Below, piece after piece: positions 1 to 64,000 of a stretch of DNA of 64,000 nucleotides; position 1 is the first letter of the stretch; each line of letters begins with the position of its first letter. This stretch comes from a virus. The notes under the pieces are model-generated. The model worked only from the letters and a program-made list of their open reading frames with translations, did no database searches and was not told the origin of the DNA. The position numbers were made by a program, and so were the translations under genes. The DNA is taken from positions 1 to 64,000 of IMG/VR virus record IMGVR_UViG_3300017917_001336; one strand, given 5' to 3'.

Positions 1-30
1 TAAGCAAACTCCAATAACAAGGAGAATCAC

Positions 31-1128
31 ATGTTGGATGCACTAAAAACGTTATTTGAAAACAATGTGATTTCTGAAGAGATCAAAGAGTCTATTGAGG
101 CAGCGTTCGCAGCTAAGATCAACGAAGCTAAAGAACAAGCTACTCAACAATTACGCGAAGAGTTTGCTCAAAAATATGAGCACGACAAGCAAACAATGAT
201 TGAAGCTGTTGACCGTATGGTTACTGATCAATTATCAACTGAGCTTGTTGAATTTGCCGACGATCGTAAGCAACTATCCGAAATGAAAGTCAAGTATGCT
301 AAGAAGATGCAAGCAGATAGCAAAATGATGAAGGAATTCGTTTCTCGTCAACTAGCTGCCGAAGTCAAAGAGCTACATGAAGATCAAGTAGTTATGGCTG
401 ACAAGTTTGGTAAATTAGAACAATTCGTAGTAGAGGCTCTGGCTCAAGAAATTACAGAGTTTTACAAAGATAAACAAGACTTGGCTGAAACCAAGGTACG
501 TTTAGTCCGTGAAGGACGTGAACAACTCAAGCAAGTAAAGGCACAGTTTGTACAACGTGCTGCTAAGATGGTTGAAGGTGTAGTTAACCAGAATCTACGT
601 TCTGAATTAACTTCATTGAAAGAAGACATTGAAGCTGCTCGTCGCGCAGATTTTGGCCGCAAGTTATTTGAAGCTTTTGCTTCAGAGTACCAATCAAGTT
701 ACTTGAATGAGAGATCAGAAACTGCAAAATTACTCAAGGTCATAGACATGAAGGAATTAGCTGTACAAGAGGCTGCACAAGCCGCTGAAGCAGCAAAAGC
801 TCTAGTAGAAAGTAAAGAAGCAGAAATTGCGACTTTGAAAGAAGCGCAAGAACGTAAAGAAATCATGAGTGAGTTACTTGCTCCGTTAAACTCGGAACAA
901 CGTGAAATCATGGGTGAGTTAATGGAGAGTGTGAAAACTTCAAAGCTAAATGAAAGTTTTGAAAAGTATCTCCCAGCTGTAATCGCTGGCAAAGCTCCGC
1001 AGAAGAAACAGGCACTTGTAGAGGCTAAAGAAATTACCGGAAATAAAGAAATTTCCAACAGCAATCGTAGCAGCGAGAACGACAATAACATTATTGACAT
1101 TCGTCGCCTTGCTGGACTAAAAATTTAA
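31..1128 (+). CDS. Prohead core scaffolding protein (T4 gp22-like)
   Basis: Glu/Lys/Ala-rich coiled-coil protein directly upstream of the major capsid gene; SD AAGGAG; several L-x-E motifs of the type cut by T4-like prohead protease; C-terminal IRRLAG. Confidence 0.85.
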   Translation: MLDALKTLFENNVISEEIKESIEAAFAAKINEAKEQATQQLREEFAQKYEHDKQTMIEAVDRMVTDQLSTELVEFADDRKQLSEMKVKYAKKMQADSKMMKEFVSRQLAAEVKELHEDQVVMADKFGKLEQFVVEALAQEITEFYKDKQDLAETKVRLVREGREQLKQVKAQFVQRAAKMVEGVVNQNLRSELTSLKEDIEAARRADFGRKLFEAFASEYQSSYLNERSETAKLLKVIDMKELAVQEAAQAAEAAKALVESKEAEIATLKEAQERKEIMSELLAPLNSEQREIMGELMESVKTSKLNESFEKYLPAVIAGKAPQKKQALVEAKEITGNKEISNSNRSSENDNNIIDIRRLAGLKI

Positions 1129-1140
1129 GGAGAAATTTAA

Positions 1141-2301
1141 ATGTCAGAACTACTAAATGGCCGTTGGGCAGAGACTAAAGAAGCTCTTTTAGAAGGCCTA
1201 CAAGGCACTAAAAAATCTGTAATGGGCGTTACATTAGAAAACACACGTAAGTATCTAATGGAATCACCAACAGCAGGTGCCACTTCTGCCGGCAACGTCG
1301 CAACATTAAACCGCGTGATTCTTCCAGTAATCCGTCGTGTTATGCCAACAGTTATCGCTAACGAGTTGGTAGGTGTACAACCAATGACTGGTCCAGTGGG
1401 TCAGATCCATACTCTACGTGTTCGTTACGCTGATAGCGGAACTGGCGTAGTAGCTGGTGAAGAGGCACTAAGCCCATTCAAGATCGCTGAAGCTTATTCA
1501 GGTAATGATTCAGCTACAGCAAAAGCAGCTTCTACAGCAACTCTTGAAGGTGCTGCTGGTAAGCGTATGTCAATTCAAATCTTGAAACAAACTGTCGAGG
1601 CTAAAACTCGTAAGTTAAGCGCAAGATGGACATTCGAAGCCGCTCAAGACGCACAAGCTCAGCAAGGTATTGATATCGAAGCTGAAGTTATGGCTGCTTT
1701 AGCACAAGAAATCACAGCTGAAATTGACCAAGAAATTCTAGCTTCTTTAGCTAGTTTAGCTGGTACAGCAGTTGAAAGCTATGACCAAAACGCAGTTAGC
1801 GGTACAGCTACATTCGTTGGTGATGAACACGCAGCTCTTGCAGTTCAAATCAACCGTGTTGCTAACTTGATCGCTCAGCGTACACGTCGTGGTGCAGGTA
1901 ACTGGGCAGTTGTTTCGCCATTCGCGTTAACAATTCTTCAGTCTGCAACAACTTCAGCTTTTGCACGTACTACAGAAGGTACATTTGAAGCACCTACAAA
2001 CACCAAGTTTGTTGGTACATTAAACAACGCAATGAAAGTTTACGTTAACACATACGCAACTGACAGCACAGACGTGTTGATTGGTTACAAAGGTGCTAGC
2101 GAATCTGACGCTGCAGCATTCTATTGCCCATACATTCCATTGATGAGCAGTGGTGTTGTGTTAGATCCATCAACTTTCGAACCAGTCGTATCATTCATGA
2201 CACGTTATGGTTATGTTGAGTTGAGCAATACTGCTTCTTCTCTAGGTAACGCAGCTGACTACCTAGGTCGTGTAAGCATTAGCAACGTTTCTTTCAAGTA
2301 A
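1141..2301 (+). CDS. gp23: Major capsid protein (T4 gp23 family)
   Basis: Hallmark motifs VIRRVMP...VGVQPMTGPVGQI, VEAKTRKLSARWTFEAAQD, EITAEIDQEI, AFYCPYIPL, FMTRYG; SD AAGGAG. Confidence 0.97.
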   Translation: MSELLNGRWAETKEALLEGLQGTKKSVMGVTLENTRKYLMESPTAGATSAGNVATLNRVILPVIRRVMPTVIANELVGVQPMTGPVGQIHTLRVRYADSGTGVVAGEEALSPFKIAEAYSGNDSATAKAASTATLEGAAGKRMSIQILKQTVEAKTRKLSARWTFEAAQDAQAQQGIDIEAEVMAALAQEITAEIDQEILASLASLAGTAVESYDQNAVSGTATFVGDEHAALAVQINRVANLIAQRTRRGAGNWAVVSPFALTILQSATTSAFARTTEGTFEAPTNTKFVGTLNNAMKVYVNTYATDSTDVLIGYKGASESDAAAFYCPYIPLMSSGVVLDPSTFEPVVSFMTRYGYVELSNTASSLGNAADYLGRVSISNVSFK

Positions 2302-2326
2302 TTCGTTACTTAAAGTTAACCAAATT

Positions 2327-2350
2327 AAAGGGCTCTTTGGAGCCCTTTCT
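2327..2350 (+). terminator. Rho-independent terminator after the major capsid gene
   Basis: AAAGGGCTC-TTTG-GAGCCCTTT hairpin followed by a pyrimidine-rich tail. Confidence 0.8.
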
Positions 2351-2359
2351 CTTGAATGG

Positions 2360-2366
2360 CTAAATA
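2360..2366 (+). promoter_or_regulatory. Late-promoter-like motif CTAAATA
   Basis: Resembles the T4 gp55 late promoter TATAAATA; the same motif recurs in most intergenic gaps of the window. Confidence 0.65.
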
Positions 2367-2370
2367 CAAT

Positions 2371-2457
2371 GTCATGCTCAATAATGAGTTTATGCAGAAT
2401 CCCTCTGCGTATGACCTAGAACGTCACTTTAAGGAGAAAACAAATGGGACGTCCATT
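2371..2457 (+). promoter_or_regulatory. Structured 5' leader (candidate cis-regulatory RNA)
   Basis: Hairpins GCTCA-ATAA-TGAGT and TATGCAGA-ATCCC-TCTGCGTA; TGAC 2412-2415 can pair with GTCA at 2371 or at 2423; hairpin AATGG/CCATT covers the start codon. Confidence 0.5.
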
Positions 2458-3451
2458 AAACAAAAAATATTTTGGTAACCGTAATATCGGTTCATCAAGC
2501 ACAACTGCCGATAATGGTATCGGCGGTGAAGGTCTAGCAAGTATTAGCAATCCAGCTGGCGGAGTTGGTAGTTTTGTTGTTAGCAACACATATAAAAACT
2601 TTCCACTATTAAACATTGGCGCTCCTAATTTACCAGGCGGCGTACAAGCTACTGCTGATGTTGTATTTGAAATTGATACAGTAACATACGCATCAGGCGG
2701 GCAAACAAACGCCGATTACGTAGCAGGTCTTTCAACTAGCATCACTGGATTAGGTGGTGGCGCAGTTGTTCGCATTGTTGAAACAGCTAGCAAAGTTACA
2801 TCAGTTGACTTAGTTGGTGGCGATCGTGGCGAGTTCCGTCGCGGTGATGCATTTGACGGTACTGGTATTACAACATTCCAAGTTTTACAAGCACCGAATC
2901 CTGGTACAGATTTACAAATTAACATTACATTCCGTGTTAAGAGTATTACTATTGTTGAAAAAGGATCTGGATACACAACAGCTCCTGCTTTATCATGGAG
3001 TGGTCACACATTTACCGGACAAACAAGTCCAAGTTTAAATGCTGTAACTCTAACTACTGATAGCGGCTCAGCAGGTAGTTCAACAAATCAAGAAAACGCT
3101 ATCATTTGTACAGCATTTATTCCAGCAGCTAATGGCGGAACACAAGCATTAACAGGCGATATTGTTAAGCAAACTAACGATCGTCGTTACAAAGTTAAAA
3201 CATCAGAAGGCACAGGTATTTGCCAATTGGTCACTGATGGTGTTGCTAACGCTGCAGGTGAAATTTCTATCAAAGCTACTGACAGCGATGGCGGAAACTA
3301 TCTAGTTGCTAAGTTAACAAGTCGTAAAGCAGTATTAGTTCCATCGGCATTAGGTGGCTCAGCTGGTACACAATTTGCTAGCGGTACAAGTGTTCCTTGG
3401 ACATTTGGTTCAGCAGTTGAAGATTACAGCGTAACTATTGAAAACGCTTAA
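2444..3451 (+). CDS. Putative virion structural protein following the capsid gene
   Basis: 335 aa, Gly/Thr/Ser-rich, beta-type repeat ITIVEKGSGYTTAP, strong SD AAGGAG, own late-type promoter. Confidence 0.7.
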   Translation: MGRPLNKKYFGNRNIGSSSTTADNGIGGEGLASISNPAGGVGSFVVSNTYKNFPLLNIGAPNLPGGVQATADVVFEIDTVTYASGGQTNADYVAGLSTSITGLGGGAVVRIVETASKVTSVDLVGGDRGEFRRGDAFDGTGITTFQVLQAPNPGTDLQINITFRVKSITIVEKGSGYTTAPALSWSGHTFTGQTSPSLNAVTLTTDSGSAGSSTNQENAIICTAFIPAANGGTQALTGDIVKQTNDRRYKVKTSEGTGICQLVTDGVANAAGEISIKATDSDGGNYLVAKLTSRKAVLVPSALGGSAGTQFASGTSVPWTFGSAVEDYSVTIENA

Positions 3452-3458
3452 TTAATAT

Positions 3459-3477
3459 AGGGGACTTCGGTCCCCTC
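3459..3477 (+). terminator. Stable cUUCGg hairpin (weak terminator or mRNA-stabilising stem)
   Basis: AGGGGAC-TTCG-GTCCCCT; no U-tract follows, only the RBS of the next gene. Confidence 0.6.
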
Positions 3478-3489
3478 TAAGGATAACAC

Positions 3490-4425
3490 ATGTCAAAGAT
3501 AGTAAAAGTTAGCGAAAGTGATTACAGATTAATTGTTAAACCAACTGGCACAATTACCTTAGATACAGGAGTTGAAGTTGGTACAGTTCGCATCACTGGC
3601 AATTTAGTAGTCGAAGGAACACAAACTACCGTTAACACAACTAACTTAGACATTGAAGATAATATTGTTCGTTTAAATAAAAACGAAACAGGAGCTGGAA
3701 TATCATTAGGCTTCTCAGGTTTAGAAATTGAACGTGGCACGCAAGCTAACGCTCAACTAGTGTATAAAGAAAGCACCGATAAATGGATTTTTCAGTACGA
3801 TGACAACAATTTAACTGGTATTACAGTTGGATCAGTTGGTACAAATCCAGGCAGTAATTTGTTGCTAGATATGCAAAACGGTAGCGGTACTGTTAGAATT
3901 ACTAACTCAACTAACTACGAATCTCGTGTAACAAACGATAACGACATTCCAACTAAAAAGTATTTAGACAATTATGTGTCTGCAGGCTTAGTAGTAACTG
4001 GGCAAGCTGACGTTGACAGAATTTATAAGGGTGCAGGCTTCCCAGTATCCATCCAAACTGAAATTATTGCAGATTTAAGTAAGTTACAATTTTTAATAAG
4101 ATCAGGCGGAACGTTAAATCAACGAGCACAAATAACTAGTATTGGTTTAGATGTTGACGAAGTTAACTTATATGGTAATACTGTTCAAAGTACAAGTATT
4201 GCTAATAACTTAAGACTATACGCAACAAATACTCACATTGAAGTTGATGGAGTTTTAAACTTAAAAAATCAAGGTTCTGCACCAACAGGTACCGGCGGTA
4301 CAAACAGAGTGTACTCGCAATCAACCATGGGTCCTGGTAAGAGCGGATTATTTTTTGTAAATAGCACACTATCAGATGAGCTGGTAGCTAAAAATAGAGC
4401 ATTACTGTTTAGTATGTTATTTTAA
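3490..4425 (+). CDS. Fibre-like structural protein
   Basis: Shaft motif ITGNLVVEGTQTTVNTTNLDIEDNIVRLN, also present in 53601; hydrophobic C-terminal helix RALLFSMLF. Confidence 0.7.
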   Translation: MSKIVKVSESDYRLIVKPTGTITLDTGVEVGTVRITGNLVVEGTQTTVNTTNLDIEDNIVRLNKNETGAGISLGFSGLEIERGTQANAQLVYKESTDKWIFQYDDNNLTGITVGSVGTNPGSNLLLDMQNGSGTVRITNSTNYESRVTNDNDIPTKKYLDNYVSAGLVVTGQADVDRIYKGAGFPVSIQTEIIADLSKLQFLIRSGGTLNQRAQITSIGLDVDEVNLYGNTVQSTSIANNLRLYATNTHIEVDGVLNLKNQGSAPTGTGGTNRVYSQSTMGPGKSGLFFVNSTLSDELVAKNRALLFSMLF

Positions 4426-4434
4426 GGATAGAAT

Positions 4435-4782
4435 ATGGCAATAGCAAATTATGAAGTAACTACAACAGCAGCTGCAGCATACACAAGCAGTGGTGCAAAA
4501 GCAATCACAAGCATTATTGTTTGTAACAAAGCAATATATAACCCAAGCAACCCTACAGCAGGATTAACTAATTTATATTTGTATGCTGTTCCAGCTGCAG
4601 ATGTTGCGGGCGGCGTATTAGACAAACATTTAATTGTTAACGGTTTACCTATTCCAGCAGGAGAAACAGTAAGTCTTGATCAAGAAAAGTTAGTGTTAGA
4701 CAACGGAGATGCACTTTTTGCTAAATCAGAAAATGCGCTAACTGCAAATTTAGTAATGACTGTAAGTACATTGGCTGTGTAA
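4435..4782 (+). CDS. Small beta-rich structural/adaptor protein (paralog of 14066 and 34254)
   Basis: 115 aa; IPAGETVSLDQEKLVLDNGD matches VPPNQSLRVINGGEKLVLAGD of 14066. Confidence 0.65.
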   Translation: MAIANYEVTTTAAAAYTSSGAKAITSIIVCNKAIYNPSNPTAGLTNLYLYAVPAADVAGGVLDKHLIVNGLPIPAGETVSLDQEKLVLDNGDALFAKSENALTANLVMTVSTLAV

Positions 4783-4783
4783 T

Positions 4784-5326
4784 ATGAGATATTTAAGACA
4801 ACAAAACATCAATCGTAGAGCACCATACGATCAACGTTTGTATGTTGATATGACAAACAGTATTGTCATGACTACAACAAACAATATGTTAATGCCTGTT
4901 GGAACAACTGTTCAACGTCCGGTTAGTCCTGTTGACGGAATGATTCGTTACAACTCAGATATTACAACAGGCGGTGAAGTTGAAGTGTTTCAAAACGGGA
5001 TATGGCGCAGCTTACGATTTAAAGAATCAACACAAATTACAAAACAATCATTTACCGGTGACGGAGTAACTAGTGTCTTTGGGCCGTTAAGCCCACAACC
5101 TCCAACAGTAATACAAAGTGGAGCTACTTGGTCTGGAGACAATTTAATAGTTATTGTTGGCGGCGTTTATCAAGTTTATAATACAAACTACTTAATTGAG
5201 CAAGGTACAGCACTAGGCGCACCATACGATACCGGGCCAGATGCGTCAAAATTCTACATCCATTTTACATCAGCATCCCCAGGAGGCACAACCCCAATAA
5301 CTATTTTAAGCGGGTTTGATCAGTAA
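4784..5326 (+). CDS. Structural protein carrying a PxGTTxQRP...GMIRYN module
   Basis: PVGTTVQRPVSPVDGMIRYNSD and FTGDGVTSVF...IVIVGGVYQ modules typical of T4-like virion proteins. Confidence 0.65.
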   Translation: MRYLRQQNINRRAPYDQRLYVDMTNSIVMTTTNNMLMPVGTTVQRPVSPVDGMIRYNSDITTGGEVEVFQNGIWRSLRFKESTQITKQSFTGDGVTSVFGPLSPQPPTVIQSGATWSGDNLIVIVGGVYQVYNTNYLIEQGTALGAPYDTGPDASKFYIHFTSASPGGTTPITILSGFDQ

Positions 5327-5340
5327 TATCAGGAGGCAGT

Positions 5341-8300
5341 ATGCCAGTACCTTTAGAAAACGCAGTAGCATTAGGTAGAATTGGCGGTCCTCTTCTTGCT
5401 GAAAATTTAATTAGAAAAAATACTGGGCTAGGTGAAGAAAACCTAGCATTTCACAATACTAGTGACACTGATAACATTTTATATCTTAATGTTATAGATG
5501 GCAAGATTGGTATAAACACAGATAATCCACAAGCTGAGTTAGAAGTTGCATCAAGCATACGTTCAACAGACTATCTAACATCATCGGCATCCATTGCAAA
5601 GTTTTCTATTAGTACCAATAGAATTATAAATCCGTTTGCGGGTGTTAATGGAAAAATATTCATTTCTCCTAATCAATTATTAGATCCTACAATTCAGGGT
5701 CCTCGCTTTGAAACATTGAATTTAGGTTTAGACGATAAGTTAATTGAAAATTTTACTCTCAATAGTGACATTAATTTAAACCCAAACGGTACAGGCCAAG
5801 TTTATATTACAACGTCTGAGCTAGTAGTAAACGGTGATTTAACAGTAACAGGCAAGGCAACATGGGATGGTAACTTAGTTACTATTGGTAATAGCGATTC
5901 AGACAATGTTGTGTTTAACGCTGATGTTAACAGTAACATTATTCCCGATGACAATGAAACGTGGACTTTAGGTTCTGCACAACAAAGTTGGAATAATTTA
6001 TATGTTAAGAATCTTATTGCAAACGACATAACTGCAAACAGTTCTTATATTGCAAACAGCATTGATCTTTTACTTGAACAAGGTAAAACTATATACGTTT
6101 CTGTAAACGGTAGTGATACTTCTGCAGGAACACATGAACACGGTACATATCGTACAATTAAACATGCACTAAGTCAAGCAACATCTGGAGACTCTGTAGT
6201 TATATTTCCAGGAGTATATGAAGAAGAATTTCCGTTAACTGTTCTATCCGGCGTTAGTGTTAACGGCGCAGGCATTAGATCAGTAACTGTTGTACCAACA
6301 TTGGCAACTAACACAAATAATGCATTTTTGCTTAACGGTGATACAACTGTTAGCAATTTAACAGTTAAAGATTTTTATCAGGGATATGCGTTTAGTTTTG
6401 TTACAAGTTTTACAGTACTAAACAGAAGCCCATATGTTCAAAACATTACAGTTATAACTTCAGGACCAAATGCAGGTAACGGTGCATTTATTGATGGTAG
6501 TTTAGCAAACAATTCTAGTAAAGAAGCAAGTATGTTGTTTCATAGTGTAACTATGATTATACCCGATGCAATTGGTATACATGCAACAAATGGTGCTCGA
6601 GTTGAATGGTTAAATTCATTTACCTACTATGCTAATAAGGGAATTTACCTAACACAAGGAAGTTCAGGCTTTGCAGGTTTAGGTTTAAAATTTGGTGCTG
6701 AATTACGCAGTATTGGATCTGCAAACGTATATGGTGTATACGGTGCAGTTGCAGACGGTGCTAGCACACTAGCTTACTTAATTGGACACAATTTTGCATA
6801 CATTGGTACTGGCCTTGACTCAACTAATGATCCTAAACTAGTAATACAAGCAAATGAAGTAGTAGAACAAAACAACGGTCATATCTATTATGAAAGTGTC
6901 GATCACCGTGGCGATATGCGTATTGGTGACATATTTTATATTAATCAAGAAACAGGCGCCGTAGTTTTTGATGCACAAGCTATTAACTTTTCTGCAGGCG
7001 GGTACATTGCACTAGAGAGTCCGACTAGCTCAGTGTATATAGACGCAACACAAGTTAACGTTGGAAATATCAATATACACGATAACAATATTGATAGTTT
7101 AATTGGTCCAGTTAATTTTGCCGCATCGTCTGGAAAAATATATCTTAATACTGATATAACAGTTACTGGTAACTTAGATATAACTGGATCTATTACAGTT
7201 AGCGGAAATGTTTTCTTAGGTGACAATTCGTTAGATACTATCCAAATATTTCCAAAAATTAGTCAAAACTTAGAACCAGACGTTACAAACACATATTCTT
7301 TAGGGTTAGGGGGAGTAACACCAAAAACTTGGCGTACTTTATACCTAGCGGATAGTTTAAATGTTGATAACGTTCTAGAACTAAAAAATAACACCATTTC
7401 AACTCTTACAACAAACACTAATTTAGAATTAAAAGCTGCTGGCACAGGTATTATTAATGTCACTACAACTGATGTAGAAATTACTAATAATTTAACTGTT
7501 AATGGCCTAGCTGAAGATTCTAATTTTGCAGATATTGGAATTACTGGATTATTAGATATAACAGGAGCGTGGGGTCAAACAGGCAATGCGCTCCGTGACG
7601 GATATACAGATATTTCAGGATGGTTAAAAGTTAATGGGCCAAATGTTGTACAATTTGAAGACATACAAATATCTAATAATACTATTACAACTACAGTTGG
7701 GAATAATGATTTAGAACTTTCTGCAAGCGGGTTAGGTATTGTTAAAACTATCCTGAGCGACGTAGAAATTACTAATAATTTAGATGTTTACGGTGACGGA
7801 TTTTTTAATTCTTTAGAAATATTAAACGGCATTCAAGTAACAGATGTTAATATTGACGACATTTATATTGTTGGCAATTCTATTACTACTACTGTACTTG
7901 ATGAAGATTTAATATTGTCAGCGAACGGCACCGGAGTTATAAAAGTAACAAATACTGACGTAGATATTCCAAATAACTTAACAATAGGAAACAATCTAAC
8001 AGTTAACGGTGATTCGTCATTCCAATTTTTAGAAATTGATGGCACAACTACGCTAGTTGGTAATGTTGATCAAACTGGTAATATGTATGTTACTGGAAAT
8101 TACCAAGGCGGCAATATTGTTGTGTTGCCTCCTAGCTGGGCAGAATCAGCACAAATAAAATTACAAGGTAGTTCAATTAGTGTAAAGCCAACTAATACTG
8201 ATTTAGAATTACTTGCTAACGGAACTGGTGGTGTTATTTTTGATAGACAGCTTAAAATTACCGCCAACAAAATCAGCAATATTTTTGATGTCAATGACAT

Positions 8301-9108
8301 TACATTATCGTTTAATAACATTTTAACAACTGAAGACGGACAAATTTTAATACTTGAAGACGAAACTGATTCATTGCTTGCAGATACTAAAATTGACGGC
8401 GACTTGTCAATTATATTTGAGCCAAACGGGATAGGTAATGTAATTATTAATTCAACTAAGGCGCTAGCAATAGCAGTTGGTACTGCTGTACTAGAAAGAG
8501 TTGGTGAAATTAGACAAAATACTGATGGGGTTTACGAAGGATACTCAAATAACAGTAATGTTAGTTTTACTGGAATTTATGACACAGATCATAACACTTA
8601 CATAACAGCAGAACTAACACCTGGTGCAAACGATAACACTATAAGAATGTTTGTAAACAACAGTTTAAAATCTTACATTGATACAAATAAACTTTACAAT
8701 AATGTTTTACACGTTGATAGTGTTAGCATTACAAATAATACTATTACTAATTTAAACAACGCTAACGATTTAAGATTTGTAACATCGGGTACTGGTGTAA
8801 CTAGTTTTAACGGAGTATATTTTAAAGATAACAGCATTAGTAATTCTCTTAATACTGCCCTAACTATCACAAGTACAGGAACTGGTTATGTTAAATTTGC
8901 TGGTACTAACGGAGTTGTAATTCCTGTAGGTGCAGATGTTGACAGACGCCTTGTTCCAGAAATTGGTGAAACCAGGTACAATACAGATAGAGACTATGTT
9001 GAGATTTTTGACGGTACATCATGGTTACCTGTAAACGGTGGCGGCAACGCAGCAACCGAAGAAGAGATCCAAGCAGAAACCAACCTTTGGGCGTTCATCT
9101 TAGGGTAA
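5341..9108 (+). CDS. Large fibre/appendage protein with a beta-helix (pectin-lyase-like) region; paralog of 9246
   Basis: 1255 aa; IYVSVNGSD...TIKHAL...IFPGVYEE beta-helix start; repeats of NTISTxxxNxDLELxAxGTG; RVEWLNSFTYYANKG identical in 9246. Confidence 0.75.
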   Translation: MPVPLENAVALGRIGGPLLAENLIRKNTGLGEENLAFHNTSDTDNILYLNVIDGKIGINTDNPQAELEVASSIRSTDYLTSSASIAKFSISTNRIINPFAGVNGKIFISPNQLLDPTIQGPRFETLNLGLDDKLIENFTLNSDINLNPNGTGQVYITTSELVVNGDLTVTGKATWDGNLVTIGNSDSDNVVFNADVNSNIIPDDNETWTLGSAQQSWNNLYVKNLIANDITANSSYIANSIDLLLEQGKTIYVSVNGSDTSAGTHEHGTYRTIKHALSQATSGDSVVIFPGVYEEEFPLTVLSGVSVNGAGIRSVTVVPTLATNTNNAFLLNGDTTVSNLTVKDFYQGYAFSFVTSFTVLNRSPYVQNITVITSGPNAGNGAFIDGSLANNSSKEASMLFHSVTMIIPDAIGIHATNGARVEWLNSFTYYANKGIYLTQGSSGFAGLGLKFGAELRSIGSANVYGVYGAVADGASTLAYLIGHNFAYIGTGLDSTNDPKLVIQANEVVEQNNGHIYYESVDHRGDMRIGDIFYINQETGAVVFDAQAINFSAGGYIALESPTSSVYIDATQVNVGNINIHDNNIDSLIGPVNFAASSGKIYLNTDITVTGNLDITGSITVSGNVFLGDNSLDTIQIFPKISQNLEPDVTNTYSLGLGGVTPKTWRTLYLADSLNVDNVLELKNNTISTLTTNTNLELKAAGTGIINVTTTDVEITNNLTVNGLAEDSNFADIGITGLLDITGAWGQTGNALRDGYTDISGWLKVNGPNVVQFEDIQISNNTITTTVGNNDLELSASGLGIVKTILSDVEITNNLDVYGDGFFNSLEILNGIQVTDVNIDDIYIVGNSITTTVLDEDLILSANGTGVIKVTNTDVDIPNNLTIGNNLTVNGDSSFQFLEIDGTTTLVGNVDQTGNMYVTGNYQGGNIVVLPPSWAESAQIKLQGSSISVKPTNTDLELLANGTGGVIFDRQLKITANKISNIFDVNDITLSFNNILTTEDGQILILEDETDSLLADTKIDGDLSIIFEPNGIGNVIINSTKALAIAVGTAVLERVGEIRQNTDGVYEGYSNNSNVSFTGIYDTDHNTYITAELTPGANDNTIRMFVNNSLKSYIDTNKLYNNVLHVDSVSITNNTITNLNNANDLRFVTSGTGVTSFNGVYFKDNSISNSLNTALTITSTGTGYVKFAGTNGVVIPVGADVDRRLVPEIGETRYNTDRDYVEIFDGTSWLPVNGGGNAATEEEIQAETNLWAFILG

Positions 9109-9121
9109 AAATCCAAATCAG

Positions 9122-9128
9122 CTAAATA
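9122..9128 (+). promoter_or_regulatory. Late-promoter-like motif CTAAATA
   Basis: Intergenic, immediately upstream of a structured leader. Confidence 0.65.
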
Positions 9129-9135
9129 CTATTAC

Positions 9136-9231
9136 TGTAAAGACCCGACCAAGGTTTTTACGATATTAACCTGTGGTAAACCAGCATAGAGCCGAAAGGC
9201 TGAAAATTTGGTTAACGGTGAAACACCGGGT
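9136..9231 (+). ncRNA. Multi-stem structured leader RNA (unassigned family)
   Basis: Five stems: 9136-9145/9153-9162; TTAACC/GGTTAA closing TGG-TAAA-CCA and AGCC-GAAA-GGCT; CGGTG-AAA-CACCG; possible alternative or pseudoknot pairings. Confidence 0.6.
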
Positions 9232-9245
9232 ATTGAGGAGAGCTG

Positions 9246-12200
9246 ATGGCTGTTGGTCGTATTACCGGTCCGCTCTTGAAAGCGAATTTGCTCCGCCACG
9301 GGGTAAATCTGGCTTTTGAGACCGACTTACTTTATCTAGATGTTATTAACGGCAAAGTCGGCATTAAGACTATACCGGATCCTCAATACGATTTAGATGT
9401 CAATGGATTAGTAAAATCTACAACATTAGATGTTACTACCCAAGCAGACATTGCAACTTTTACAATAAACACCAATACAATTTCAAGCTCCGACAGCACT
9501 ATTAATTTAGAGCCAAGCGGAGTTAATCCAGTAGTTTATCAAGGTAAACTTGTTACTGGCGATTTGCAAATTTCCACAAATACAATTGAAGTTACAGCAA
9601 CCAATAGTGACCTAAATATTGATACTTTAGGAACTGGTAAAGTAAATGTTAATTCTAACATGTATGTTAACGGTGACTTACATGTTACTGGCAACTTACA
9701 AGTTGACGGAGATGCTAGTGGCACAATTACTATTGGCGATGCTAACACAGACAACGTAGAATTTAAAGCAGATGTTAATAGTAACTTAGTACCAGAAGTT
9801 TGGAAATTAGGTGACGCCGGTATTGGGTTAAACTTGCCAGGAGATCCTAAGTGGGATTTAGGAAGTACAACTCAACGATGGTTAAATGCTTATGCTAAAG
9901 ATGTAACTGTTGATAGTGTAACATCTTCTAGTTTAGTAGTCAACGGCATTGATTTAGTACTTCCACAAGGAAATACAATTTATGTAGCAACAAACGGAAA
10001 CGATACTAATGCTGGTAATCACGAACACGCACCGTTTGCTACTGTTAAATATGCCTTGGGTGTAGCTACTTCTGGCACAACTGTATTCATTTATCCAGGT
10101 ACATATACAGAAATATTTCCTCTAACTGTTCCTGCAGGCGTATCAGTTAGAGGGTCTGGAATAAGATCTGTTAAGATTGTTCCAACTACTGAGACAAGAT
10201 ATAACGATGCGTTCTTGCTTACTGGGCAAACAACTATTGAAGATTTAACCGTAGCTGATTTTTTCAGCGGCGGAAATTACTTTACAGTTACAGCCGCAAG
10301 TGCCGGATCAACAACAGTTAATGTTGGCACAGCACCATTTGCCCACACTTATGTAAGTGGCGGAACAGTAACAATTGGTGCAACAGTTTATAACATTACT
10401 AATGCAGTTTACACATATACAACTGGTGTGTTAGTTTTAACTCATACTGGCGGAACAGCAACACCTGGAGATAGTGTATTTGTTTCTGACTTAACATTTA
10501 GTTGTGCAGGCCCAGTAGGTTCAAGCACTAGAATATTTCCAGATAACGGATATGCATTCCGTTTTGCAGAAGGATTCACCGTTTCATCACGCAGTCCATA
10601 TGTAAGAAATTGTACAGTTCTTACAAAAGGTAGTGTAACAAGTCCATCAGATCCGTTAGGTTTTGATGCACATGATGCTGGCCGCGGAGCATACCTTGAT
10701 GGAGCATACGCAAGTATCACTTCAAACGAAGCAGGCATGTTATTCCATTCTGCAACATTTATTACACCTGGAGTTGATACTATTACAACTAAAAACGGAG
10801 TTCGTGTTGAGTGGTTAAATTCATTTACATATTATGCTAATAAAGGTTTTAATTTAATTTCTAGTAATTATGGTTTATCACAACAAGGTAAGACTCGTTT
10901 AAGAATTGACAACCGTGCAGGGACTTGGACCACAGGCAATACAGTAACGTACTATGACACAGACGGCACAACTGTTTTAGCATCTGGTGTTATTTCTAAT
11001 GTTGATGGAAATTATATTAACTTAACAGGAAAGTGTGTAGGGTTTGAAACTATTACTGATCGTGTTGGCAAAACTGTTTATGCTCAAGGTAATGCAAAAC
11101 TAGCAACAGCACAGAAAAAGTTTGGTACTGCAAGTCTTGTACTAGACGGAACAGGCGATTATGCTTCAATTACAAGCCAACCGGATTTTGAATTCGGTAC
11201 TGGAGATTTTTGTTTAGAAGCTTACATTTATCCAACAACTAGCGGAGCATATAGAACAATATTTGATATGCGTACGGCTGCTACAGACGTTGCTATATTT
11301 TTAGGACTTACTAGCGGTAATGCTTTATATTGTTTTATAAACGGTTCTATTGTAATGACTGGCGGCACAGGTGCAACATTAAATGCTTGGTCACATGTTG
11401 CAATAGCAAGATCAGGAACTAGTTTAAAAATGTTTTTAAACGGAGTTCAACAAGGATCGACTTATACAGATACAAACAACTATTCTGCTAAACCTTTAAG
11501 AATTGGAGCAGACTGGCAAGCACTATACGGTTTAACTGGATACGTTGATGATGTTCGTGTGAGCAAAGGTGTTCCTCGATATACAGGAACATTTACAGCA
11601 CCGGCTAGCGCACTAAGCGGAGATTTATCAACTGTATTATTATTGCATTTTAACGGTGCTAATAATTCAACTACTTTCTTAGACGACGGTGTTACACTAC
11701 AAGATTTAAGAACAAGTGCAGGCGGTACTGCAACACTAATTAATTTTGCCGACTACTCGGACTTTGGTGCAGAAGTTCGCTCAATTGGTTCAGCATGTGT
11801 TTACGGAAATTATGGATTCTATGGCGATGGAGATGGAATCATCGCATATCTAATTTCACAAAACTTTGCGTATGTTGGTGCAGGCAAATTATCAACAAAC
11901 GATCCTAATGACAGAATTGCAGCTAATGAAGTTGTAAAATTAAATCGTGCAAAAATTTATTATACAAGCGTTGATAATGAAGGTAACTTTAGTGTTGGCG
12001 ATGCGTTTTTTGTAAATCAAAAAACTGGCGATGTGTTATTCAACGGCCAATCACTATCAATTACTGCACCAAGCGGTGTTACATTTACAGACGGTGTTAA
12101 CACTACAACAATATTGCCAACAAACATTGATACAGGAAACATTCGTATTAGTGGTAACACTATTGAAAGTTTAACTGGTGATGTTAACGTAGTTGCTGCA

Positions 12201-14060
12201 AGCGGAGCAATTAATTTACAAAATAACACATATATCACTGGCGACTTAGATGTTACAGGCGATATTAATTTAGGCGGCAACATTACAATTGGTAATGAAA
12301 GTACCGATACTATCACATTTGTTGCGGGAATTACTAGCAATTTAGTTCCATCAAATCCAGCATCATATGACCTTGGTACAGATGCACTACGTTGGAACAA
12401 TGCATTTTTAAGCCGCGTAGAAATTGACGGGCTTGTAATTGATAACAATTCTATTAGCACAACTGTAGGAAATGATGACCTAACACTAACTGCTAACGGT
12501 ACTGGAAAAATTCTAATACCAAATAATAATGTTCAAATTGATCAAGCTCTTACAGTTAACGGAAGTACTACGCTTAAAGGAACTACAGTCAACGGTGATA
12601 TAACCCAAACTGGAGATGTTACACAGACTGGCGATTATACACAAACAGGTAATACTGAAATTACAGGAACATTAACAGTTGGATCTTATGCTCAGTTTGA
12701 AGAAATTAAAATTGATTTAAACACTATTAGCACAACTACTTCTGGAACAGATTTAGTATTAGAAGCAGCAGGTACTGGTAAGATTTCAATTCCATCAGAC
12801 GATGTATATCTAGGACAAGATTTAACTGTAAACGGTGCAACTACTATAGATAATGCCACTGTTACAAATAATTTAACAGTTGGCTCGTTAACTACTGGTG
12901 ATATTTCTATTGAAAATAATTCTATTACTACTACAGTAACTAATAGTAATTTAGAATTATCAGCTAACGGTACAGGCATTGTTTCAATACCAACAAATAA
13001 TGTTGAAATTGATCAAAGTTTAACAGTAACTCAAGATTTAACAGTAACTACTGGTACAACTTATCTTAAAGATGCAAGCATCACCGGAGACATTACACAA
13101 ACTGGTGATATTAATCAAACCGGTGATTTTACAACAAGCGGAACTGTTGAGGTCACTGGTAATATAACTGCAACTAATTCTTTACAAGTAGCCGACATAT
13201 TAATATCCGGCCACACTATTGAAAGCACAGCAACTAATACAGATTTAGCATTGTTACCAAATGGTACTGGTGATATTGTTTTTGAAAATATTCGTGTTAC
13301 TGATAATACATTTAGAAGTACGTTAACTAACCAAGATATTATTCTTGAACCAAACGGTGTTGGTAGTGTCTTAATTCAAAGCGATCAAAGTTTAATTATT
13401 CCTGTAGGAACAACAGCAGAGCGTCCAGGCACACCAGTTAACGGAATGATTCGTTACAACACAGATTTATCTCGCTATGAAGGTTACTACGCAACTTATA
13501 ACAAATGGTTACAACTAAGCGGCGTTATTGATGAAGACGGCAATACTTATATTACAGCAGAATTAACTCCGGGGGCAAATGATAATGTTATTCGATTTGT
13601 TGTTAACAATAATTTGTTAGCATACATCGATTCAACAAAATTATGGGCAGACAGATTTGAAACTAATAATATTGCAGTTTATGACGATCAGATCACAACT
13701 GTAGCAAGTAATACAGATATTAATCTAACTACAGCCGGCACTGGTGGTGTTAAGATTGGTAATTTACGTATTAGAAACAACACTATTACTAATACAGCAA
13801 CAAATGCCGTAACTGAATTTAGTGAAGTAGGATCTGGATACGTTAAAATTTCAGGAACTAACGGAGTAGTAATACCATCTGGCGACTTATCAAACTTACC
13901 AGTATCTCCAGAGTTAGGTATGATTAGATTTAATACATTCTATTCTTATGTAGAAGTATGGAACGGAACACAATGGGTTAACTCCGCAGGTACAAACAGC
14001 GGTGTTACATTAAATCAAGCAACAGATATTGGTATTGTATCAGCATTACTATTTGGATAA
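9246..14060 (+). CDS. Large fibre/appendage protein with beta-helix and inserted LamG/concanavalin-A-like domain
   Basis: 1604 aa; paralog of 5341; LamG-type motifs KFGTASLVLDGTGDY...WSHVAIARSG...GYVDDVRVSKGVPRY (about 11085-11690); SD GAGGAG. Confidence 0.78.
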   Translation: MAVGRITGPLLKANLLRHGVNLAFETDLLYLDVINGKVGIKTIPDPQYDLDVNGLVKSTTLDVTTQADIATFTINTNTISSSDSTINLEPSGVNPVVYQGKLVTGDLQISTNTIEVTATNSDLNIDTLGTGKVNVNSNMYVNGDLHVTGNLQVDGDASGTITIGDANTDNVEFKADVNSNLVPEVWKLGDAGIGLNLPGDPKWDLGSTTQRWLNAYAKDVTVDSVTSSSLVVNGIDLVLPQGNTIYVATNGNDTNAGNHEHAPFATVKYALGVATSGTTVFIYPGTYTEIFPLTVPAGVSVRGSGIRSVKIVPTTETRYNDAFLLTGQTTIEDLTVADFFSGGNYFTVTAASAGSTTVNVGTAPFAHTYVSGGTVTIGATVYNITNAVYTYTTGVLVLTHTGGTATPGDSVFVSDLTFSCAGPVGSSTRIFPDNGYAFRFAEGFTVSSRSPYVRNCTVLTKGSVTSPSDPLGFDAHDAGRGAYLDGAYASITSNEAGMLFHSATFITPGVDTITTKNGVRVEWLNSFTYYANKGFNLISSNYGLSQQGKTRLRIDNRAGTWTTGNTVTYYDTDGTTVLASGVISNVDGNYINLTGKCVGFETITDRVGKTVYAQGNAKLATAQKKFGTASLVLDGTGDYASITSQPDFEFGTGDFCLEAYIYPTTSGAYRTIFDMRTAATDVAIFLGLTSGNALYCFINGSIVMTGGTGATLNAWSHVAIARSGTSLKMFLNGVQQGSTYTDTNNYSAKPLRIGADWQALYGLTGYVDDVRVSKGVPRYTGTFTAPASALSGDLSTVLLLHFNGANNSTTFLDDGVTLQDLRTSAGGTATLINFADYSDFGAEVRSIGSACVYGNYGFYGDGDGIIAYLISQNFAYVGAGKLSTNDPNDRIAANEVVKLNRAKIYYTSVDNEGNFSVGDAFFVNQKTGDVLFNGQSLSITAPSGVTFTDGVNTTTILPTNIDTGNIRISGNTIESLTGDVNVVAASGAINLQNNTYITGDLDVTGDINLGGNITIGNESTDTITFVAGITSNLVPSNPASYDLGTDALRWNNAFLSRVEIDGLVIDNNSISTTVGNDDLTLTANGTGKILIPNNNVQIDQALTVNGSTTLKGTTVNGDITQTGDVTQTGDYTQTGNTEITGTLTVGSYAQFEEIKIDLNTISTTTSGTDLVLEAAGTGKISIPSDDVYLGQDLTVNGATTIDNATVTNNLTVGSLTTGDISIENNSITTTVTNSNLELSANGTGIVSIPTNNVEIDQSLTVTQDLTVTTGTTYLKDASITGDITQTGDINQTGDFTTSGTVEVTGNITATNSLQVADILISGHTIESTATNTDLALLPNGTGDIVFENIRVTDNTFRSTLTNQDIILEPNGVGSVLIQSDQSLIIPVGTTAERPGTPVNGMIRYNTDLSRYEGYYATYNKWLQLSGVIDEDGNTYITAELTPGANDNVIRFVVNNNLLAYIDSTKLWADRFETNNIAVYDDQITTVASNTDINLTTAGTGGVKIGNLRIRNNTITNTATNAVTEFSEVGSGYVKISGTNGVVIPSGDLSNLPVSPELGMIRFNTFYSYVEVWNGTQWVNSAGTNSGVTLNQATDIGIVSALLFG

Positions 14061-14065
14061 TAATT

Positions 14066-14407
14066 ATGGCAACATTTTTTAGAAATAAACTAGAATCAGA
14101 AATTGGAACAAGCGAAACTGAAGTTATTAGTGTAGACACAAACTCTCGAGTAACTGTTATTGGTATGAGCTTAACAAATTTAACAGGCGGTATTGTGTTA
14201 GCAACAATTAGAATTGAAAACACAGTAGCTAGTGCACCAAACGACAGCGCATATTACGTTAAAGATGTAGTAGTACCCCCTAATCAAAGTTTAAGAGTAA
14301 TTAATGGCGGCGAAAAATTAGTTTTAGCTGGCGATATGAAAGTATACGTACAATCAAACACAGCAAGTAGTTTAGATTTCATTGCAAGTTACGTAGAAAT
14401 TATCTAA
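14066..14407 (+). CDS. Small structural/adaptor protein
   Basis: 113 aa; paralog of 4435 and 34254. Confidence 0.65.
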   Translation: MATFFRNKLESEIGTSETEVISVDTNSRVTVIGMSLTNLTGGIVLATIRIENTVASAPNDSAYYVKDVVVPPNQSLRVINGGEKLVLAGDMKVYVQSNTASSLDFIASYVEII

Positions 14408-14417
14408 GGATTAAATT

Positions 14418-14804
14418 ATGACATACTATATTGGAAATGAAGTTAATTTAAACGACATATTAGGTGAAGGAAATCCTAGATTTTTCTATGCACTTCGTCG
14501 CCAAGATGAAGGTAATGCTGACGGAACATTATACTTTACAAAAATTGATCAACTTTCGAGTACTGACACTATTACCTTAAATGTTCCAGGTTCTACAGAT
14601 AATAACTTTGAAACTTTTGAATATGGTATTGATTTCTTTGATGGGCGATTGGCTCAAGATCATAGTAGACCATATCCTAACTTAGCATTTGACCAATATC
14701 GATGGGATGGTAAGAATTGTTATTACTATATAAATGCTAATGGTGAGTTAGTTGTAAGAATTAATCAAGTATATGCTTATTCACAAGATCAAATTGTTAG
14801 TTAA
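14418..14804 (+). CDS. Small structural/adaptor protein
   Basis: 128 aa; FFYALRR...YYYINANGELVVR resembles the C-terminal domain of 52905 (FHGFSV...YSLDNDGNLIV). Confidence 0.6.
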   Translation: MTYYIGNEVNLNDILGEGNPRFFYALRRQDEGNADGTLYFTKIDQLSSTDTITLNVPGSTDNNFETFEYGIDFFDGRLAQDHSRPYPNLAFDQYRWDGKNCYYYINANGELVVRINQVYAYSQDQIVS

Positions 14805-14824
14805 TAAAGACAAGGAAAATACAA

Positions 14825-17800
14825 ATGGCAGCAGAATTTAAAATTGGTAGATTACGATATAACTGGGCAGGCACATGGACAACTGCCACAGAATACGGTC
14901 GAGACGACGTAATCCTTAATGACGGAAAAGCATATTTTTGTTTAATTCCACATACTGCAAGCGCAAACTTTTACACAGATTTGTATGCTACATTTCCTAA
15001 ATGGAAGCAAATGCTTGACGGAAAAACATGGGCAGGCCCATGGGAAACCTCTCATTCATATGGTGTAGGACACATTGTTGTATTTGGCGGAAACGCATAC
15101 ACTTCAATCGTTGCCCATACTAGTACAACCTTTGCCGCAGATGCTGCTAATTGGGAAGTCTATACAGAATCAAATAAATGGAATCCAGTTTGGCAAGCCA
15201 ATACAGCGTACGGATTAAATGATATTGTTCGCTGGGGCGGAATTGTTTATAAGTGTATTGCAAATCACACAAGCGCAGCATCAACTACGTTAGGTCTCGA
15301 AGCTAATCAAGCTAGTTGGGAAGTCTATTATTCTGGAATTGATTTTAAAGGTGATTGGACATCCAGCCAACGATACAAATTAAACGATATAGTTAAATTA
15401 AACGGAAGTCTTTACAGATGTACACAGTATCACACTTCTTCAAGCACATTTGCTGACAATAATTTTGTTGTTTGGGTCCCAGGGCAGTTGGCCAACATAA
15501 TGTGGTCGTCAGCAACAACTTACCAAATAGGTGATGCAGTTATATATGGTGGCGATGCTTATATCAGCAAGACTTCCAATAATTCAAATAATTTTCCAGA
15601 TACTGACATTATAAACTGGGGTCCTTTTAATATTGGTTATACTGTTAGAAATAACTGGTCATCAACTACTCCGTATGCACCAGGTGATTTAGTTTCTAGA
15701 AATGGAGTTCTGTACGAAGCAGTAGCAAGAAGTACAGGACAAGATCCAAATACTAGTACAACAAATACTACATATATTTCAGCCGGAAGTTCCGGTAATA
15801 CAATTACAGTATTGTCGGGAGCTGGCATAGTTTCTGGTATGACTGTTTCTGGAACAGGGATATCCAACGGACAACGTGTTTCAACAGTAACAACTACATC
15901 AGCATCAGTTACTACAGCAACAATCAGCGGGCCTCCTGCAATAACTGTAAGTTCCTTTACATCTAAAACAGGTTCAGGACCGTATCTTGTTACTTTTGCT
16001 ATCCCATCACAATCTATTGCTCCGCCTATTAACACTAACTATGTAGTAGCAGGTAATAGTAACAATAGTTATAATGGAACTTATACCTGTACTGCTAGTA
16101 CCACAACAAGTATTACACTAAGTTATGTAACAGATCCAGGTGTATACGGATCTGGAACTACAACTCTTACAGCGCAAGCTGGTACAACTCTTACACTTAC
16201 TGGTACTGTAACTGGTACATTTGCCCCCGGCATGTTGCTTAATGGTTCTGGAATCCCTAACGGTGTATATATCGTATCTGGTGCTGGAACTTCTTGGGAA
16301 ATTAGTTCACCGTTATCTGTTACTTCTATTGTTATTAGCGGAACATTAACATCAATTGTGCTAACTAGTCCGCCAAATAGTACAGTTCCAGACAACACAA
16401 CTTTTAATTTCTTAGGTATAAATTCAGCATATTGGTCTGTTTTAATTTCTGGCAAGAAATGGTGTAACAGATGGGTACAAGGAACCTTATATTCTGTAGG
16501 CGATGTAGTTGCTTACAGTAACGGTGTATATGTTTGTGTTAATCAACATCAAGACCCTAGTACTCCATCTGCAACATTCCAGCCCGGAAACAGCACTTCC
16601 GGCAATTGGATATTATTAATTTCATCAGATTTAAACAATGCACTAAACAGCCAAGGTGACTTAAGAACATTTGCAAATAATAAACCAAGTGCAGTAGCAA
16701 TAGGAACCGACACATATCTTTTAAGTGTAAATAGCGATATTCCAAACTGGAGAAAAATAAACGTAGTTCCAGCAGTTTATTATGTTGATGCATACTCGGG
16801 TATCGATACCCCAGGATATGGAATTACATGGGACCAACCATGGCGCTCAATCAAATATGCATGTGATACTATTAGTACTGGTTTTTATTTTCCTAATGCA
16901 GTAACTTTACTAAAAGCAAATAAAGCATACGTTATTGCAGAAATGTATCAATGGATGTTGTACCAAATGGCCAATAACATTGCTCCATTTAGTTCTGATA
17001 GTTTATGGAATCCAACTAAAGCACAGCGCGATGCATCATTAATTTTTGATGCGATCGTCTACGATTTAAAGAGAGGCGGTAATAGTCAGTCGGTAAATGC
17101 TGCGCTATCATTCTTTTATTACGGAAGTCAAACTCAACTAGTCAATAGCATTGTAAAATCAACTTTGCCTTACTATGTTCCTGCCTTAAATTATCTAGTT
17201 ACTTTAATGCAGAGTGTAGTTGCAAATACTAACTTAGTAAATTATCAGTTATTAAATAATGTTCCATTAGTAAGCCGTGTTAATCAAGTTGTTATTAACA
17301 GTTTAGTTGCAGAATCTGGTATCAACACAAACATTTCAAGTTTAATGTCCATTATTACAACTGCATTAACAAATGAAAACACATACCTTGTCCCAACTGC
17401 TAATACTGGAATTCAAGCATCTATCTACGTAAAAACAGGAACTTATAACGAATTATTACCAATTAGCGTTCCAGAGAATGTATCAATCATTGGAGACGAA
17501 TTGCGTAGTGCAGTTGTGCAACCATCAATAAGCAAAACTTTTTATTGCACACAAACTATTGCACCTAATAGTAATCAAATTACTACTAATACTATGGTAG
17601 TTAACAGTACTGTTGGTTTAGTTGATCAAATGCGTTTGCAATTTATTAGTCCGTTTATCAATAATGCCCCTACAACTTTTGGCGGTGTCACATCTGGAAA
17701 AACATACTATGTTGATGGAAGTTCTATAACTAGCACTAGTTTAAGAATTAAAGATGGTCCAACATTTGATTTTACTGGAACCACTACCCTTGGCAGTAAT

Positions 17801-20800
17801 ATCTTAACAAACGTTTCAAACATAACTAATTTGTCCGTGGGCATGAAAATTACAGGAAACGGAATTCCTGCAGATACCTACGTTTACTCTTTTAGTCAAG
17901 CAGTTAACAGTATTTCTTCAGTTACTATGTGTAGCGGCTATCCGCTTGCAACTAATTATGTGTTTGTAGAGTCAAATGCTACTGTCACAGGAATTTTACA
18001 AACATTTACAGCTAGCGGAAATTATGTAGAATTTACTAACGGTTCGGGCAACATGACTGTATATGCCGGCGATTGCTTGAAAGATATGTTCTACGTTAGA
18101 AACGGCGTTACTATAAGAAATCTATCATTATTTGGATTAAAAGGAACGCTAACCGCCGCCAATCAATACTTAACTTGCCGCCCAACAGGTGGTGCATATA
18201 CTAGTTTAGATCCAGGTACCGGTCCTAACGATACTAGTGTATGGATTATTAAACGAAGCCCTTATGTACAAAACGTTACAACGTTTGGTGACGGTTGCGT
18301 TGGTATGAAAGTTGACGGATATCTGCACAATGGAGGCAGCAAATCAATGGTTACTAACGACTATACTCAAGTTGTTAGTGACGGTATTGGTGTTTGGATT
18401 AAAGGTCCGGGCTCTATTGCAGAATGTATTTCTGTATTCTGTTACTATGGATATGCTGGATACTTTGCCGAAGACGGTGGGCGTATTCGCGCAGCTAACG
18501 GAAACAGTTCTTATGGAACTTTTGGTGTAGTAAGTGAGGGATATGACAATACAGAAGTTCCACTAACAGGAACAATTAATAACCAATCACAACAAGTTCA
18601 AGCAAGTGTCACTAGTGCGTTTGGTACTGTTGACCAATTGTTAAAATTAAATTATAGTAATGCTGGTTCTCAATATTACTACCCCGTAACAAATATGTTA
18701 AAAAGAAGTAATGACTTTTTAACAACTTGGACTAATGACGGATTTATTTCTTTCATTAAAAATAATACTGCCCCAACAGGATACACCGAAGCATGGTTAT
18801 TAACAGGATCATCAAATACTCCTGGGTCAGGTTGGATTCAGCAAAGTATTAATATAAATCCATCCGGGGCTACTTACACTAACGTAGGTGGAACCACACA
18901 AGATGGCGCTCCTGGTAACAGCGCAACATTTGACATTACAGTAACATCTACAACTTATGTTGTTACAGTTAATACTCCAGGTACTTTATACCAAACCGGT
19001 AATAATATTGTAATTAAAGGTTCAGTATTAGGTGGCCTTGATACTGTAAACGATTTAACTATTGTTGTAGGAAACTTAGCCGGAACAGGTATTTCAACTA
19101 TTGCATCAACATCGGGTACTATTCCAGCTGGTAGTAATCAAAACTACACTTTAAGTATGTATGTGTATGATACAGGAACGTCAGCTACACTCGATATCCA
19201 GGCAGTATTTTCTGGAACAACTACAGTAACTAGCGGTATAAGTTATAATATTGCAAGTAAAACAGTTACTCCGTACAGCGGAACAAGTTTAACAAATAGT
19301 GCTAACGGCGGAACACTACCAGTTAACTTCAAAGCTCAAAAAACTTTAGTTGCAGGATGGTACAGAGTTTGGTTCTCAGTTAACGACAGTACCGGAGTTA
19401 ACAACACATTAACTTTTAAATTCTTCCCGCAAGGAGCAAATGCGCCTGTATCAAACACATATTCAATTGTTTATGGTGCTCAAGTTGAAATATCAGATAC
19501 AGACTATACCCCTAAATTCTATTTAGAAACAACAACTAATCAATTTACAGCTTATGCAAACTATCAAGTTGTTGGTGCAGGTGCCGGAGCATCATTATCT
19601 GGAGATGAGATAAGAAGCCAATCTGTGTTTAATGCTCGTGTTACTACTGATAGTAATGGATTTACTGGCGGTGCAGGTTATGGAAATAGTGCTAACACAG
19701 CAGCTGACGGTAACACATATTCTATTAGACTTGCTGCTACTGACCAAGGAATTTATAATTACTTAGGTATGCGTGCCTTTATTAGTGCAGGTACAGGTGC
19801 AGGACAATATGGATTTGTAACATATTATAATAACAGCTCTGGAGTTGACGCTAACGGTATAACATCAAAGACTGCACTAATAGCAAAAGAAACTATTGAC
19901 CCAGTGAACGTAGTTTCAACAACTTATAATGCAACTCCAGCTAATAATCTTATAACTCTATCTTCTGGTTCGGACACTAGCCAATGGTATGTAAATCAAG
20001 CAGTTCAATTTGTTCCAACATATTATACAACAACAGTTACATCAACATCAACTGATACGGTTGTAGCAACTAGTTCTATTGGAGGTACAACAAATACTAT
20101 CAGTATACCAACTGCTAGCCTTGCTTTAAATATGCCTGTAACATTTGGCACAGGGGATTTAAATCTTAGCCCAGGCTTCCAATACTATATTACACAAATT
20201 GACTATGATAACGATACTATTCAGATAGCAACTAGTATTTCAGGTACCGCAATTCAACTTACAACAGTTGCATCAACATCTCAAACAATGACATTTCCTA
20301 GATATTCAGGATATATTAAAGCACCAACTACTAACATGGTGCCAAATATTAACATTCAATTCACCGGTGTAAGCCTTGGCGGAGTAGCATTGGGTACAAC
20401 ATACTACATTAACGATATTGTAGATGCAAATAATTTTACAATATCTACTAATAGAGTATCATTGACTTCTACATCTTCTGTTGGAGGTTCTACAAATACT
20501 GTTGCAGCTAACACCGTATCATTAGTTCCTTGTAATCCTGTAGTATTTTCTGGAACAATATTTGATGCTGCAATTAGCCCAGGTGTAACATATTATATTA
20601 GTAATATTGTAGATGCCGGAAATTTTAATATTACAACTGAAATTATTAGAGTAGACGTTACTTCAACTACTTTTGGTACAAACTTAGTAGAAGTATCAGA
20701 TACAACAGGTTTTGTAATTGGTCAGCCTATTATCTTTAGCGGTATTGCCTCAGGCACTACATTTGGTAATATTCAACCTGAAACAACTTATTATATTTTA

Positions 20801-23800
20801 ACAATTAATACAGTTAATAATACAATTACAATCAGTACAGATAAAATTAATACGTTTGTGTTGACCACTCGAGCTGGGTTAGTGCAAGCAAGAACTTGTC
20901 CAGAACCTCTTTCATTGGGCGGTGGTACTGGTTCAATGACAGTAACATCTACTGGTACTAAACTAGTTGTTACAAATAGTGTTGGCAATATTAGTACTAT
21001 GAATGGAACATTCTCTACAAGTTTGTATGGCGGATTAAATTCATATACTCTTTATTATATCACAGCGATCACCGAAGGAACTAATCCAACGCTATCTGTG
21101 AGTACAACACAAGCTGGCACACCAATTACTCTTACAACTGGAGTAGGTAATATGCAAATGGTAGCTAGCGGATGGGATCATATCAATCCTGGTACCGTAA
21201 TTGTTGCTCCTGATTCTACTAGTTCGTACTTTATTGAACCAAAAGTAACATTTACCAGCCCTGCAAATGGCCAAGCGGTTGGAACTGTTGCAACAGCATT
21301 AACTGGCGGCGCAACATTTACAAGCATAGCTTCAGGAAATAACGCATGGATAGCATTACCAACTAGTGGTTCAACTGGAGCAACATCAACTGACGGAAGC
21401 TCTTGGTCAGCAATAACATTGCCATCAACAATAACTTCATGGAGTGATGTTGCCTACGGAAATAACTATTGGATAGCTGTAGGAAAAACAAGTGCTGGAG
21501 CATCAACAGCAGCCTATTCTAACTCTAATGGTTTAGGTTGGAAGACAGTTACATTGCCATCAACATCGAACTATAACAAAATTGTTTACGGAAACGGAAC
21601 ATTTGTTATGATCAGTTCAGACAGTCATCGTGCAGCATATTCAACTAACAATGGTCTAACTTGGACACAAAGTTACTTACCAAGCAGCACGGCTGTTACA
21701 GTATCGGGTGATGCAAAAATAAGTTCATCTCAGTCTAAATTTGGTATTTCAAGTCTTGCATTAGACGGCACTGGCGACTATATCACTGTTGCATCGGATA
21801 GTAAATTTGCATATGGCAACGAAGATTTTACTATTGAGTTCTTTGTTTATCCAAATTCTTTAACAGGAACTCAAGCATTGTTTGATCAACGATCTGTTGC
21901 AAATGACGCAGCTGTATATCTTGATCTTACAAGCGGAGGTGCTGTAAGACTATTTGTAAACAATTCATATCAAATTACAGCAGGCACAACTATTAGTGCA
22001 GGAGCATGGAGTCATATCGCTCTTTCAAGAGTTAATGGTACTACTACTATGTACATTAACGGTACTGCTCAGTCTACAACGTACACTGACGCTAATGCGT
22101 ATGCTGCTAGACCAATAGTTATCGGCTCAAATATCTCAACTAATAGTTTCTTCAACGGTTATATTGACGAAGTTCGAGTAAGTAGAGGAATTGGTCGATA
22201 TACTGGAGCCTTTACACCTACAACAGTAGAGTTCACGTCAGATTCAAACACAATGTTATTAATGCACTTTAACGGTTTGAACAACTCTACAAACATTGCT
22301 AGCACAATTGGAACGTGGGTTTCAATTGCGTACGGCAATGGAGTCTTTGTAGCAATTAATAGTAATGGACAAACAGGATGGAGTGTTGACGGGATTACAT
22401 GGAACTCTTCAACTGCTCCTACAAGTAATACAACATTAAGCGGCGTAACTATTCTTGGTGGTGGTGGAACCTTTAGTTGCACTACAACTACTACACAATT
22501 AGTAGTTGGACAGAGTGTTGTAATTACTGGCCTTAATTCTGGTACAGGGTCTGTTAAAAACGGAATATACTATATAAGTTCAACTAATGGAAAATCAACA
22601 TTTACACTATCGGCCAACTTAGCAAACGCATTAGCAGGAACAAATCCGATCTCAACTAGCGCCGGTACTCCTGTTGGACTTACCTTTGCAGTTGGCGGTC
22701 CTGCATATACTGGTATTGCTTATGGCAACAACAAGTTTGTAGCTGTACAATCTGGTTATGGACTAAAGGCTGGAATTAGTTTTGATGGGGTCAACTGGAT
22801 ACAATCACTAACATATATGACTGCAACATCAGTTAATTATGGTCAAGGTGTGTTCTTAGCATTAAACTCTTCTAGCACAACAGCATATTCAAGTGAACAT
22901 GGATTATCTTGGAGAACTCGAACATTAACTTATGGTAGTATCAACTCATGCGAGTTTGGATTTAATGCATCTAATGTAGGATGTTTTGTAACATTAACTG
23001 GTTCAGGCATATCAACAGGAAATGCAACATTAATTAATGAAGGATGCAGAGCACAAGGAAGACCAACTCTAAATTCTGGAGTTATTAATGCAGTTACTTT
23101 ATGGGAATCTGGATCTAACTATACTTCTACACCGACTGTAGTATTTACAGACTATAATGTGTCGGTGACAGCAACAGTTACACCTCGTATTAGTAACGGT
23201 ACATTGTCTAATCCAACGTTTATTAATCGAGGAACAGGTTATAACACAACTTCTACAGTAGTCTCAGTTAATGGCGACGGCTTTGCGGACACTTTCCAAA
23301 CTGGATTGACTATTATCGTTAACAATCTAGCAAGTGTTCCAATTGTAGGAAGTAATATGCAGATAGAAGGCAATAGTCAAGTGTATAAAGTTACTAGTGC
23401 ATCAGCTGTGTTTGGAACTACTGCTCCATTTATTCAGGCTAACATACAGTTGTCACCAGAAATGACAAATGCGCTAAGTCCTGAACATAATACAGCAGTA
23501 TCATTCCGTCAGTTATACAGTCAATGCCGTTTAACAAATCATGACTTCTTACTAATTGGTACTGGAAACAAAGCTCAGACAAATTATCCGTTTACTGATA
23601 CTGAAACAGCAAAGATTCAGAACCAAGCGGTTGAAACAAATCAAGGTCACGTTTTCTATACAAGTACTGACGAAAACGGTAACTTTAGCGTTGGCGGATT
23701 ATTTGGGGTTCAGCAAGCAACTGGTACGGTTACTCTAAGCGCAACACAGTTTGGTCTAACAGGTCTACAAACGTTGAGTTTAGGCGGTATTGCTGTTGGT

Positions 23801-24127
23801 AGTTCAAGCGTTGTAGTAAATCAGTTTAGCACAGATCCAACATTCTCTGGTAACTCAGATACAATTATACCAACACAACGAGCAATTAGATCATACTTGA
23901 CTGGACGTTTAAGCCAGGGCGGCGCCAATACATATACAGGAAACTTTATTGCAGGTACAGTATCAGTTGGTGGTCCTAACTTTATTAAATCAACCGTTAC
24001 TAACGGACAAGTTGGTTCGGCAATTCAAATGAAAAATAAAGTGTATTTTGTAGGAAACGGTGTAGACGGAGGAATTCCTGCGTTTAATATGTTTATGAAA
24101 CACGCTACCAAACGCGGAAATGCATAA
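14825..24127 (+). CDS. Giant virion fibre/appendage protein (3100 aa)
   Basis: N-terminal W-x(4,5)-Y-xx-GD/ND-xV-xx-G-xx-Y-xC repeats (CBM5/12-like); beta-helix; VAYGNG propeller-type repeats; LamG domain at about 21700-22295; C-terminal RLTNHDFL...STDENGNF shared with 24167 and 53601. Confidence 0.75.
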   Translation: MAAEFKIGRLRYNWAGTWTTATEYGRDDVILNDGKAYFCLIPHTASANFYTDLYATFPKWKQMLDGKTWAGPWETSHSYGVGHIVVFGGNAYTSIVAHTSTTFAADAANWEVYTESNKWNPVWQANTAYGLNDIVRWGGIVYKCIANHTSAASTTLGLEANQASWEVYYSGIDFKGDWTSSQRYKLNDIVKLNGSLYRCTQYHTSSSTFADNNFVVWVPGQLANIMWSSATTYQIGDAVIYGGDAYISKTSNNSNNFPDTDIINWGPFNIGYTVRNNWSSTTPYAPGDLVSRNGVLYEAVARSTGQDPNTSTTNTTYISAGSSGNTITVLSGAGIVSGMTVSGTGISNGQRVSTVTTTSASVTTATISGPPAITVSSFTSKTGSGPYLVTFAIPSQSIAPPINTNYVVAGNSNNSYNGTYTCTASTTTSITLSYVTDPGVYGSGTTTLTAQAGTTLTLTGTVTGTFAPGMLLNGSGIPNGVYIVSGAGTSWEISSPLSVTSIVISGTLTSIVLTSPPNSTVPDNTTFNFLGINSAYWSVLISGKKWCNRWVQGTLYSVGDVVAYSNGVYVCVNQHQDPSTPSATFQPGNSTSGNWILLISSDLNNALNSQGDLRTFANNKPSAVAIGTDTYLLSVNSDIPNWRKINVVPAVYYVDAYSGIDTPGYGITWDQPWRSIKYACDTISTGFYFPNAVTLLKANKAYVIAEMYQWMLYQMANNIAPFSSDSLWNPTKAQRDASLIFDAIVYDLKRGGNSQSVNAALSFFYYGSQTQLVNSIVKSTLPYYVPALNYLVTLMQSVVANTNLVNYQLLNNVPLVSRVNQVVINSLVAESGINTNISSLMSIITTALTNENTYLVPTANTGIQASIYVKTGTYNELLPISVPENVSIIGDELRSAVVQPSISKTFYCTQTIAPNSNQITTNTMVVNSTVGLVDQMRLQFISPFINNAPTTFGGVTSGKTYYVDGSSITSTSLRIKDGPTFDFTGTTTLGSNILTNVSNITNLSVGMKITGNGIPADTYVYSFSQAVNSISSVTMCSGYPLATNYVFVESNATVTGILQTFTASGNYVEFTNGSGNMTVYAGDCLKDMFYVRNGVTIRNLSLFGLKGTLTAANQYLTCRPTGGAYTSLDPGTGPNDTSVWIIKRSPYVQNVTTFGDGCVGMKVDGYLHNGGSKSMVTNDYTQVVSDGIGVWIKGPGSIAECISVFCYYGYAGYFAEDGGRIRAANGNSSYGTFGVVSEGYDNTEVPLTGTINNQSQQVQASVTSAFGTVDQLLKLNYSNAGSQYYYPVTNMLKRSNDFLTTWTNDGFISFIKNNTAPTGYTEAWLLTGSSNTPGSGWIQQSININPSGATYTNVGGTTQDGAPGNSATFDITVTSTTYVVTVNTPGTLYQTGNNIVIKGSVLGGLDTVNDLTIVVGNLAGTGISTIASTSGTIPAGSNQNYTLSMYVYDTGTSATLDIQAVFSGTTTVTSGISYNIASKTVTPYSGTSLTNSANGGTLPVNFKAQKTLVAGWYRVWFSVNDSTGVNNTLTFKFFPQGANAPVSNTYSIVYGAQVEISDTDYTPKFYLETTTNQFTAYANYQVVGAGAGASLSGDEIRSQSVFNARVTTDSNGFTGGAGYGNSANTAADGNTYSIRLAATDQGIYNYLGMRAFISAGTGAGQYGFVTYYNNSSGVDANGITSKTALIAKETIDPVNVVSTTYNATPANNLITLSSGSDTSQWYVNQAVQFVPTYYTTTVTSTSTDTVVATSSIGGTTNTISIPTASLALNMPVTFGTGDLNLSPGFQYYITQIDYDNDTIQIATSISGTAIQLTTVASTSQTMTFPRYSGYIKAPTTNMVPNINIQFTGVSLGGVALGTTYYINDIVDANNFTISTNRVSLTSTSSVGGSTNTVAANTVSLVPCNPVVFSGTIFDAAISPGVTYYISNIVDAGNFNITTEIIRVDVTSTTFGTNLVEVSDTTGFVIGQPIIFSGIASGTTFGNIQPETTYYILTINTVNNTITISTDKINTFVLTTRAGLVQARTCPEPLSLGGGTGSMTVTSTGTKLVVTNSVGNISTMNGTFSTSLYGGLNSYTLYYITAITEGTNPTLSVSTTQAGTPITLTTGVGNMQMVASGWDHINPGTVIVAPDSTSSYFIEPKVTFTSPANGQAVGTVATALTGGATFTSIASGNNAWIALPTSGSTGATSTDGSSWSAITLPSTITSWSDVAYGNNYWIAVGKTSAGASTAAYSNSNGLGWKTVTLPSTSNYNKIVYGNGTFVMISSDSHRAAYSTNNGLTWTQSYLPSSTAVTVSGDAKISSSQSKFGISSLALDGTGDYITVASDSKFAYGNEDFTIEFFVYPNSLTGTQALFDQRSVANDAAVYLDLTSGGAVRLFVNNSYQITAGTTISAGAWSHIALSRVNGTTTMYINGTAQSTTYTDANAYAARPIVIGSNISTNSFFNGYIDEVRVSRGIGRYTGAFTPTTVEFTSDSNTMLLMHFNGLNNSTNIASTIGTWVSIAYGNGVFVAINSNGQTGWSVDGITWNSSTAPTSNTTLSGVTILGGGGTFSCTTTTTQLVVGQSVVITGLNSGTGSVKNGIYYISSTNGKSTFTLSANLANALAGTNPISTSAGTPVGLTFAVGGPAYTGIAYGNNKFVAVQSGYGLKAGISFDGVNWIQSLTYMTATSVNYGQGVFLALNSSSTTAYSSEHGLSWRTRTLTYGSINSCEFGFNASNVGCFVTLTGSGISTGNATLINEGCRAQGRPTLNSGVINAVTLWESGSNYTSTPTVVFTDYNVSVTATVTPRISNGTLSNPTFINRGTGYNTTSTVVSVNGDGFADTFQTGLTIIVNNLASVPIVGSNMQIEGNSQVYKVTSASAVFGTTAPFIQANIQLSPEMTNALSPEHNTAVSFRQLYSQCRLTNHDFLLIGTGNKAQTNYPFTDTETAKIQNQAVETNQGHVFYTSTDENGNFSVGGLFGVQQATGTVTLSATQFGLTGLQTLSLGGIAVGSSSVVVNQFSTDPTFSGNSDTIIPTQRAIRSYLTGRLSQGGANTYTGNFIAGTVSVGGPNFIKSTVTNGQVGSAIQMKNKVYFVGNGVDGGIPAFNMFMKHATKRGNA

Positions 24128-24139
24128 AAATATAGAAAG

Positions 24140-24146
24140 ATAAATA
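24140..24146 (+). promoter_or_regulatory. Late-promoter-like motif ATAAATA
   Basis: In the 39-nt gap before 24167. Confidence 0.6.
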
Positions 24147-24166
24147 CTATCAGAGGATGATATAAA

Positions 24167-27100
24167 ATGGCAGAATTTAAACTAGGTAGAATTAAGTTTG
24201 TTTACAAAGGGTCTTGGGCCAACGGAACAAGTTATGTAGTCGATGACGTAGTAACCAATGGCGGCAAAACATACATTTGTGTAATTGCTCACACCGCAAG
24301 TCCTTTGTTTGCTACAGATCTAGCAGGCGGCGTAGGAATTACAAAATGGAATCTTATCGCAGACGGCCAATCATGGAAAGGTAACTGGGTTGCATCCACA
24401 TACTATAATTTAGGAGATTTAGTATTATGGGGCGGCATAGTTTACATTTGTAAAACAGCCCATACTAGTGCTACCTATACAACACCAACATATTTAGGTT
24501 TAGAAAACGATCAAGCTAAATGGGACGCATTTGCTGCAAACTTTAAATGGATGGGTGCTTGGACAAATAGTACACGATATAAAGTTAGAGATTTAGTGTT
24601 CTACGGTGGCACTACCTATGTATGTAATACCGCACATATTTCTGCCTCAACTGATAGCTCTGGTTTAGAAGCCGACATAAGCAAATGGGATACATTTAAT
24701 CAAGGTATTACTTTTTTAGGTGAATGGAGTGGAAGCTCAGTAAGATATAAAGTTAATGATGTTGTAAAATTTGGTGCAGACCTTTGGATCTGTACTACAT
24801 ATCACACTTCAAGCGGGTCAAGCATTGATACAAACAATTTCTCTGTGTTTGTAAACGGATTCCAGTTTGAAGGCTCATGGAGTGCATCTAACGAATACCA
24901 AAAGGGTGACGTAGTAACATACGGTGGTTACACTTATACCGCTCTTCTAAATAATGGAAGTGCTAGCCCTAAAGTTCCTTCACAAGAACCAACATATTGG
25001 AAAGTATTCACCTCTGGTCTAGTATATTCTGGAGAATGGGATACTGGAACATCATACAAAATTGGTAATGTAGTAACACTTGGCGGCTATACTTACGTTG
25101 CAACAGCAGATAATTCTGCATCAAAACCACCAAGCGCAAATTGGGGACAACTAAGTTCTGGAATTCGTTGGGCAGCAGCTCCAAATACAACCTATTCTAA
25201 TGTTTCAAGCACAAATTTAAGTGCAACTGGTAGTGGTAATCCTACATTTAATGTAACTCGTTCTGGAACTAATTATTCCGTTGTTATTGGTAATTCTGCA
25301 GGTACAGGATATACCGTTAACGATACCTTAAAGATTTTAGGTAGTAATGTTGGTGGCGCAAGTCCGGGCAATGATTTAATTGTTAAGGTAGCTACAATAA
25401 CCGGCGGTGGCGGCACAGGACCTATTGGTACTGTGACAATTTTCTCAGGTTATGCCGCAACATGGAAAACTGGAATCACTTATGTAGCAGGAGATGCCGT
25501 TTATTACGGAAACAGCAGTTACATTTGTATCAGTGCTCACATTGGATCAGTAGGCGTTAACGATCCTATTACAGATACCGGTGTATACTGGAATATTTTA
25601 GCTAGCGGTGCAGATAGCGGTGCCCTAACTACCCAAGGCGATATGGTTTATTATGGCGCCAACGGTCCAACTCGACTACCAATTGGTACAGATGGTCAAG
25701 TTTTAAGAGTTGATGTAGATAAACCAAGCTGGTCTTACTATGGCGAATTGCAAAACATTGTTTATGTTGCACCAAGCGGAGCCGACGTGTTTGGTAATGG
25801 CCAAGGTTTAACCTTAGACAAGCCATGGAAAACTTTAGGATATGCTTGCAAACAAGTTGAAGACGGTTACTTAAATAGAAACGCTGGAAAAATATTACAA
25901 GTTAACAAACAGTTTATGATGAAAGAAGTTAATAACTTCATCATAACACAATATTCATTTAATGTTACAGGAACTAGCTCTTCTGGCAATACATTTATTG
26001 TTGGCGGATCAAGTTCAACTAGCCAGACAACAACTGCTAATATGTATTATGGTATGCCTATAACATTTAGCGCGGCAACTGGTGGAGTAACAGTTGGAAC
26101 AACTTACTATGTTAATACAATTCCATCAAGCACAACATTTACTGTAAGTGCAAGTTATCAGAGCGGTATTATTCAAACAATATCAGCAAATAGTGCCACA
26201 ACATCTACAGCATCATTTGCTTACACACAAAGTAAAGCAGAACGTGATACAGGAACTGTAATTGATGGTATAACATTTGACTTAACACACGGTGGAAATT
26301 TATACACTATCACTGCTACACAAGCATATTTTAGCACATTAACATCTTATGTGTCAACCGGTACAAGACAACAAGCTCCAGTATTTGCAGCTAGTTTAAG
26401 TTATTTGAAAGATACGCTGTTTCCAGCTGTAATGACAAACTCTGCACCAGCTAATAATTATCAAACAATACAAGGCATTAGCTTAGGTAACAGAGCAATT
26501 CAAAATATAACAAGTGTTACATCGGTATCAGTCGAAACTGGCGCATTGTCTTCAGTTCAAACATTGTTAGCTGTAATTACAAATGCACTAGCATCAGGAA
26601 CATACGGTAATGCTCCTCAACTTAATAGACCAAACACAACAATTTATCTAAAAACAGGTACTTATAGTGAATACGGTCCAATCGTAGTGCCTCAAGATAC
26701 TGCGGTAGTCGGCGACGAATTACGTAGTACCATTGTACAAGTTGCTCCAGCAGCAACGTACTTAGGTACTGATAAACCAAAAACTGTCACTGCATTAAAA
26801 AGAATTCAATCAGTATTGTCTGATATTGTAGCAAACAATACAGTTACGCCTACTACTACTGGAACAACATTCCCTAATACACAAACACAAGTAACAGCTT
26901 TGCCGGCTGGTGATACTGGAAATGCTTCCGCTGCAAATCTTGTAGTTAATAATACAAAAATTATTCAAGATATGTTTGAAGGCGGCACCGTTATTACAGG
27001 TCCTACCAATTCAAACTATCCTACAGGTAATGCTTATGCACCAGCAATTAGCATGCCAACAGTTACAGGATACAATACATCATATCTAGCTAACTATGGC

Positions 27101-30100
27101 GACGGTGTTACTCTTATTCAGAATAATTATCAATTTATTAAAGATGAAATTGTTAGTTTCTTAAACACTGATCCTAACTTAACTGGATCTGCACAATGGG
27201 TCAACTACAGCGCAACTTATAAAGCAGAAACTTTAAGAGATTTAACATTTATTTTAGATTCTATTTGCTACGATATGACATATGGATGTAATACACAATC
27301 TGTAATCATTGGTAGTTCATTTTATAGTCTAAACACACCGCAATTATTTGCACCATACTTACTTGGTGTTACAGAAGCATTAAGTAGATTATCAACAATC
27401 ATTGGACAAATTGTACAAAAAACTTCTGTAACTGCTAGTTCAGGCAATACTACAACACAGTATACAACTGGTACAGCCGGATCGTCAGCAGCTGCAGCAT
27501 TTGCACAAGCTCGTGTAGCTGATATTTTATATTGGATTAACAATGGAGTTGCTGATACATCTAGCGCAACATTCAGTGGTTCAATTAGTTCAACTACATT
27601 AACTGTAAGTTCTGTATCAGGAACAATTAAGATTGGCCAACTAGTTACAGGTGGTACTGTTGCTGCAGGCACTTACATCACCGGCGGTTCTGGTACAAGT
27701 TGGACTGTTAGTGTAAGTCAAACAGCAACCGCTACCGGTTCTACACTAAACATTACACCTATAGTATCTGGTTCTTACGCATTAGCAACTACAGCTAACA
27801 AGGCATCGTTTGATGCTGTTCAAGCTCGTAGATCAGAAATTGCAGCCGATGCAACATCATGGGTAACCAAGTTCTTCCAAAATGAAAGTCCAAACTTAAC
27901 TCTTACAACAAGAGATGCTGGCTATGTTGCCGATGCGCTTAGTTATGATTTATTGTTTGGAGGAAACTTCTATAGTATTCAAACAGGAAGATCTTACAAT
28001 AGATTAGTTACATCTGTGGCAGCATTACAAGCTAACCTTGCCGATTCAACCGTTGGATCAATTGGTTTTATTGGAGAACGTGTTAAGATTATTGCATCAA
28101 ACGGTGCAGTTGCACAAACATCGACCGTCATTGATGAAATGGTTGCACAAATTTATGGACAACCAACTACAAACGCTACATTTAATGGAACTATAACAGG
28201 TACACAACTAGTAGTTAACGGTTCAGTCACTGGAACTATTGCAGTTGGTATGCAACTATCTGGAACTGGTATTGCTTCAGGAACAACTATTGTTTCTGGT
28301 TCTGGTTCTAACTGGTTATTAAATTACAATCAGTCAGTTAGCTCAACTACTACAACAATTTTTAATGTAGCAACAACAGTTACATTGAACGGTCAAACAT
28401 ATTCAAATATTTTAACAGCAGGCACAACTACAGGATTTGTTCCTGGACTTGTGGTTACTATCACTGGTACTGCTATTAGCAATTTAACTGCTGGAACATA
28501 TTATATTAAACAAGTTTTAAGTTCAACTCAGTTTACAGTTAGCCAAACATATTTAGGTTCAACTTTTGCTATAAACAGTAATGCTACTGGAGCTATGACT
28601 GCTGTTGTTTATGGAATTTACGGTGGCCTAGCGTTAACTACAGATATTGTAGCATCTGGCACAGCAATTCCTGTAACAGTTGCAACTACTAGTACAAATT
28701 TAATTACAGTAGATAGCAATGCTGGAATGTACGTTGACATGCCAATTACATTTACAAGTTTACCTGCTAATATTACAACAACTGCTACAACAATTTCAAG
28801 TAATAGTATTACACTAGGTGCTACTGTAAGTTCGTTAGGCATTGTTGTTGGACAAAAAGTTTGGTTTACAGGCTTTACACCTCAAGGTTCAGGCACCACT
28901 AACAACATTATTGAAAACAAAGTTTACTATGTAAAGACAGCCACTTCTAGTCAAATTACAATTAGTGCTACTTTAAACGGTACAGCATTGACATTAGCTA
29001 ATGCTACTGGTCTTACACTGACTGCTACATTTAATGCCGCAGGCGGATTAGTAAATGGTGCTCAATATTGGATTAACTCAGTAACAGCTGGAACATATCC
29101 TGCAGCAGGCACAACAATTACTGTAACCGAATCATACAAGAGCGGTGTAGCATTTGCTATCACTAATACAGTTTCAGGAATGACAGCAACATGTCAAGTT
29201 GGAATGGAAACAAACCAAGGTATTAACCAAAAAATTACTAACGGTACTATTGGGCCTTGGAATAACCCAACTGGAAATTACAAATCAGCAAGTGGTTACA
29301 ATAATACTTTAAGCACAATTAAAGGTGCAGAAGTTATTCGTGCTAATAGAGATTTCCTAGCAAACGAAGCAGTTGCGTATGTTCTTTCACAGTTTACAGC
29401 AACAGTGACAGCAACAGCACTAAACGGTACAGTTACATGTAGCGGTGCCCATAATTTAACTGTTGGAGATCCGGTTGTATTCAGCGGAACAATATTTGAT
29501 ACAAGTATAAGTGCAGGAACAGTTTATTGGGTTCTAACAACTCCAACAACTTCTACATTTACAATGACCATTACCCAACCAGGTAAAGGCACTCAATCTA
29601 CAAAAGTTCTAACAAACAGCTCAGGATCAATGACTGTAAGTTATTATATTATAACTGATAAAGCAGTACGTGATGCACAAAACCACATTGATGGTTTGAT
29701 TTACGATTTAACAGTTACTGGTAACTATAAGTCTACTCGTTCTGCACAGTTATACCTATCTGCTCAAGCAGGTTCAACAGCAAATAACTTGTTCCACTTA
29801 AGAAACGGCACAGGTTTACGCAACATGACATTAAATGGTCTAACAGGTTCCTTAACATTACCTAATAGCTTAGGAACACGTAGACCTACAGCAGGTTCAT
29901 ATTCAAGTTTAGATCCAGGATTTGGTCCAACAGACTCAAATGTATGGATTAGTGTGCGCTCACCCTATGCACAAAACTTAACACTATTTGGTAGTGGTTG
30001 TACAGGTATGAAGATTGATGCCGCTCTGCACTTTGGTGGTAATAAATCTATTGTTGCTAACGACTATACAACAATTATTTCAGATGGTATTGGTGTATGG

Positions 30101-33100
30101 TGTACCGGTTCCAATTCATTAACAGAACTTGTTTCTGTGTTTGCTTATTATTCATACGCTGGATACTTAGCAGAATACGGTGGACGTATCCGCGCTACAA
30201 ACGGTAACAGTTCATACGGTTCTTATGGAGTTATTGCAGAAGGTATTGATAGTTATGAAACACCAGTTTATGGAAGATTAAACAACCGTGCTAATCAAAC
30301 ATACGTAACAAACGTAGTAACTGACGGCACAGATGAGATTTATCGCATTGAATTTGCAAATGCTGGATCAGCATACACTAATGCTATTCCAACAGTAAAC
30401 GGTGCAGGTTATAACATTGTTACAATACAAGACGAATTTAGAGATTCTTCTGTATTTGAAACTCGTTTAATTGACCTTAATAATGGCCAAGGTGTTGGCG
30501 GTAGTAACTATTTAACTGCTGCTAACGTTGCACAAACAGGTGCAGTTGGTTCTATCACTATTGCAAACTCAGATACACAGTTAAGTTCTGCTTATGTTGG
30601 CATGAGAATTCAACTTACCGCAGGTACTGGCGTTGGTCAATATGCAAATATTTTAGGATATAGCCAGGGTTCAAAAGTTGCAAACATTTATCGTTCAAAT
30701 TTTGCACCATTAACTATTACAACTAATACAACAACACAATTTACAGTTGCAAGTACTGGCACTATGTATGTTGGTCAACCAATTTATTTAGGTGCTAACA
30801 TTGCTGGACTTACTACAGGAACTGTTTATTATGTCAGTTCTCAAAGTTTTACCAGCACACAGTTTAGACTTTCAACTACATTAGCAAACGCTACAGCAGG
30901 CACTAGCATTACACTTTCTGCTACTAGCGCAACACCTGCAGTAATGGCAAGTTCTATTATTGTTGGAACTACTTTAACTGTAGGAACATTAAGTTCTGGA
31001 ACAATTTATCCAGGTATGTTGTTAACAGGCGGATCTGTATTACCAAATACATATATTTCTGCTAACATCAGCGGTAGTGGTAGCGGTTCTACATGGACCG
31101 TTAGCGTAAGTCAAAACTTATCAAGCACAACATTAACCGGTACAATTAGTGTACCAGTTTATGAAGCAGGCTGGGATCATGTTGTTCCTGGAACTGTAAT
31201 CAATAATATACTTGATGCTACCTCGGCATACATCATTGAACCAGCATTGTCTTATACTGCTCCAGGTTGGACAAGCACAGGAATTACAATGACTGCGGCT
31301 GCTTCTACAAATTGGGCTGGATTAGCATACGGTAACGGTACATTTGTAGCAACATCAAATGCAACTGGTATTCGTTCAACTGCTACTACAACAGATGGAA
31401 CTACATGGGCTGCAGGCGGTAACTTACCAGTTGACGCAAGCTCATCGTGGGGGCATGTTGTTTATGGTGGCGGACAAGGTGCTACTGCTACAGCAGTAGT
31501 TGGAGGTATTGGTGGTTCTGGTGCTATATTACAAGCAAATCTTGGCAGTGGAAACACCTCAGGACAAATTGTAAGCATTACTGTAGTAAACGGTGGATAT
31601 AATTACACAACACCGCCAACTATTGTTATATCAGATTCAACTGGTGCTGGCGCAACAGCTACTTGCCGTGTGTTAAACGGTATTATACAAGCAGTTGATA
31701 TGGTTATTACTGGTAGTCTATATACTGCACCTACAGTTTATGTTGTAACTAGCAGTTTATCAAGCATCACAGCAAATACTTGGGGTGCAGGATATTATAC
31801 AGCACCAATAATTACTGTAGCTGCTCCGTTTACTGCTACAGGTTGGTCAAGCGGTGGTTCAGCAACTGCCGGTACATACTACTCTGCTGTTGATACAACA
31901 GTATCTCCAAACGTAACTAACTACTATCTTGCAGGTGGCAGTGGTACATTTAGTGCAACCAAACCAACATTTACTAATGCAGTTTATGGAAAATCTGGTT
32001 ACGGTGCAACAGGAGTTGGAGCGTCTGGAACATACGGCGTTACTTTAACTTATGTTGGAACACTAGCAGTAGCAAGTGCAAACACAAACACCAATGCTGC
32101 AGGTTATGGTGTAATTAGTTACACCGTTTCTCAAACAGGTTATGGTTACGCAACTACACCAGCTGTTACAATTACAGATCCTAACGCAGCGTTTGTTGCA
32201 ATATCTGAAGCTACAACATCTGCGGCGTATAGCACAGATAAAGGTGCAACTTGGACAGCTACAGGTGGCAATACTGGAAAAACTAACTTAAAATCTCTTG
32301 CATACGGTAATAACTTATATATTGCAGTCGGCGGAACAAGTTCTGCTGTAGCAGTATCATTAAGCGGATCACCAACTAATACATGGTCAGATCAATCTAC
32401 AAATATTACTACAAATGCATCTGGTTATGCAACTGTTACATATGGTGCAGGTGTATTCTGTGCATTAGGTGGAACTGTTAGTTCGTTTACAGCAGCTGAT
32501 CCAACTAAATGGTATACTGGTGCAAGCATTCCAAGTAAAACTTGGGTCAGTGCCGCATACGGCAACGGTAAGTTTGTTGGTTTAGCAAGTGACGGTACAA
32601 TTATTGTTACAACAAACTGGCAGTCAAATAACTGGACAACAGGCCCATTTGCAGCAAATAATACTTGGGTAACAATTAGCAATAATCCGTTATTAGCTAG
32701 TGGTATTACTACTTGGAGAAGAATTAGATACGGACAAGGTTTATTTGTCGCTGTAGCAACCTCAAGCCAGGCCGTAGCAACTAGCTGGGACGGTTTAAAC
32801 TGGACATTCTACTCAACAGGAATGCCAAGTTCTAGCAACTGGTACGGTTTAGCATTTGGTAATCCGCAAAATGCTACACTAGGCGCAGTTCCTACTTGGG
32901 TGAGTGTTTCAAATACTAGCGGAAAAGTAGCTACAACGATTGCTACTGGTGCAAGACCTTTAGGTCGTGCTAAAGTTGTCAACAATCAAATTTCTGAAAT
33001 TAGAATGATTGAGCCCGGTAGCGGATTCCCACGTGGTAATGTTACAGCTACTTCAAATACAAGTACAGGTACAATTACTGTTGATAGTACAATTAACCTA

Positions 33101-34231
33101 GTAGCTAATCAACCAGTTGTATTCAATGGAACAAGCGCAGGCGGAATTACTACTGGAACATACTACTATGTTAAAGGTAATCCAACAAGTACAACATTCC
33201 AGATATCTGCTACAGCAGGCGGATCAGTAATAGCATTAACAAATGCGTCAATATCTGGCATGACTTATTTTGCAGGTCCAATTATTACGCAAACTGACCC
33301 TAACAAGGTTAACACCGCTCCAATTGTACCGCGTATTGGTAACGGAGCATTAGGTAACCCAAGTTTTGGTCATCGAGGTACTGCTAACTCAACTGCTACC
33401 GCCAGCTACTCAGGTGACGGTTATGCTGATTTATATCAAACAGGAACTTATGTCAACGTTAGCGGACTATATCAAATTCCAACAGCAGGTTGTAACGTGG
33501 TATTCAGTAGCATTACTGGCACAAGTCGTTGGTATAAACTTGTTAGTGTAACTAACGTACTTGGAGTTCCTGGTAACTATACAGCTACATTCCAGATCAA
33601 TCCAGGTCTAACAACATTGTTAGCACCAGCACATAACGATTTGATCACAACAAACTTACAATATAGTAATGTTCGTTTAACTGGACATGACTTCTTGTAT
33701 GTTGGTACTGGTGGATTTACAGCAACTAACTATCCGTATGTAGATGCTACTAAAGCAGTAACAGCATACCAGCAAGTAACTACAGCCGGCGGTCGCGTGT
33801 TCTTTACAAGTACTGACCAAGACGGTAACTTTAACGTTGGTAATTTGTTTGGAGTTCAACAGTCAACTGGTACTGCTACATTGAACGCTAGTGCGTTTAA
33901 CTTATCAGGATTGCAGTCTCTAACACTTGGATCAGTTAGCCTTGGTGTTGGATCAGCTACAATTTACCAATTTAGTACAGATCCGTACTTTACAGCTAAC
34001 AGCGATGGTGTTGTACCTACGCAAAGAGCTATCAAGGCATACATAACCGCACAAATTGGTGGTGGTCAAAGCTCACTAAACGTAAATACAATCACATCTG
34101 GTCAAATCTACATAGCTGGAAATCAGATAAGTAATACAAACAACGTCCAAATTTACGTAGCAAGTAAAATGTTATTTACAGGCGGAGTGGATGGAGCACC
34201 TGTTGCTCTTGCATTCTTTGGACAGCGATAA
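24167..34231 (+). CDS. Giant virion fibre/appendage protein (3354 aa), paralog of 14825
   Basis: MAEFKLGRIKF versus MAAEFKIGRLRY; shared GDELRS, RPTxGxYxSLDPGxGP, GGRIRAxNGNSSYG and RLTGHDFL blocks. Confidence 0.75.
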   Translation: MAEFKLGRIKFVYKGSWANGTSYVVDDVVTNGGKTYICVIAHTASPLFATDLAGGVGITKWNLIADGQSWKGNWVASTYYNLGDLVLWGGIVYICKTAHTSATYTTPTYLGLENDQAKWDAFAANFKWMGAWTNSTRYKVRDLVFYGGTTYVCNTAHISASTDSSGLEADISKWDTFNQGITFLGEWSGSSVRYKVNDVVKFGADLWICTTYHTSSGSSIDTNNFSVFVNGFQFEGSWSASNEYQKGDVVTYGGYTYTALLNNGSASPKVPSQEPTYWKVFTSGLVYSGEWDTGTSYKIGNVVTLGGYTYVATADNSASKPPSANWGQLSSGIRWAAAPNTTYSNVSSTNLSATGSGNPTFNVTRSGTNYSVVIGNSAGTGYTVNDTLKILGSNVGGASPGNDLIVKVATITGGGGTGPIGTVTIFSGYAATWKTGITYVAGDAVYYGNSSYICISAHIGSVGVNDPITDTGVYWNILASGADSGALTTQGDMVYYGANGPTRLPIGTDGQVLRVDVDKPSWSYYGELQNIVYVAPSGADVFGNGQGLTLDKPWKTLGYACKQVEDGYLNRNAGKILQVNKQFMMKEVNNFIITQYSFNVTGTSSSGNTFIVGGSSSTSQTTTANMYYGMPITFSAATGGVTVGTTYYVNTIPSSTTFTVSASYQSGIIQTISANSATTSTASFAYTQSKAERDTGTVIDGITFDLTHGGNLYTITATQAYFSTLTSYVSTGTRQQAPVFAASLSYLKDTLFPAVMTNSAPANNYQTIQGISLGNRAIQNITSVTSVSVETGALSSVQTLLAVITNALASGTYGNAPQLNRPNTTIYLKTGTYSEYGPIVVPQDTAVVGDELRSTIVQVAPAATYLGTDKPKTVTALKRIQSVLSDIVANNTVTPTTTGTTFPNTQTQVTALPAGDTGNASAANLVVNNTKIIQDMFEGGTVITGPTNSNYPTGNAYAPAISMPTVTGYNTSYLANYGDGVTLIQNNYQFIKDEIVSFLNTDPNLTGSAQWVNYSATYKAETLRDLTFILDSICYDMTYGCNTQSVIIGSSFYSLNTPQLFAPYLLGVTEALSRLSTIIGQIVQKTSVTASSGNTTTQYTTGTAGSSAAAAFAQARVADILYWINNGVADTSSATFSGSISSTTLTVSSVSGTIKIGQLVTGGTVAAGTYITGGSGTSWTVSVSQTATATGSTLNITPIVSGSYALATTANKASFDAVQARRSEIAADATSWVTKFFQNESPNLTLTTRDAGYVADALSYDLLFGGNFYSIQTGRSYNRLVTSVAALQANLADSTVGSIGFIGERVKIIASNGAVAQTSTVIDEMVAQIYGQPTTNATFNGTITGTQLVVNGSVTGTIAVGMQLSGTGIASGTTIVSGSGSNWLLNYNQSVSSTTTTIFNVATTVTLNGQTYSNILTAGTTTGFVPGLVVTITGTAISNLTAGTYYIKQVLSSTQFTVSQTYLGSTFAINSNATGAMTAVVYGIYGGLALTTDIVASGTAIPVTVATTSTNLITVDSNAGMYVDMPITFTSLPANITTTATTISSNSITLGATVSSLGIVVGQKVWFTGFTPQGSGTTNNIIENKVYYVKTATSSQITISATLNGTALTLANATGLTLTATFNAAGGLVNGAQYWINSVTAGTYPAAGTTITVTESYKSGVAFAITNTVSGMTATCQVGMETNQGINQKITNGTIGPWNNPTGNYKSASGYNNTLSTIKGAEVIRANRDFLANEAVAYVLSQFTATVTATALNGTVTCSGAHNLTVGDPVVFSGTIFDTSISAGTVYWVLTTPTTSTFTMTITQPGKGTQSTKVLTNSSGSMTVSYYIITDKAVRDAQNHIDGLIYDLTVTGNYKSTRSAQLYLSAQAGSTANNLFHLRNGTGLRNMTLNGLTGSLTLPNSLGTRRPTAGSYSSLDPGFGPTDSNVWISVRSPYAQNLTLFGSGCTGMKIDAALHFGGNKSIVANDYTTIISDGIGVWCTGSNSLTELVSVFAYYSYAGYLAEYGGRIRATNGNSSYGSYGVIAEGIDSYETPVYGRLNNRANQTYVTNVVTDGTDEIYRIEFANAGSAYTNAIPTVNGAGYNIVTIQDEFRDSSVFETRLIDLNNGQGVGGSNYLTAANVAQTGAVGSITIANSDTQLSSAYVGMRIQLTAGTGVGQYANILGYSQGSKVANIYRSNFAPLTITTNTTTQFTVASTGTMYVGQPIYLGANIAGLTTGTVYYVSSQSFTSTQFRLSTTLANATAGTSITLSATSATPAVMASSIIVGTTLTVGTLSSGTIYPGMLLTGGSVLPNTYISANISGSGSGSTWTVSVSQNLSSTTLTGTISVPVYEAGWDHVVPGTVINNILDATSAYIIEPALSYTAPGWTSTGITMTAAASTNWAGLAYGNGTFVATSNATGIRSTATTTDGTTWAAGGNLPVDASSSWGHVVYGGGQGATATAVVGGIGGSGAILQANLGSGNTSGQIVSITVVNGGYNYTTPPTIVISDSTGAGATATCRVLNGIIQAVDMVITGSLYTAPTVYVVTSSLSSITANTWGAGYYTAPIITVAAPFTATGWSSGGSATAGTYYSAVDTTVSPNVTNYYLAGGSGTFSATKPTFTNAVYGKSGYGATGVGASGTYGVTLTYVGTLAVASANTNTNAAGYGVISYTVSQTGYGYATTPAVTITDPNAAFVAISEATTSAAYSTDKGATWTATGGNTGKTNLKSLAYGNNLYIAVGGTSSAVAVSLSGSPTNTWSDQSTNITTNASGYATVTYGAGVFCALGGTVSSFTAADPTKWYTGASIPSKTWVSAAYGNGKFVGLASDGTIIVTTNWQSNNWTTGPFAANNTWVTISNNPLLASGITTWRRIRYGQGLFVAVATSSQAVATSWDGLNWTFYSTGMPSSSNWYGLAFGNPQNATLGAVPTWVSVSNTSGKVATTIATGARPLGRAKVVNNQISEIRMIEPGSGFPRGNVTATSNTSTGTITVDSTINLVANQPVVFNGTSAGGITTGTYYYVKGNPTSTTFQISATAGGSVIALTNASISGMTYFAGPIITQTDPNKVNTAPIVPRIGNGALGNPSFGHRGTANSTATASYSGDGYADLYQTGTYVNVSGLYQIPTAGCNVVFSSITGTSRWYKLVSVTNVLGVPGNYTATFQINPGLTTLLAPAHNDLITTNLQYSNVRLTGHDFLYVGTGGFTATNYPYVDATKAVTAYQQVTTAGGRVFFTSTDQDGNFNVGNLFGVQQSTGTATLNASAFNLSGLQSLTLGSVSLGVGSATIYQFSTDPYFTANSDGVVPTQRAIKAYITAQIGGGQSSLNVNTITSGQIYIAGNQISNTNNVQIYVASKMLFTGGVDGAPVALAFFGQR

Positions 34232-34253
34232 TAAACAATTTGGAGAAACATAA

Positions 34254-34607
34254 ATGGCAACAGGAATTTTATACACAGGTACACCGGCAGCAACAACAGC
34301 AACTACTGCCTATACTGTACCAACAACAACTTATAGTGTTGTTAACGTCAGTTTTACTAACACCGGTACCACATCTGCAACTATTCGTTTGTATATTGGT
34401 TCTAGTTTAGGATCCGCTGGTAGCCCAACCGGATCGTTAGTTAACAGTGAAGCTATTGAATACGATACTGTAATTGCTCCTAAAGGAGTATTTGAACGAA
34501 CAGGTCTAGTGTTAAGTAGTGTTACTGGAGCAAAATATATTACAGTATGGGCTTCAACTGCTAACGTGAACGTAAACATCTACGGTATCGAGACATCAAC
34601 AGTATAA
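34254..34607 (+). CDS. Small structural/adaptor protein
   Basis: 117 aa; IEYDTVIAPKGVFERTGLVL; same size and pattern as 4435 and 14066; SD GGAG. Confidence 0.6.
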   Translation: MATGILYTGTPAATTATTAYTVPTTTYSVVNVSFTNTGTTSATIRLYIGSSLGSAGSPTGSLVNSEAIEYDTVIAPKGVFERTGLVLSSVTGAKYITVWASTANVNVNIYGIETSTV

Positions 34608-34627
34608 TATAAAAGAGAGATAATAAT

Positions 34628-35770
34628 ATGGCACGTTATAATACGGTAATCCCAACAGCGACTGCGTCTGCTACAGCATCAATTGCATCTCCAGGTGCTG
34701 GTGCATTTACAAAACTTACAGGTACTAGCTATACTGTAACAATTGGAGATCCTGTACTATTTGCCGGTCAATCTCAAGTATTCTATAATGCTGCCAGCGG
34801 AACAATTACATTAACATTTACTAGTACTGGTGCAGGAACATTTATTGGCCCAGGCGGAAGCACTACAACAAGTCAAACAATTGGTAGTGGATCAACATTA
34901 ACAATTTATTCTGATGGTACTAACTGGGTATTAATGGGTTCAGGTGGCGGTCCTGTAACAGCAACAACAGGTTCATTTAGCGGCGACATAACACTTACTG
35001 GCGCAACACCTACAGTTAACTTTAACAATACTAATCCAACTATTGCTACAAACAGTTCAGGAAGTACAGCTACAGTTTTTAACACTAACGTTACTACGCT
35101 TAACATTGGCGGTGCAGCCACTACTATTGCAATGGGTGTAAATGCTGGTACAACTACATTAAAAGGTAAGCTATCGCTTGCTGGCTCAGGTAGTGGTACT
35201 GTTTCATTCCAGGCAGCAGCCGCGGCAGGTTCAGTAACTTATACATTACCGAGTGCCGATGCAGCTGCGTCTGGTTATGCACTAGTATCAAACGGTAGTG
35301 GTACATTAAGTTGGGCACAAACAGGTGCATCAGTAACTGACGACAGTTCATCAACAACTTTATATCCATTGTTGTTTAATGCTACTAGCGGAAATGCAAC
35401 AACTATCAGAGTATCAAGTACAAAATTATCGTTTAATGCTTCGACTGGTACAATGACAGCAACGGCATTGACTGCAACAACTATTACTGAAACTTCTAGT
35501 ATAGCACTAAAAGAAAATTTAAATCCAATTACTGGTGCACTTGATAAAGTTTTACAACTAGCAGCATATACATATGATCGTAAAGATGGATCTAGTAAAA
35601 ACGAAGCTGGTTTAATTGCTGAAGATGTAAACGAAATTATTCCAAACTTAGTTACATTAGATAAAGATGGCAAGCCTTACGGTATTCAATATACGAAACT
35701 TACAGCTTATCTTGTTGAAGCAGTTAAATCACTAAAGGAAGAGATTGATAGATTAAAAGGTAATAAGTAA
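34628..35770 (+). CDS. Tail-fibre-like protein with C-terminal intramolecular chaperone (peptidase S74)
   Basis: ETSSIALKENL...GLIAEDVNEIIPNLV...IQYTKLTAYLVEAVKSLKEEI; Ser/Lys dyad spacing retained. Confidence 0.8.
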   Translation: MARYNTVIPTATASATASIASPGAGAFTKLTGTSYTVTIGDPVLFAGQSQVFYNAASGTITLTFTSTGAGTFIGPGGSTTTSQTIGSGSTLTIYSDGTNWVLMGSGGGPVTATTGSFSGDITLTGATPTVNFNNTNPTIATNSSGSTATVFNTNVTTLNIGGAATTIAMGVNAGTTTLKGKLSLAGSGSGTVSFQAAAAAGSVTYTLPSADAAASGYALVSNGSGTLSWAQTGASVTDDSSSTTLYPLLFNATSGNATTIRVSSTKLSFNASTGTMTATALTATTITETSSIALKENLNPITGALDKVLQLAAYTYDRKDGSSKNEAGLIAEDVNEIIPNLVTLDKDGKPYGIQYTKLTAYLVEAVKSLKEEIDRLKGNK

Positions 35771-37596
35771 TGGCAACGTTAAAAAATACCACAATTAGTG
35801 ATACTGGAACTTTAAAATTATCAACAGGTACGCAAGCACAGCGTCCAGCGATTGTTTCAAAAGTACAATCATTTTCAAGCCCTGGTACATGGACTGCACC
35901 TACTGGAGTAACTAGCGTTGAAGTGTTAGTTGTTGCCGGTGGTGGTGGTACTGGTTGGGACGTTGGTGGCGGAGGTGGCGGAGGTGGCGTACTATATGCT
36001 GCTAGTTTTCCAGTCACACCAGGAACACCATATCCAGTAGGCGTAGGTTCAGGTGGTGCTTCTGCATCAACTCCCGGAGCTAAAGGATCTAACGGAGGCA
36101 ACTCAAACTTTTCAACATTAACTGCTGTCGGCGGTGGTGGAGGAGGAGCATATCCCGGTAACGGTGCAGGTCTTCCCGGCGGATCTGGTGGTGGTGGAGG
36201 AGACCAATTTGCTTCGGGCGGTTCTGGAACACAATCTCCAAGCGGCCCAGCTACTGGATACGGATTTCCTGGAGGTGGTAGTGGACAAGCATGGGTAGGT
36301 GGTGGTGGCGGTGGCGCTGGCGGCGCTGGCCAAGGTGGCGGAGGAATTTTGCGCTATCAAGATTCAAGAGAAAGCAACTTATCAGGCGGCGACGGTTCTA
36401 TTGCATTGCCTGGAGGATGGACTGGTTACCCGGGATCAGGCGGCTTTTATGAAGGAACAGCAGCTTTAGGTGGGCCAGGATTAACATTTACAATTACTGG
36501 AACAGCAATTACATATTCAGGCGGCGGCCACGGGCAATCTGACGGTGGATTTATTCAACCAACAAACCCTAATCCAGGGTGGGGTGCAAACGGTTCTGGT
36601 GAAGGCGGCTCGTATTATCCCGGAAGTCCCGGTGTAGTTGTTTTAAGATATAGAGTTCCAACTGATACAGAAACTAGTGGATATGCTAGATTTAACACAA
36701 ATAGTAATAGTTTAGAAATGGACGGTGGTAGCGGTTTTTCATCGTTACAAGATGCAGCAGATTCACGCATTGTTAAATTTACCGAAGTTGGTAGTTGGAC
36801 TTGGACTGTTCCTGCAAACGTTTATAGCGTCAGAGTACTAGTAGTTGCTGGCGGTGGTGGCGGATGTGAACGTCACGGTGGTGGTGGAGGTGGAGGCGGT
36901 ATGCTTGAGCATTTTGGCTATCCAGTTACACCAGGCGCAAGTATCCCAGTAGTAGTTGGCGCAGGCGGTAAAGGTTTAGCTAAACCATCAGGAAATCCAC
37001 ACGGAAATCCAGGCTATCAAGGTTATCCAAGTAGTTTTGGAGATATTATTACTTATGGCGGTGGCGGTGGATTCAGTGACGGAAGTGTCCAAGGCGATCC
37101 AAGAGCCACTGGTGGCGGAGTCCAGCTCGCTGGCGGATCAGGTGGCGGCGGAAGCCATAACCCTGGTAACGTGTCTGGCGTAGGCATCTTAGGACAAGGA
37201 TTTCCAGGCGGTGGCGCATCTAGTTCGCAGACAAGCCGTGGCGGTACAGGCCCATATCCTGGTACAGGTAACCCACATGCAGGCGGTGGTGGCGGTGGCG
37301 CAGGTGGCGCAGGCGAACCATCGAGAAGCAACAGTGAAGCAGGTAATGGTGGCCCAGGACGAATGAGCGATATTACTGGACAACAAGTTTGGTACGCAGG
37401 CGGCGGCGGCGGATCTTGCCATAATAACACTACTCAAGGCGGTAAAGGTGGTATTGGTGGTGGTGGCGATGGTGGCGGCCCTGGATATCATCAACCGGGT
37501 GTTGACGGTCTTGGTGGTGGTGGCGGTGCAGCTAATAATGATCCAGCTCCTGTAGGTGGATATGGTGGCTCCGGAATTGTTATTATTCGTTATTAA
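35770..37596 (+). CDS. Glycine-rich (polyglycine) putative adhesin 1, two Gly-rich domains
   Basis: 608 aa; VLVVAGGGG...GGSGIVIIRY-type domain present twice; TAATG overlap with the S74 fibre. Confidence 0.75.
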   Translation: MATLKNTTISDTGTLKLSTGTQAQRPAIVSKVQSFSSPGTWTAPTGVTSVEVLVVAGGGGTGWDVGGGGGGGGVLYAASFPVTPGTPYPVGVGSGGASASTPGAKGSNGGNSNFSTLTAVGGGGGGAYPGNGAGLPGGSGGGGGDQFASGGSGTQSPSGPATGYGFPGGGSGQAWVGGGGGGAGGAGQGGGGILRYQDSRESNLSGGDGSIALPGGWTGYPGSGGFYEGTAALGGPGLTFTITGTAITYSGGGHGQSDGGFIQPTNPNPGWGANGSGEGGSYYPGSPGVVVLRYRVPTDTETSGYARFNTNSNSLEMDGGSGFSSLQDAADSRIVKFTEVGSWTWTVPANVYSVRVLVVAGGGGGCERHGGGGGGGGMLEHFGYPVTPGASIPVVVGAGGKGLAKPSGNPHGNPGYQGYPSSFGDIITYGGGGGFSDGSVQGDPRATGGGVQLAGGSGGGGSHNPGNVSGVGILGQGFPGGGASSSQTSRGGTGPYPGTGNPHAGGGGGGAGGAGEPSRSNSEAGNGGPGRMSDITGQQVWYAGGGGGSCHNNTTQGGKGGIGGGGDGGGPGYHQPGVDGLGGGGGAANNDPAPVGGYGGSGIVIIRY

Positions 37597-37604
37597 GGAT
37601 TTTT

Positions 37605-37904
37605 ATGGCAGAGCTAGAAAATAATCAACAAGAACAAACAGTAGTTAGTGTTCCCACTCTTCCTACAAAAGAAGAATTATTAGAAAAATGGGATTCTTCT
37701 TGGGGAGTTTATATATGGTACGGATCAATTCCAGAATTTTTGTTAAAATGGGGATTGTTAGGAAACCATGAAATTAGAGAACACACAGAATATGAGTATA
37801 TTGACACCGATCAAGATGGCACATATGAAGTAATGTTTACTACTAAGAATGTAGAGTTTAGTACAGATGAAGAATTTTCATCAAAAATTAAACAAGTTCG
37901 ATAA
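37605..37904 (+). CDS. Small acidic hypothetical protein (possible partner or chaperone of adhesin 1)
   Basis: 99 aa, SD AAGGA, last gene before the terminator. Confidence 0.6.
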   Translation: MAELENNQQEQTVVSVPTLPTKEELLEKWDSSWGVYIWYGSIPEFLLKWGLLGNHEIREHTEYEYIDTDQDGTYEVMFTTKNVEFSTDEEFSSKIKQVR

Positions 37905-37914
37905 AATTACTACT

Positions 37915-37947
37915 AATAAAAAAGCACCCTTAGGGTGCTTTTTTATT
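37915..37947. terminator. Bidirectional rho-independent terminator
   Basis: AATAAAAAAGCACCC-TTA-GGGTGCTTTTTTATT between convergent genes. Confidence 0.88.
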
Positions 37948-39409
37948 TTGTGTCTCTTATTACTGAAAGCATCATTTTGTGAGATATTTCTTTAGTTTCT
38001 TTTAAGAAATTTATCTCATGTGCTACAAGGTTATCAGCATGTTCTCTAATTAATGAATGTAACATCTGATACTCTTTCTTAATAGATTCTTGATCAAATA
38101 ATCCAAGCCCCTGCATTACTACAATAAAATTAGCTTCTGTAAATAATGCATATTGAGAAACATTATAAAAGTCTTCTTTGATTGGCAACTTATATCTCCA
38201 CTGCTCTAAATTAGATTTTAGGCTATCTGGAAGTTCAAGATTTTGTATATCTTTCCAAAACTGACTGTTATCTTTTTTAACAACGTAATGTAGCGCAATG
38301 AAATCTCTAATATTTTCCATAATGCTGGTTATTGATCTATTATAACTTTCAATTGTTTTTTCATCATAGTTTGCTAGTCTATGCATTAAAATAAATGCCT
38401 GTTGAATAGACGTGCCAATACTAGTTGCTTCTAGTGGCTCTACAAAACTTCCGCTAAGGCCGATTGCAACACAATTTTTAATCCATGCACGATCTAATGC
38501 ACCCGGATCAAATTTAAATTCTTTACCAATTTCAATCTCATGTCCTAGGTATTTTTCTGCTTCTGCCTTAGCTTGATCCTGCGTAATATAATCGCTGTCA
38601 TAGATATAACCATTTCCACCACGACCCCAAACAGGTATTCTAAACATCCAACCGTAATCCATTGCTTTTGCTAAAGTCCACATATTATAGTTTTCTGTAT
38701 CCGGTGTTGGAAATGCTATAGCAGCCTTCATTTTTAAATACTTTCCGTAACTTATCCACTTTGCTCCTAACTTAGACATTAGAATACGTTTAAATCCGGT
38801 ACTATCGATGTAAAAATCATAGTTGTAATCTTGTTTGTTTCCTTTAAGAGTACCAATACTACCATCTTCAGCTAAAGTAACATCAATAATTTCGTCATCG
38901 ATAAAATTAATCCCCAAAGATTTACCAGTTTTAGTTAAAAATTCATTTAATTTATGTGTGTTAAAATGATACTGACTAGCAGGTGATTCTTTTGGATTAT
39001 TTAAAAACCATGTATTAACTTGACTTCTCCAATATCGTTCACTTGACATTGCTGTAGCTGGTTCGCCTTCAGCAATTAATTTGCCGTACACATATCTATA
39101 TTGACTGGCTCGACCGTCGTAAGGGACTTGTACGCTGTGCATATAAGGATCAGGAGTCCAATCTCTAAACATAATACCTACTTTGTATGTAGCATCGCAT
39201 TCTTTGATTAATGTGTATTGGTCAATTTCTAAAAAATCCATAAACTCTTTCCAGTGTTCAGTACTTCCTTCACCGACACCAACTATCCCAATAGCTTTAG
39301 AACATATTAAATCAATATGTAAATCTGGGAGACGTTTTTTTAAAACTAATGCAGCTACTAGTCCAGCGGTACCGCCGCCGACTACTGCTAATCTATTAAC
39401 ATGTTTCAT
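37943..39409 (-). CDS. Flavin-dependent halogenase (tryptophan halogenase family)
   Basis: VVGGGTAG FAD motif, IVGVGEGS, ATYKVGI (catalytic Lys position), IDSTGF, GWMFRIP (WxWxIP variant), FVEPLEATSI. Confidence 0.9.
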   Translation of the reverse strand: MKHVNRLAVVGGGTAGLVAALVLKKRLPDLHIDLICSKAIGIVGVGEGSTEHWKEFMDFLEIDQYTLIKECDATYKVGIMFRDWTPDPYMHSVQVPYDGRASQYRYVYGKLIAEGEPATAMSSERYWRSQVNTWFLNNPKESPASQYHFNTHKLNEFLTKTGKSLGINFIDDEIIDVTLAEDGSIGTLKGNKQDYNYDFYIDSTGFKRILMSKLGAKWISYGKYLKMKAAIAFPTPDTENYNMWTLAKAMDYGWMFRIPVWGRGGNGYIYDSDYITQDQAKAEAEKYLGHEIEIGKEFKFDPGALDRAWIKNCVAIGLSGSFVEPLEATSIGTSIQQAFILMHRLANYDEKTIESYNRSITSIMENIRDFIALHYVVKKDNSQFWKDIQNLELPDSLKSNLEQWRYKLPIKEDFYNVSQYALFTEANFIVVMQGLGLFDQESIKKEYQMLHSLIREHADNLVAHEINFLKETKEISHKMMLSVIRDTK

Positions 39410-39966
39410 ACGAAATTATACCATCCTGTAATTATATATTTTTCTTCAGTTGGACTAATTACACCTCTATGTGTATGTGTCCAGTCTGCAGGCCAAATTA
39501 ATGTTTTTCCTTGCTCAGCTGTTGTAATCAAATTTTGATGGAAAAATTCAGTTCCTCCACCATTACTTACTGTGTTTAAGTACGTCATAAAAACTAAATG
39601 CCTTGTACTGTTTATAGGATCGGGCGATCCTCTTTCAGTATGATATGCAACATATCCTTCACCTGGTTTATAATGCTGTATTTTCACTCGTTCTCTAATA
39701 GTAAATGGACTATAAGAATTGCAATATGGATATTGCTGTATATAAGTTTCTAATACTTGTTGCAATTCATACAAATAATTTGATAGCGCAGGATCTAAGA
39801 TATCATACCTACATTCTGTGCTAGATTTTTCTAAAGAATTTACAAGACCATCGACTTTACCTTGCCAAATAGTTCCTGCACGTTTTGAAGGATCATTTTT
39901 AAATAATTCTATTAAATCTTCGCAAGTTTGGGGAGAAACAACCCCTTGTCCTATAAACGTATTCAT
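39406..39966 (-). CDS. 2OG-Fe(II) oxygenase (prolyl-hydroxylase-like, H-x-E type)
   Basis: IQHYKPGEGYVAYHTE...RHLVFMTYLN...GGTEF...WPADWTHTHRG...KYIITGW; start moved to the ATG at 39966. Confidence 0.88.
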   Translation of the reverse strand: MNTFIGQGVVSPQTCEDLIELFKNDPSKRAGTIWQGKVDGLVNSLEKSSTECRYDILDPALSNYLYELQQVLETYIQQYPYCNSYSPFTIRERVKIQHYKPGEGYVAYHTERGSPDPINSTRHLVFMTYLNTVSNGGGTEFFHQNLITTAEQGKTLIWPADWTHTHRGVISPTEEKYIITGWYNFV

Positions 39967-39971
39967 ACATT

Positions 39972-40016
39972 TAGTTAGCACTTTTTAACTTTCTTGCTTT
40001 AATATTTGGCTAAATA
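39972..40016. promoter_or_regulatory. Divergent late-type promoter pair (CTAACTA on minus, CTAAATA on plus)
   Basis: Minus-strand motif 39978-39972 is 5 nt before ATG 39966; plus-strand motif at 40010-40016. Confidence 0.55.
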
Positions 40017-40046
40017 ATAGAAATAATCGTAAAGAGATTAGAATTC

Positions 40047-41873
40047 ATGGCTACACTAAAGAATACAACTATTAATGATACAGGGTTTATACAATTACCC
40101 AAAGGAACAACAGCCCAGCGCGGCATTTACACCTTTACGGGCCCAGGATCATGGACTGCACCAGCGGGTGTAACTAGTGTTTCAGTACTAGTAGTAGGCG
40201 GCGGAGGCGCTGGTGGACAAGATACCGCCGGTGGAGGAGGTGGAGGAGGCGTTGTTTTCCACAATAGCTTTCCAGTTACACCAGGCACATCTTATCCTAT
40301 TACAGTTGGCGCAGGCGGAGTTCGTCCTGACGGCGGCCCAACAGGAGCAAGAGGAAATAATGGAAGTCCTTCAACATTTAGTACACTAACAGCACTAGGT
40401 GGCGGTGGTGGAACAGGTAGTGCATCGGGCGGTCTAGCTGCTCAACCAGGTGGTTCGGGTGGTGGAGGCGGAAACGGCTTGGCCGCTGGATCTGCAACAC
40501 AACCAGGTCAATCAAATCCAGGCGCAACAGTAAATGCTGGTTTTGCCGGAGAAGCAGCTGCATCAGGCTATGGCGCAGGTGGCGGCGGAGCAGGTGAAGC
40601 TGGCGGTACAAAAGGTATTATGCGAGGCGGTGACGGCTTAAGATTTTTTGGCCAATACTGGGGCGGCGGTGGCGGCGGTACAATAAATGGCGCAGGCGGC
40701 CTTGGCGGAGCGGGTGGTGGCGGTTTTAACCTACCAGGTACTAGCTTCCAAGGTCCAAGAAATAACGGATTAGCAAACACCGGCGGCGGTGGTTCTGCAC
40801 ATTATGGATCATGGAATGGAGCAGGTAATGGTGGTTCTGGTATTGTTATTGTTTGTACAGACCAGGTAGGTAGTGTACGATATAATACAGATAACAATTT
40901 AGTTGAATATTTTGACGGAACAGAGTGGCAAAACTTTAAGTGTAGAGGCACCGGCGGATCTATACAAACTATCACAATCCACTCATTTAAAACAGTAGGA
41001 AGTCATTCATTTACAGCACCTCCAGGTGTTGACCGTGTATGGGCACTAGTTGTCGCTGGTGGTGGAGGTGGAGGCACACGTAATTCCGGTGGTGGAGGTG
41101 GAGGCACTGACGGCGGTTCAGGTGGCGGTGCTGGAGGAATGTTAGAAGGAACATATCCAGTTACACCAGGAACAACTTATTCAATTACAGTTGGTGCTGG
41201 CGGTGCTGGTGGCGGTCGAGCTGGTTCACCTAACCCAGGAGGTCAAAGTCCAGGCGCAAAAGGCGGAGATTCTGTATTTGCAACAGCAACAGCCATTGGC
41301 GGCGGATTTGGTGGCTGTGGCCCAGGCGGGAATCCCGGAGGCCCAGGCGGCAGTTCAGGTGGTGCAGGTGGCGGCGGCGGATCAGCAACATCAACTCCTG
41401 GTGCTGCACAAACTCCAAGCGGTGGCCTAACAGGATACGGAAACGCTGGCGCAGGCAATCCTCAAGTTGCTCCATATACAGGTTCAGGTGGTGGCGGTGC
41501 TGGCTCAGGCGGAACAGCTGGCGGTTCTCAAAACAAAGGTTGGGGCGGATACGGAAGATTAAGTTATATTACAGGTACTGCTGTATTGTACGCTGCAGGC
41601 GGTGGTGGTGGTGGTTCTGGACCTACTTTCTCGTGGGGTGGCACAGGCGGTGCTCAAATGCGTGGTGGTCATAACACTACAGCCGGCGGCATTGGCGGAG
41701 CAGGTGGCGGAACTATGCAAAGTTATATTAGAACAGGTTATAACGAAGCTGACGGAGATAACGGAGCAACAAACACAGGTTCAGGCGGTGGTGGTGGTGC
41801 AGGAAATCCTTGGTCTACTCCAGGCGGCTATGGTGGAGCAGGCGGCCCAGGAATTGTAATCATTCGCTACTAA
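40047..41873 (+). CDS. Glycine-rich putative adhesin 2, two Gly-rich domains
   Basis: 608 aa; MATLKNTTINDTG N-terminus shared with 35770 and 41889; ends GGPGIVIIRY. Confidence 0.75.
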   Translation: MATLKNTTINDTGFIQLPKGTTAQRGIYTFTGPGSWTAPAGVTSVSVLVVGGGGAGGQDTAGGGGGGGVVFHNSFPVTPGTSYPITVGAGGVRPDGGPTGARGNNGSPSTFSTLTALGGGGGTGSASGGLAAQPGGSGGGGGNGLAAGSATQPGQSNPGATVNAGFAGEAAASGYGAGGGGAGEAGGTKGIMRGGDGLRFFGQYWGGGGGGTINGAGGLGGAGGGGFNLPGTSFQGPRNNGLANTGGGGSAHYGSWNGAGNGGSGIVIVCTDQVGSVRYNTDNNLVEYFDGTEWQNFKCRGTGGSIQTITIHSFKTVGSHSFTAPPGVDRVWALVVAGGGGGGTRNSGGGGGGTDGGSGGGAGGMLEGTYPVTPGTTYSITVGAGGAGGGRAGSPNPGGQSPGAKGGDSVFATATAIGGGFGGCGPGGNPGGPGGSSGGAGGGGGSATSTPGAAQTPSGGLTGYGNAGAGNPQVAPYTGSGGGGAGSGGTAGGSQNKGWGGYGRLSYITGTAVLYAAGGGGGGSGPTFSWGGTGGAQMRGGHNTTAGGIGGAGGGTMQSYIRTGYNEADGDNGATNTGSGGGGGAGNPWSTPGGYGGAGGPGIVIIRY

Positions 41874-41888
41874 TAGGATAAACACAGT

Positions 41889-42944
41889 ATGGCAACTTTA
41901 AAAAATTCGATAATTAGCGACACAGGTTTTTTTGATTTACCTGGAGGTACAACAGCTCAACGTCCGGCTAGCCCAGTATCGGGAATGCTTCGTTTTAACA
42001 CAGATTTAAATTGTGCAGAATTTTACAACGGAACAACCTGGGTTCAAATTGAAAATCAAACAGTTAACTCAACGGGTGAAATTACTAAAACAGTACTACA
42101 CGTTTTTAATCAAGTAGGCAGTTATACATTTACACCACCAGTTGGTGTTGATGTAGTTCAAGTATTAGTAGTTGCTGGCGGTGGCGGCGGTGGTTCACGT
42201 AACGGTGGCGCAAACGGTGGCGGTACTGACGGGGGTGCAGGCGGCGGCGCTGGCGGCTTTGTTGAAGTAGGTTACTATCCAGTAACAGGCGGAGTAGGTA
42301 TTCCTGTTGTTGTGGGTCGAGGTGGCGTTGGCGGTTCTAGACCAGCTGTACCGGGACAAAGCCCAGGCGAAAACGGAACAAACTCATCATTTGGAGCACT
42401 AATTGCAATCGGTGGTGGAGGCGGAGGATGCGGGCCAGGCGGCCCAGCTGCTGACGGAAAACCGGGCGGTTCAGGTGGCGGACGTGGAGGCGGCGGCTCT
42501 CCAAATACCGGCGTTACCGGAACAGGTACACAAAAATCACAACCAACTGCATCAGGCGGCGGCACACGTGGCTGGGGATACCCAGGCGGTTATAATCCAA
42601 ACGTGTCCAACTATTCTGGTGCTGGTGGTGGCGGTGCCGGTGGCGCAGGATATGACGGTGGTTCTAGTAGAACAGCACCAGGCGGCCAAGGACGTATGAG
42701 TATGATTACTGGATATCAAGTTTGGTATGCAGGTGGTGGCGGCGGAGCCAGTGGATCAAGTGCTAGCCACGCAGGTCAAGGTGGTCTTGGCGGCGGCGGC
42801 CGCGGAAACGGATATAGTGCCAGCGGAGATCCGGGCGGATTTGCATCTGGCGGTGGTGGTGGTGGCGGATCTGGAGGTAACTCTGGTGACGGCGCAGGCT
42901 ACGGCGGCGATGGCGGTCCAGGAATTGTTATTGTTAGATATTAA
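41889..42944 (+). CDS. Glycine-rich putative adhesin 3, one Gly-rich domain
   Basis: 351 aa; MATLKNSIISDTG...PGGTTAQRPASPVSGMLRFNTD; ends GGPGIVIVRY. Confidence 0.75.
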   Translation: MATLKNSIISDTGFFDLPGGTTAQRPASPVSGMLRFNTDLNCAEFYNGTTWVQIENQTVNSTGEITKTVLHVFNQVGSYTFTPPVGVDVVQVLVVAGGGGGGSRNGGANGGGTDGGAGGGAGGFVEVGYYPVTGGVGIPVVVGRGGVGGSRPAVPGQSPGENGTNSSFGALIAIGGGGGGCGPGGPAADGKPGGSGGGRGGGGSPNTGVTGTGTQKSQPTASGGGTRGWGYPGGYNPNVSNYSGAGGGGAGGAGYDGGSSRTAPGGQGRMSMITGYQVWYAGGGGGASGSSASHAGQGGLGGGGRGNGYSASGDPGGFASGGGGGGGSGGNSGDGAGYGGDGGPGIVIVRY

Positions 42945-42953
42945 GGAATTGAA

Positions 42954-43160
42954 ATGTTACCGTTAACAACAGAAGATGCAGCTCAACTAAATCTACATTA
43001 TCAAGGATATACTATTGATTCTAGTAAAGGTCCTCATTTAGCTACAAACGAACTAGTAGCTAAATGCCACACAGAAAAATTACCTAGCGGAAATGTTGCA
43101 CATTTGTACTATGATCTAGCAGCTGATCATGTATATGTGTATGACGTTACACCAGGTTAA
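42954..43160 (+). CDS. Small hypothetical protein
   Basis: 68 aa, SD AAGGA, directly after adhesin 3. Confidence 0.55.
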   Translation: MLPLTTEDAAQLNLHYQGYTIDSSKGPHLATNELVAKCHTEKLPSGNVAHLYYDLAADHVYVYDVTPG

Positions 43161-43801
43161 CTGTAACCATACAGTTCAAACTGTCTTTCAGAACTTAACT
43201 TTCTAGTATTTGAATTTAAACCTAACATTGGCCGAGTGTCGTATTTTAATTCAGCTCTCGGCCCGTTTGCACGAACATAGAACATAAATGCGTTAATTTG
43301 TTCTCGCCCGTGGTATGGGGTTCTCCAGTGAGGAAGCTCATGTCCTCTGTACATAATAGCATCTCCTGGTTCTTGAACTATTTCCATAACAGTTTTATCT
43401 TTGTCTTCCATGTATAATGGCCAAGGTGTTGTAGTTTCGTCCACTTCTATACACAACGACACACTAAATTCTGATGCAGATCTATCAATGTGTCTTAACA
43501 TCTCTGCACCATTTGAATATATTCTAGCATATGAATATGTAGGAAATACAGGCTCCTTAAGATAATTTTCTACAACTGATTTAATTAAACTATCTGAAAG
43601 AGCTTCAAAACATAATGGACTGTACCATGAAAAACTACGATTTACCATTTCGTCATGCCACGGAAACTCATTTTCAGTAGTAGGTCTTTGAACAGCATAC
43701 GCAAGCTCTCTAGCTAATTTAAATTCTCTTGCTAAAATTTTACACGCATCTTTATGTACAGCATTTTTTAAAATAGCGTACCCATCTTTTTCAAAACTCA
43801 T
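43157..43801 (-). CDS. 2OG-Fe(II) oxygenase
   Basis: PTYSYARIY...LRHIDR...GDAIMYRGHELPHWR; paralog of 47034. Confidence 0.85.
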   Translation of the reverse strand: MSFEKDGYAILKNAVHKDACKILAREFKLARELAYAVQRPTTENEFPWHDEMVNRSFSWYSPLCFEALSDSLIKSVVENYLKEPVFPTYSYARIYSNGAEMLRHIDRSASEFSVSLCIEVDETTTPWPLYMEDKDKTVMEIVQEPGDAIMYRGHELPHWRTPYHGREQINAFMFYVRANGPRAELKYDTRPMLGLNSNTRKLSSERQFELYGYS

Positions 43802-45501
43802 AGAGAATCCTTTTTTATTAATAGATTAAATTCTGGCAAATACAAATAATTAATTTCAGATCTGCGAATAGTACCTAGCGCATCATCGATAGTTTCTACT
43901 ATACAATCACCAGCTAAATTAAAACTAGTATTGAACAGTATAGGCACGCCTGTTAGTTTATAAAACTCATTAATTAAGTTGTAAAAATGTTTATTATCAT
44001 CATGTTTTAAAGTTTGTACTCGACAAGTGCCATCAACATGTGTTATAGCTGGTATTTCTGATTGTTTATTTTTATGAACATTAACAGCAAACATCATGTA
44101 AGGACTTTCATGCAACCCCCTTAAGTCAAACCAATCATTTGCATATTCATGCAATACAGTACCAGCAAATGGCCTAAACCATTCTCTTTGTTTAACAGTA
44201 TTAACATGATCCTTTCCCACTGGATCTCTAGGATCATATAGGATGCTACGATTTCCTAATGCTCTAGGGCCAGCCTCGCTTCTTCCTTGATACATTGCTA
44301 CAATATTTTTATTAGCAATGATTGTTGCTACATCACTCGGCGTAACAACTGTATAAGTTTCCTTAACCAATTTAGAAATTATATCATTGACAGAATAACT
44401 ATACTCTAATCCATAGTATAATGATTTTTGAGGACGCTTTGTAGTATCTTTTGTTTTTTCGTGCCAGATTAACTTAGCCGCTCCAATGCTAGTGCCGGCA
44501 TCTGATGAAATTGGTTCAACATATATTTTTATGTCTGGCGGCAGTTCATTTAAAAATTCATAGTTAGCTACACAATTTAAAAAGTAACCACCAGATAAAC
44601 ATACATTCTTACACCCAGTAAGTTTTACCATTTTGAGGATATATGACTTAATTTCGTTTTGAGTTTGAGTTTGCAAACTGTAAGCAAAATCAGCTTGTGT
44701 TTGAAAATCTGCATTTATTAAGTGCGGAGCTAACTTTGTATTAACTTCGACTGTTCTTAAATCGTTTTGTTTAGGTTTAAATAACTCTGTATTCACAAAA
44801 CCTTGTTTAATAATAGCCGGATTCCGATCATCGTTCCTTCCATAGGAACTCATACCCATAACTTTACCAGCATCTAACTCGTGAAATCCAAATTGTTTTG
44901 ATGTCTTTTGAAACGCCAATGCTTCACTGATTGCATTTGTAATTTTAACATTATCGTCAACTATAACGTTAGCTTCAAACGGCACTGACACTACTTTATC
45001 AAGTTGAACAAAATTAGCAGGATAATTAGCAATAAAAGTTGTACTAGATTCTCTACCGTACGAACCTTGCAAAAATCTTTGGTCATTTATGTAGTAATCA
45101 CTGCCCATTCCGTCTTTAATAATACAAAGAGCTTGGTCAAATCCTGAATTATAAAATGCACACGCAGCATGTAACTTGTGATGATGTGCCCATAGGTCAT
45201 AAAAATTATAATCTTTATTATAGAAATCTTTGTTTAATCTTGATATAAAGGTTGTATAGACATTGTCTGTAGTAAAATTTTCTACAGGAACTGTTGGCCC
45301 AACACCAGCTACACAAATATCGTTAACATGATCTACATAGTCGGGTAATTTTGCCAGTGTTTGAAACACATACGCATCGTATTTTATGTTAGACAACCGT
45401 TCGTTTTCTAAATGGAATACCATCTCGCCATTTTTTAAAACGGTTACAGCAGAATTGTGTACTCTGCTTATTCCTACAGTAATGTGGTCGTGTTTGCTCA
45501 T
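43798..45501 (-). CDS. O-carbamoyltransferase (NodU/CmcH/TobZ family)
   Basis: ENERLS, HHHKLHAACAFYNSGF, GKVMGMSSYG, GRSEAGPRALGNRSIL, KQREWFRPFA, HVDGTCRVQT, NTSFN. Confidence 0.92.
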   Translation of the reverse strand: MSKHDHITVGISRVHNSAVTVLKNGEMVFHLENERLSNIKYDAYVFQTLAKLPDYVDHVNDICVAGVGPTVPVENFTTDNVYTTFISRLNKDFYNKDYNFYDLWAHHHKLHAACAFYNSGFDQALCIIKDGMGSDYYINDQRFLQGSYGRESSTTFIANYPANFVQLDKVVSVPFEANVIVDDNVKITNAISEALAFQKTSKQFGFHELDAGKVMGMSSYGRNDDRNPAIIKQGFVNTELFKPKQNDLRTVEVNTKLAPHLINADFQTQADFAYSLQTQTQNEIKSYILKMVKLTGCKNVCLSGGYFLNCVANYEFLNELPPDIKIYVEPISSDAGTSIGAAKLIWHEKTKDTTKRPQKSLYYGLEYSYSVNDIISKLVKETYTVVTPSDVATIIANKNIVAMYQGRSEAGPRALGNRSILYDPRDPVGKDHVNTVKQREWFRPFAGTVLHEYANDWFDLRGLHESPYMMFAVNVHKNKQSEIPAITHVDGTCRVQTLKHDDNKHFYNLINEFYKLTGVPILFNTSFNLAGDCIVETIDDALGTIRRSEINYLYLPEFNLLIKKDSL

Positions 45502-45508
45502 GATTAAC

Positions 45509-45555
45509 TAGTTATCTTCAAAACTTTCAAGCCCTAAAATATTGTACTATAAATA
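45509..45555. promoter_or_regulatory. Divergent late-type promoter pair (ATAACTA on minus, perfect TATAAATA on plus)
   Basis: TATAAATA at 45548-45555 equals the T4 late consensus; the minus-strand motif 45515-45509 is 7 nt before ATG 45501. Confidence 0.65.
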
Positions 45556-45574
45556 CTTGCCACCGTAAAGAGAA

Positions 45575-46237
45575 ATGACTATGTTCACTAATATTGAAAA
45601 ATCGCCCGAAAACTCAAATTTTGCATCAAAAGATTTAATTGATAAAACAATAGAGTCAAAAGACCAACAGCGTGTTGATCTTTATCAACCAAAAGCACCT
45701 GAAGGGTTGTTATCTATTGCTACCGCTACATTATTCAATAATGAAGAATGTAAAAAAATTATTGATAGTTGCATTGGCGAGCTTTGGACACCAGTTAAAG
45801 TGTACGGATCTGGAAACATACATCGAGCATCAATGCAACGATTAAGAGGAAATTTATCAGAGCATCCTTTAAATTTATTTCGAGAGGCAATTGTATCTGC
45901 TAACGCAGAAATATACAACTTTAGTCTTGTAGGCATGATTGACTTAGATTATCCTCAAGTAGCTCGATATAGTAAAGGTGATTTCTATGATCTTCATACT
46001 GAAATTAATCCTATGACTCTAACAAGAAAACTTTCGTTTCTTGTTATGTTAAACGATCCATCAGAGTACGAGGGCGGTGAAATTGAATTTTTAAATACAG
46101 AATTAAAACACGAAGAAACTTCACAAGTTGGTACTATGCTTATCTTTCCTAGTTTTTTAACTTATAGAATTAAGCCTGTAAAGAAAGGAAGTAGATATGT
46201 AGTTACTGGAAGCATTCATGGAGATTCGTTTAAATGA
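45575..46237 (+). CDS. PKHD-type 2OG-Fe(II) oxygenase homolog with altered iron ligands
   Basis: YDLHTE...RKLSFLVMLNDPSEYEGGE...IFPSFLTYRIKPV; Tyr in place of the distal His. Confidence 0.8.
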   Translation: MTMFTNIEKSPENSNFASKDLIDKTIESKDQQRVDLYQPKAPEGLLSIATATLFNNEECKKIIDSCIGELWTPVKVYGSGNIHRASMQRLRGNLSEHPLNLFREAIVSANAEIYNFSLVGMIDLDYPQVARYSKGDFYDLHTEINPMTLTRKLSFLVMLNDPSEYEGGEIEFLNTELKHEETSQVGTMLIFPSFLTYRIKPVKKGSRYVVTGSIHGDSFK

Positions 46238-47037
46238 TATTAGAAAATAATTATTTTTGGTTTAAATCTGCATTAAGTCCCGAGGTATGTAATAAAATTA
46301 TCGACTTGGGAGAAGAAAAACTAGCAGAATTAGAGCGACAGTTTGGTGAAAGAGCTACGGAAGCTACTACATTTGATCACAAACAAAAGAATGGGTCTAT
46401 CGGTGATGAGCCTGCTGGTAAATTATCTGCAGGTGCATTATCAAGAGAAGGTAGATTAAAAAAAGGTATTAAAGAAGAAGATGTTTACATTCGTGATACA
46501 AAAGTATCGTGGTTAGACGATCGCTGGATTTACGACTTAATACATCCGTACATCCACGAAGCAAATTATCGAGCAGGTTGGAATTTTGAATGGGATTGGT
46601 CAGAATCCTGTCAATTTACAAAGTATGGTATCGATCAGTTTTATGGTTGGCATACTGACTCTGGTTGGGAACCTTATACACGATTTGACCCCGAAGTTGA
46701 CGAAATTGTTAGATATGCCGACGGCACTCCTATGTTAGATGCTTTTAACAACGTCATACCAAAAAATAGACATAAGATTACAGATGAAAATAAAATTGGG
46801 AAGATTAGAAAAATTAGTGTTACTATTAATTTGACCGACCCAAAAAACTATGACGGCGGAAACTTAAAATTTGATTTTGGACCACACGCTGAAAAAAGAT
46901 TTCATACATGTACTGAAATTAGACCAAAGGGTAGTATAATTGTTTTTCCGTCACATGTATATCATCAAGTAACCCCAGTAACTAGAGGTACACGATACAG
47001 TCTAGTTTTATGGAATTTAGGAAAGCCATTCAGATGA
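46234..47037 (+). CDS. PKHD-type 2OG-Fe(II) oxygenase (prolyl-4-hydroxylase-like)
   Basis: QFTKY...YGWHTD...RKISVTINL...YDGGNLKF...FPSHVYHQVTPVTRGTRYSLVLW. Confidence 0.9.
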   Translation: MILENNYFWFKSALSPEVCNKIIDLGEEKLAELERQFGERATEATTFDHKQKNGSIGDEPAGKLSAGALSREGRLKKGIKEEDVYIRDTKVSWLDDRWIYDLIHPYIHEANYRAGWNFEWDWSESCQFTKYGIDQFYGWHTDSGWEPYTRFDPEVDEIVRYADGTPMLDAFNNVIPKNRHKITDENKIGKIRKISVTINLTDPKNYDGGNLKFDFGPHAEKRFHTCTEIRPKGSIIVFPSHVYHQVTPVTRGTRYSLVLWNLGKPFR

Positions 47038-47693
47038 GCAACGCAGAATATTTTAAAGAACATCATTATACAGTTATTAAAGGTATTATACCTCAAGAAA
47101 TTTGTAACGTAGCTACTAAGTATGCGTTATTAAAAATGGAAACTGAGTTTAATCCTGAAGATGTAAGAACTGGACAAATTCCAGGAACACATTCTATCTA
47201 CAGCGATACACTAATGGAAACATTAATGCATTTTATGTTGCCACACATGGAAGCAGCAACAGGATTAGAATTATGTCCAACATATACTTACTACAGAGTT
47301 TACAAAGCAGGTGATGAATTGCTTAGACATAAAGATAGAGAAAGTTGTGAGATATCAACAACTGTATGTTTTGGATTTAATTATCTAAGTGATGATTCCA
47401 ACTATCGTTGGCCTATATTTGTAGACGAAAAATCTGTTTCTGTTTCTACTAAAAACGGATTTGTATCAGCAAACAATCCAGGAGTTTCAGTTAGCATGGA
47501 ACCTGGAGATGCTGTTGTATATCGAGGTTGCGAAGTAGAGCATTGGCGAGAAAAATTTGATGTAAAAGAAGGTAGTTATCACGTACAAGCATTCTTACAT
47601 TATATTGATAAGAATGGTCCGTACTATCCTGAATTTGCGTTTGACGGTCGCAAAGGCATTGGATATAAAAAAGATTACACTTACACAAAATAA
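47034..47693 (+). CDS. 2OG-Fe(II) oxygenase
   Basis: PTYTYYRVYKAGDELLRHKDRESCEIS...GDAVVYRGCEVEHWRE; start moved to the ATGA overlap at 47034. Confidence 0.85.
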   Translation: MSNAEYFKEHHYTVIKGIIPQEICNVATKYALLKMETEFNPEDVRTGQIPGTHSIYSDTLMETLMHFMLPHMEAATGLELCPTYTYYRVYKAGDELLRHKDRESCEISTTVCFGFNYLSDDSNYRWPIFVDEKSVSVSTKNGFVSANNPGVSVSMEPGDAVVYRGCEVEHWREKFDVKEGSYHVQAFLHYIDKNGPYYPEFAFDGRKGIGYKKDYTYTK

Positions 47694-48361
47694 TGGCACA
47701 TTTGTACACTGATTTTATTTTTTGTAAAAATAATTTTTTTAAAAATCCAAAACGTGTATTGGAGTTTGCTAACTCTTTAGATTTTTCATTTAAAAATAGT
47801 GCGTTCCCTGGAACAAGGACAGAAAACTTAGCATTATCTAAAGATCCGGTTTCTAAAGAATTTGCACAATTTTTTGCAAGAAAACTTGTAAATGAAGTTT
47901 ATACTAACATTATTGACTTAGATATTGATATTCGTTTTCACAAGTACCCTAATTTACATGAAGATGCTGAATTAGACATTGGATGGGTACATCAAGATGA
48001 TAATGAATTATTAGCAGGTCTTGTTTATCTAAATGAAGATGTGGATAATTTTGATTCAGGCACATCGTTTTACAGTTCCCCTAATAACTTTGATTATCCA
48101 GGACAAATTAGATTAGATTTTAATTCTAATAACGCTGACATCAATTTAGAAAATTATAAAACTTGCTTGAAAAACCATACAGGACAATTTAAAGAAAATG
48201 CAAGAGTAGGTAATTTATATAATCGATTAATAACATATGATTCAAATGTTTTCCATAGACCCAATTCTTATAATACAGGCGACGGAAACAATAGACTCAT
48301 ATTAATTTTTGTAGTATCAAACTACTCATATAGAAATCGTGAATATGAGATTCACGAGTGA
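47693..48361 (+). CDS. 2OG-Fe(II) oxygenase-like protein
   Basis: FPGTRT...GWVHQD...AGLVYLN...SGTSFY...YNRLITYDSNVFHRP...RLILIF. Confidence 0.8.
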   Translation: MAHLYTDFIFCKNNFFKNPKRVLEFANSLDFSFKNSAFPGTRTENLALSKDPVSKEFAQFFARKLVNEVYTNIIDLDIDIRFHKYPNLHEDAELDIGWVHQDDNELLAGLVYLNEDVDNFDSGTSFYSSPNNFDYPGQIRLDFNSNNADINLENYKTCLKNHTGQFKENARVGNLYNRLITYDSNVFHRPNSYNTGDGNNRLILIFVVSNYSYRNREYEIHE

Positions 48362-48391
48362 TAAGTAAACTTAAAACATTAGGAGATATAA

Positions 48392-48724
48392 ATGTCAGAA
48401 AGACCACAAGTTGAACCGTTTTTTGATTACGGATCAGTAAACGACACACACAAAGAAGCTGCTAAAGCATGTGCTGTAATCTGTGAAGAATGCGGAATTC
48501 CAGAAATTGGCCAAATCATCAAACAGAGATTTGCAATTGAAGAACCTCCAACATACGATTTACATGCATCAGAATTTTATAAAGTTGCAACAGAAAATAA
48601 AATTTCTGTAACAGCTGGCGGTTATATTATGGAAAACGGTATGAAATATCCGTACTGTAATGTTTCAGCTGATATTAGAACATTAGAAAAGTTTTTAGAA
48701 ACTTTAAGATCTCAAAAAGATTAA
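48392..48724 (+). CDS. Hypothetical protein
   Basis: 110 aa, SD AGGAG, ATAAGTA motif at 48361-48367, Cys cluster CAVICEEC. Confidence 0.65.
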   Translation: MSERPQVEPFFDYGSVNDTHKEAAKACAVICEECGIPEIGQIIKQRFAIEEPPTYDLHASEFYKVATENKISVTAGGYIMENGMKYPYCNVSADIRTLEKFLETLRSQKD

Positions 48725-49170
48725 ATTAAATCTACAATATCAAATACAGTTTGTAGTTTAGTTCTAATTGCTTTATTTGAGAAACTATTTCGAAGCCCCT
48801 GATGTAGGGGCTTCGGTGCATAATCAATAGTAGCCCACACCCACCCCATATGTTCTTCACTTAGTGTAGGAATAAATTCGTCTTCTATGACGCACAGATA
48901 AGTGTGAAAATTAAAAACTTTGTCGTTACTAACAAATGTTTCTAGCGGAATAGTTTTGATAATATTTGGTACTTTGCCAATTTCTTCAGTAACTTCTCTT
49001 TGAAGTCCTTGCCACGGATTTTCATTTTGTAAATTAGTACCGCCAACAAGCCCCCAAGTCCCGGTGTGTTTTCCATGAGCTTTTTGTAGTAGTAAAATTC
49101 TTCGTGTAGATTTAGCGTAGAACAATGCTCCGCTACAAACTATACGATCTTTTACAACTCCAGTCTCCAT
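48721..49170 (-). CDS. NUDIX hydrolase
   Basis: Complete Nudix box G-TNLQN-E-NPWQGLQ-REVTEEIG. Confidence 0.9.
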   Translation of the reverse strand: METGVVKDRIVCSGALFYAKSTRRILLLQKAHGKHTGTWGLVGGTNLQNENPWQGLQREVTEEIGKVPNIIKTIPLETFVSNDKVFNFHTYLCVIEDEFIPTLSEEHMGWVWATIDYAPKPLHQGLRNSFSNKAIRTKLQTVFDIVDLI

Positions 49171-50579
49171 GTACCTGCCTTATACTCACCTTCAAACGAT
49201 TTGGCCCACATTACGTTATTCCATACGTATTGTATTCCTGTGTATATATTCGTTTGATAAATGATCTGATCAGGTTCTTGAGCATTGAACACAATTTGCC
49301 AATCAGTACCATCGTATTCAATTATGTCGTTAGCATAGGCAACAAAATCACCCCACGCATCGGTGTCTTTAGTTATGTCATCAACTATTAAGAATCGATC
49401 TCCGGCAGTTTCTCCAGTCATACCGTTACCAGGATACACCTTAGTTGGATCTATGATAGCATCAAAAGTTCCTAAACTTCTACCACCGTTAGCATTTCTG
49501 TCACCTGGACTTGGCAAATCGTCGTCCCAGTGACCAGTATCTGTGTCCCAATTAACTGTTAAGACAGTAGGGTCTAATGGACTAATTGCAACAGTACCTA
49601 TAATTTCAGTACCGTTAGGTTGTGTTAAATGTAATGTGCTAGATCCGGCAGTAAATTTACCAGGGTACTTATCTATAACTTCTTGCCAGTTTAACGGAGT
49701 ACCGTATCTTGTAGGTATATCTAAAGTTGGTTCTCTTGGAGATAACACAGCATCAAGAGGTAAAAGTGTAACTTGACTATTGTACACTTCAATATTATAA
49801 TCAGTAATACTTACTACTTCTCTAGCTAGTAGAGTAGACATACTAATATCTGGTGTAACTAATGGTTGTCCTAAACCGTCAATATAGGTGCTGTCTGATT
49901 GCGAGCCTTGATATAGACTAGCAATAACTTTAGTAATAACGCCAAGGTGTTTAACTTTAACAGGAGGACTTATCCATATAGGCGTTTCTAAAGTTAACGT
50001 AGCAATATCAATAGGACTTTCAGTGCCCATAGGAACACTTCTGCTAGTCCATATGATGTTACTTAAATTTAAAACACTAAGACTAGTCCAGTCAATGTAG
50101 TTGTCTGTTGTTTGTAGTTCAAGACTAGGGTTAAACAATACTAAAATTTGTTCAAGTATTTGTAGTTTCTGTTCTGTGTTTGCCGACCATATATCACATT
50201 TTAAAGTTAACTTAAACGGAGTTGGCATCAAACGTTCTACAGTATAATTGCGTCCCTGGCCTGTAGTATAAACAGGATCGTTAGGATCAGCATCATTAAT
50301 TTCTCTTTCTCTGATATGAACCTTACCAACAAAGGTTGAATCACCAAGTCTGCTGTGATCAATATCTAATGCAGCAATATAAACAGCAATGCGAGGTACA
50401 GAATTAACTTTGTTTTCACTGTTACCTCGGATTATAGATGCTGCTTGTCTGTCCTGATCACCGTACATAACAGGTATACGCACAAGGGTGCCATCACCGT
50501 ACTTGACAGTAAAATTACTTAAAACTCTAATTGTTTGGGCAAGATATCTTCTAATCTGCCCGTCATAAAACCATTGCAT
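49152..50579 (-). CDS. Tail completion/terminator protein (T4 gp15-like) with C-terminal extension
   Basis: MQWFYDGQIRRY...RIPVMYG...PTPFKL...QKLQILEQILVLFNPSL; position next to the neck genes. Confidence 0.8.
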   Translation of the reverse strand: MQWFYDGQIRRYLAQTIRVLSNFTVKYGDGTLVRIPVMYGDQDRQAASIIRGNSENKVNSVPRIAVYIAALDIDHSRLGDSTFVGKVHIREREINDADPNDPVYTTGQGRNYTVERLMPTPFKLTLKCDIWSANTEQKLQILEQILVLFNPSLELQTTDNYIDWTSLSVLNLSNIIWTSRSVPMGTESPIDIATLTLETPIWISPPVKVKHLGVITKVIASLYQGSQSDSTYIDGLGQPLVTPDISMSTLLAREVVSITDYNIEVYNSQVTLLPLDAVLSPREPTLDIPTRYGTPLNWQEVIDKYPGKFTAGSSTLHLTQPNGTEIIGTVAISPLDPTVLTVNWDTDTGHWDDDLPSPGDRNANGGRSLGTFDAIIDPTKVYPGNGMTGETAGDRFLIVDDITKDTDAWGDFVAYANDIIEYDGTDWQIVFNAQEPDQIIYQTNIYTGIQYVWNNVMWAKSFEGEYKAGTWRLEL

Positions 50580-52066
50580 TATATATCCGCCTTTAATCTT
50601 GCTTTAGGTCTAAGAACATTAGACAAGCTCTGACGTTGTTCTTCTTTGTTGTTACACAAGCTCAATTTCCATAATCCGTCTTCTGGTAATTTTTCTTGAA
50701 CAGAATTAACTATTGGTAATGTGATTAAAACTTTACCACTAACATTTGTTATGATTCCTGGATGATCAGCTGTTGCATAAACAATTTCTAAGTTATCTAA
50801 TTTAAACACAACATAGGTAGATGTTACATAGTTAATATTTGTTGGAATAACGTAGTTGTAGTTTGCAGGCACAGGAACAGTATCTGGCGGCAATTTAATA
50901 AAATCAACACCAACTGCTTGATTGTATATTGCCGCACTATTGTTAATAAAGCTAGTTTTAAGAGTTTGTCTAGTTTCACTATTTGGTGCAGGTTTCCCGT
51001 CAGTTGGAGTATTTGTCATAGTCATACGGACTGCATCCTCAACTTTTACCCATCTAGTGCTACTAAATCTAAATAATCTGTTAGGTAAGAAATCAGTACG
51101 TAAGAAATAATCGCCATCAACAGCGTTATTTGGAAATTGTATTCCATGGCCAAATTCGGCGTACCCGTTATCTGGAATACCGTCACCAACTAAGTATCCA
51201 GTATAACTTGTTCTTAAAGGACGTTTGTTACTTTCTAAAGCAGTAATTGAAGTAATACTAGCATCTAAATCATTAACATTGTCTGCTGTATTTAGAATAG
51301 TCTTACCTTTTTCGTCAACTGCTAATGTATAAAATTGTTCTGTTTGGTATCCGCTTAACGGAGCATCTTTTTCAGCTTCACCAATTGTAGCATCGTTAAT
51401 TAATAATTCTGTATTGTGAGTGCTTAACAAGTCGCGTAATGTTGTACCATCCTCAATAGGATCACCATTAGCATCTAATACAGCTTTACCAAGAATGTCA
51501 GCAAACTGCTGGTTATCAGTAATCTTTTTAAGTTTTAATCTATATAAGTGCGGATACCATGTAGCACTAAATCCTTCACTAGCACGGCCTACATCTTCAA
51601 TAACATAGTATCGAGGTAATCCTATTTCAATAACTTTTCCTGTAATCGGGCTAATGCTGTCAATTGCAAAGTTATCACGCAAGTGTGGTAATTCTAGTAC
51701 ATCACCGATTATAGGTTTACGTCCTATAAATTTAATAAAATCGTTAATATGCACAGTCATAAAAACTGTGTCATTGTCGATAAACAATCCAAACTGACTT
51801 AGGTTAAAGTCAATGTTTTGTACGTTGTAAATTCCGCGGATTCTGTAGATTTCTTCATCATACTTTCTGTCGCGATTTTCTAAAAACATCAAATCTTGTA
51901 TTTGTGTAAAATCTTTAAAATCTTCAGGGTTTCCAGTAGCATTAGTTCCTATGTACTTGTGCAAATACACGTCTGTACCGCCAACCTGAAACATCTCAGA
52001 TATCTGGCGATCTATGAAGGAATAATCCTGGCTTTTTTCTGGGCGGTATAATGATAATCGTGGCAT
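50579..52066 (-). CDS. Neck protein (T4 gp14-like) with C-terminal extension
   Basis: Likely start MPRLSLYRPEK at 52066; GGTDVYLHKY, DLMFLENRDRKY, LSQFGLF, GDVLELPH. Confidence 0.75.
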   Translation of the reverse strand: MPRLSLYRPEKSQDYSFIDRQISEMFQVGGTDVYLHKYIGTNATGNPEDFKDFTQIQDLMFLENRDRKYDEEIYRIRGIYNVQNIDFNLSQFGLFIDNDTVFMTVHINDFIKFIGRKPIIGDVLELPHLRDNFAIDSISPITGKVIEIGLPRYYVIEDVGRASEGFSATWYPHLYRLKLKKITDNQQFADILGKAVLDANGDPIEDGTTLRDLLSTHNTELLINDATIGEAEKDAPLSGYQTEQFYTLAVDEKGKTILNTADNVNDLDASITSITALESNKRPLRTSYTGYLVGDGIPDNGYAEFGHGIQFPNNAVDGDYFLRTDFLPNRLFRFSSTRWVKVEDAVRMTMTNTPTDGKPAPNSETRQTLKTSFINNSAAIYNQAVGVDFIKLPPDTVPVPANYNYVIPTNINYVTSTYVVFKLDNLEIVYATADHPGIITNVSGKVLITLPIVNSVQEKLPEDGLWKLSLCNNKEEQRQSLSNVLRPKARLKADI

Positions 52067-52070
52067 AATG

Positions 52071-52092
52071 ATATTTATCGTAAGATAAATAT
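52071..52092. promoter_or_regulatory. Palindromic back-to-back late promoters
   Basis: ATATTTATC-GTAA-GATAAATAT gives ATAAATA on both strands between the divergent neck genes. Confidence 0.7.
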
Positions 52093-52108
52093 GAGTGGAG
52101 AACAAAAA

Positions 52109-52900
52109 ATGGCAGATAACTACCCGCAGGATCCAGGGCAATCAGATAGTTTAAGAGAAAGAAACGCAGTTTTTGACTACGTTAAGACTATGCTGGGCGA
52201 CGGCATGGTTGAAGTAGAGCTAGATCCCGTACATTACGAAACTGCTCTAGATCGTGCTTTAAACAGATTTAGACAAAGAAGTAGTAACTCTGTTGAAGAA
52301 AGTTACATGTTCTTAGAATTAATTCAAGACGTTAACGAATATCGTTTACCTAATGAAGTTGTAACAGTACAATCGTTATTTCGTAGAAGCATTGGTAGCA
52401 GAAGTGGTTTAGGTGCAGGCGGAACATTGTTCGAGCCATTCAACTTGGCGTACACAAACACTTACTTACTAAGCGGAACTATGATGGGTGGTTTAGCAAC
52501 ATACGAGCTATTTGCTGGCTATCAAAAATTAGTAGGCCGTATGTTTGGTAGTTTCATGGAGTTTAAGTGGAACCCAACAAACCATATTTTAACAATTTTA
52601 CAAAGACCATTTGCTCAAGGCGAACAAATTTTAATTCGTTGCCACAATCATCGTCCTGACTTTGTTTTATTACAAGACATTTATGCAAAGCAATGGTTAA
52701 GAGATTATACACTAGCAACTGCTAAAGTTATGTTAGGTGAAGCTCGTAGTAAGTTTGGTAGTATTGCAGGCCCAGGCTCACCTATTACATTAAATGGTAC
52801 AGCATTACTTACTGCTGGTAAAGAAGAACTTAAAGAATTAGATAAAGAATTAGAAACGTTAGTTAGTGGCGGAACACCAATGACGTTTATTATAGGATAA
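52109..52900 (+). CDS. Neck protein (T4 gp13-like head-tail adaptor)
   Basis: LGDGMVEVELDPVHY...WLRDYTLATAKVMLGEARSKF...ITLNG...FIIG; SD GGAG favours the ATG at 52109. Confidence 0.85.
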   Translation: MADNYPQDPGQSDSLRERNAVFDYVKTMLGDGMVEVELDPVHYETALDRALNRFRQRSSNSVEESYMFLELIQDVNEYRLPNEVVTVQSLFRRSIGSRSGLGAGGTLFEPFNLAYTNTYLLSGTMMGGLATYELFAGYQKLVGRMFGSFMEFKWNPTNHILTILQRPFAQGEQILIRCHNHRPDFVLLQDIYAKQWLRDYTLATAKVMLGEARSKFGSIAGPGSPITLNGTALLTAGKEELKELDKELETLVSGGTPMTFIIG

Positions 52901-52904
52901 TTAA

Positions 52905-53588
52905 ATGCCAATTAAGGTCACGCAATTACCATCGTTAGCTGTAGTAGACGGAACAGTTGTTGTACCGGTAGTTGACGTCTCTGGTACTCCTATAAGTAAA
53001 AAAACAACAGTATCAGCATTTACAAATTACATACTTTCTGGTAATGCGGCTACTGCTACAAAATTTCAAACTGCACGTAATATTAACGGGGTTGCGTTTG
53101 ACGGAACTGCTGATATTACTATTACTACATCAGTTCCAGATGCTAGCACAACTACTAAAGGTTTAGTCTTAATTCCAGCAGTTGGTACTAGTGGTATTAC
53201 AAACTCTAGTGGAACAATTGGATTAGCAACTTCATCTTCAACACAATTAGGCGGAGTAATTATACCGGTAGTAGGTACTAGTGGTATTACAAACTCTAGT
53301 GGAACAATTGGGCTAGCAGTTGCTACTGATAGTCAAATTGGTGGCGTTAAAATTGGCCCAGGTATTAACGTCTCTATGGACGGAACTATTACAGGTCCAG
53401 TTAGAAAATTTCACGGATTCAGTGTTGATTCAGAAGGTAATTTAATATACTCTACAACACAGGATACTACTATTTCCCTGCAAGATCAATACGGCGAGGA
53501 CCTATATGAGGACACAGATATAGGAACAAATGAATATTCATATTCACTAGACAATGATGGTAACTTAATAGTTACTTACAATATTTAA
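52905..53588 (+). CDS. Short fibre/adaptor protein with an internal 30-aa repeat
   Basis: IKVTQLP N-terminus; ARNINGVAFDGTADITI fibre motif; repeat VGTSGITNSSGTIGLA. Confidence 0.7.
   Translation: MPIKVTQLPSLAVVDGTVVVPVVDVSGTPISKKTTVSAFTNYILSGNAATATKFQTARNINGVAFDGTADITITTSVPDASTTTKGLVLIPAVGTSGITNSSGTIGLATSSSTQLGGVIIPVVGTSGITNSSGTIGLAVATDSQIGGVKIGPGINVSMDGTITGPVRKFHGFSVDSEGNLIYSTTQDTTISLQDQYGEDLYEDTDIGTNEYSYSLDNDGNLIVTYNI
53184..53311 (+). repeat. Intragenic direct repeat, 38 nt identical, 90-nt period
   Basis: GGTACTAGTGGTATTACAAACTCTAGTGGAACAATTGG at 53184-53221 and 53274-53311. Confidence 0.9.
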
Positions 53589-53600
53589 ACGGAATAAAAA

Positions 53601-56600
53601 ATGGCAATCACATCGATTAACTTAGGTAAAATTAAATTTAACTGGAAAGGTGCTTGGGCACTTGGTGTACCCTACGTCAAAGACGATGTGGTTCGCTATA
53701 GCGGTTCAAGTTATGTCTGTGTTACAGGACACACAAGTGCAACTAGTTGGGCTACAAATTCAAGCAAGTTTGAGTTAATGGCTGAAGGCACAACACCCAC
53801 TACTACACAAGGTGATTTAATTGTTCGCGGAGCAACGCAAGACGAAAGATTAGGCGTAGGAGATCCTGGCCAAGTGTTAACAATCGTTAGTGGTGTGCCA
53901 GCATGGGCTGACAACGGTGTTAATGATAAAATTTATTATGTTAGTCCAAGCGGTGATGATGCTAACAGCGGTTTAAGTTGGGGTACGGCATTTGCTACTA
54001 TTAAACATGCATGTGCTCAAGCAGTTGGACCTGCAACTGTTTACGTTGCATCAGGACAATATGCAGAACAATTACCTATTATTGTTCCTAGTTTTGTTGC
54101 TGTTGTTGGAGATAACCAACGTACAACAATCGTTGGACCAGCACCCGGCTATGAACAACAAACTATGTGGAAGTTAGGTGATGGTGCATTACTTAATAAA
54201 ATGTGTTTTATTGGTTTAACTGGATTTGTCCCGTATGCACCAGACGATACAAATATTGAATTAGCAACAATTGGTGGTGTGTATATCGCATTTGACCCAT
54301 TAGTTCCTATTGCTACAAAATCTCCATACGTTATTGAATGTAGTGCTAAATCTAGCGGCGGTGTTGGAGCATTAGTTGACGGTAGTGTACACCTTACAGG
54401 TATTAAATCTATGGTATTCCATGGATATACTGTTATCATGGACAATGGTGTTGGTTTCTGGGTTAAAGATAACGGCAAGTCAGAAATTGTATCATGCTTT
54501 ACATATTACTGTCACATGGGATATGTTACTACAGGCGGCGGTAAAATACGTGCCTTAAACGGTAACAACTCTTATGGTACTTACGGTTCTTTATCAAAAG
54601 GCTATAATTTAGGAGAAGCCACAGTTAACGGAACTATTTATGGTAACATGTTAACATGGCAAAACGGTACGCTTGCTGGAGGTAGTTTTAGTGACGGAGA
54701 AACTATTACCGGCGGCACCAGCGGAGCAACGGGTGTTGTACAAAATGTACAACCAGGTACAAGTAGAATTTATTACAAATCTTCCAATGCATTTACATTC
54801 CAAGCCGGTGAAACTATTAGCAATGGCTCTGGAGTAAGTGCTACTATTGCTACAGGTGGTGTAACTGGGCAAACTGGTGTTATATTAGTTGTTACTGGTT
54901 TAAGTTCTGAACCTAAACCAGGCGGAAGTATTGAAATAACCGGTGACACATATACGTATGTTATACAAAGTTCTAGCGGTTGGTCAAATTCTGGAAGTAA
55001 AGTTGTCATTGTACTAGCAGGCGAGAAATCTGCAATATCGACTGACGGAACTTCAATGAAGATTCGTTATGATTATTCTCAAGTTCGACTAACTGGACAT
55101 GATTTTTTAAATATTGGAACTGGCGGAGTTGTTACAACAAATTACCCAGGTGTTCCAGTGCAAGCCCCAACACAAGGTAACGAAGTTATTGAACAATTTC
55201 CAGGGCGTGTGTTTTATGTTTCTACAGACCAAGACGGTAACTTCCGTGTTGGTGAATATTTTAAAGTTGACCAAGCTACTGGTCGTGCAACACTTAACGC
55301 TAGTGCGTTTGACTTGTCAGGTTTAACCAGCTTAAGATTAGGTTCTATTGGTGCTCAGCTCGGTGAACAAATTAACGAATTTTCAAGCGATACTACATTA
55401 AGCGGTAATAGTAATTTAGCTGTACCAACTGAAAAAGCAATCCGTACATACTTTGGACAAATAGCAACTAATGTTGCACCTTCAATTAGCAACAGTCTAA
55501 CACTTGGTACATCTAGTTACTTGTGGGATAAAGTTTATGCTAATAAATTAATTGGGCCATCAACACTAACACTTGATCCTGCCGCCGAAGGCGACAATAC
55601 TGGTACTGTTGTTATTAAGGGTAATTTACAAGTTGACGGAACAACTACAACAATAAATTCAACAACATTAATTGTTGATGACAAAAATATTGTTTTAGCA
55701 GACGGTGCTACTCTTGATAGTCAAGCAGATGGTGCAGGTATTAGTGTATCAGGAGCAACAACAAAAACATTTAATTGGGTCGATGCTACCGACGCATGGA
55801 CTTCAAGCGAGCATTTAGATCTTGCTAGTGGAAAAAGTTATTACATTAACGGAACAGCCGTAGTAAATGCAACAAGTTTAGGAAGTGGGGTTGTAAGTTC
55901 AAGTTTAACTAGTGTTGGAACTTTAAGTAGTTTAACAGTTAGTGGAACAATTAATGCTAACGGTACAACAGGTATTGTAACATCACAAACAGGAACAGTA
56001 CCTCTATTCAATACAAATGCTACAGGACTAAACATTGGTGGTGCAGCCACTGCTATCTCTATTGGTGCAGGAACTGGTACAACAACAATTAATAATCCTA
56101 CAGTAACATTAGGTGCTGCTACTACTGTTAACGTAAACGGAGCAAGCCCAACGATTGCTACATCAAGCACCGGTACTGTAACATTATTCAATACAAACGC
56201 AACTACAGTAAATGCATTCGGTGCTGCATCAACTATTGCAATTGGTGCAACTGGCGGCACACTTACAGTTAATAATACAACTGTAACATTTGGATCTGCA
56301 ACTACATTTAATATTAACGGTGCAAGCCCAACCGTTGCTACATCAAGTACAGGTACTGCAAGTGTATTCAATACAAATGCACTAACTGGAAATCTATTTG
56401 GGGCAGCAACTACAATTAATGCAGGTGCTCAAAATTCAAGCAGTACTTTTAACATTTACAATAAACTTTCTATTAGAGGTTCAACAAGCGGGTCAGTAAC
56501 ATTCCAAGCACCTGCAACTGCAGGATCAGTGACTTACACATTGCCAAGTGCTGATGCAGCAGTATCGGGATATGCACTAGTATCAAATGGTGCCGGTACA

Positions 56601-57296
56601 TTGAGTTGGGCTGCAGCTGGAGCAACTATTGCAGATGACACTAGCACAACTGCACTATATCCAGTATTCAGTACTGCAACAAGCGGTTCACTAACATCAG
56701 CTAAAGTATCAAGCACTAAGTTTTCATTTAATGCAAGTACTGGTAAAGGAACTATTACAGCACTTATTGTTGGTGATAACACTACATCATCTGGAGCACT
56801 AGTTGTAGGTAGTGCAAACTCATATGCTGGTGGTTTAGTGTTAGGTAAACCTAGTACATACAGTGGATATATCTCAGCAACTGATAACTTATATGTTCGT
56901 CCGTATGCATCGGGCGGCGCAGGCAGCGGTAACATGGTTGTTGAAAATGCGTCTGGTACTGCACAATTTACAATGAATTGCAGTACTGGTGCATTTACTG
57001 CCGCTGGAACACTTACATCAAACTCAGATGCAAGATTAAAAACTAACGTTGAAACTATTACAAGTGCTCTTAATAAAGTATTATCACTTCGCGGAGTAAT
57101 GTATGATCGTATTTCATCAGGTAAACGAGAAGTTGGTATGATTGCTCAAGAAGTTGAAGAAATTATTCCAGAACTAGTAGTAACTGACGAAAACGGAATT
57201 AAATCACTTGCGTATGCTAATACTGTTGCAATGTTAGTTGAAGCAATTAAAGAACAACAAACTCAAATCGATGAATTAAAGAAGAAATTAGCATAA
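53601..57296 (+). CDS. Fibre protein with beta-helix and C-terminal peptidase S74 chaperone
   Basis: N-terminal half homologous to 14825/24167; C-terminal part homologous to 34628; canonical NSDARLKTNV...GMIAQEVEEIIPELV. Confidence 0.82.
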   Translation: MAITSINLGKIKFNWKGAWALGVPYVKDDVVRYSGSSYVCVTGHTSATSWATNSSKFELMAEGTTPTTTQGDLIVRGATQDERLGVGDPGQVLTIVSGVPAWADNGVNDKIYYVSPSGDDANSGLSWGTAFATIKHACAQAVGPATVYVASGQYAEQLPIIVPSFVAVVGDNQRTTIVGPAPGYEQQTMWKLGDGALLNKMCFIGLTGFVPYAPDDTNIELATIGGVYIAFDPLVPIATKSPYVIECSAKSSGGVGALVDGSVHLTGIKSMVFHGYTVIMDNGVGFWVKDNGKSEIVSCFTYYCHMGYVTTGGGKIRALNGNNSYGTYGSLSKGYNLGEATVNGTIYGNMLTWQNGTLAGGSFSDGETITGGTSGATGVVQNVQPGTSRIYYKSSNAFTFQAGETISNGSGVSATIATGGVTGQTGVILVVTGLSSEPKPGGSIEITGDTYTYVIQSSSGWSNSGSKVVIVLAGEKSAISTDGTSMKIRYDYSQVRLTGHDFLNIGTGGVVTTNYPGVPVQAPTQGNEVIEQFPGRVFYVSTDQDGNFRVGEYFKVDQATGRATLNASAFDLSGLTSLRLGSIGAQLGEQINEFSSDTTLSGNSNLAVPTEKAIRTYFGQIATNVAPSISNSLTLGTSSYLWDKVYANKLIGPSTLTLDPAAEGDNTGTVVIKGNLQVDGTTTTINSTTLIVDDKNIVLADGATLDSQADGAGISVSGATTKTFNWVDATDAWTSSEHLDLASGKSYYINGTAVVNATSLGSGVVSSSLTSVGTLSSLTVSGTINANGTTGIVTSQTGTVPLFNTNATGLNIGGAATAISIGAGTGTTTINNPTVTLGAATTVNVNGASPTIATSSTGTVTLFNTNATTVNAFGAASTIAIGATGGTLTVNNTTVTFGSATTFNINGASPTVATSSTGTASVFNTNALTGNLFGAATTINAGAQNSSSTFNIYNKLSIRGSTSGSVTFQAPATAGSVTYTLPSADAAVSGYALVSNGAGTLSWAAAGATIADDTSTTALYPVFSTATSGSLTSAKVSSTKFSFNASTGKGTITALIVGDNTTSSGALVVGSANSYAGGLVLGKPSTYSGYISATDNLYVRPYASGGAGSGNMVVENASGTAQFTMNCSTGAFTAAGTLTSNSDARLKTNVETITSALNKVLSLRGVMYDRISSGKREVGMIAQEVEEIIPELVVTDENGIKSLAYANTVAMLVEAIKEQQTQIDELKKKLA

Positions 57297-58588
57297 TGGC
57301 AATTACACTAAACAATGATACGTTAACTGCAACTGCTCCCAGTGATACTACTATAGGGCTGACTGCAGGAAACCCTGCAGAAAGTGCAACACAAATACTT
57401 GCAGTTGCGCCAGCATCGGCTAACGGTCTTTATTGGATACAACCTAGAGGATCAGGTGTTTCTGCACAACAAATTTATTGTGATATGACTGGCGGAGGTT
57501 GGATGTTAGTAGCATCAAATAACGCTAGCGATACAACAATACCTGGCGGCACTAGTAGGAATAGTGCTAGCTATCAACTTGATAGAACTGGAGCTTTAGG
57601 AACAGCATCACCTAATAGCGATTATATTATAGGGTCAATGATTAATAATCTTGCATACGATCAAGTTAAGGTAGTTGCATTTGGAAGAGGATCATTAAAC
57701 GGATCAACTACTTGGTCAAGTCTTGGGACTTACATTACTGCAACTTGGTCATTAAATTCTAAGGGTTCTGATCGATTAACAGAAATTGTTCCTAGAGCAA
57801 ATGTCACAATTGGCGGGAATTCATCGTTAAGTTCAAGTGCGGCCTATTTTATTTTAGACGGAGTCAAGATTGACTTTGTTGCAAACGGTTCGTATGATGC
57901 AAACTCTAATCAAAGTACAATCGGCGGTGTTGGTGTTACTGCAAGCAATGGCGACCCAGTTGGCGGAACTTATTTAGGTCACGGGTCAACCGAAGGTAGT
58001 TACGAAGGCTGGTATGATTCTGGCAACTCTGTTACAGATTGCCAAGGATATACCACTTGGGTTAAAGACAGCACAGATTATTCTAATTCAATTATTATTC
58101 CAGGGGCATATACTGTATCTGGAGGTGCTATTACAGCACCAGGTAGAATTGTAAACATTACACGCTGGCAAAATTCTACAAGAACAGCTATTAGTGCTGC
58201 AACAAGTTATACAATATGGAGTCCAGGTAACGTAAACAAATTAATTGCTAATAGCAAATTAATAATTATGGGGCAAATGCCATTTAAACAGGCAGTTGAT
58301 GGAGAAGTTGGCGCTTGGTGGCAAATAGGATCAAGTGGTATACGTAGAGATGGAATTGTTCATACTGGTAGTGCATACGGTACTAACGATGTTGGTATGA
58401 AATATGCTTGGCATATTAAATGTTCTTATACAACTAGTGCAACTGGTAACTTAGCTGTAAGTATTGGATGGACTACAGCGAACAGTAGTTCTAAATCTCC
58501 AGGTAATATATGGAATCCAAATGCATCAGATGACGGTAGAAGCCAACAACATACAAGTGATTTAATGATAATTGAAGTAGCAACCTAA
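57296..58588 (+). CDS. Putative fibre-tip protein with a fibrinogen-C-like domain
   Basis: NGLYWIQP...IYCDMTGGGWMLVA; C-terminal domain shared with 58598 and 59161; TAATG overlap with the fibre gene. Confidence 0.7.
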   Translation: MAITLNNDTLTATAPSDTTIGLTAGNPAESATQILAVAPASANGLYWIQPRGSGVSAQQIYCDMTGGGWMLVASNNASDTTIPGGTSRNSASYQLDRTGALGTASPNSDYIIGSMINNLAYDQVKVVAFGRGSLNGSTTWSSLGTYITATWSLNSKGSDRLTEIVPRANVTIGGNSSLSSSAAYFILDGVKIDFVANGSYDANSNQSTIGGVGVTASNGDPVGGTYLGHGSTEGSYEGWYDSGNSVTDCQGYTTWVKDSTDYSNSIIIPGAYTVSGGAITAPGRIVNITRWQNSTRTAISAATSYTIWSPGNVNKLIANSKLIIMGQMPFKQAVDGEVGAWWQIGSSGIRRDGIVHTGSAYGTNDVGMKYAWHIKCSYTTSATGNLAVSIGWTTANSSSKSPGNIWNPNASDDGRSQQHTSDLMIIEVAT

Positions 58589-59695
58589 GGACTCATAATG
58601 GCATTAATTTTAAACGGAAGTAATAATTCAATATATCCTGATTCTGGAACAACAATAAGTATTGGGTCTGGAACAAATATAATTTCATCAGCATATGATG
58701 CTATTCCGTATGATCGAGGAGAAGTCATTGATGTTACTCATGTGCAATACAGTACTCGATTAGCATTATCAAACTCTACCTCTGTTACAATATGGACAGG
58801 ATCAATGACAAAACGAATTGCTAATTCAACTTTACACATTGTCGGTCAGTTACCCCATAGTTACGGTAACAGTTATAACATGGGTTATTGGTGGCAAATA
58901 GGTTCAAGCGGTTTACGTCGAGATGGGATATTCCAAAAACACTGGCACAGCGATTCCGGCCATAGTAACAGCGTAAAATTATTATGGTCTATTAATAGTT
59001 CATTTGCTACAACCGCTACTGGAAGTTTAAGTGTAAGTGTAGGTTGGGCCAGTTTAAATAACGGGGCAGATTCACCCGGCAATACAAATCCAAATTCATC
59101 AGACGATGCCGCAGGCGGCCAAACGTCATCGGATTTACTTATTTTTGAGGTAGTAAACTAATGGCTATAACAATTAACAATAATACTATTAGTAGTAACA
59201 ACGGAACTATAACTATCCCATCAGGTAAAAAATTATATTCTCCGGGCACTAATAAATTATACACTACTGGCAAAATAATAAATGTAACACAATTTACTAA
59301 CAGTAGTAGATCTGCTTTAAGTGCTTCAACAAGCACTACCTTATGGAGTGCAGGAAATGTTGTTAAAAAAACATCTAGTAGTAAATTAATTATCGTTGGT
59401 CAGTTATGTTTTGGAGACGGTGAATCATACAATATGGGATATTGGTGGCAAATAGGTTCAAGCGGTTTACGTCGAGATGGGATATTCCAAGATCATTATC
59501 CTTCAGACAGTTATTCTACAGCAACTATTAAATTAGGTTGGTACATTAACGGCGAATATTCTACTAGCGCCACGGGAAACTTAGCAGTGAGTCTTGGTTG
59601 GGCTGCTATAGACGGTAGTTCTAATACGCCAGGTTTAGTATGGAATCCAAATACAAGTGACGATGGTAGAAGCCAACAACATACAAGTGATTTAA
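58535..59695 (+). repeat. Identical DNA blocks shared among the three paralogs
   Basis: 51 nt at 58886-58936 equals 59440-59490; 31 nt at 58535-58565 equals 59665-59695. Confidence 0.85.
58598..59161 (+). CDS. Putative fibre-tip protein, paralog 2
   Basis: WWQIGSSGLRRDGI and SDLLIFEV motifs shared within the triplet. Confidence 0.7.
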   Translation: MALILNGSNNSIYPDSGTTISIGSGTNIISSAYDAIPYDRGEVIDVTHVQYSTRLALSNSTSVTIWTGSMTKRIANSTLHIVGQLPHSYGNSYNMGYWWQIGSSGLRRDGIFQKHWHSDSGHSNSVKLLWSINSSFATTATGSLSVSVGWASLNNGADSPGNTNPNSSDDAAGGQTSSDLLIFEVVN

Positions 59696-59718
59696 AAATA
59701 TACGAGGTATTGACATGA
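59161..59718 (+). CDS. Putative fibre-tip protein, paralog 3
   Basis: WWQIGSSGLRRDGI and WNPNTSDDGRSQQHTSDLKIYEV. Confidence 0.7.
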   Translation: MAITINNNTISSNNGTITIPSGKKLYSPGTNKLYTTGKIINVTQFTNSSRSALSASTSTTLWSAGNVVKKTSSSKLIIVGQLCFGDGESYNMGYWWQIGSSGLRRDGIFQDHYPSDSYSTATIKLGWYINGEYSTSATGNLAVSLGWAAIDGSSNTPGLVWNPNTSDDGRSQQHTSDLKIYEVLT

Positions 59719-60062
59719 TTTTTAACAAAGAAGGTAAAAAGATTTATGAAATAGCAGACGCTCTGCGTATTATGGAACCAACTGCACAATGGCGAGTAGT
59801 TGGCGACCCCATGGATTTTAATAATATACAATGGGAGTCTGAAGACATAACGCAACCATCAAACTCAGCAATATCAGCTAAACTAGCCGAAATGCAGTCG
59901 GCATACGATGCTATAGAGTACCAAAGACAGCGTCAACCAGAATACCCAAGTTTAGCAGAATTAGCTGATGCAATATATTGGCAAAGTCAAGGTGATAACA
60001 CTAAAATGGATGCTTATGTTGCAAAGGTGCAAGCAGTAAAAGAAAAGTTTCCAAAGCCATGA
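59715..60062 (+). CDS. Tail-fibre-assembly-like small protein
   Basis: YQRQRQPEYPSLAELADAIY...VQAVKEKFPKP, a pattern typical of small genes that follow phage fibre genes. Confidence 0.65.
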   Translation: MIFNKEGKKIYEIADALRIMEPTAQWRVVGDPMDFNNIQWESEDITQPSNSAISAKLAEMQSAYDAIEYQRQRQPEYPSLAELADAIYWQSQGDNTKMDAYVAKVQAVKEKFPKP

Positions 60063-60099
60063 TTACAAAGTCATGCAAGTAGGTAAGATAACTATTTGC

Positions 60100-60741
60100 A
60101 TGACACAATTAACATCTAAAGATCCGTGGACACCGTTAATATGGCACACTCACTTTGACGGTTTAGACTGGCAAACAATTGAACCAAAATGCAAATGGTT
60201 ATTATCTCAAATAAAAAGTAATAGCTACCTTGAAAAAGACGGCGGAACAAGCTCTGTTACGCTACAATCTAAAGAAGAAACTCAACCGCATACCTGGAAA
60301 GAATTTCAAAAATTACAAGAATTCTTAAATCCAGTAATCTCTGAAGTAATTAAACAGTTTCGCTTAATGGAACAACCGTACCAAGTTTCTAACAGTTGGA
60401 TAAACTGTCATCCTCCCGGAGCTTGGACAGCCGAGCATTGCCACAGAGGAATACAAATAGCAATGGCAATTTATTTGCGTGTTCCAGAAAACAGTGGAAG
60501 AATACTATTTCGAGATCCGTTAGAGTATCACTGGGCAGGAGATCCTAGCGACACACGAGGAGAAGCTGACGGAAACTGGTATCCGGTTGATGTTAAATCT
60601 GGAGACGTATTATTATTTCCGGGTTGGTTAAATCATAAGACAGAAGTAAATCAAAGCAACGAAGATAGGTATGTACTAACAATTAACCTAATGGGCCAAG
60701 TACCAATGCGCTCTCTAGTGCAAATGGGTGTATTTGGTTAA
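60100..60741 (+). CDS. Putative 2OG-Fe(II) oxygenase (TIGR02466-like, H-x-H type)
   Basis: SWINCHPPGAWTAEHCH...YLRVPENSGRILFRDP...GDVLLFPGWLNHKT...RYVLTIN; ATAACTA at 60088-60094 lies 5 nt before ATG 60100. Confidence 0.85.
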   Translation: MTQLTSKDPWTPLIWHTHFDGLDWQTIEPKCKWLLSQIKSNSYLEKDGGTSSVTLQSKEETQPHTWKEFQKLQEFLNPVISEVIKQFRLMEQPYQVSNSWINCHPPGAWTAEHCHRGIQIAMAIYLRVPENSGRILFRDPLEYHWAGDPSDTRGEADGNWYPVDVKSGDVLLFPGWLNHKTEVNQSNEDRYVLTINLMGQVPMRSLVQMGVFG

Positions 60742-60748
60742 TTAAATA

Positions 60749-60777
60749 TTGCGTTTTCAAAAAAAGTGTTATAAACT
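60749..60777 (+). promoter_or_regulatory. Sigma70-like promoter
   Basis: TTGCGT-N17-TAAACT upstream of SD AGGAG and the dNMP kinase gene. Confidence 0.55.
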
Positions 60778-60800
60778 AACAACTCAACTAGGAGATTCTT

Positions 60801-61499
60801 ATGATCATTGGAATATGTGGCTTTATTGGTTCGGGCAAAGATACTATTGCTGACTACTTGACTAACTACCACGGATTCCGACGAGAATCATTTGCTAATT
60901 CCTTAAAAGATGCAGTTTCACAAGTTTTTGGGTGGGACCGCACACTACTTGAAGGGCGCACAAAACAAGCCCGCGAATGGCGTGAACAAGTAGATCCATG
61001 GTGGGCAGAACGCTTAAAAATGCCTAATTTAACTCCGCGTTTAATGCTACAATTATGGGGCACAGAAGTTTGCCGTAGAGGCTTCCACGATGATATTTGG
61101 ATTGCTAGTTTAGAAAACAAACTACGTACAAGTACTGATGATATTGTTATTTCAGACTGCCGTTTTCCTAATGAAATTAAATCAATACGTGATGCCGGGG
61201 GTATTATTGTTTGGGTTAAACGCGGAGAATTACCAGAATGGTACGATTGGGCACTAAGCGCAAACGCTGGCGAAGTACAGAACTTTACATGGGCAACTAG
61301 TAGATCAAAATTAGAACAAGCAGGAATTCATGCTAGTGAAACAGCTTGGGTAGGCACTAAGTTCGATGCAATTTTAGAAAATAATGGCAGTATAGATGAC
61401 TTATTTGCTAAAGTTAAAGATCTGGTGTTAAACCACCTTGACGCCAACGAATCCCCTCTTTATGCAGGACACGCTGACAATTTGCACACACAGTCTTAA
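60801..61499 (+). CDS. Deoxynucleoside monophosphate kinase (T4 gp1-like)
   Basis: MIIGICGFIGSGKDT P-loop, SFANSLKD, TPRLMLQLWGTE, ISDCRFPNE, HASE. Confidence 0.9.
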   Translation: MIIGICGFIGSGKDTIADYLTNYHGFRRESFANSLKDAVSQVFGWDRTLLEGRTKQAREWREQVDPWWAERLKMPNLTPRLMLQLWGTEVCRRGFHDDIWIASLENKLRTSTDDIVISDCRFPNEIKSIRDAGGIIVWVKRGELPEWYDWALSANAGEVQNFTWATSRSKLEQAGIHASETAWVGTKFDAILENNGSIDDLFAKVKDLVLNHLDANESPLYAGHADNLHTQS

Positions 61500-61740
61500 G
61501 ATTTGTAGGACGGCAGTTATTTAAATCTCCGTCTACATGAAACACATTAAACACTTGTTGATAAGGGCTTTTAAATCCACATTTATCACAAGTGTTTTTT
61601 ATTTTATACCCTGACAGTTCCCAGCGTGGCAATTTAACACCCCTGCTACAAGGTCCGCATTTACTTCTATAAAATGCCTTGCCATCTTTGTAGTAGTTAA
61701 TGGCTACAGGGTGTTTTCCGCACGAACAAAGTGGTCTCAT
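61414..61740 (-). CDS. Zinc-finger / HNH-like protein
   Basis: CxC, CxxC, CDKC...HVDGDLNNCRPTNLKTVCANC; TTAAATA 4 nt before the ATG. Confidence 0.75.
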   Translation of the reverse strand: MRPLCSCGKHPVAINYYKDGKAFYRSKCGPCSRGVKLPRWELSGYKIKNTCDKCGFKSPYQQVFNVFHVDGDLNNCRPTNLKTVCANCQRVLHKEGIRWRQGGLTPDL

Positions 61741-61744
61741 ATTT

Positions 61745-61812
61745 TATTTAAGCCTTTTTGGAACCTTTTTCAAGGTGTATTACACGCACAAATATCCAAA
61801 ATCCACTAAATA
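61745..61812. promoter_or_regulatory. Divergent late-type promoter pair (TTAAATA on minus, CTAAATA on plus)
   Basis: Minus strand 61751-61745; plus strand 61806-61812 before the tail sheath gene. Confidence 0.55.
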
Positions 61813-61842
61813 CATATAGAAAGTATTCACGGAGATCAGAAT

Positions 61843-64000
61843 ATGGCACAACTAAGTTCACCAGGCGTAAGCGTATCAGTTATAGACGAATCGTTCTATA
61901 CACCAGCCGCTCCCGGAACAGTCCCTTTAATCGTAGTTGCTTCTGAACAAGATAAAAGCAACGGTGCAGGTACAGGTACAGCACCAGGCACATTACAATC
62001 GAACGCAGGTAAAGTATATCTACTAACAAGTCAAAAAGACTTAGTAGATAACTTTGGTACCCCTGTATTTAAAACAGATGTAAGTAACAACCCAATTCAC
62101 GCTGGAGAACAAAACGAATATGGTCTTCAAGCAGCTTACAGCTTTTTAGGTGTTAGCAATCGTGCTTATGTAGTACGTGCTGATTTAGACCTAGGTCAAT
62201 TATCAGCAAGAGCAGAAGCTCCAGCAGGTGCACCTAACAATGGTCAATATTGGTTTGACACATCAACAACAAAATTTGGTTTATTCCAATGGAACGCAGC
62301 TGCAGCTACAGCAGGCGGTCAGTCATTTGGTAATAAAGTTCCAACAGTAATTACAAACTCAGCAAGCATTTCAGGTGGAGCACCGCTAACAAGCATTGGC
62401 TCAGTTGGTGACTACGCTGTAGTTGGTATTGATGGAACTTATACATTATGGTTTAAGAAAGCAAAAACTAACACAGCCGCAGGTACATGGGTACGTGTTG
62501 GTAGTACAGCATGGTCAGCAAGTTGGCCAGCAGCACAAGGTACTACTGCTAGCGGATCAGTTGGATTATCTGCAGGCGATACATTAACAATTACTGTTAA
62601 TTCTACACCACATGCGTTTACTGGTCATACATCATTAGCGACCCTTGTTGCAGATATTAACACAGCATTAGACGATAGCGACGGTGCAGGCACAGGCGAC
62701 TTAGACAACTCTGTTGATATGTTAGCTCTTGGTATCAGTGCAGCAGTTGTTAATGATCGTTTAGAAATTTATTCAACAGGCAACGAGTTTTCATTATCTG
62801 GAACAACTGTTGCTAAGGTTGGACTTACAGCAGGCACATATTATGCTCCAGTAGCACAAATTAGCCCGCACTATACTGTTCCAACATTTAAAGCAAGTGA
62901 AAACACAGGAACAGTTAACGGTTATCCAACTGGATCTATTTGGGTTAAAACAACAGAACCTAACTTAGGTGCAGCATGGAGAACTAAAGTTTACAGTTCA
63001 GTTAGCTCTTCATGGTCTAATGTAAGTGCTCCAATTTACAAAACAAGTGCTGCAGCACTTAAAGCACTTGATCCAAAAGGCGGCGGCATTAACTTAGCAC
63101 AAGGTGCGTTATATGTTAAGTCTAACGTAGAAGAAGCTGGCGATGGCAATATTGCTACAGCAGTTGATTTTAAAATTTATGCTAGAAGAACTAGCGGTGT
63201 AACATCAATTGTTTCTGGTACACCTAGTTTAACAAACGGTAGCTATACATTTAACATTGCTGAATCAGTTGCAGGTTCTGATGTTTTAACAAAAGACGCT
63301 GCTCCATCAACTCAAGAACTACAAGTTAGTTTCACAGTTAGTAGCAACACAGCTACAGCATTTGTTGCTGCATTAAACGCAGCACTAGTTGATGTATCAC
63401 ATAATGGTAATGCTTATACTAGTAGAGTAACAGCATCAGTTAATAGTGCAGGACAAGTTGTTATTACACATTTAGACGGTGGCGACATTTACTTCACAGA
63501 CGGTACAGGTTCTCCAATTGGTAATTTGTTTACCGCATACGATCCTGTTGATTCAACATCAACTGTAAATTTCTATGATGTAGTTGATGCATTAGGACAC
63601 GATTTTGTGGCTTCATTATGGTCACCATTTGCAGATATTACTCCAAGTTCATCTGCACCAACAACAACTGCTGCTGATAGCCAATTATGGTACAGCAGTA
63701 TTGTTGACGAAGTTGACATCATGGTACACGACGGATCAGCATGGGTAGGATACAAATCTTACTACCCTAGCACAAATCCAACAGGTCCAATTATTAGCGC
63801 AACTGCACCACTAACACAAACAGATGCAAGTCCATTAACAGATAACGATCTATGGATTGATACAAGTGATTTAGAAAATTATCCTAAGTTATACAAACGT
63901 CAAGGTTCAGGTGCTGGTGGTAAATGGATATTAGTTGACACAGCAGATGATACTACAACAGATGGCATTTTGTTTGCAGATGCTCGTTGGAGTACTTCCG
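61843..64000 (+). CDS. gp18: Tail sheath protein (T4 gp18 family), 3'-truncated by the window end
   Basis: Translated by hand: MAQLSSPGVSVSVIDESFY...LVDNFGTP...NEYGLQAAYSFLG...YVVRAD; the same frame reads DGILFADARW at the window end; SD GGAG; absent from the ORF track because no stop lies in the window. Confidence 0.9.
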   Translation, partial: MAQLSSPGVSVSVIDESFYTPAAPGTVPLIVVASEQDKSNGAGTGTAPGTLQSNAGKVYLLTSQKDLVDNFGTPVFKTDVSNNPIHAGEQNEYGLQAAYSFLGVSNRAYVVRADLDLGQLSARAEAPAGAPNNGQYWFDTSTTKFGLFQWNAAAATAGGQSFGNKVPTVITNSASISGGAPLTSIGSVGDYAVVGIDGTYTLWFKKAKTNTAAGTWVRVGSTAWSASWPAAQGTTASGSVGLSAGDTLTITVNSTPHAFTGHTSLATLVADINTALDDSDGAGTGDLDNSVDMLALGISAAVVNDRLEIYSTGNEFSLSGTTVAKVGLTAGTYYAPVAQISPHYTVPTFKASENTGTVNGYPTGSIWVKTTEPNLGAAWRTKVYSSVSSSWSNVSAPIYKTSAAALKALDPKGGGINLAQGALYVKSNVEEAGDGNIATAVDFKIYARRTSGVTSIVSGTPSLTNGSYTFNIAESVAGSDVLTKDAAPSTQELQVSFTVSSNTATAFVAALNAALVDVSHNGNAYTSRVTASVNSAGQVVITHLDGGDIYFTDGTGSPIGNLFTAYDPVDSTSTVNFYDVVDALGHDFVASLWSPFADITPSSSAPTTTAADSQLWYSSIVDEVDIMVHDGSAWVGYKSYYPSTNPTGPIISATAPLTQTDASPLTDNDLWIDTSDLENYPKLYKRQGSGAGGKWILVDTADDTTTDGILFADARWSTS

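What the first reader, a model, noticed from the sequence alone, without database searches (positions are those of the whole stretch)
9109..9245. Complex multi-stem RNA in the leader of a giant structural gene
Seen: one of the two longest intergenic gaps (137 nt) in a tightly packed region starts with CTAAATA and is almost fully foldable. P1 is TGTAAAGACC/GGTTTTTACG. A three-way junction is closed by TTAACC/GGTTAA and contains TGG-TAAA-CCA and AGCC-GAAA-GGCT (GNRA loop). CGGTG-AAA-CACCG then sits just before the GAGGAG RBS. The P1 loop (GACCAA) is complementary to TTGGTT 9208-9213, and ACCCG 9143-9147 to CGGGT 9227-9231, allowing alternative folds or pseudoknots. Inference: an undescribed cis-regulatory RNA (riboswitch-like element, translational operator or small ribozyme) that sets the stoichiometry of the appendage proteins.
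Basis: partly seen in the sequence, partly recalled or inferred. Interest (0 to 1): 0.72.

Follow-up and report, generated by a model that had tools for sequence, protein, structure and literature searches.

The report
Structured leader RNA of phage baseplate gene
The 137-base gap holds a real, widely conserved folded RNA at the start of a late phage messenger; its first hairpin loop also base-pairs with codons 3-5 of the giant baseplate or fibre gene that follows, so it most likely controls how often that gene is translated.

Summary
The gap 9109-9245 carries a T4-type late-promoter box (CTAAATAC, 9122-9129). An about 110-nt leader follows, with three helices: P1 9136-9162, P2 9177-9215 with a distal GNRA hairpin, and P3 9216-9228.

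The leader is conserved upstream of one gene family (N-terminus MA[VI]GRI[ST]GPLLK) in at least 120 uncultured jumbo-phage contigs. There is one copy per genome and no Rfam match.

All three helices covary: 15 of 20 pairs have compensatory changes.

New here: the P1 loop CGACCAA pairs with UUGGUCG, codons 3-5 (9253-9259).
- Gly-4 is GGU in 107 of 108 sequences and Arg-5 is always CGN.
- All 7 unique leaders with GGA at codon 4 (at least 4 leader classes by my reading) have GUCCA in the loop.
- Paralogous N-termini without the leader use AGA.

Best reading: a cis-acting translation-initiation control element that works like the Levivirus maturation-gene leader. Its sign and any effector are unknown. 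Riboswitch, protein operator and stabiliser readings remain open; ribozyme is unlikely.

It may sit unnamed among the 8,495 IMG/VR candidates of Fremin et al. 2023. This scan had not noted it on other DNA.

The parts
9122..9129 (+). T4-type late-promoter-like box CTAAATAC; the inferred transcript start is about 9134-9135
   Evidence: [AC]TAAATA is invariant in all 121 unique leaders. The same box lies 26-37 nt upstream of ORFs at 24167, 40047 and 45575, and upstream of the freshwater-2 leader. The T4 late promoter consensus is TATAAATA (PMC3014915). The transcript start was not measured.
9136..9162 (+). P1: 10-bp hairpin (9136-9145 with 9153-9162) with the 7-nt loop CGACCAA (9146-9152), 1-2 nt from the inferred 5' end
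   Evidence: 118 of 121 leaders have a hairpin here (mean z = -2.6 against shuffles). On a MAFFT alignment, 8 of 9 P1 pairs show changes on both sides. All 9 do on the model-fitted alignments.
9163..9176 (+). A/U-rich linker (9163-9170) and the invariant single-stranded CUGUGG (9171-9176)
   Evidence: C50 T51 G52 G54 G55 T56 are invariant in 121 leaders. No pairing partner was found by mutual information.
9177..9215 (+). P2: UAAACC(AG) 9177-9184 pairs with (UU)GGUUAA 9208-9215. It encloses the conserved GCA(U/A)AG and the optional distal hairpin P2a, AGCC-GAAA-GGCU (9190-9201).
   Evidence: On a MAFFT alignment, pair 57/93 reads A.A 60, U-A 37, C-G 23, and pair 59/91 reads A-U 85, G-C 25, U.G 3. 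The distal part has 0, 1 or 2 hairpins (66, 63 and 9 leaders), in 49 distinct stem-loop combinations, mostly with GNRA loops.
9216..9228 (+). P3: CGGUG-AAA-CACCG, directly abutting P2
   Evidence: The second pair is G-C here and C-G in most relatives, a compensatory change. The class-2 P3 GGGA-CAGGA-UCCC has GGCA/UGCC and GCGA/UCGC variants, and L089 carries an unrelated hairpin. 4 of 5 pairs show changes on both sides.
9235..9248 (+). Shine-Dalgarno GAGGAG (9235-9240), spacer AGCUG, and start codon AUG (9246-9248)
   Evidence: GGAG is nearly invariant. The ORF is 9246-14060.
9253..9259 (+). PK target UUGGUCG (codons 3-5, GUU GGU CGU), complementary to the P1 loop CGACCAA
   Evidence: Gly-4 is GGT in 107 of 108 sequences and Arg-5 is CGN in 108 of 108. 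The genome background is GGT 44% and AGA 40%. All 7 unique leaders with GGA at codon 4 have GUCCA loops. After correcting one mis-picked row (L091), the loop A/G or U against codon U or A table reads 115:0 and 0:7; as computed it read 114:0 and 1:7, Fisher 1.2e-10, not corrected for phylogeny. On an alignment fitted to a model that lacks this helix, 87.9% of cells pair. The duplex energy is -8.8 kcal/mol.
9267..9281 (+). Codons 8-12 (GGU CCG CUC UUG AAA) with suppressed synonymous variation. GCUCUU (9272-9277) is complementary to the SD-spacer GAGAGC (9238-9243).
   Evidence: CCG is used in 87 of 100 sequences, CTC in 88 of 105 and TTA in 81 of 108, whereas later Leu and Gly codons are mixed. 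CTC at codon 10 occurs in 111 of 142 leader-bearing genes against 3 of 31 homologs without the leader. In RNAfold ensembles the commonest partner of the SD is +25..+34. No covariation was shown (permutation P = 0.33), so membership of this part is inferred.

Best explanation
The gap encodes the 5' untranslated leader of a late phage mRNA. Transcription most likely starts about 5-6 nt after the T4-type late-promoter box CTAAATAC.

The RNA folds into:
- a 5'-terminal hairpin, P1;
- an invariant single-stranded CUGUGG;
- a helix, P2, with a variable GNRA-capped distal extension;
- an abutting hairpin, P3, placed 7 nt upstream of the Shine-Dalgarno sequence.

The P1 loop (C)GACCAA then pairs over about 100 nt with (U)UGGUCG, codons 3-5 of the downstream gene. 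That gene encodes a giant baseplate-wedge or fibre-like protein. This closes the leader into a cloverleaf-like pseudoknot.

The paired segment (+8 to +14) lies inside the ribosome's landing site. A second conserved segment (codons 9-11) can pair with the SD-spacer. The element therefore most likely acts in cis on translation initiation, probably restraining it. In this it works like the long-distance interaction in the Levivirus maturation-gene leader, which limits a low-copy virion protein.

Shown: conservation, gene specificity, single copy, covariation of P1, P2 and P3 and of the loop-codon pairing, and suppressed synonymous variation.

Inferred: the transcript start, the effect on translation and its sign, and whether P2-P3 binds a protein or a ligand.
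For: Conservation and specificity:
Nearly all have TAAATA upstream and an ORF starting MA[VI]GRI[ST]G downstream.
- In bacterial genome contigs 118 of 120 pattern hits lack that context, which serves as a chance control.
- There is one hit in the phage's own 147.6-kb record. There is one hit in each of the 91 related loci that matched, out of 100 sources.

Structure:
- MAFFT alignment A3: 90.3% of cells paired against about 40% for slid partners, and 8 of 9 P1 pairs changed on both sides.
- P2 on MAFFT alignment A2: A.A, U-A and C-G at one pair; A-U and G-C at another.
- Model-fitted alignment A4: 15 of 20 pairs compensatory, covariation score 0.594 against 0.173 for shuffles.

Loop-codon pairing:
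- The complement is 6-7 nt long and occurs in 55% of leaders against 2.9% of shuffled loops.
- Gly-4 is GGT in 107 of 108 and Arg-5 is CGN in 108 of 108. The background is GGT 44% and AGA 40%.
- All 7 unique leaders with GGA at codon 4, in at least 4 leader classes by my reading of their sequences, have GUCCA loops.
- The loop nucleotide after ACC tracks the third base of codon 3 (permutation P = 0.002).
- Most homologous starts with Arg-5 = AGA have no leader element at all. The few that have one (L300, L303, L302) lack a GACC loop.
- Paralogous N-termini in this window, at 5341, 14825 and 24167, all use GGT AGA.
- On alignment A6, whose model lacks this helix, 87.9% of its cells pair.

Comparators: T4 late promoter and translation-initiation-region structures (PMC3014915); Levivirus leader (PMC4615214).
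Against:
- No experiment shows any effect on translation, so the sign (repression or activation) is open.
- The Shine-Dalgarno sequence is only about half paired in thermodynamic ensembles, and the SD-spacer to codon 9-11 pairing shows no covariation (P = 0.33).
- The outer pairs of the loop-codon helix are imperfectly kept: when the third base of codon 3 is A, the loop has U in only 4 of 18.
- Three leaders lack P1, and a subfamily has P1 loops without GACC yet keeps GGUCG. The pairing is therefore not obligatory.
- The strong conservation of CUGUGG and of the P2 apex is not explained by this model.
- All statistics treat related sequences as independent.
Confidence: 0.6

Rival explanations
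1. Operator for a protein. The invariant CUGUGG, the P2 apex (GCAA..UG..AA) and P3 form a binding platform for a phage or host protein, possibly the gene's own product. The bound protein blocks or frees the ribosome-binding site, as with T4 gp32 and gp43. This is compatible with the loop-codon pairing and differs only in naming an effector.
For: - Many invariant unpaired nucleotides flank P2.
- P3 abuts the SD region.
- P3 comes in two sequence classes with conserved loops, AAA or CAGGA.
- There are precedents for autogenous operators in T4 (PMC3014915).
Against: - No candidate protein was identified.
- P3 can be replaced by an unrelated hairpin (L089).
Confidence: 0.2
2. Small-molecule riboswitch. 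P2-P3 is an aptamer, and ligand binding shifts the balance between the loop-codon pairing and an open ribosome-binding site.
For: - It is a compact, highly conserved multi-helix core with variable peripheral stems and GNRA loops.
- It lies in a 5' UTR next to the SD.
Against: - It is associated with a single structural gene and with no metabolic or transport gene.
- It matches none of the known riboswitch families.
- No conserved alternative pairing involving the aptamer strands was found.
Confidence: 0.1
3. mRNA stabiliser or processing element only. The 5'-terminal P1 hairpin and the compact fold protect a very long late transcript (at least 15 kb, up to the next promoter box at 24140) from 5'-end-dependent RNases, without regulating translation.
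For: - In 53 of 118 leaders P1 begins 6 nt after the promoter box, which is 1-2 nt from the inferred 5' end.
- Giant ORFs follow, with the next promoter box at 24140.
Against: - It does not explain the sequence-specific, covarying pairing of the loop with codons 3-5.
- It does not explain the invariant CUGUGG and P2 apex.
- Three leaders lack P1 but keep the core.
Confidence: 0.07
4. Other RNA functions. One is a self-cleaving ribozyme. The other is a put-like RNA that makes RNA polymerase resistant to termination across the giant genes.
For: - The element is promoter-proximal, has two abutting helices and is followed by very long genes.
- It has a conserved unpaired core.
Against: - There is no match to any Rfam ribozyme or antitermination family, even at E up to 10.
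- The covarying link to codons 3-5 points to the ribosome-binding site rather than to polymerase or to cleavage.
- Nothing else speaks for these readings.
Confidence: 0.03

Closest known systems
Levivirus (MS2) maturation-gene 5' UTR with its long-distance interaction (PMC4615214)
   Same: - Both are phage leaders of about 110-130 nt with a 5' hairpin and further arms.
- Both are closed into a cloverleaf by a long-range pairing between an upstream segment and the translation initiation region.
- Both precede a low-copy virion protein, and base-pairing potential rather than sequence is conserved.
   Different: - No sequence or model homology.
- This is a DNA jumbo phage's late mRNA rather than an RNA genome.
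- The upstream partner is a hairpin loop and the target is codons 3-5, not the Shine-Dalgarno sequence.
- A kinetic trap and repression are not shown here.
T4 translation-initiation-region structures: genes e, soc, 49 and I-TevI (inhibitory), genes 25 and 38 (enhancing); gp32 and gp43 operators (PMC3014915)
   Same: - All are in T4-superfamily phages with TATAAATA-type late promoters.
- In all, mRNA structure at the initiation region tunes translation; gene 25 is a baseplate gene.
   Different: - The T4 cases are single local hairpins, or a pseudoknot bound by gp32.
- None has a three-helix leader or a loop-to-coding-region pairing.
- In genes e and soc the late transcript escapes the structure, whereas here the late transcript carries it.
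freshwater-2 RNA (Rfam RF02980)
   Same: - It occurs in the same genome (2375-2446) and in a relative (L089).
- It also lies between a CTAAATAC box and the SD of a structural-module gene.
- It is a candidate cis-regulatory leader of unknown mechanism.
   Different: - It is a different sequence and fold, and its covariance model does not hit 9109-9245.
- It precedes a different downstream gene.
Unnamed candidate structured RNAs from IMG/VR (DNAVirus_X; Fremin et al. 2023, PMC10690425)
   Same: - Same data source, and the same kind of object: covarying intergenic motifs directly upstream of phage genes, such as the GP20 and GP32 leaders.
   Different: - Whether this motif is one of the 8,495 could not be checked, because the supplements are not held.
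- That catalogue assigns no mechanism and does not model pairings with coding sequence.

Membership tests
Any Rfam 15 family (riboswitches, ribozymes, leaders, sRNAs) | Covariance-model match at or near the gathering score | tested here: not met
   There is no hit on 9109-9245 even at E up to 10. The whole window at gathering thresholds gives only freshwater-2 at 2375-2446. Five divergent relatives have no hit on the leader.
T4-type late promoter | TATAAATA-like box about 6 nt upstream of the transcript start, with no -35 element | tested here: met
   CTAAATAC lies at 9122-9129, and [AC]TAAATA is invariant in 121 leaders. The same box lies 26-37 nt upstream of other ORFs. There is no sigma-70-like site in 8800-9500.
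T4-type late promoter | Mapped 5' end of the transcript; dependence on gp55 and gp33 | not testable with these tools
Riboswitch | Conserved structured aptamer with covariation | tested here: met
   P1, P2 and P3 covary.
Riboswitch | Association with genes for the metabolism or transport of a ligand | tested here: not met
   The element always precedes the same structural gene: PHROG 'baseplate wedge subunit' and a Laminin_G_3 domain.
Riboswitch | Specific ligand binding and a ligand-dependent switch | not testable with these tools
   This needs in-line probing or SHAPE.
Self-cleaving ribozyme | Match to a known catalytic core, or cleavage activity | tested here: not met
   There is no match to any Rfam ribozyme family. 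Cleavage itself is not testable here.
Levivirus-type leader with a long-distance interaction (analogy, not homology) | Long-range pairing between a leader segment and the translation initiation region, kept by compensatory change | tested here: met
   The P1 loop pairs with codons 3-5. GACCA goes with GGU in 115 leaders and GUCCA with GGA in 7, with no exception after correcting one mis-picked row. 87.9% of cells pair on alignment A6.
Levivirus-type leader with a long-distance interaction (analogy, not homology) | The pairing represses translation; a transient structure delays it | not testable with these tools
   This needs reporters, toeprints and folding kinetics.
Intrinsic terminator | G+C-rich hairpin followed by a run of U | tested here: not met
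   There is none in the gap. The only terminator-like site in 8800-9500 is inside the ORF at 9286-9308, and the count is at chance level.
Upstream ORF or leader peptide | Reading frame kept across homologs | tested here: not met
   There is no ATG in the gap. Leader lengths run from 79 to 148 nt in steps that are not multiples of three. Compensatory changes would alter any peptide.

The most novel reading that the evidence does not exclude
A dsDNA jumbo phage gates translation of a low-copy baseplate or fibre protein with an RNA-phage-like device. A 5'-terminal hairpin loop kisses codons 3-5 and closes a cloverleaf leader. The invariant CUGUGG-P2-P3 core is a sensor, for a phage protein such as the unassembled gene product or for a small molecule, and it decides whether the gate is shut. 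That would be a new class of switchable leader, defined by a covarying UTR-to-coding-sequence pseudoknot.
Probability: 0.3. Interest if true: 0.78.

Novelty: new variant of a known kind. Interest (0 to 1): 0.64.

Why it matters
Few cis-regulatory RNAs are known for the late structural genes of DNA phages, and almost none for the uncultured aquatic jumbo phages.

- The element is abundant (at least 120 contigs) and specific to one gene.
- Its covariation is unusually clean, and it includes a pairing that constrains the codons of the protein it controls. That is a concrete case of RNA structure shaping synonymous-site choice.
- It gives a directly testable model for how a giant, low-stoichiometry virion protein is dosed. 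The element is compact, about 150 nt, and can be moved into reporter systems even though no host is cultured.
- The result also shows that motif searches limited to intergenic DNA miss essential parts of such elements.

Tried and rejected
- MAFFT plus RNAalifold on 24 leaders found almost nothing, because P1 was misaligned. A hand-set structure and covariance models solved this.
- DNA search against cultured phages found no match. A protein search found only a 100-residue patch of cyanophage gp7.
- Model R1 found nothing in three cultured jumbo relatives whose capsid proteins are 69-72% identical: Vibrio phage 2.275.O, Sinorhizobium phage Phosso and Cronobacter phage GAP32.
- A mutual-information scan found no further Watson-Crick tertiary pairs, and no partner for CUGUGG.
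- A 7-bp pairing seen in the window's MFE, ATCAGCT (9117-9123) with AGCTGAT (9241-9247), could hide the AUG in read-through transcripts. Among the leaders inspected it recurs only in L014, so it was dropped.
- The pairing of the SD-spacer with codons 9-11 is more complementary than shuffled sequence (-8.2 against -6.5 kcal/mol) but shows no covariation (P = 0.33). It is kept only as an inference.
- An upstream ORF starting at the GTG inside CUGUGG was rejected because insertions are not multiples of three.
- The supplements of Weinberg 2017 and Fremin 2023 are not held.
- Earlier notes of this scan hold nothing on this motif, by place or by sequence.

Full report
**What is in the sequence.** The window is the first 64 kb of a 147.6-kb IMG/VR virus record that CheckV rates about 40% complete. 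Its + strand carries a T4-like structural module:
- a major capsid protein at 1141-2301 (PHROG 138);
- ORFs of 1255, 1604, 3100 and 3354 aa.

The capsid protein is 69-72% identical to those of jumbo myoviruses of 350-470 kb: Vibrio phage 2.275.O, Sinorhizobium phage Phosso, Cronobacter phage GAP32 and Serratia phage BF.

The 1604-aa ORF (9246-14060) matches PHROG 'baseplate wedge subunit' at E = 8e-197. It has a Laminin_G_3 domain and a 100-residue patch like cyanophage gp7.

The gap 9109-9245 is one of the two long gaps in this module. The other, 2302-2443, holds the Rfam family freshwater-2. On its own the gap folds only modestly better than shuffles (z = -2.08).

**It is conserved, gene-specific and single copy.**
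- Homologs of the first 400 aa of the ORF brought in 35 viral loci. About 30 of them have a recognisably similar leader.
- In practically all of these, TAAATA lies upstream and an ORF starting MA[VI]GRI[ST]GPLLK lies downstream. This gave 121 unique leaders.
- The same pattern in bacterial genome contigs gave 120 hits. 118 of them have no such context, as chance predicts in 596 Gb.
- The two real ones include a 335-kb contig binned as a Neomarinimicrobiota MAG.
- A covariance model (R1) finds one hit in the phage's own record (E = 1e-16) and nothing else in the window with filters off.
- R1 matched 91 of 100 sources (the window and 99 related loci), once in each. It finds none in three cultured jumbo relatives.
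- Rfam has no family for it, in the window or in five divergent relatives.

**The fold.** The leaders share this order: [AC]TAAATAC, about 5 nt, hairpin P1, an A/U-rich linker, invariant CUGUGG, helix P2, hairpin P3, a few nucleotides, AAGGAG, AUG.

*P1.*
- Its stem sequence is free but it always pairs. 118 of 121 leaders have it, with mean z = -2.6.
- On an alignment not fitted to any structure, 8 of 9 pairs show changes on both sides. 90.3% of cells pair, against about 40% when partners are slid.

*P2.*
- It is UAAACC with GGUUAA. One position reads A.A, U-A or C-G in strict association. Another reads A-U, G-C or U.G.
- Its distal end carries none, one or two extra hairpins in 49 distinct versions, mostly GNRA-capped. 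The window's AGCC-GAAA-GGCU is one of them.

*P3.*
- It comes in two classes. The window's CGGUG/CACCG is a compensated version of the common CCGUG/CACGG.

On the model-fitted alignment of 91 sequences, 15 of 20 pairs are compensatory and the covariation score is 0.594. Shuffles give 0.173 and slid partners at most 0.11.

Its TGG-TAAA-CCA hairpin uses the 5' strand of P2.

**The new point: the P1 loop pairs with codons 3-5.** The conserved loop (C)GACCAA is the exact complement of (U)UGGUCG at 9253-9259, which is GUU GGU CGU. Five lines support a real pairing.
1. 55% of leaders have at least 6 contiguous Watson-Crick pairs between the loop and -6..+24, against 2.9% for shuffled loops.
2. Synonymous variation is suppressed exactly there.
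   - Gly-4 is GGT in 107 of 108 sequences and Arg-5 is CGN in 108 of 108.
   - Gly-19 and Gly-39 use mixed codons, and Arg-17 and Arg-37 include AGA.
   - The genome's structural ORFs use GGT 44% and AGA 40% of the time.
3. A targeted scan for homologs with GGA at codon 4 gave 7 unique leaders. By my reading they fall into at least four leader classes, and one is a close relative of the window. All seven have GUCCA in the loop.
   - Pooled and computed, the table reads 114:0 and 1:7 (Fisher 1.2e-10, not corrected for phylogeny).
   - The single odd row (L091) is a mis-picked motif, so the corrected table is 115:0 and 0:7.
4. The next loop position tracks the third base of codon 3 (permutation P = 0.002), though imperfectly.
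5. Where the loop is missing, the constraint is gone.
   - Most homologous starts with Arg = AGA have only a 25-27-nt leader. The few with a leader have loops without GACC.
   - The paralogous N-termini in this window, at 5341, 14825 and 24167, all read GGT AGA.

On an alignment made with a model that does not contain this helix, 87.9% of its cells pair. ACCCG/CGGGT is window-specific.

**A possible second contact.**
- Codons 8-12 (GGU CCG CUC UUA AAG) also have suppressed synonymous variation.
- CUC at codon 10 occurs in 111 of 142 leader-bearing genes, against 3 of 31 homologs without the leader.
- GCUCUU is complementary to the SD-spacer, and in RNAfold ensembles the commonest partner of the SD is +25..+34.
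- No covariation supports this contact (P = 0.33), so I keep it as an inference.

**How it most likely works.**
- The box [AC]TAAATAC matches the T4 late promoter TATAAATA (PMC3014915). It recurs 26-37 nt upstream of other ORFs here.
- P1 typically begins 6 nt after the box, so it sits at the very 5' end of the inferred transcript.
- The loop-codon helix (about -8.8 kcal/mol) occupies +8 to +14, inside the 30S binding site, and ties the 5' end to the initiation region.
- The nearest working analogue is the Levivirus maturation-gene leader. There a long-distance pairing closes a cloverleaf and limits a low-copy virion protein (PMC4615214).
- T4 itself tunes several genes, including baseplate gene 25, by structures at the initiation region (PMC3014915).
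- I therefore favour cis control of translation initiation, probably restraint.
- Not explained: the invariant CUGUGG and the P2 apex. They suggest a bound factor, and a protein operator or a ligand sensor remain open.
- Nothing supports a ribozyme or an antitermination RNA.

**Novelty.**
- The element is not in Rfam.
- It may be one of the 8,495 unnamed IMG/VR candidates of Fremin et al. 2023 (PMC10690425). Their files could not be checked.
- I found no earlier description of the pairing with the coding sequence in the papers I read; that catalogue is built from intergenic regions.
- This scan's earlier notes hold nothing on this motif. One note on the freshwater-2 leader of the same genome proposes a similar leader-to-start-codon pairing (e1-5878395).

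**Limits.**
- There are no transcript data and no experiment.
- All counts treat related sequences as independent.
- No member of the lineage with this element is cultured.

Noticed in passing
window 2329-2446: The other long gap holds a terminator-like hairpin after the capsid gene, then a CTAAATAC box (2360-2367), then the Rfam family freshwater-2 (RF02980, 61.4 bits, 2375-2446) running up to the SD of ORF 2444-3451. Relative L089 also has freshwater-2 (5652-5727). The design is the same as the leader studied here: late-promoter box, then a structured leader.
   Followed up: partly
window 5341-5400, 14825-14884, 24167-24226: The peptide motif xGR(I/L)xGPLL recurs at the N-termini of neighbouring giant ORFs: ALGRIGGPLLA at 5341, and related IGRL and LGRI at 14825 and 24167. 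This looks like a shared N-terminal module of paralogs. All three use GGT AGA, unlike the leader-bearing gene.
   Followed up: partly
L295, L296, L308: In these relatives a paralog with a short leader (25-27 nt), with AGA at the Arg of the shared N-terminal motif, lies in the same locus as the leader-bearing gene. In L295 the two are about 1.5 kb apart, with the paralog upstream, as in the window's 5341 and 9246 arrangement.
   Followed up: partly
window 24140, 40010, 45549: [AC]TAAATA[AC] boxes lie 26-37 nt upstream of ORFs at 24167, 40047 and 45575. They are likely late promoters and mark the transcription units of the structural module.
   Followed up: partly
L191 (contig PBPT01000016.1, 335,231 bp): A 335-kb contig binned as a 'Candidatus Neomarinimicrobiota' MAG carries the leader and its gene. 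It is probably a near-complete jumbo phage genome that was misbinned, or a hint at the host.
   Followed up: no
class-2 relatives, e.g. L017:2888-3003: The class-2 P3 hairpin GGGA-CAGGA-UCCC displays ACAGGAU in its loop. From memory this resembles CsrA/RsmA-type GGA hairpin sites, and a second GGA lies in the SD. Not tested.
   Followed up: no
window 9286-9308: A terminator-like hairpin with a T-run lies 40 nt inside the ORF (ATTTGCTCCGCCACGGGGTAAAT, then CTGGCTTTTG). The count is at chance level: 1 found against 0.7 expected.
   Followed up: no

Follow-up and report, generated by a model that had tools for sequence, protein, structure and literature searches.

The window analysed here, a 64,000-nucleotide stretch of viral DNA, belongs to a contig whose capsid is Rak2-like; judged by sequence, the phage is an aquatic Rak2/GAP32-like jumbo myovirus, and an identity as a T4-like cyanophage was rejected. 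Despite this capsid, the best matches of the phage's enzymes are cyanophage and pelagiphage genes. The region of interest makes up the distal end of the tail-fibre module. Three Gly_rich_2 genes alternate there with enzyme genes: six that resemble 2OG oxygenases, one for a flavin halogenase and one for a carbamoyltransferase (CT) of the TobZ/NodU type. This is the arrangement described by an earlier sequence-only reading, down to the inverted oxygenase and halogenase between paralogs 1 and 2 and the CT and oxygenase 3′ of paralog 3, a pair that is inverted as well.

The module includes a small fibre-associated ORF of 117 aa (34254..34607, + strand; phrog_11338 'tail fiber protein', E value 1.5e-6), syntenic with a fibre gene in related loci L006, L007, L019 and L093–L095, and a tail fibre protein with a C-terminal Peptidase_S74 intramolecular chaperone (34628..35770, +; PF13884, E value 2.5e-11), which also has many matches among PHROGs named 'long tail fiber distal subunit'. 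Other small ORFs, all on the + strand, are a possible fibre chaperone of 99 aa 3′ of paralog 1 (37605..37904), with a homolog in L006 and no match in Pfam or PHROG; a 68-aa ORF 3′ of paralog 3 (42954..43160), likewise without a family match in Pfam or PHROG, whose 3′ end overlaps that of the adjacent oxygenase gene by 4 nt; and an ORF of 110 aa that accompanies the island (48392..48724; phrog_10937), homologs of which adjoin CT or phrog_2954 genes in L009, L012, L075 and L076. A NUDIX gene abuts the island; its synteny, as in PA5oct, is with gp15.

Glycine-rich proteins resemble fibre tips

Paralogs 1 (35770..37596, +; PF21722, E value 2.6e-33) and 2 (40047..41873, +; PF21722, E value 6.5e-35) are each 608 aa long with two Gly domains, while paralog 3 (41889..42944, +; PF21722) is 351 aa long. 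Their Gly_rich_2 matches range in E value from 4e-15 to 6e-35 and their Gly content from 32 to 39% (38.6% in paralog 3), and the loop motifs quoted previously (QAWVGG, GWTGYP and NPWSTPG) are present. An AF2 model of paralog 3 (pLDDT 67) matches the Bxb1 tail tip, the Pam3 fibre gp24 and the ALK Gly-rich domain, the Foldseek hits to the Bxb1 and cyanophage Pam3 tips having E values of 1.5e-6 to 5e-5. Solved glycine-rich receptor-binding fibre tips include that of cyanophage Pam3 (PMC9608196). On the strength of the Pfam matches and this model, the Gly-rich proteins look like real receptor-binding fibre tips, in keeping with their earlier description as polyglycine adhesins.

With Pam3 gp24, S16 gp38 and the Bxb1 tip they would share a TNF-like sandwich and a polyglycine lattice at the distal fibre tip, and their genes, too, come last in the fibre module. 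Unlike those systems, for which no modification enzymes are described, there are three paralogs here, two of which have a conserved N-terminal motif into which tandem domains are inserted, and the domains are unusually rich in Pro and Pro-Gly.

Enzyme cassettes

The flavin-dependent halogenase (37943..39409, −; 488 aa) matches PF04820 (Trp_halogenase) with 316 bits, and its PDB matches include BorH-type enzymes, BrvH, Xcc4156 and VirX1. It shares with the last three the PF04820 domain, an FAD motif (GGGTAG) and a size below that of true Trp halogenases. It differs from them in reading WMFRIP in place of WxWxIP, a variant common to a subclade, and in being translationally coupled to a 2OG-Fe(II) oxygenase (39406..39981, −; PF13640, E value 2.4e-8), which overlaps the halogenase start (ATGA). 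This dyad recurs in L006, L007 and L093 and, with a PhyH-type oxygenase, in HTVC008M. A bidirectional terminator-like hairpin (37915..37947; 15-pair stem flanked by A/T runs) separates the cassette from the +-strand fibre genes.

The CT (43798..45501, −; 567 aa) is a TobZ/NodU/CmcH-type O-carbamoyltransferase with both the Carbam_trans_N and C domains (PF16861, E value 2.7e-61; PF02543, E value 4e-21), and its PDB matches are the carbamoyltransferases NovN, GdmN and TobZ. HHxxH, D130 and D334 are invariant, as are YrdC-like residues. With TobZ, NodU, CmcH and the phage 5hmC carbamoyltransferase the protein shares both Pfam domains and the conserved residues of the metal and carbamoyl-AMP sites. 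Unlike the settings of those enzymes, the context here is one without antibiotic, Nod-factor, glycan or hydroxymethylase genes.

Three of the six oxygenase-like genes match PF13640, two belong to phrog_2954 and one is a DUF6445 gene. The first phrog_2954 product (43157..43801, −; E value 7e-51) has invariant H103-x-D105, H157 and R159, and its AF2 model (pLDDT 92) returned protein prolyl hydroxylases as top Foldseek matches (4j25/4iw3, 6t8m, PHD2 and 5c5t), the best fold matches being PPHD/EF-Tu, PhyA/Skp1, PHD2 and viral vCPH. The second (47010..47693, +; E value 4.5e-45) carries the same invariant motifs, and its best cultured relatives are in pelagiphages Mosig and HTVC008M. For both genes the database label 'ferrochelatase' was rejected in view of the P4H-like fold and the invariant RHxDR...HWR. 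The model places the phrog_2954 proteins in the P4H fold, sharing a double-stranded beta-helix, HxD...H and a basic 2OG-binding residue with PBCV-1 vCPH, P. putida PPHD and Dictyostelium PhyA. In contrast to these P4Hs, with which sequence identity is only 12–20%, the phage enzymes are grouped in banks that reach 6–8 paralogs.

Four plus-strand genes follow the CT, as previously described, although their assignment to the oxygenase family required refinement: two match PF13640, one is the second phrog_2954 gene and one is DUF6445. The closest PDB sequences of the first (45575..46237; E value 5.4e-12) are PKHD-type hydroxylases (PiuC). The next (46234..47037; E value 7.7e-13), also PiuC-type by sequence, forms with the phrog_2954 gene a conserved dyad that recurs in most related loci. 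The DUF6445 protein (47693..48361; PF20043, E value 5e-9) is a putative oxygenase with no sequence match in the PDB; it is found together with genes for halogenases and oxygenases in L075, L076, L083, L084 and L093.

A late-type motif had been proposed ahead of every cassette. This holds only for the four-gene oxygenase operon, where the canonical T4-type late promoter TATAAATA (45548..45555, +) lies 20 nt 5′ of the first gene. Of random 60-nt windows, 11% contain TAANTA. The window shows a six-fold depletion of ATAAATA (5 observed versus 29 expected), and all copies but one (those at 24140, 45549, 52072 and 52085) lie 6–27 nt upstream of a gene start. CTAAATAA sits 36 nt upstream of paralog 2. 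The CT cassette has a sigma70-like promoter (TTTACG-17-TACAAT); none of the clade-A CT genes has ATAAATA upstream, and S-SSM5-type CT genes have an extended −10, TGTTATAAT.

Linkage to proline-rich tips

We compared gene neighbourhoods across 27 dereplicated CT loci, with random gene order as the expectation. A Gly-rich gene lay directly beside the CT in 16 loci and no more than two genes away in 19 (7.0 expected), and a 2OG-like gene was directly adjacent in 21. The arrangements fall into at least four orientation classes and at least three settings, including the window's own Rak2-like contig, contigs with the same fibre genes and T4-like phages such as the Kyanoviridae cyanophage S-SSM5. 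The T4-like pelagiphage HTVC008M encodes a bank of six oxygenases without a CT, two genes away from a 33%-Gly protein with nine Pro-Gly.

Pro-Gly is the classic P4H motif. Enzyme-adjacent Gly domains contain 6.5% Pro versus 2.7%, and 3.0 versus 0.64 Pro-Gly per 100 aa. The contrast is also seen within genomes (L012, 8.3/7.6% Pro near the CT versus 1.9–3.2% in distal paralogs; L011, 6.6 versus 1.2%). The Gly domains of paralog 1 have 7.4 and 7.1% Pro and that of paralog 3 has 5.9%. In a tree of Gly domains, enzyme-adjacent domains occupy one half and loci without enzymes the other, and CT-adjacent domains form one subclade, which includes domain 2 of paralog 2; domain 2 of paralog 1 groups with domains that neighbour halogenases in L006 and L007, and paralog 3 is an ortholog of CT-adjacent genes in relatives. 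Among 24 loci retrieved by Gly pattern alone, Pro-rich domains co-occurred with enzymes (5/2/2/15, Fisher p 0.009; L112 is an additional concordant locus) and oxygenase count followed Pro-rich domain count (rho 0.68), the tree offering only about three phylogenetically independent contrasts, too few for sign-test significance.

The CT and P4H-like oxygenases show genetic linkage to a single subfamily of Gly-rich tip genes, one rich in Pro-Gly, a linkage of which we found no description in the literature searched. The co-variation of enzymes with adhesins anticipated from the sequence did not extend to the halogenase: of 21 halogenase genes, only 4 have a Gly-rich gene no more than three genes away, and the halogenase follows oxygenases, not fibre genes.

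What the enzymes may act on

Tentatively, and with a likelihood a little short of even, we favour hydroxylation of the fibre tips by at least the P4H-like enzymes. Its main rival, itself a serious though somewhat doubtful candidate, is that the fibre module ends in a site that tolerates insertions (a hyperplastic region), where mobile cassettes of 2OG oxygenases, halogenases and carbamoyltransferases build up. Their targets would be host metabolites or substrates of another kind outside the virion, bearing for instance on 2OG/nitrogen status or repair, or small molecules of aromatic or sugar type, and proximity to fibres would be positional, not functional. Those members of the halogenase and CT families that have been characterised mostly have small-molecule substrates, and hydroxylation by CefF followed by carbamoylation by CmcH yields cephamycin C. 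Cyanomyoviruses carry the same families as sporadic accessory genes (2OG-Fe(II) in 14/16 genomes, CT in 5/16 and prnA in 7/16), with proposed roles in 2OG/N-stress or DNA repair (PMC3037559). Their hypervariable islands (Sullivan 2010; Millard 2009) share 2OG-Fe(II), 'ferrochelatase-domain' T4-GC615, prnA and CT genes with the window, placed 3′ of fibre genes in S-SSM5, P-RSM4, S-CAM8 and Syn9; in Kyanoviridae such as S-SSM5 and Syn9 this position serves as a general island for accessory genes, with denV-like genes, methyltransferases and many small ORFs as well.

The comparative linkage upholds the adhesin-tailoring reading in part; what detracts from it is that some oxygenase homologs lie in replication modules or beside Pro-poor fibres, as with the phrog_2954 gene of P-SSM7 (between dam and the gp62 clamp loader) and the halogenase/oxygenase island of Syn9, 3′ of Pro-poor Gly-rich gp36/38/39. 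Halogenases also occur between terS and terL (HTVC008M) and in a small-ORF island (S-H38), and many Gly-rich fibres have no enzymes nearby. Also weighing against adhesin tailoring are the confinement of the late promoter to one operon, the upstream sequences of the CT genes, the lack of halogenase linkage to fibre genes, and CT relatives that neighbour glycan-biosynthesis genes (about 51% identity) or thymidylate synthase. Against a purely positional association, the CT keeps beside one Gly-domain subclade through several rearrangements, in the Rak2-like contig and in Kyanoviridae; enzymes abut the Pro-rich rather than the Pro-poor paralogs within genomes; the P4H motif is enriched in the adjacent domains; and the closest folds to the oxygenase are protein prolyl hydroxylases. 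Unlike the cyanomyovirus islands, moreover, the window's island belongs to a Rak2-like jumbo phage, and its enzymes are interleaved between the tip paralogs, not merely 3′ of them.

It is improbable, in our estimation, that the CT, perhaps with the oxygenases, instead alters the receptor of the tips, a glycan on the host surface or its precursor in the cytoplasm, preventing superinfection or loss of progeny on debris. NodU/NolO/TobZ enzymes carbamoylate sugars, CT homologs with about 51% identity are found in gene clusters for glycan biosynthesis, with glycosyltransferases and an NDP-sugar epimerase/dehydratase as neighbours (L027), and CT promoters look sigma70-like, i.e. early. By analogy with T5 llp and its receptor-binding protein, and with seroconversion genes beside tailspikes, a CT modifying the receptor of the co-encoded tips would co-vary with the receptor-binding gene, and the CT is indeed tightly linked to a specific receptor-binding subfamily. 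However, Pfam and PHROG searches returned no glycosyltransferase or sugar-nucleotide gene in the window's island, the P4H-like bank and the Pro-Gly bias of adjacent tips are left unexplained, and the phage and its relatives appear lytic, which would confine any benefit to the late phase of infection.

Stepwise modification of DNA bases, hydroxymethylated through an oxygenase and then carbamoylated by the CT, as a guard against restriction is highly improbable: a phage enzyme of the CT family does convert 5hmC to 5-carbamoyloxymethylcytosine (5cmC) (PMC8670742), a second CT clade adjoins thymidylate synthase in S-RIM44 and the P-SSM7 phrog_2954 gene neighbours dam, but, in line with the sequence-only reading, which noted no hypermodification genes next to the cassettes, no thymidylate-synthase-like hydroxymethylase, TET/JBP or C5-methyltransferase was found in 147 kb of a genome only about 40% complete, the oxygenases best match P4H/PKHD-type enzymes, not TET or AlkB, and the CTs linked to fibre genes belong to a different clade from the split, ThyA-linked ones.

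A proposed model of fibre-tip hydroxylation

Related phages keep part of the linkage, and the enzymes may therefore chemically modify fibre tips. From the gene identities, folds, linkage and composition bias observed here, we infer every enzymatic step and the substrate. Genes for tip proteins of TNF-like and polyglycine domains would have become associated with mobile genes for a set of tailoring enzymes that work in the cytoplasm, a system 'RiPP-like' by analogy only, the putative substrates being structural proteins of 350–600 aa. The late promoter of the oxygenase operon favours tip hydroxylation, and one 2OG oxygenase has been detected in a cyanophage virion proteome (PMC12801897).

More speculatively, once the tips are hydroxylated the CT might cap a hydroxyl on the same proteins, and the oxygenase–halogenase pair might decorate exposed aromatic residues. 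We know of no enzymatic protein O-carbamoylation; hydroxylation before carbamoylation has precedents in cephamycin and in 5cmC formation from 5hmC (PMC8670742), and in the Skp1 pathway a transferase likewise caps the new hydroxyl, albeit a glycosyltransferase rather than a carbamoyltransferase. At the core of the model, P4H-like 2OG-Fe(II) oxygenases would hydroxylate prolines at the many X-Pro-Gly sites of newly made tips, in chemistry resembling that of collagen and Skp1, and this hydroxylation would stiffen or diversify the polyproline/polyglycine-II lattice.

Gene content and genomic setting of the fibre-tip region

The gene calls of the sequence-only reading proved essentially correct when the region was mapped by ORF calling and Pfam/PHROG scans. 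A tail fibre gene with an S74 chaperone end (34628–35770) is followed by three genes for Gly_rich_2 proteins, referred to here as paralogs 1, 2 and 3 (35770–37596, 40047–41873 and 41889–42944), which are interspersed with and followed by enzyme genes. An inverted, translationally coupled pair encodes a PF13640 oxygenase (39406–39981) and a flavin halogenase (37943–39409) and ends at a bidirectional terminator-like hairpin (37915–37947). A second inverted pair encodes a TobZ/NodU-type carbamoyltransferase (CT, 43798–45501) and a phrog_2954 protein (43157–43801), and a forward-strand operon (45575–48361) comprises two PF13640 oxygenase genes, another phrog_2954 gene (47010–47693) and a gene for a DUF6445 protein. 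The region had no megablast match among cultured phages.

A 99-aa ORF (37605–37904) lies on the fibre-gene strand, while its homolog in the closest relative, IMG/VR locus L006, lies on the halogenase strand, suggesting a local inversion. Just upstream of the fibre-tip array are two giant paralogous ORFs (14825–24127, 3100 aa; 24167–34231, 3354 aa; mutual phmmer E ~1e-235), both of which have segments in common with 9246–14060 and 53601–57296.

The 147.6-kb viral contig that the window opens with its first 64 kb has a CheckV completeness of ~40 %. Its major capsid protein (1141–2301) shares 69–72 % identity with its counterparts in jumbo phages of the Rak2/GAP32/CBB type and in Sinorhizobium phage Phosso, and its gp15-NUDIX pair (49152–50579) is syntenic with that of PA5oct, indicating a fragment of a jumbo myovirus that carries cyanophage-/pelagiphage-like accessory enzymes. 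The nearest match of the halogenase is in the T4-like cyanophage S-H38 (45 % identity), the CT is closest to those of S-SSM5, S-CAM8 and P-RSM4 (55 %) and phrog_2954 to that of pelagiphage Mosig (41 %); the enzyme set is therefore common to distinct myovirus lineages. A cyanobacterial host was considered and not assigned, as no psbA was found in the 147-kb contig and the capsid is Rak2-like.

Glycine-rich fibre-tip proteins

The Gly-rich tips match PF21722. The best structural matches of an AlphaFold (AF2) model of paralog 3 were the Bxb1 tail tip, the fibre protein gp24 of cyanophage Pam3 and the ALK glycine-rich domain (Foldseek: 9d93_Q, E value 1.5e-6; 7ypx, E value 5e-5; TM 0.37–0.57, on a model of moderate confidence, pLDDT 67). 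The receptor-binding tip of Pam3 is a module of TNF-like and glycine-rich parts that is similar to gp38 of S16 (PMC9608196). The matches to the Bxb1 tip and Pam3 gp24 make the earlier description of these proteins as adhesins reasonable, and their position in the fibre module, together with N-terminal motifs common to structural proteins, suggests that they are probably present in the virion and may bind a receptor. In both paralog 1 and paralog 2, a conserved N-terminal motif is split by the first Gly domain, which falls between GTxAQR and R[FY]NT; the motif is intact in paralog 3. Tblastn searches with a Gly-rich protein matched only the first 50–70 N-terminal residues, apparently on account of the low-complexity filter, and so yielded no count of Gly domains in cultured phages.

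The phrog_2954 proteins resemble prolyl hydroxylases in motif and fold

Phage records annotate phrog_2954 as a ferrochelatase. This function was rejected on the evidence of motif and fold: an alignment of 27 homologs contains an invariant RHxDR...HWR, in which H103, D105, H157 and R159 correspond to the HxD...H iron triad and the basic 2-oxoglutarate (2OG)-binding residue; the AlphaFold model is confident (pLDDT 92); and the PDB structures matched best belong to protein prolyl 4-hydroxylases (4j25 at E value 4e-10, TM 0.60–0.69), namely Pseudomonas putida PPHD, alone and EF-Tu-bound, followed by Dictyostelium PhyA, PHD2 and PBCV-1 vCPH. Small-molecule oxygenases (SnoN, FtmOx1) and AlkB homologs appear further down the Foldseek list. 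As modelled, the protein has a double-stranded beta-helix fold that is closest to the prolyl hydroxylases. Besides the phrog_2954 pair, PF13640 matches cover three further oxygenase genes, and the two in the operon are nearest by sequence to PKHD-type hydroxylases; the DUF6445 protein is a candidate oxygenase. Genes for oxygenases of the 2OG-Fe(II)/prolyl 4-hydroxylase-like type rank with the commonest accessory genes in marine phages, where what they do is still described as cryptic (PMC3037559; PMC9301287).

Carbamoyltransferase and halogenase

The CT combines a Kae1-like Carbam_trans_N domain (PF02543, E value 4e-21) with a YrdC-like Carbam_trans_C domain (PF16861, E value 2.7e-61), and its PDB matches are NovN, GdmN and TobZ. 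The metal-binding residues H107, H108, H111, D130 and D334, whose correspondence to TobZ is by motif, are invariant in 23 homologs. A second CT clade is encoded by two or three consecutive ORFs, has none of the neighbours of the fibre-linked CT and in S-RIM44 lies beside thymidylate synthase; its IMG/VR members (L041–L071) are consistently split, e.g. into 343, 198 and 271 aa, possibly by intervening elements or frameshifts. Beyond the window, at 85824–86771, the contig itself encodes a 315-aa ORF with a weak phmmer match to the CT (E value 9e-7), which may be Kae1/TsaD-like. In two loci of the S-SSM5 type (L016 and L039), the CT and Gly-rich genes are convergent and their 3′ ends overlap by ~50 nt, leaving no space for a terminator in between.

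The halogenase scored 316 bits against PF04820 (cut-off 21), covering profile positions 2–448 of 458, and carries the FAD-binding GxGxxG motif as GGGTAG (residues 11–16). At the WxWxIP position, it has WMFRIP, a replacement of the second Trp by Phe that is kept in ~10 homologs, others having WxWxIP. For the catalytic residues K79 and E346 of PrnA, the candidate counterparts in the phage protein, judged by motif, are KVG (residue 76) and FVEPLE (residue 322). In Pelagibacter phage HTVC008M (4290–6249), a dyad of PhyH-type dioxygenase and halogenase genes lies between the genes for the small and large terminase subunits.

Linkage of the enzymes to Gly-rich genes

We compared IMG/VR loci with CT homologs (66), with halogenase homologs (19) and selected by Gly-domain pattern alone (24). 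Dereplication left 27 loci encoding a full-length CT. A Gly-rich gene lies directly beside the CT in 16 of them and no more than two genes away in 19, compared with 7.0 for random gene order, and a 2OG-like gene is a direct CT neighbour in 21. The arrangements vary (> and < denote strand; P2954, phrog_2954; Ox, other 2OG oxygenase; Gly, Gly-rich gene): S-SSM5 has P2954< Ox< CT> Gly<, whereas loci L007, L028 and L011 have Gly< CT> P2954> Gly<, Gly> CT> and Ox> P2954> CT> Gly<, respectively.

A tree of 89 Gly domains placed enzyme-adjacent domains apart from those of enzyme-free loci, and gathered the CT-adjacent domains, among them that of paralog 3 and domain 2 of paralog 2, in a single subclade. 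Enzyme-adjacent domains are richer in Pro (6.5 % vs 2.7 %) and in Pro-Gly dipeptides (3.0 vs 0.64 per 100 residues), and the same division is seen within single contigs (L012 and L011), where CT-neighbouring paralogs are Pro-rich and distal paralogs Pro-poor. The Pro-Gly enrichment in adjacent genes points indirectly to peptidyl-proline as a candidate substrate of the oxygenases. Enzymes also tend to occur together with Pro-rich domains in the 24 loci chosen irrespective of enzymes (Fisher p 0.009). Locus L112, below a threshold in this count, is another concordant case, and HTVC008M has the same pattern without a CT. The association as a whole amounts to about three phylogenetically independent contrasts, too few for significance in an independent-pairs test on the Gly-domain tree. 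There are also counter-examples: the enzyme island of Syn9 follows Pro-poor Gly-rich proteins, and in P-SSM7 the phrog_2954 gene lies between dam and a clamp-loader gene. P-HM1 and P-HM2 were dropped as 2OG-free controls, as the annotation of P-HM1 includes a 2OG oxygenase from a different cluster.

Linkage to the Gly-rich genes, as expected if the enzymes acted on the tips, is seen for the CT and the oxygenases in neighbour counts, tree and Pro-Gly bias, but rarely for the halogenase, the gene for which lies within three genes of a Gly-rich gene in only 4/21 cases and adjoins an oxygenase gene in 13/21.

Promoters

All enzyme cassettes had been described as preceded by a late-type motif. This was upheld for the oxygenase operon, which has a canonical late core, but not for the CT cassette, the promoter of which is sigma70-like (TTTACG-17-TACAAT); the degenerate TAANTA is common by chance, as 11 % of random windows of 60 nt contain it. 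Canonical ATAAATA shows a six-fold depletion across the window (5 copies vs 29 expected), and four of the five copies (24140, 45549, 52072 and 52085) sit 6–27 nt upstream of a gene start; one copy, TATAAATA, is 20 nt before the oxygenase operon. Judged by sequence, ATAAATA in this phage has the character of a true late-promoter core. In relatives, it precedes 18–33 % of Gly-rich, 26 % of phrog_2954b-type and 12 % of Ox267-type genes and none of the fibre-linked CT genes, and the CT genes of the S-SSM5 type have an extended −10 element, TGTTATAAT. In each inverted enzyme cassette, [A/C]TAACTA stands 11–13 nt before the ATG (39966–39981 and 45501–45515) and no Shine-Dalgarno sequence is obvious. 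The literature searched held nothing usable on when these genes are expressed, whether in cyanophage or in pelagiphage transcriptomes.

Do the enzymes tailor the fibre tips?

The sequence-only reading proposed that the adhesins are hydroxylated and then carbamoylated, and also halogenated, after translation. The observation behind it is real, and the comparison across loci lends support to part of the functional link. We give a little less than an even chance to the reading that the tip proteins are tailored by at least some of these enzymes. In its best-supported step, the prolyl 4-hydroxylase-like oxygenases would hydroxylate the polyglycine tips encoded alongside them at X-Pro-Gly sites. 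The CT might possibly carbamoylate the tip proteins, and we know of no precedent for protein carbamoylation of this kind; halogenation would be the weakest link. The full pathway, in which the enzymes of a horizontally mobile module of tip and tailoring-enzyme genes mark polyglycine fibre tips with hydroxyproline, O-carbamoyl and halogen, is unlikely. The suggested resemblance to a RiPP cluster is an analogy at most: there is no short leader/core precursor, the candidate substrates being structural proteins of 351–608 aa. No RiPP recognition element or leader peptidase was found in Pfam scans of the region's ORFs of at least 68 aa or in a PHROG scan of ten ORFs, none of them a Pfam-matched enzyme.

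A serious alternative, which we would put at roughly one chance in three, is that the site is a positional hotspot for accessory genes whose enzymes act on other substrates. In Kyanoviridae, this position holds an accessory island of a general kind. The families have long been known there, and roles in repair or in 2OG/nitrogen physiology have been proposed for them (PMC3037559). The Pro-Gly bias of the enzyme-adjacent domains is among the observations that favour tip tailoring. Modification of a host receptor or glycan is improbable; one observation in its favour is that, in locus L027, CT relatives lie among glycosyltransferases and a sugar epimerase. Nucleic-acid modification is very improbable: the absence from the 147-kb contig of matches to thymidylate synthase-like hydroxymethylase (PF00303), TET (PF12851, for which the control matched nowhere) and C5-methyltransferase (PF00145) argues against it and, in a genome ~40 % complete, is not proof.

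Viral halogenases and carbamoyltransferases, too, are without natural substrates, and the Pro-Gly-rich polyglycine fibre tips encoded alongside offer a concrete substrate hypothesis for such cryptic enzymes, with S-SSM5, P-RSM4, S-CAM8, S-TIM4 and HTVC008M as cultured phages to which it applies. The full pathway, if true, would provide the first case of a virion protein that is O-carbamoylated or halogenated by an enzyme, and a new non-genetic means by which phages adjust receptor binding or the stability of the tip. If tip tailoring is true, sequence would not be the only determinant of host recognition by abundant ocean phages, which would also depend on chemistry after translation; if it is false, the region is another case of the known accessory-gene hotspot ending the fibre module.
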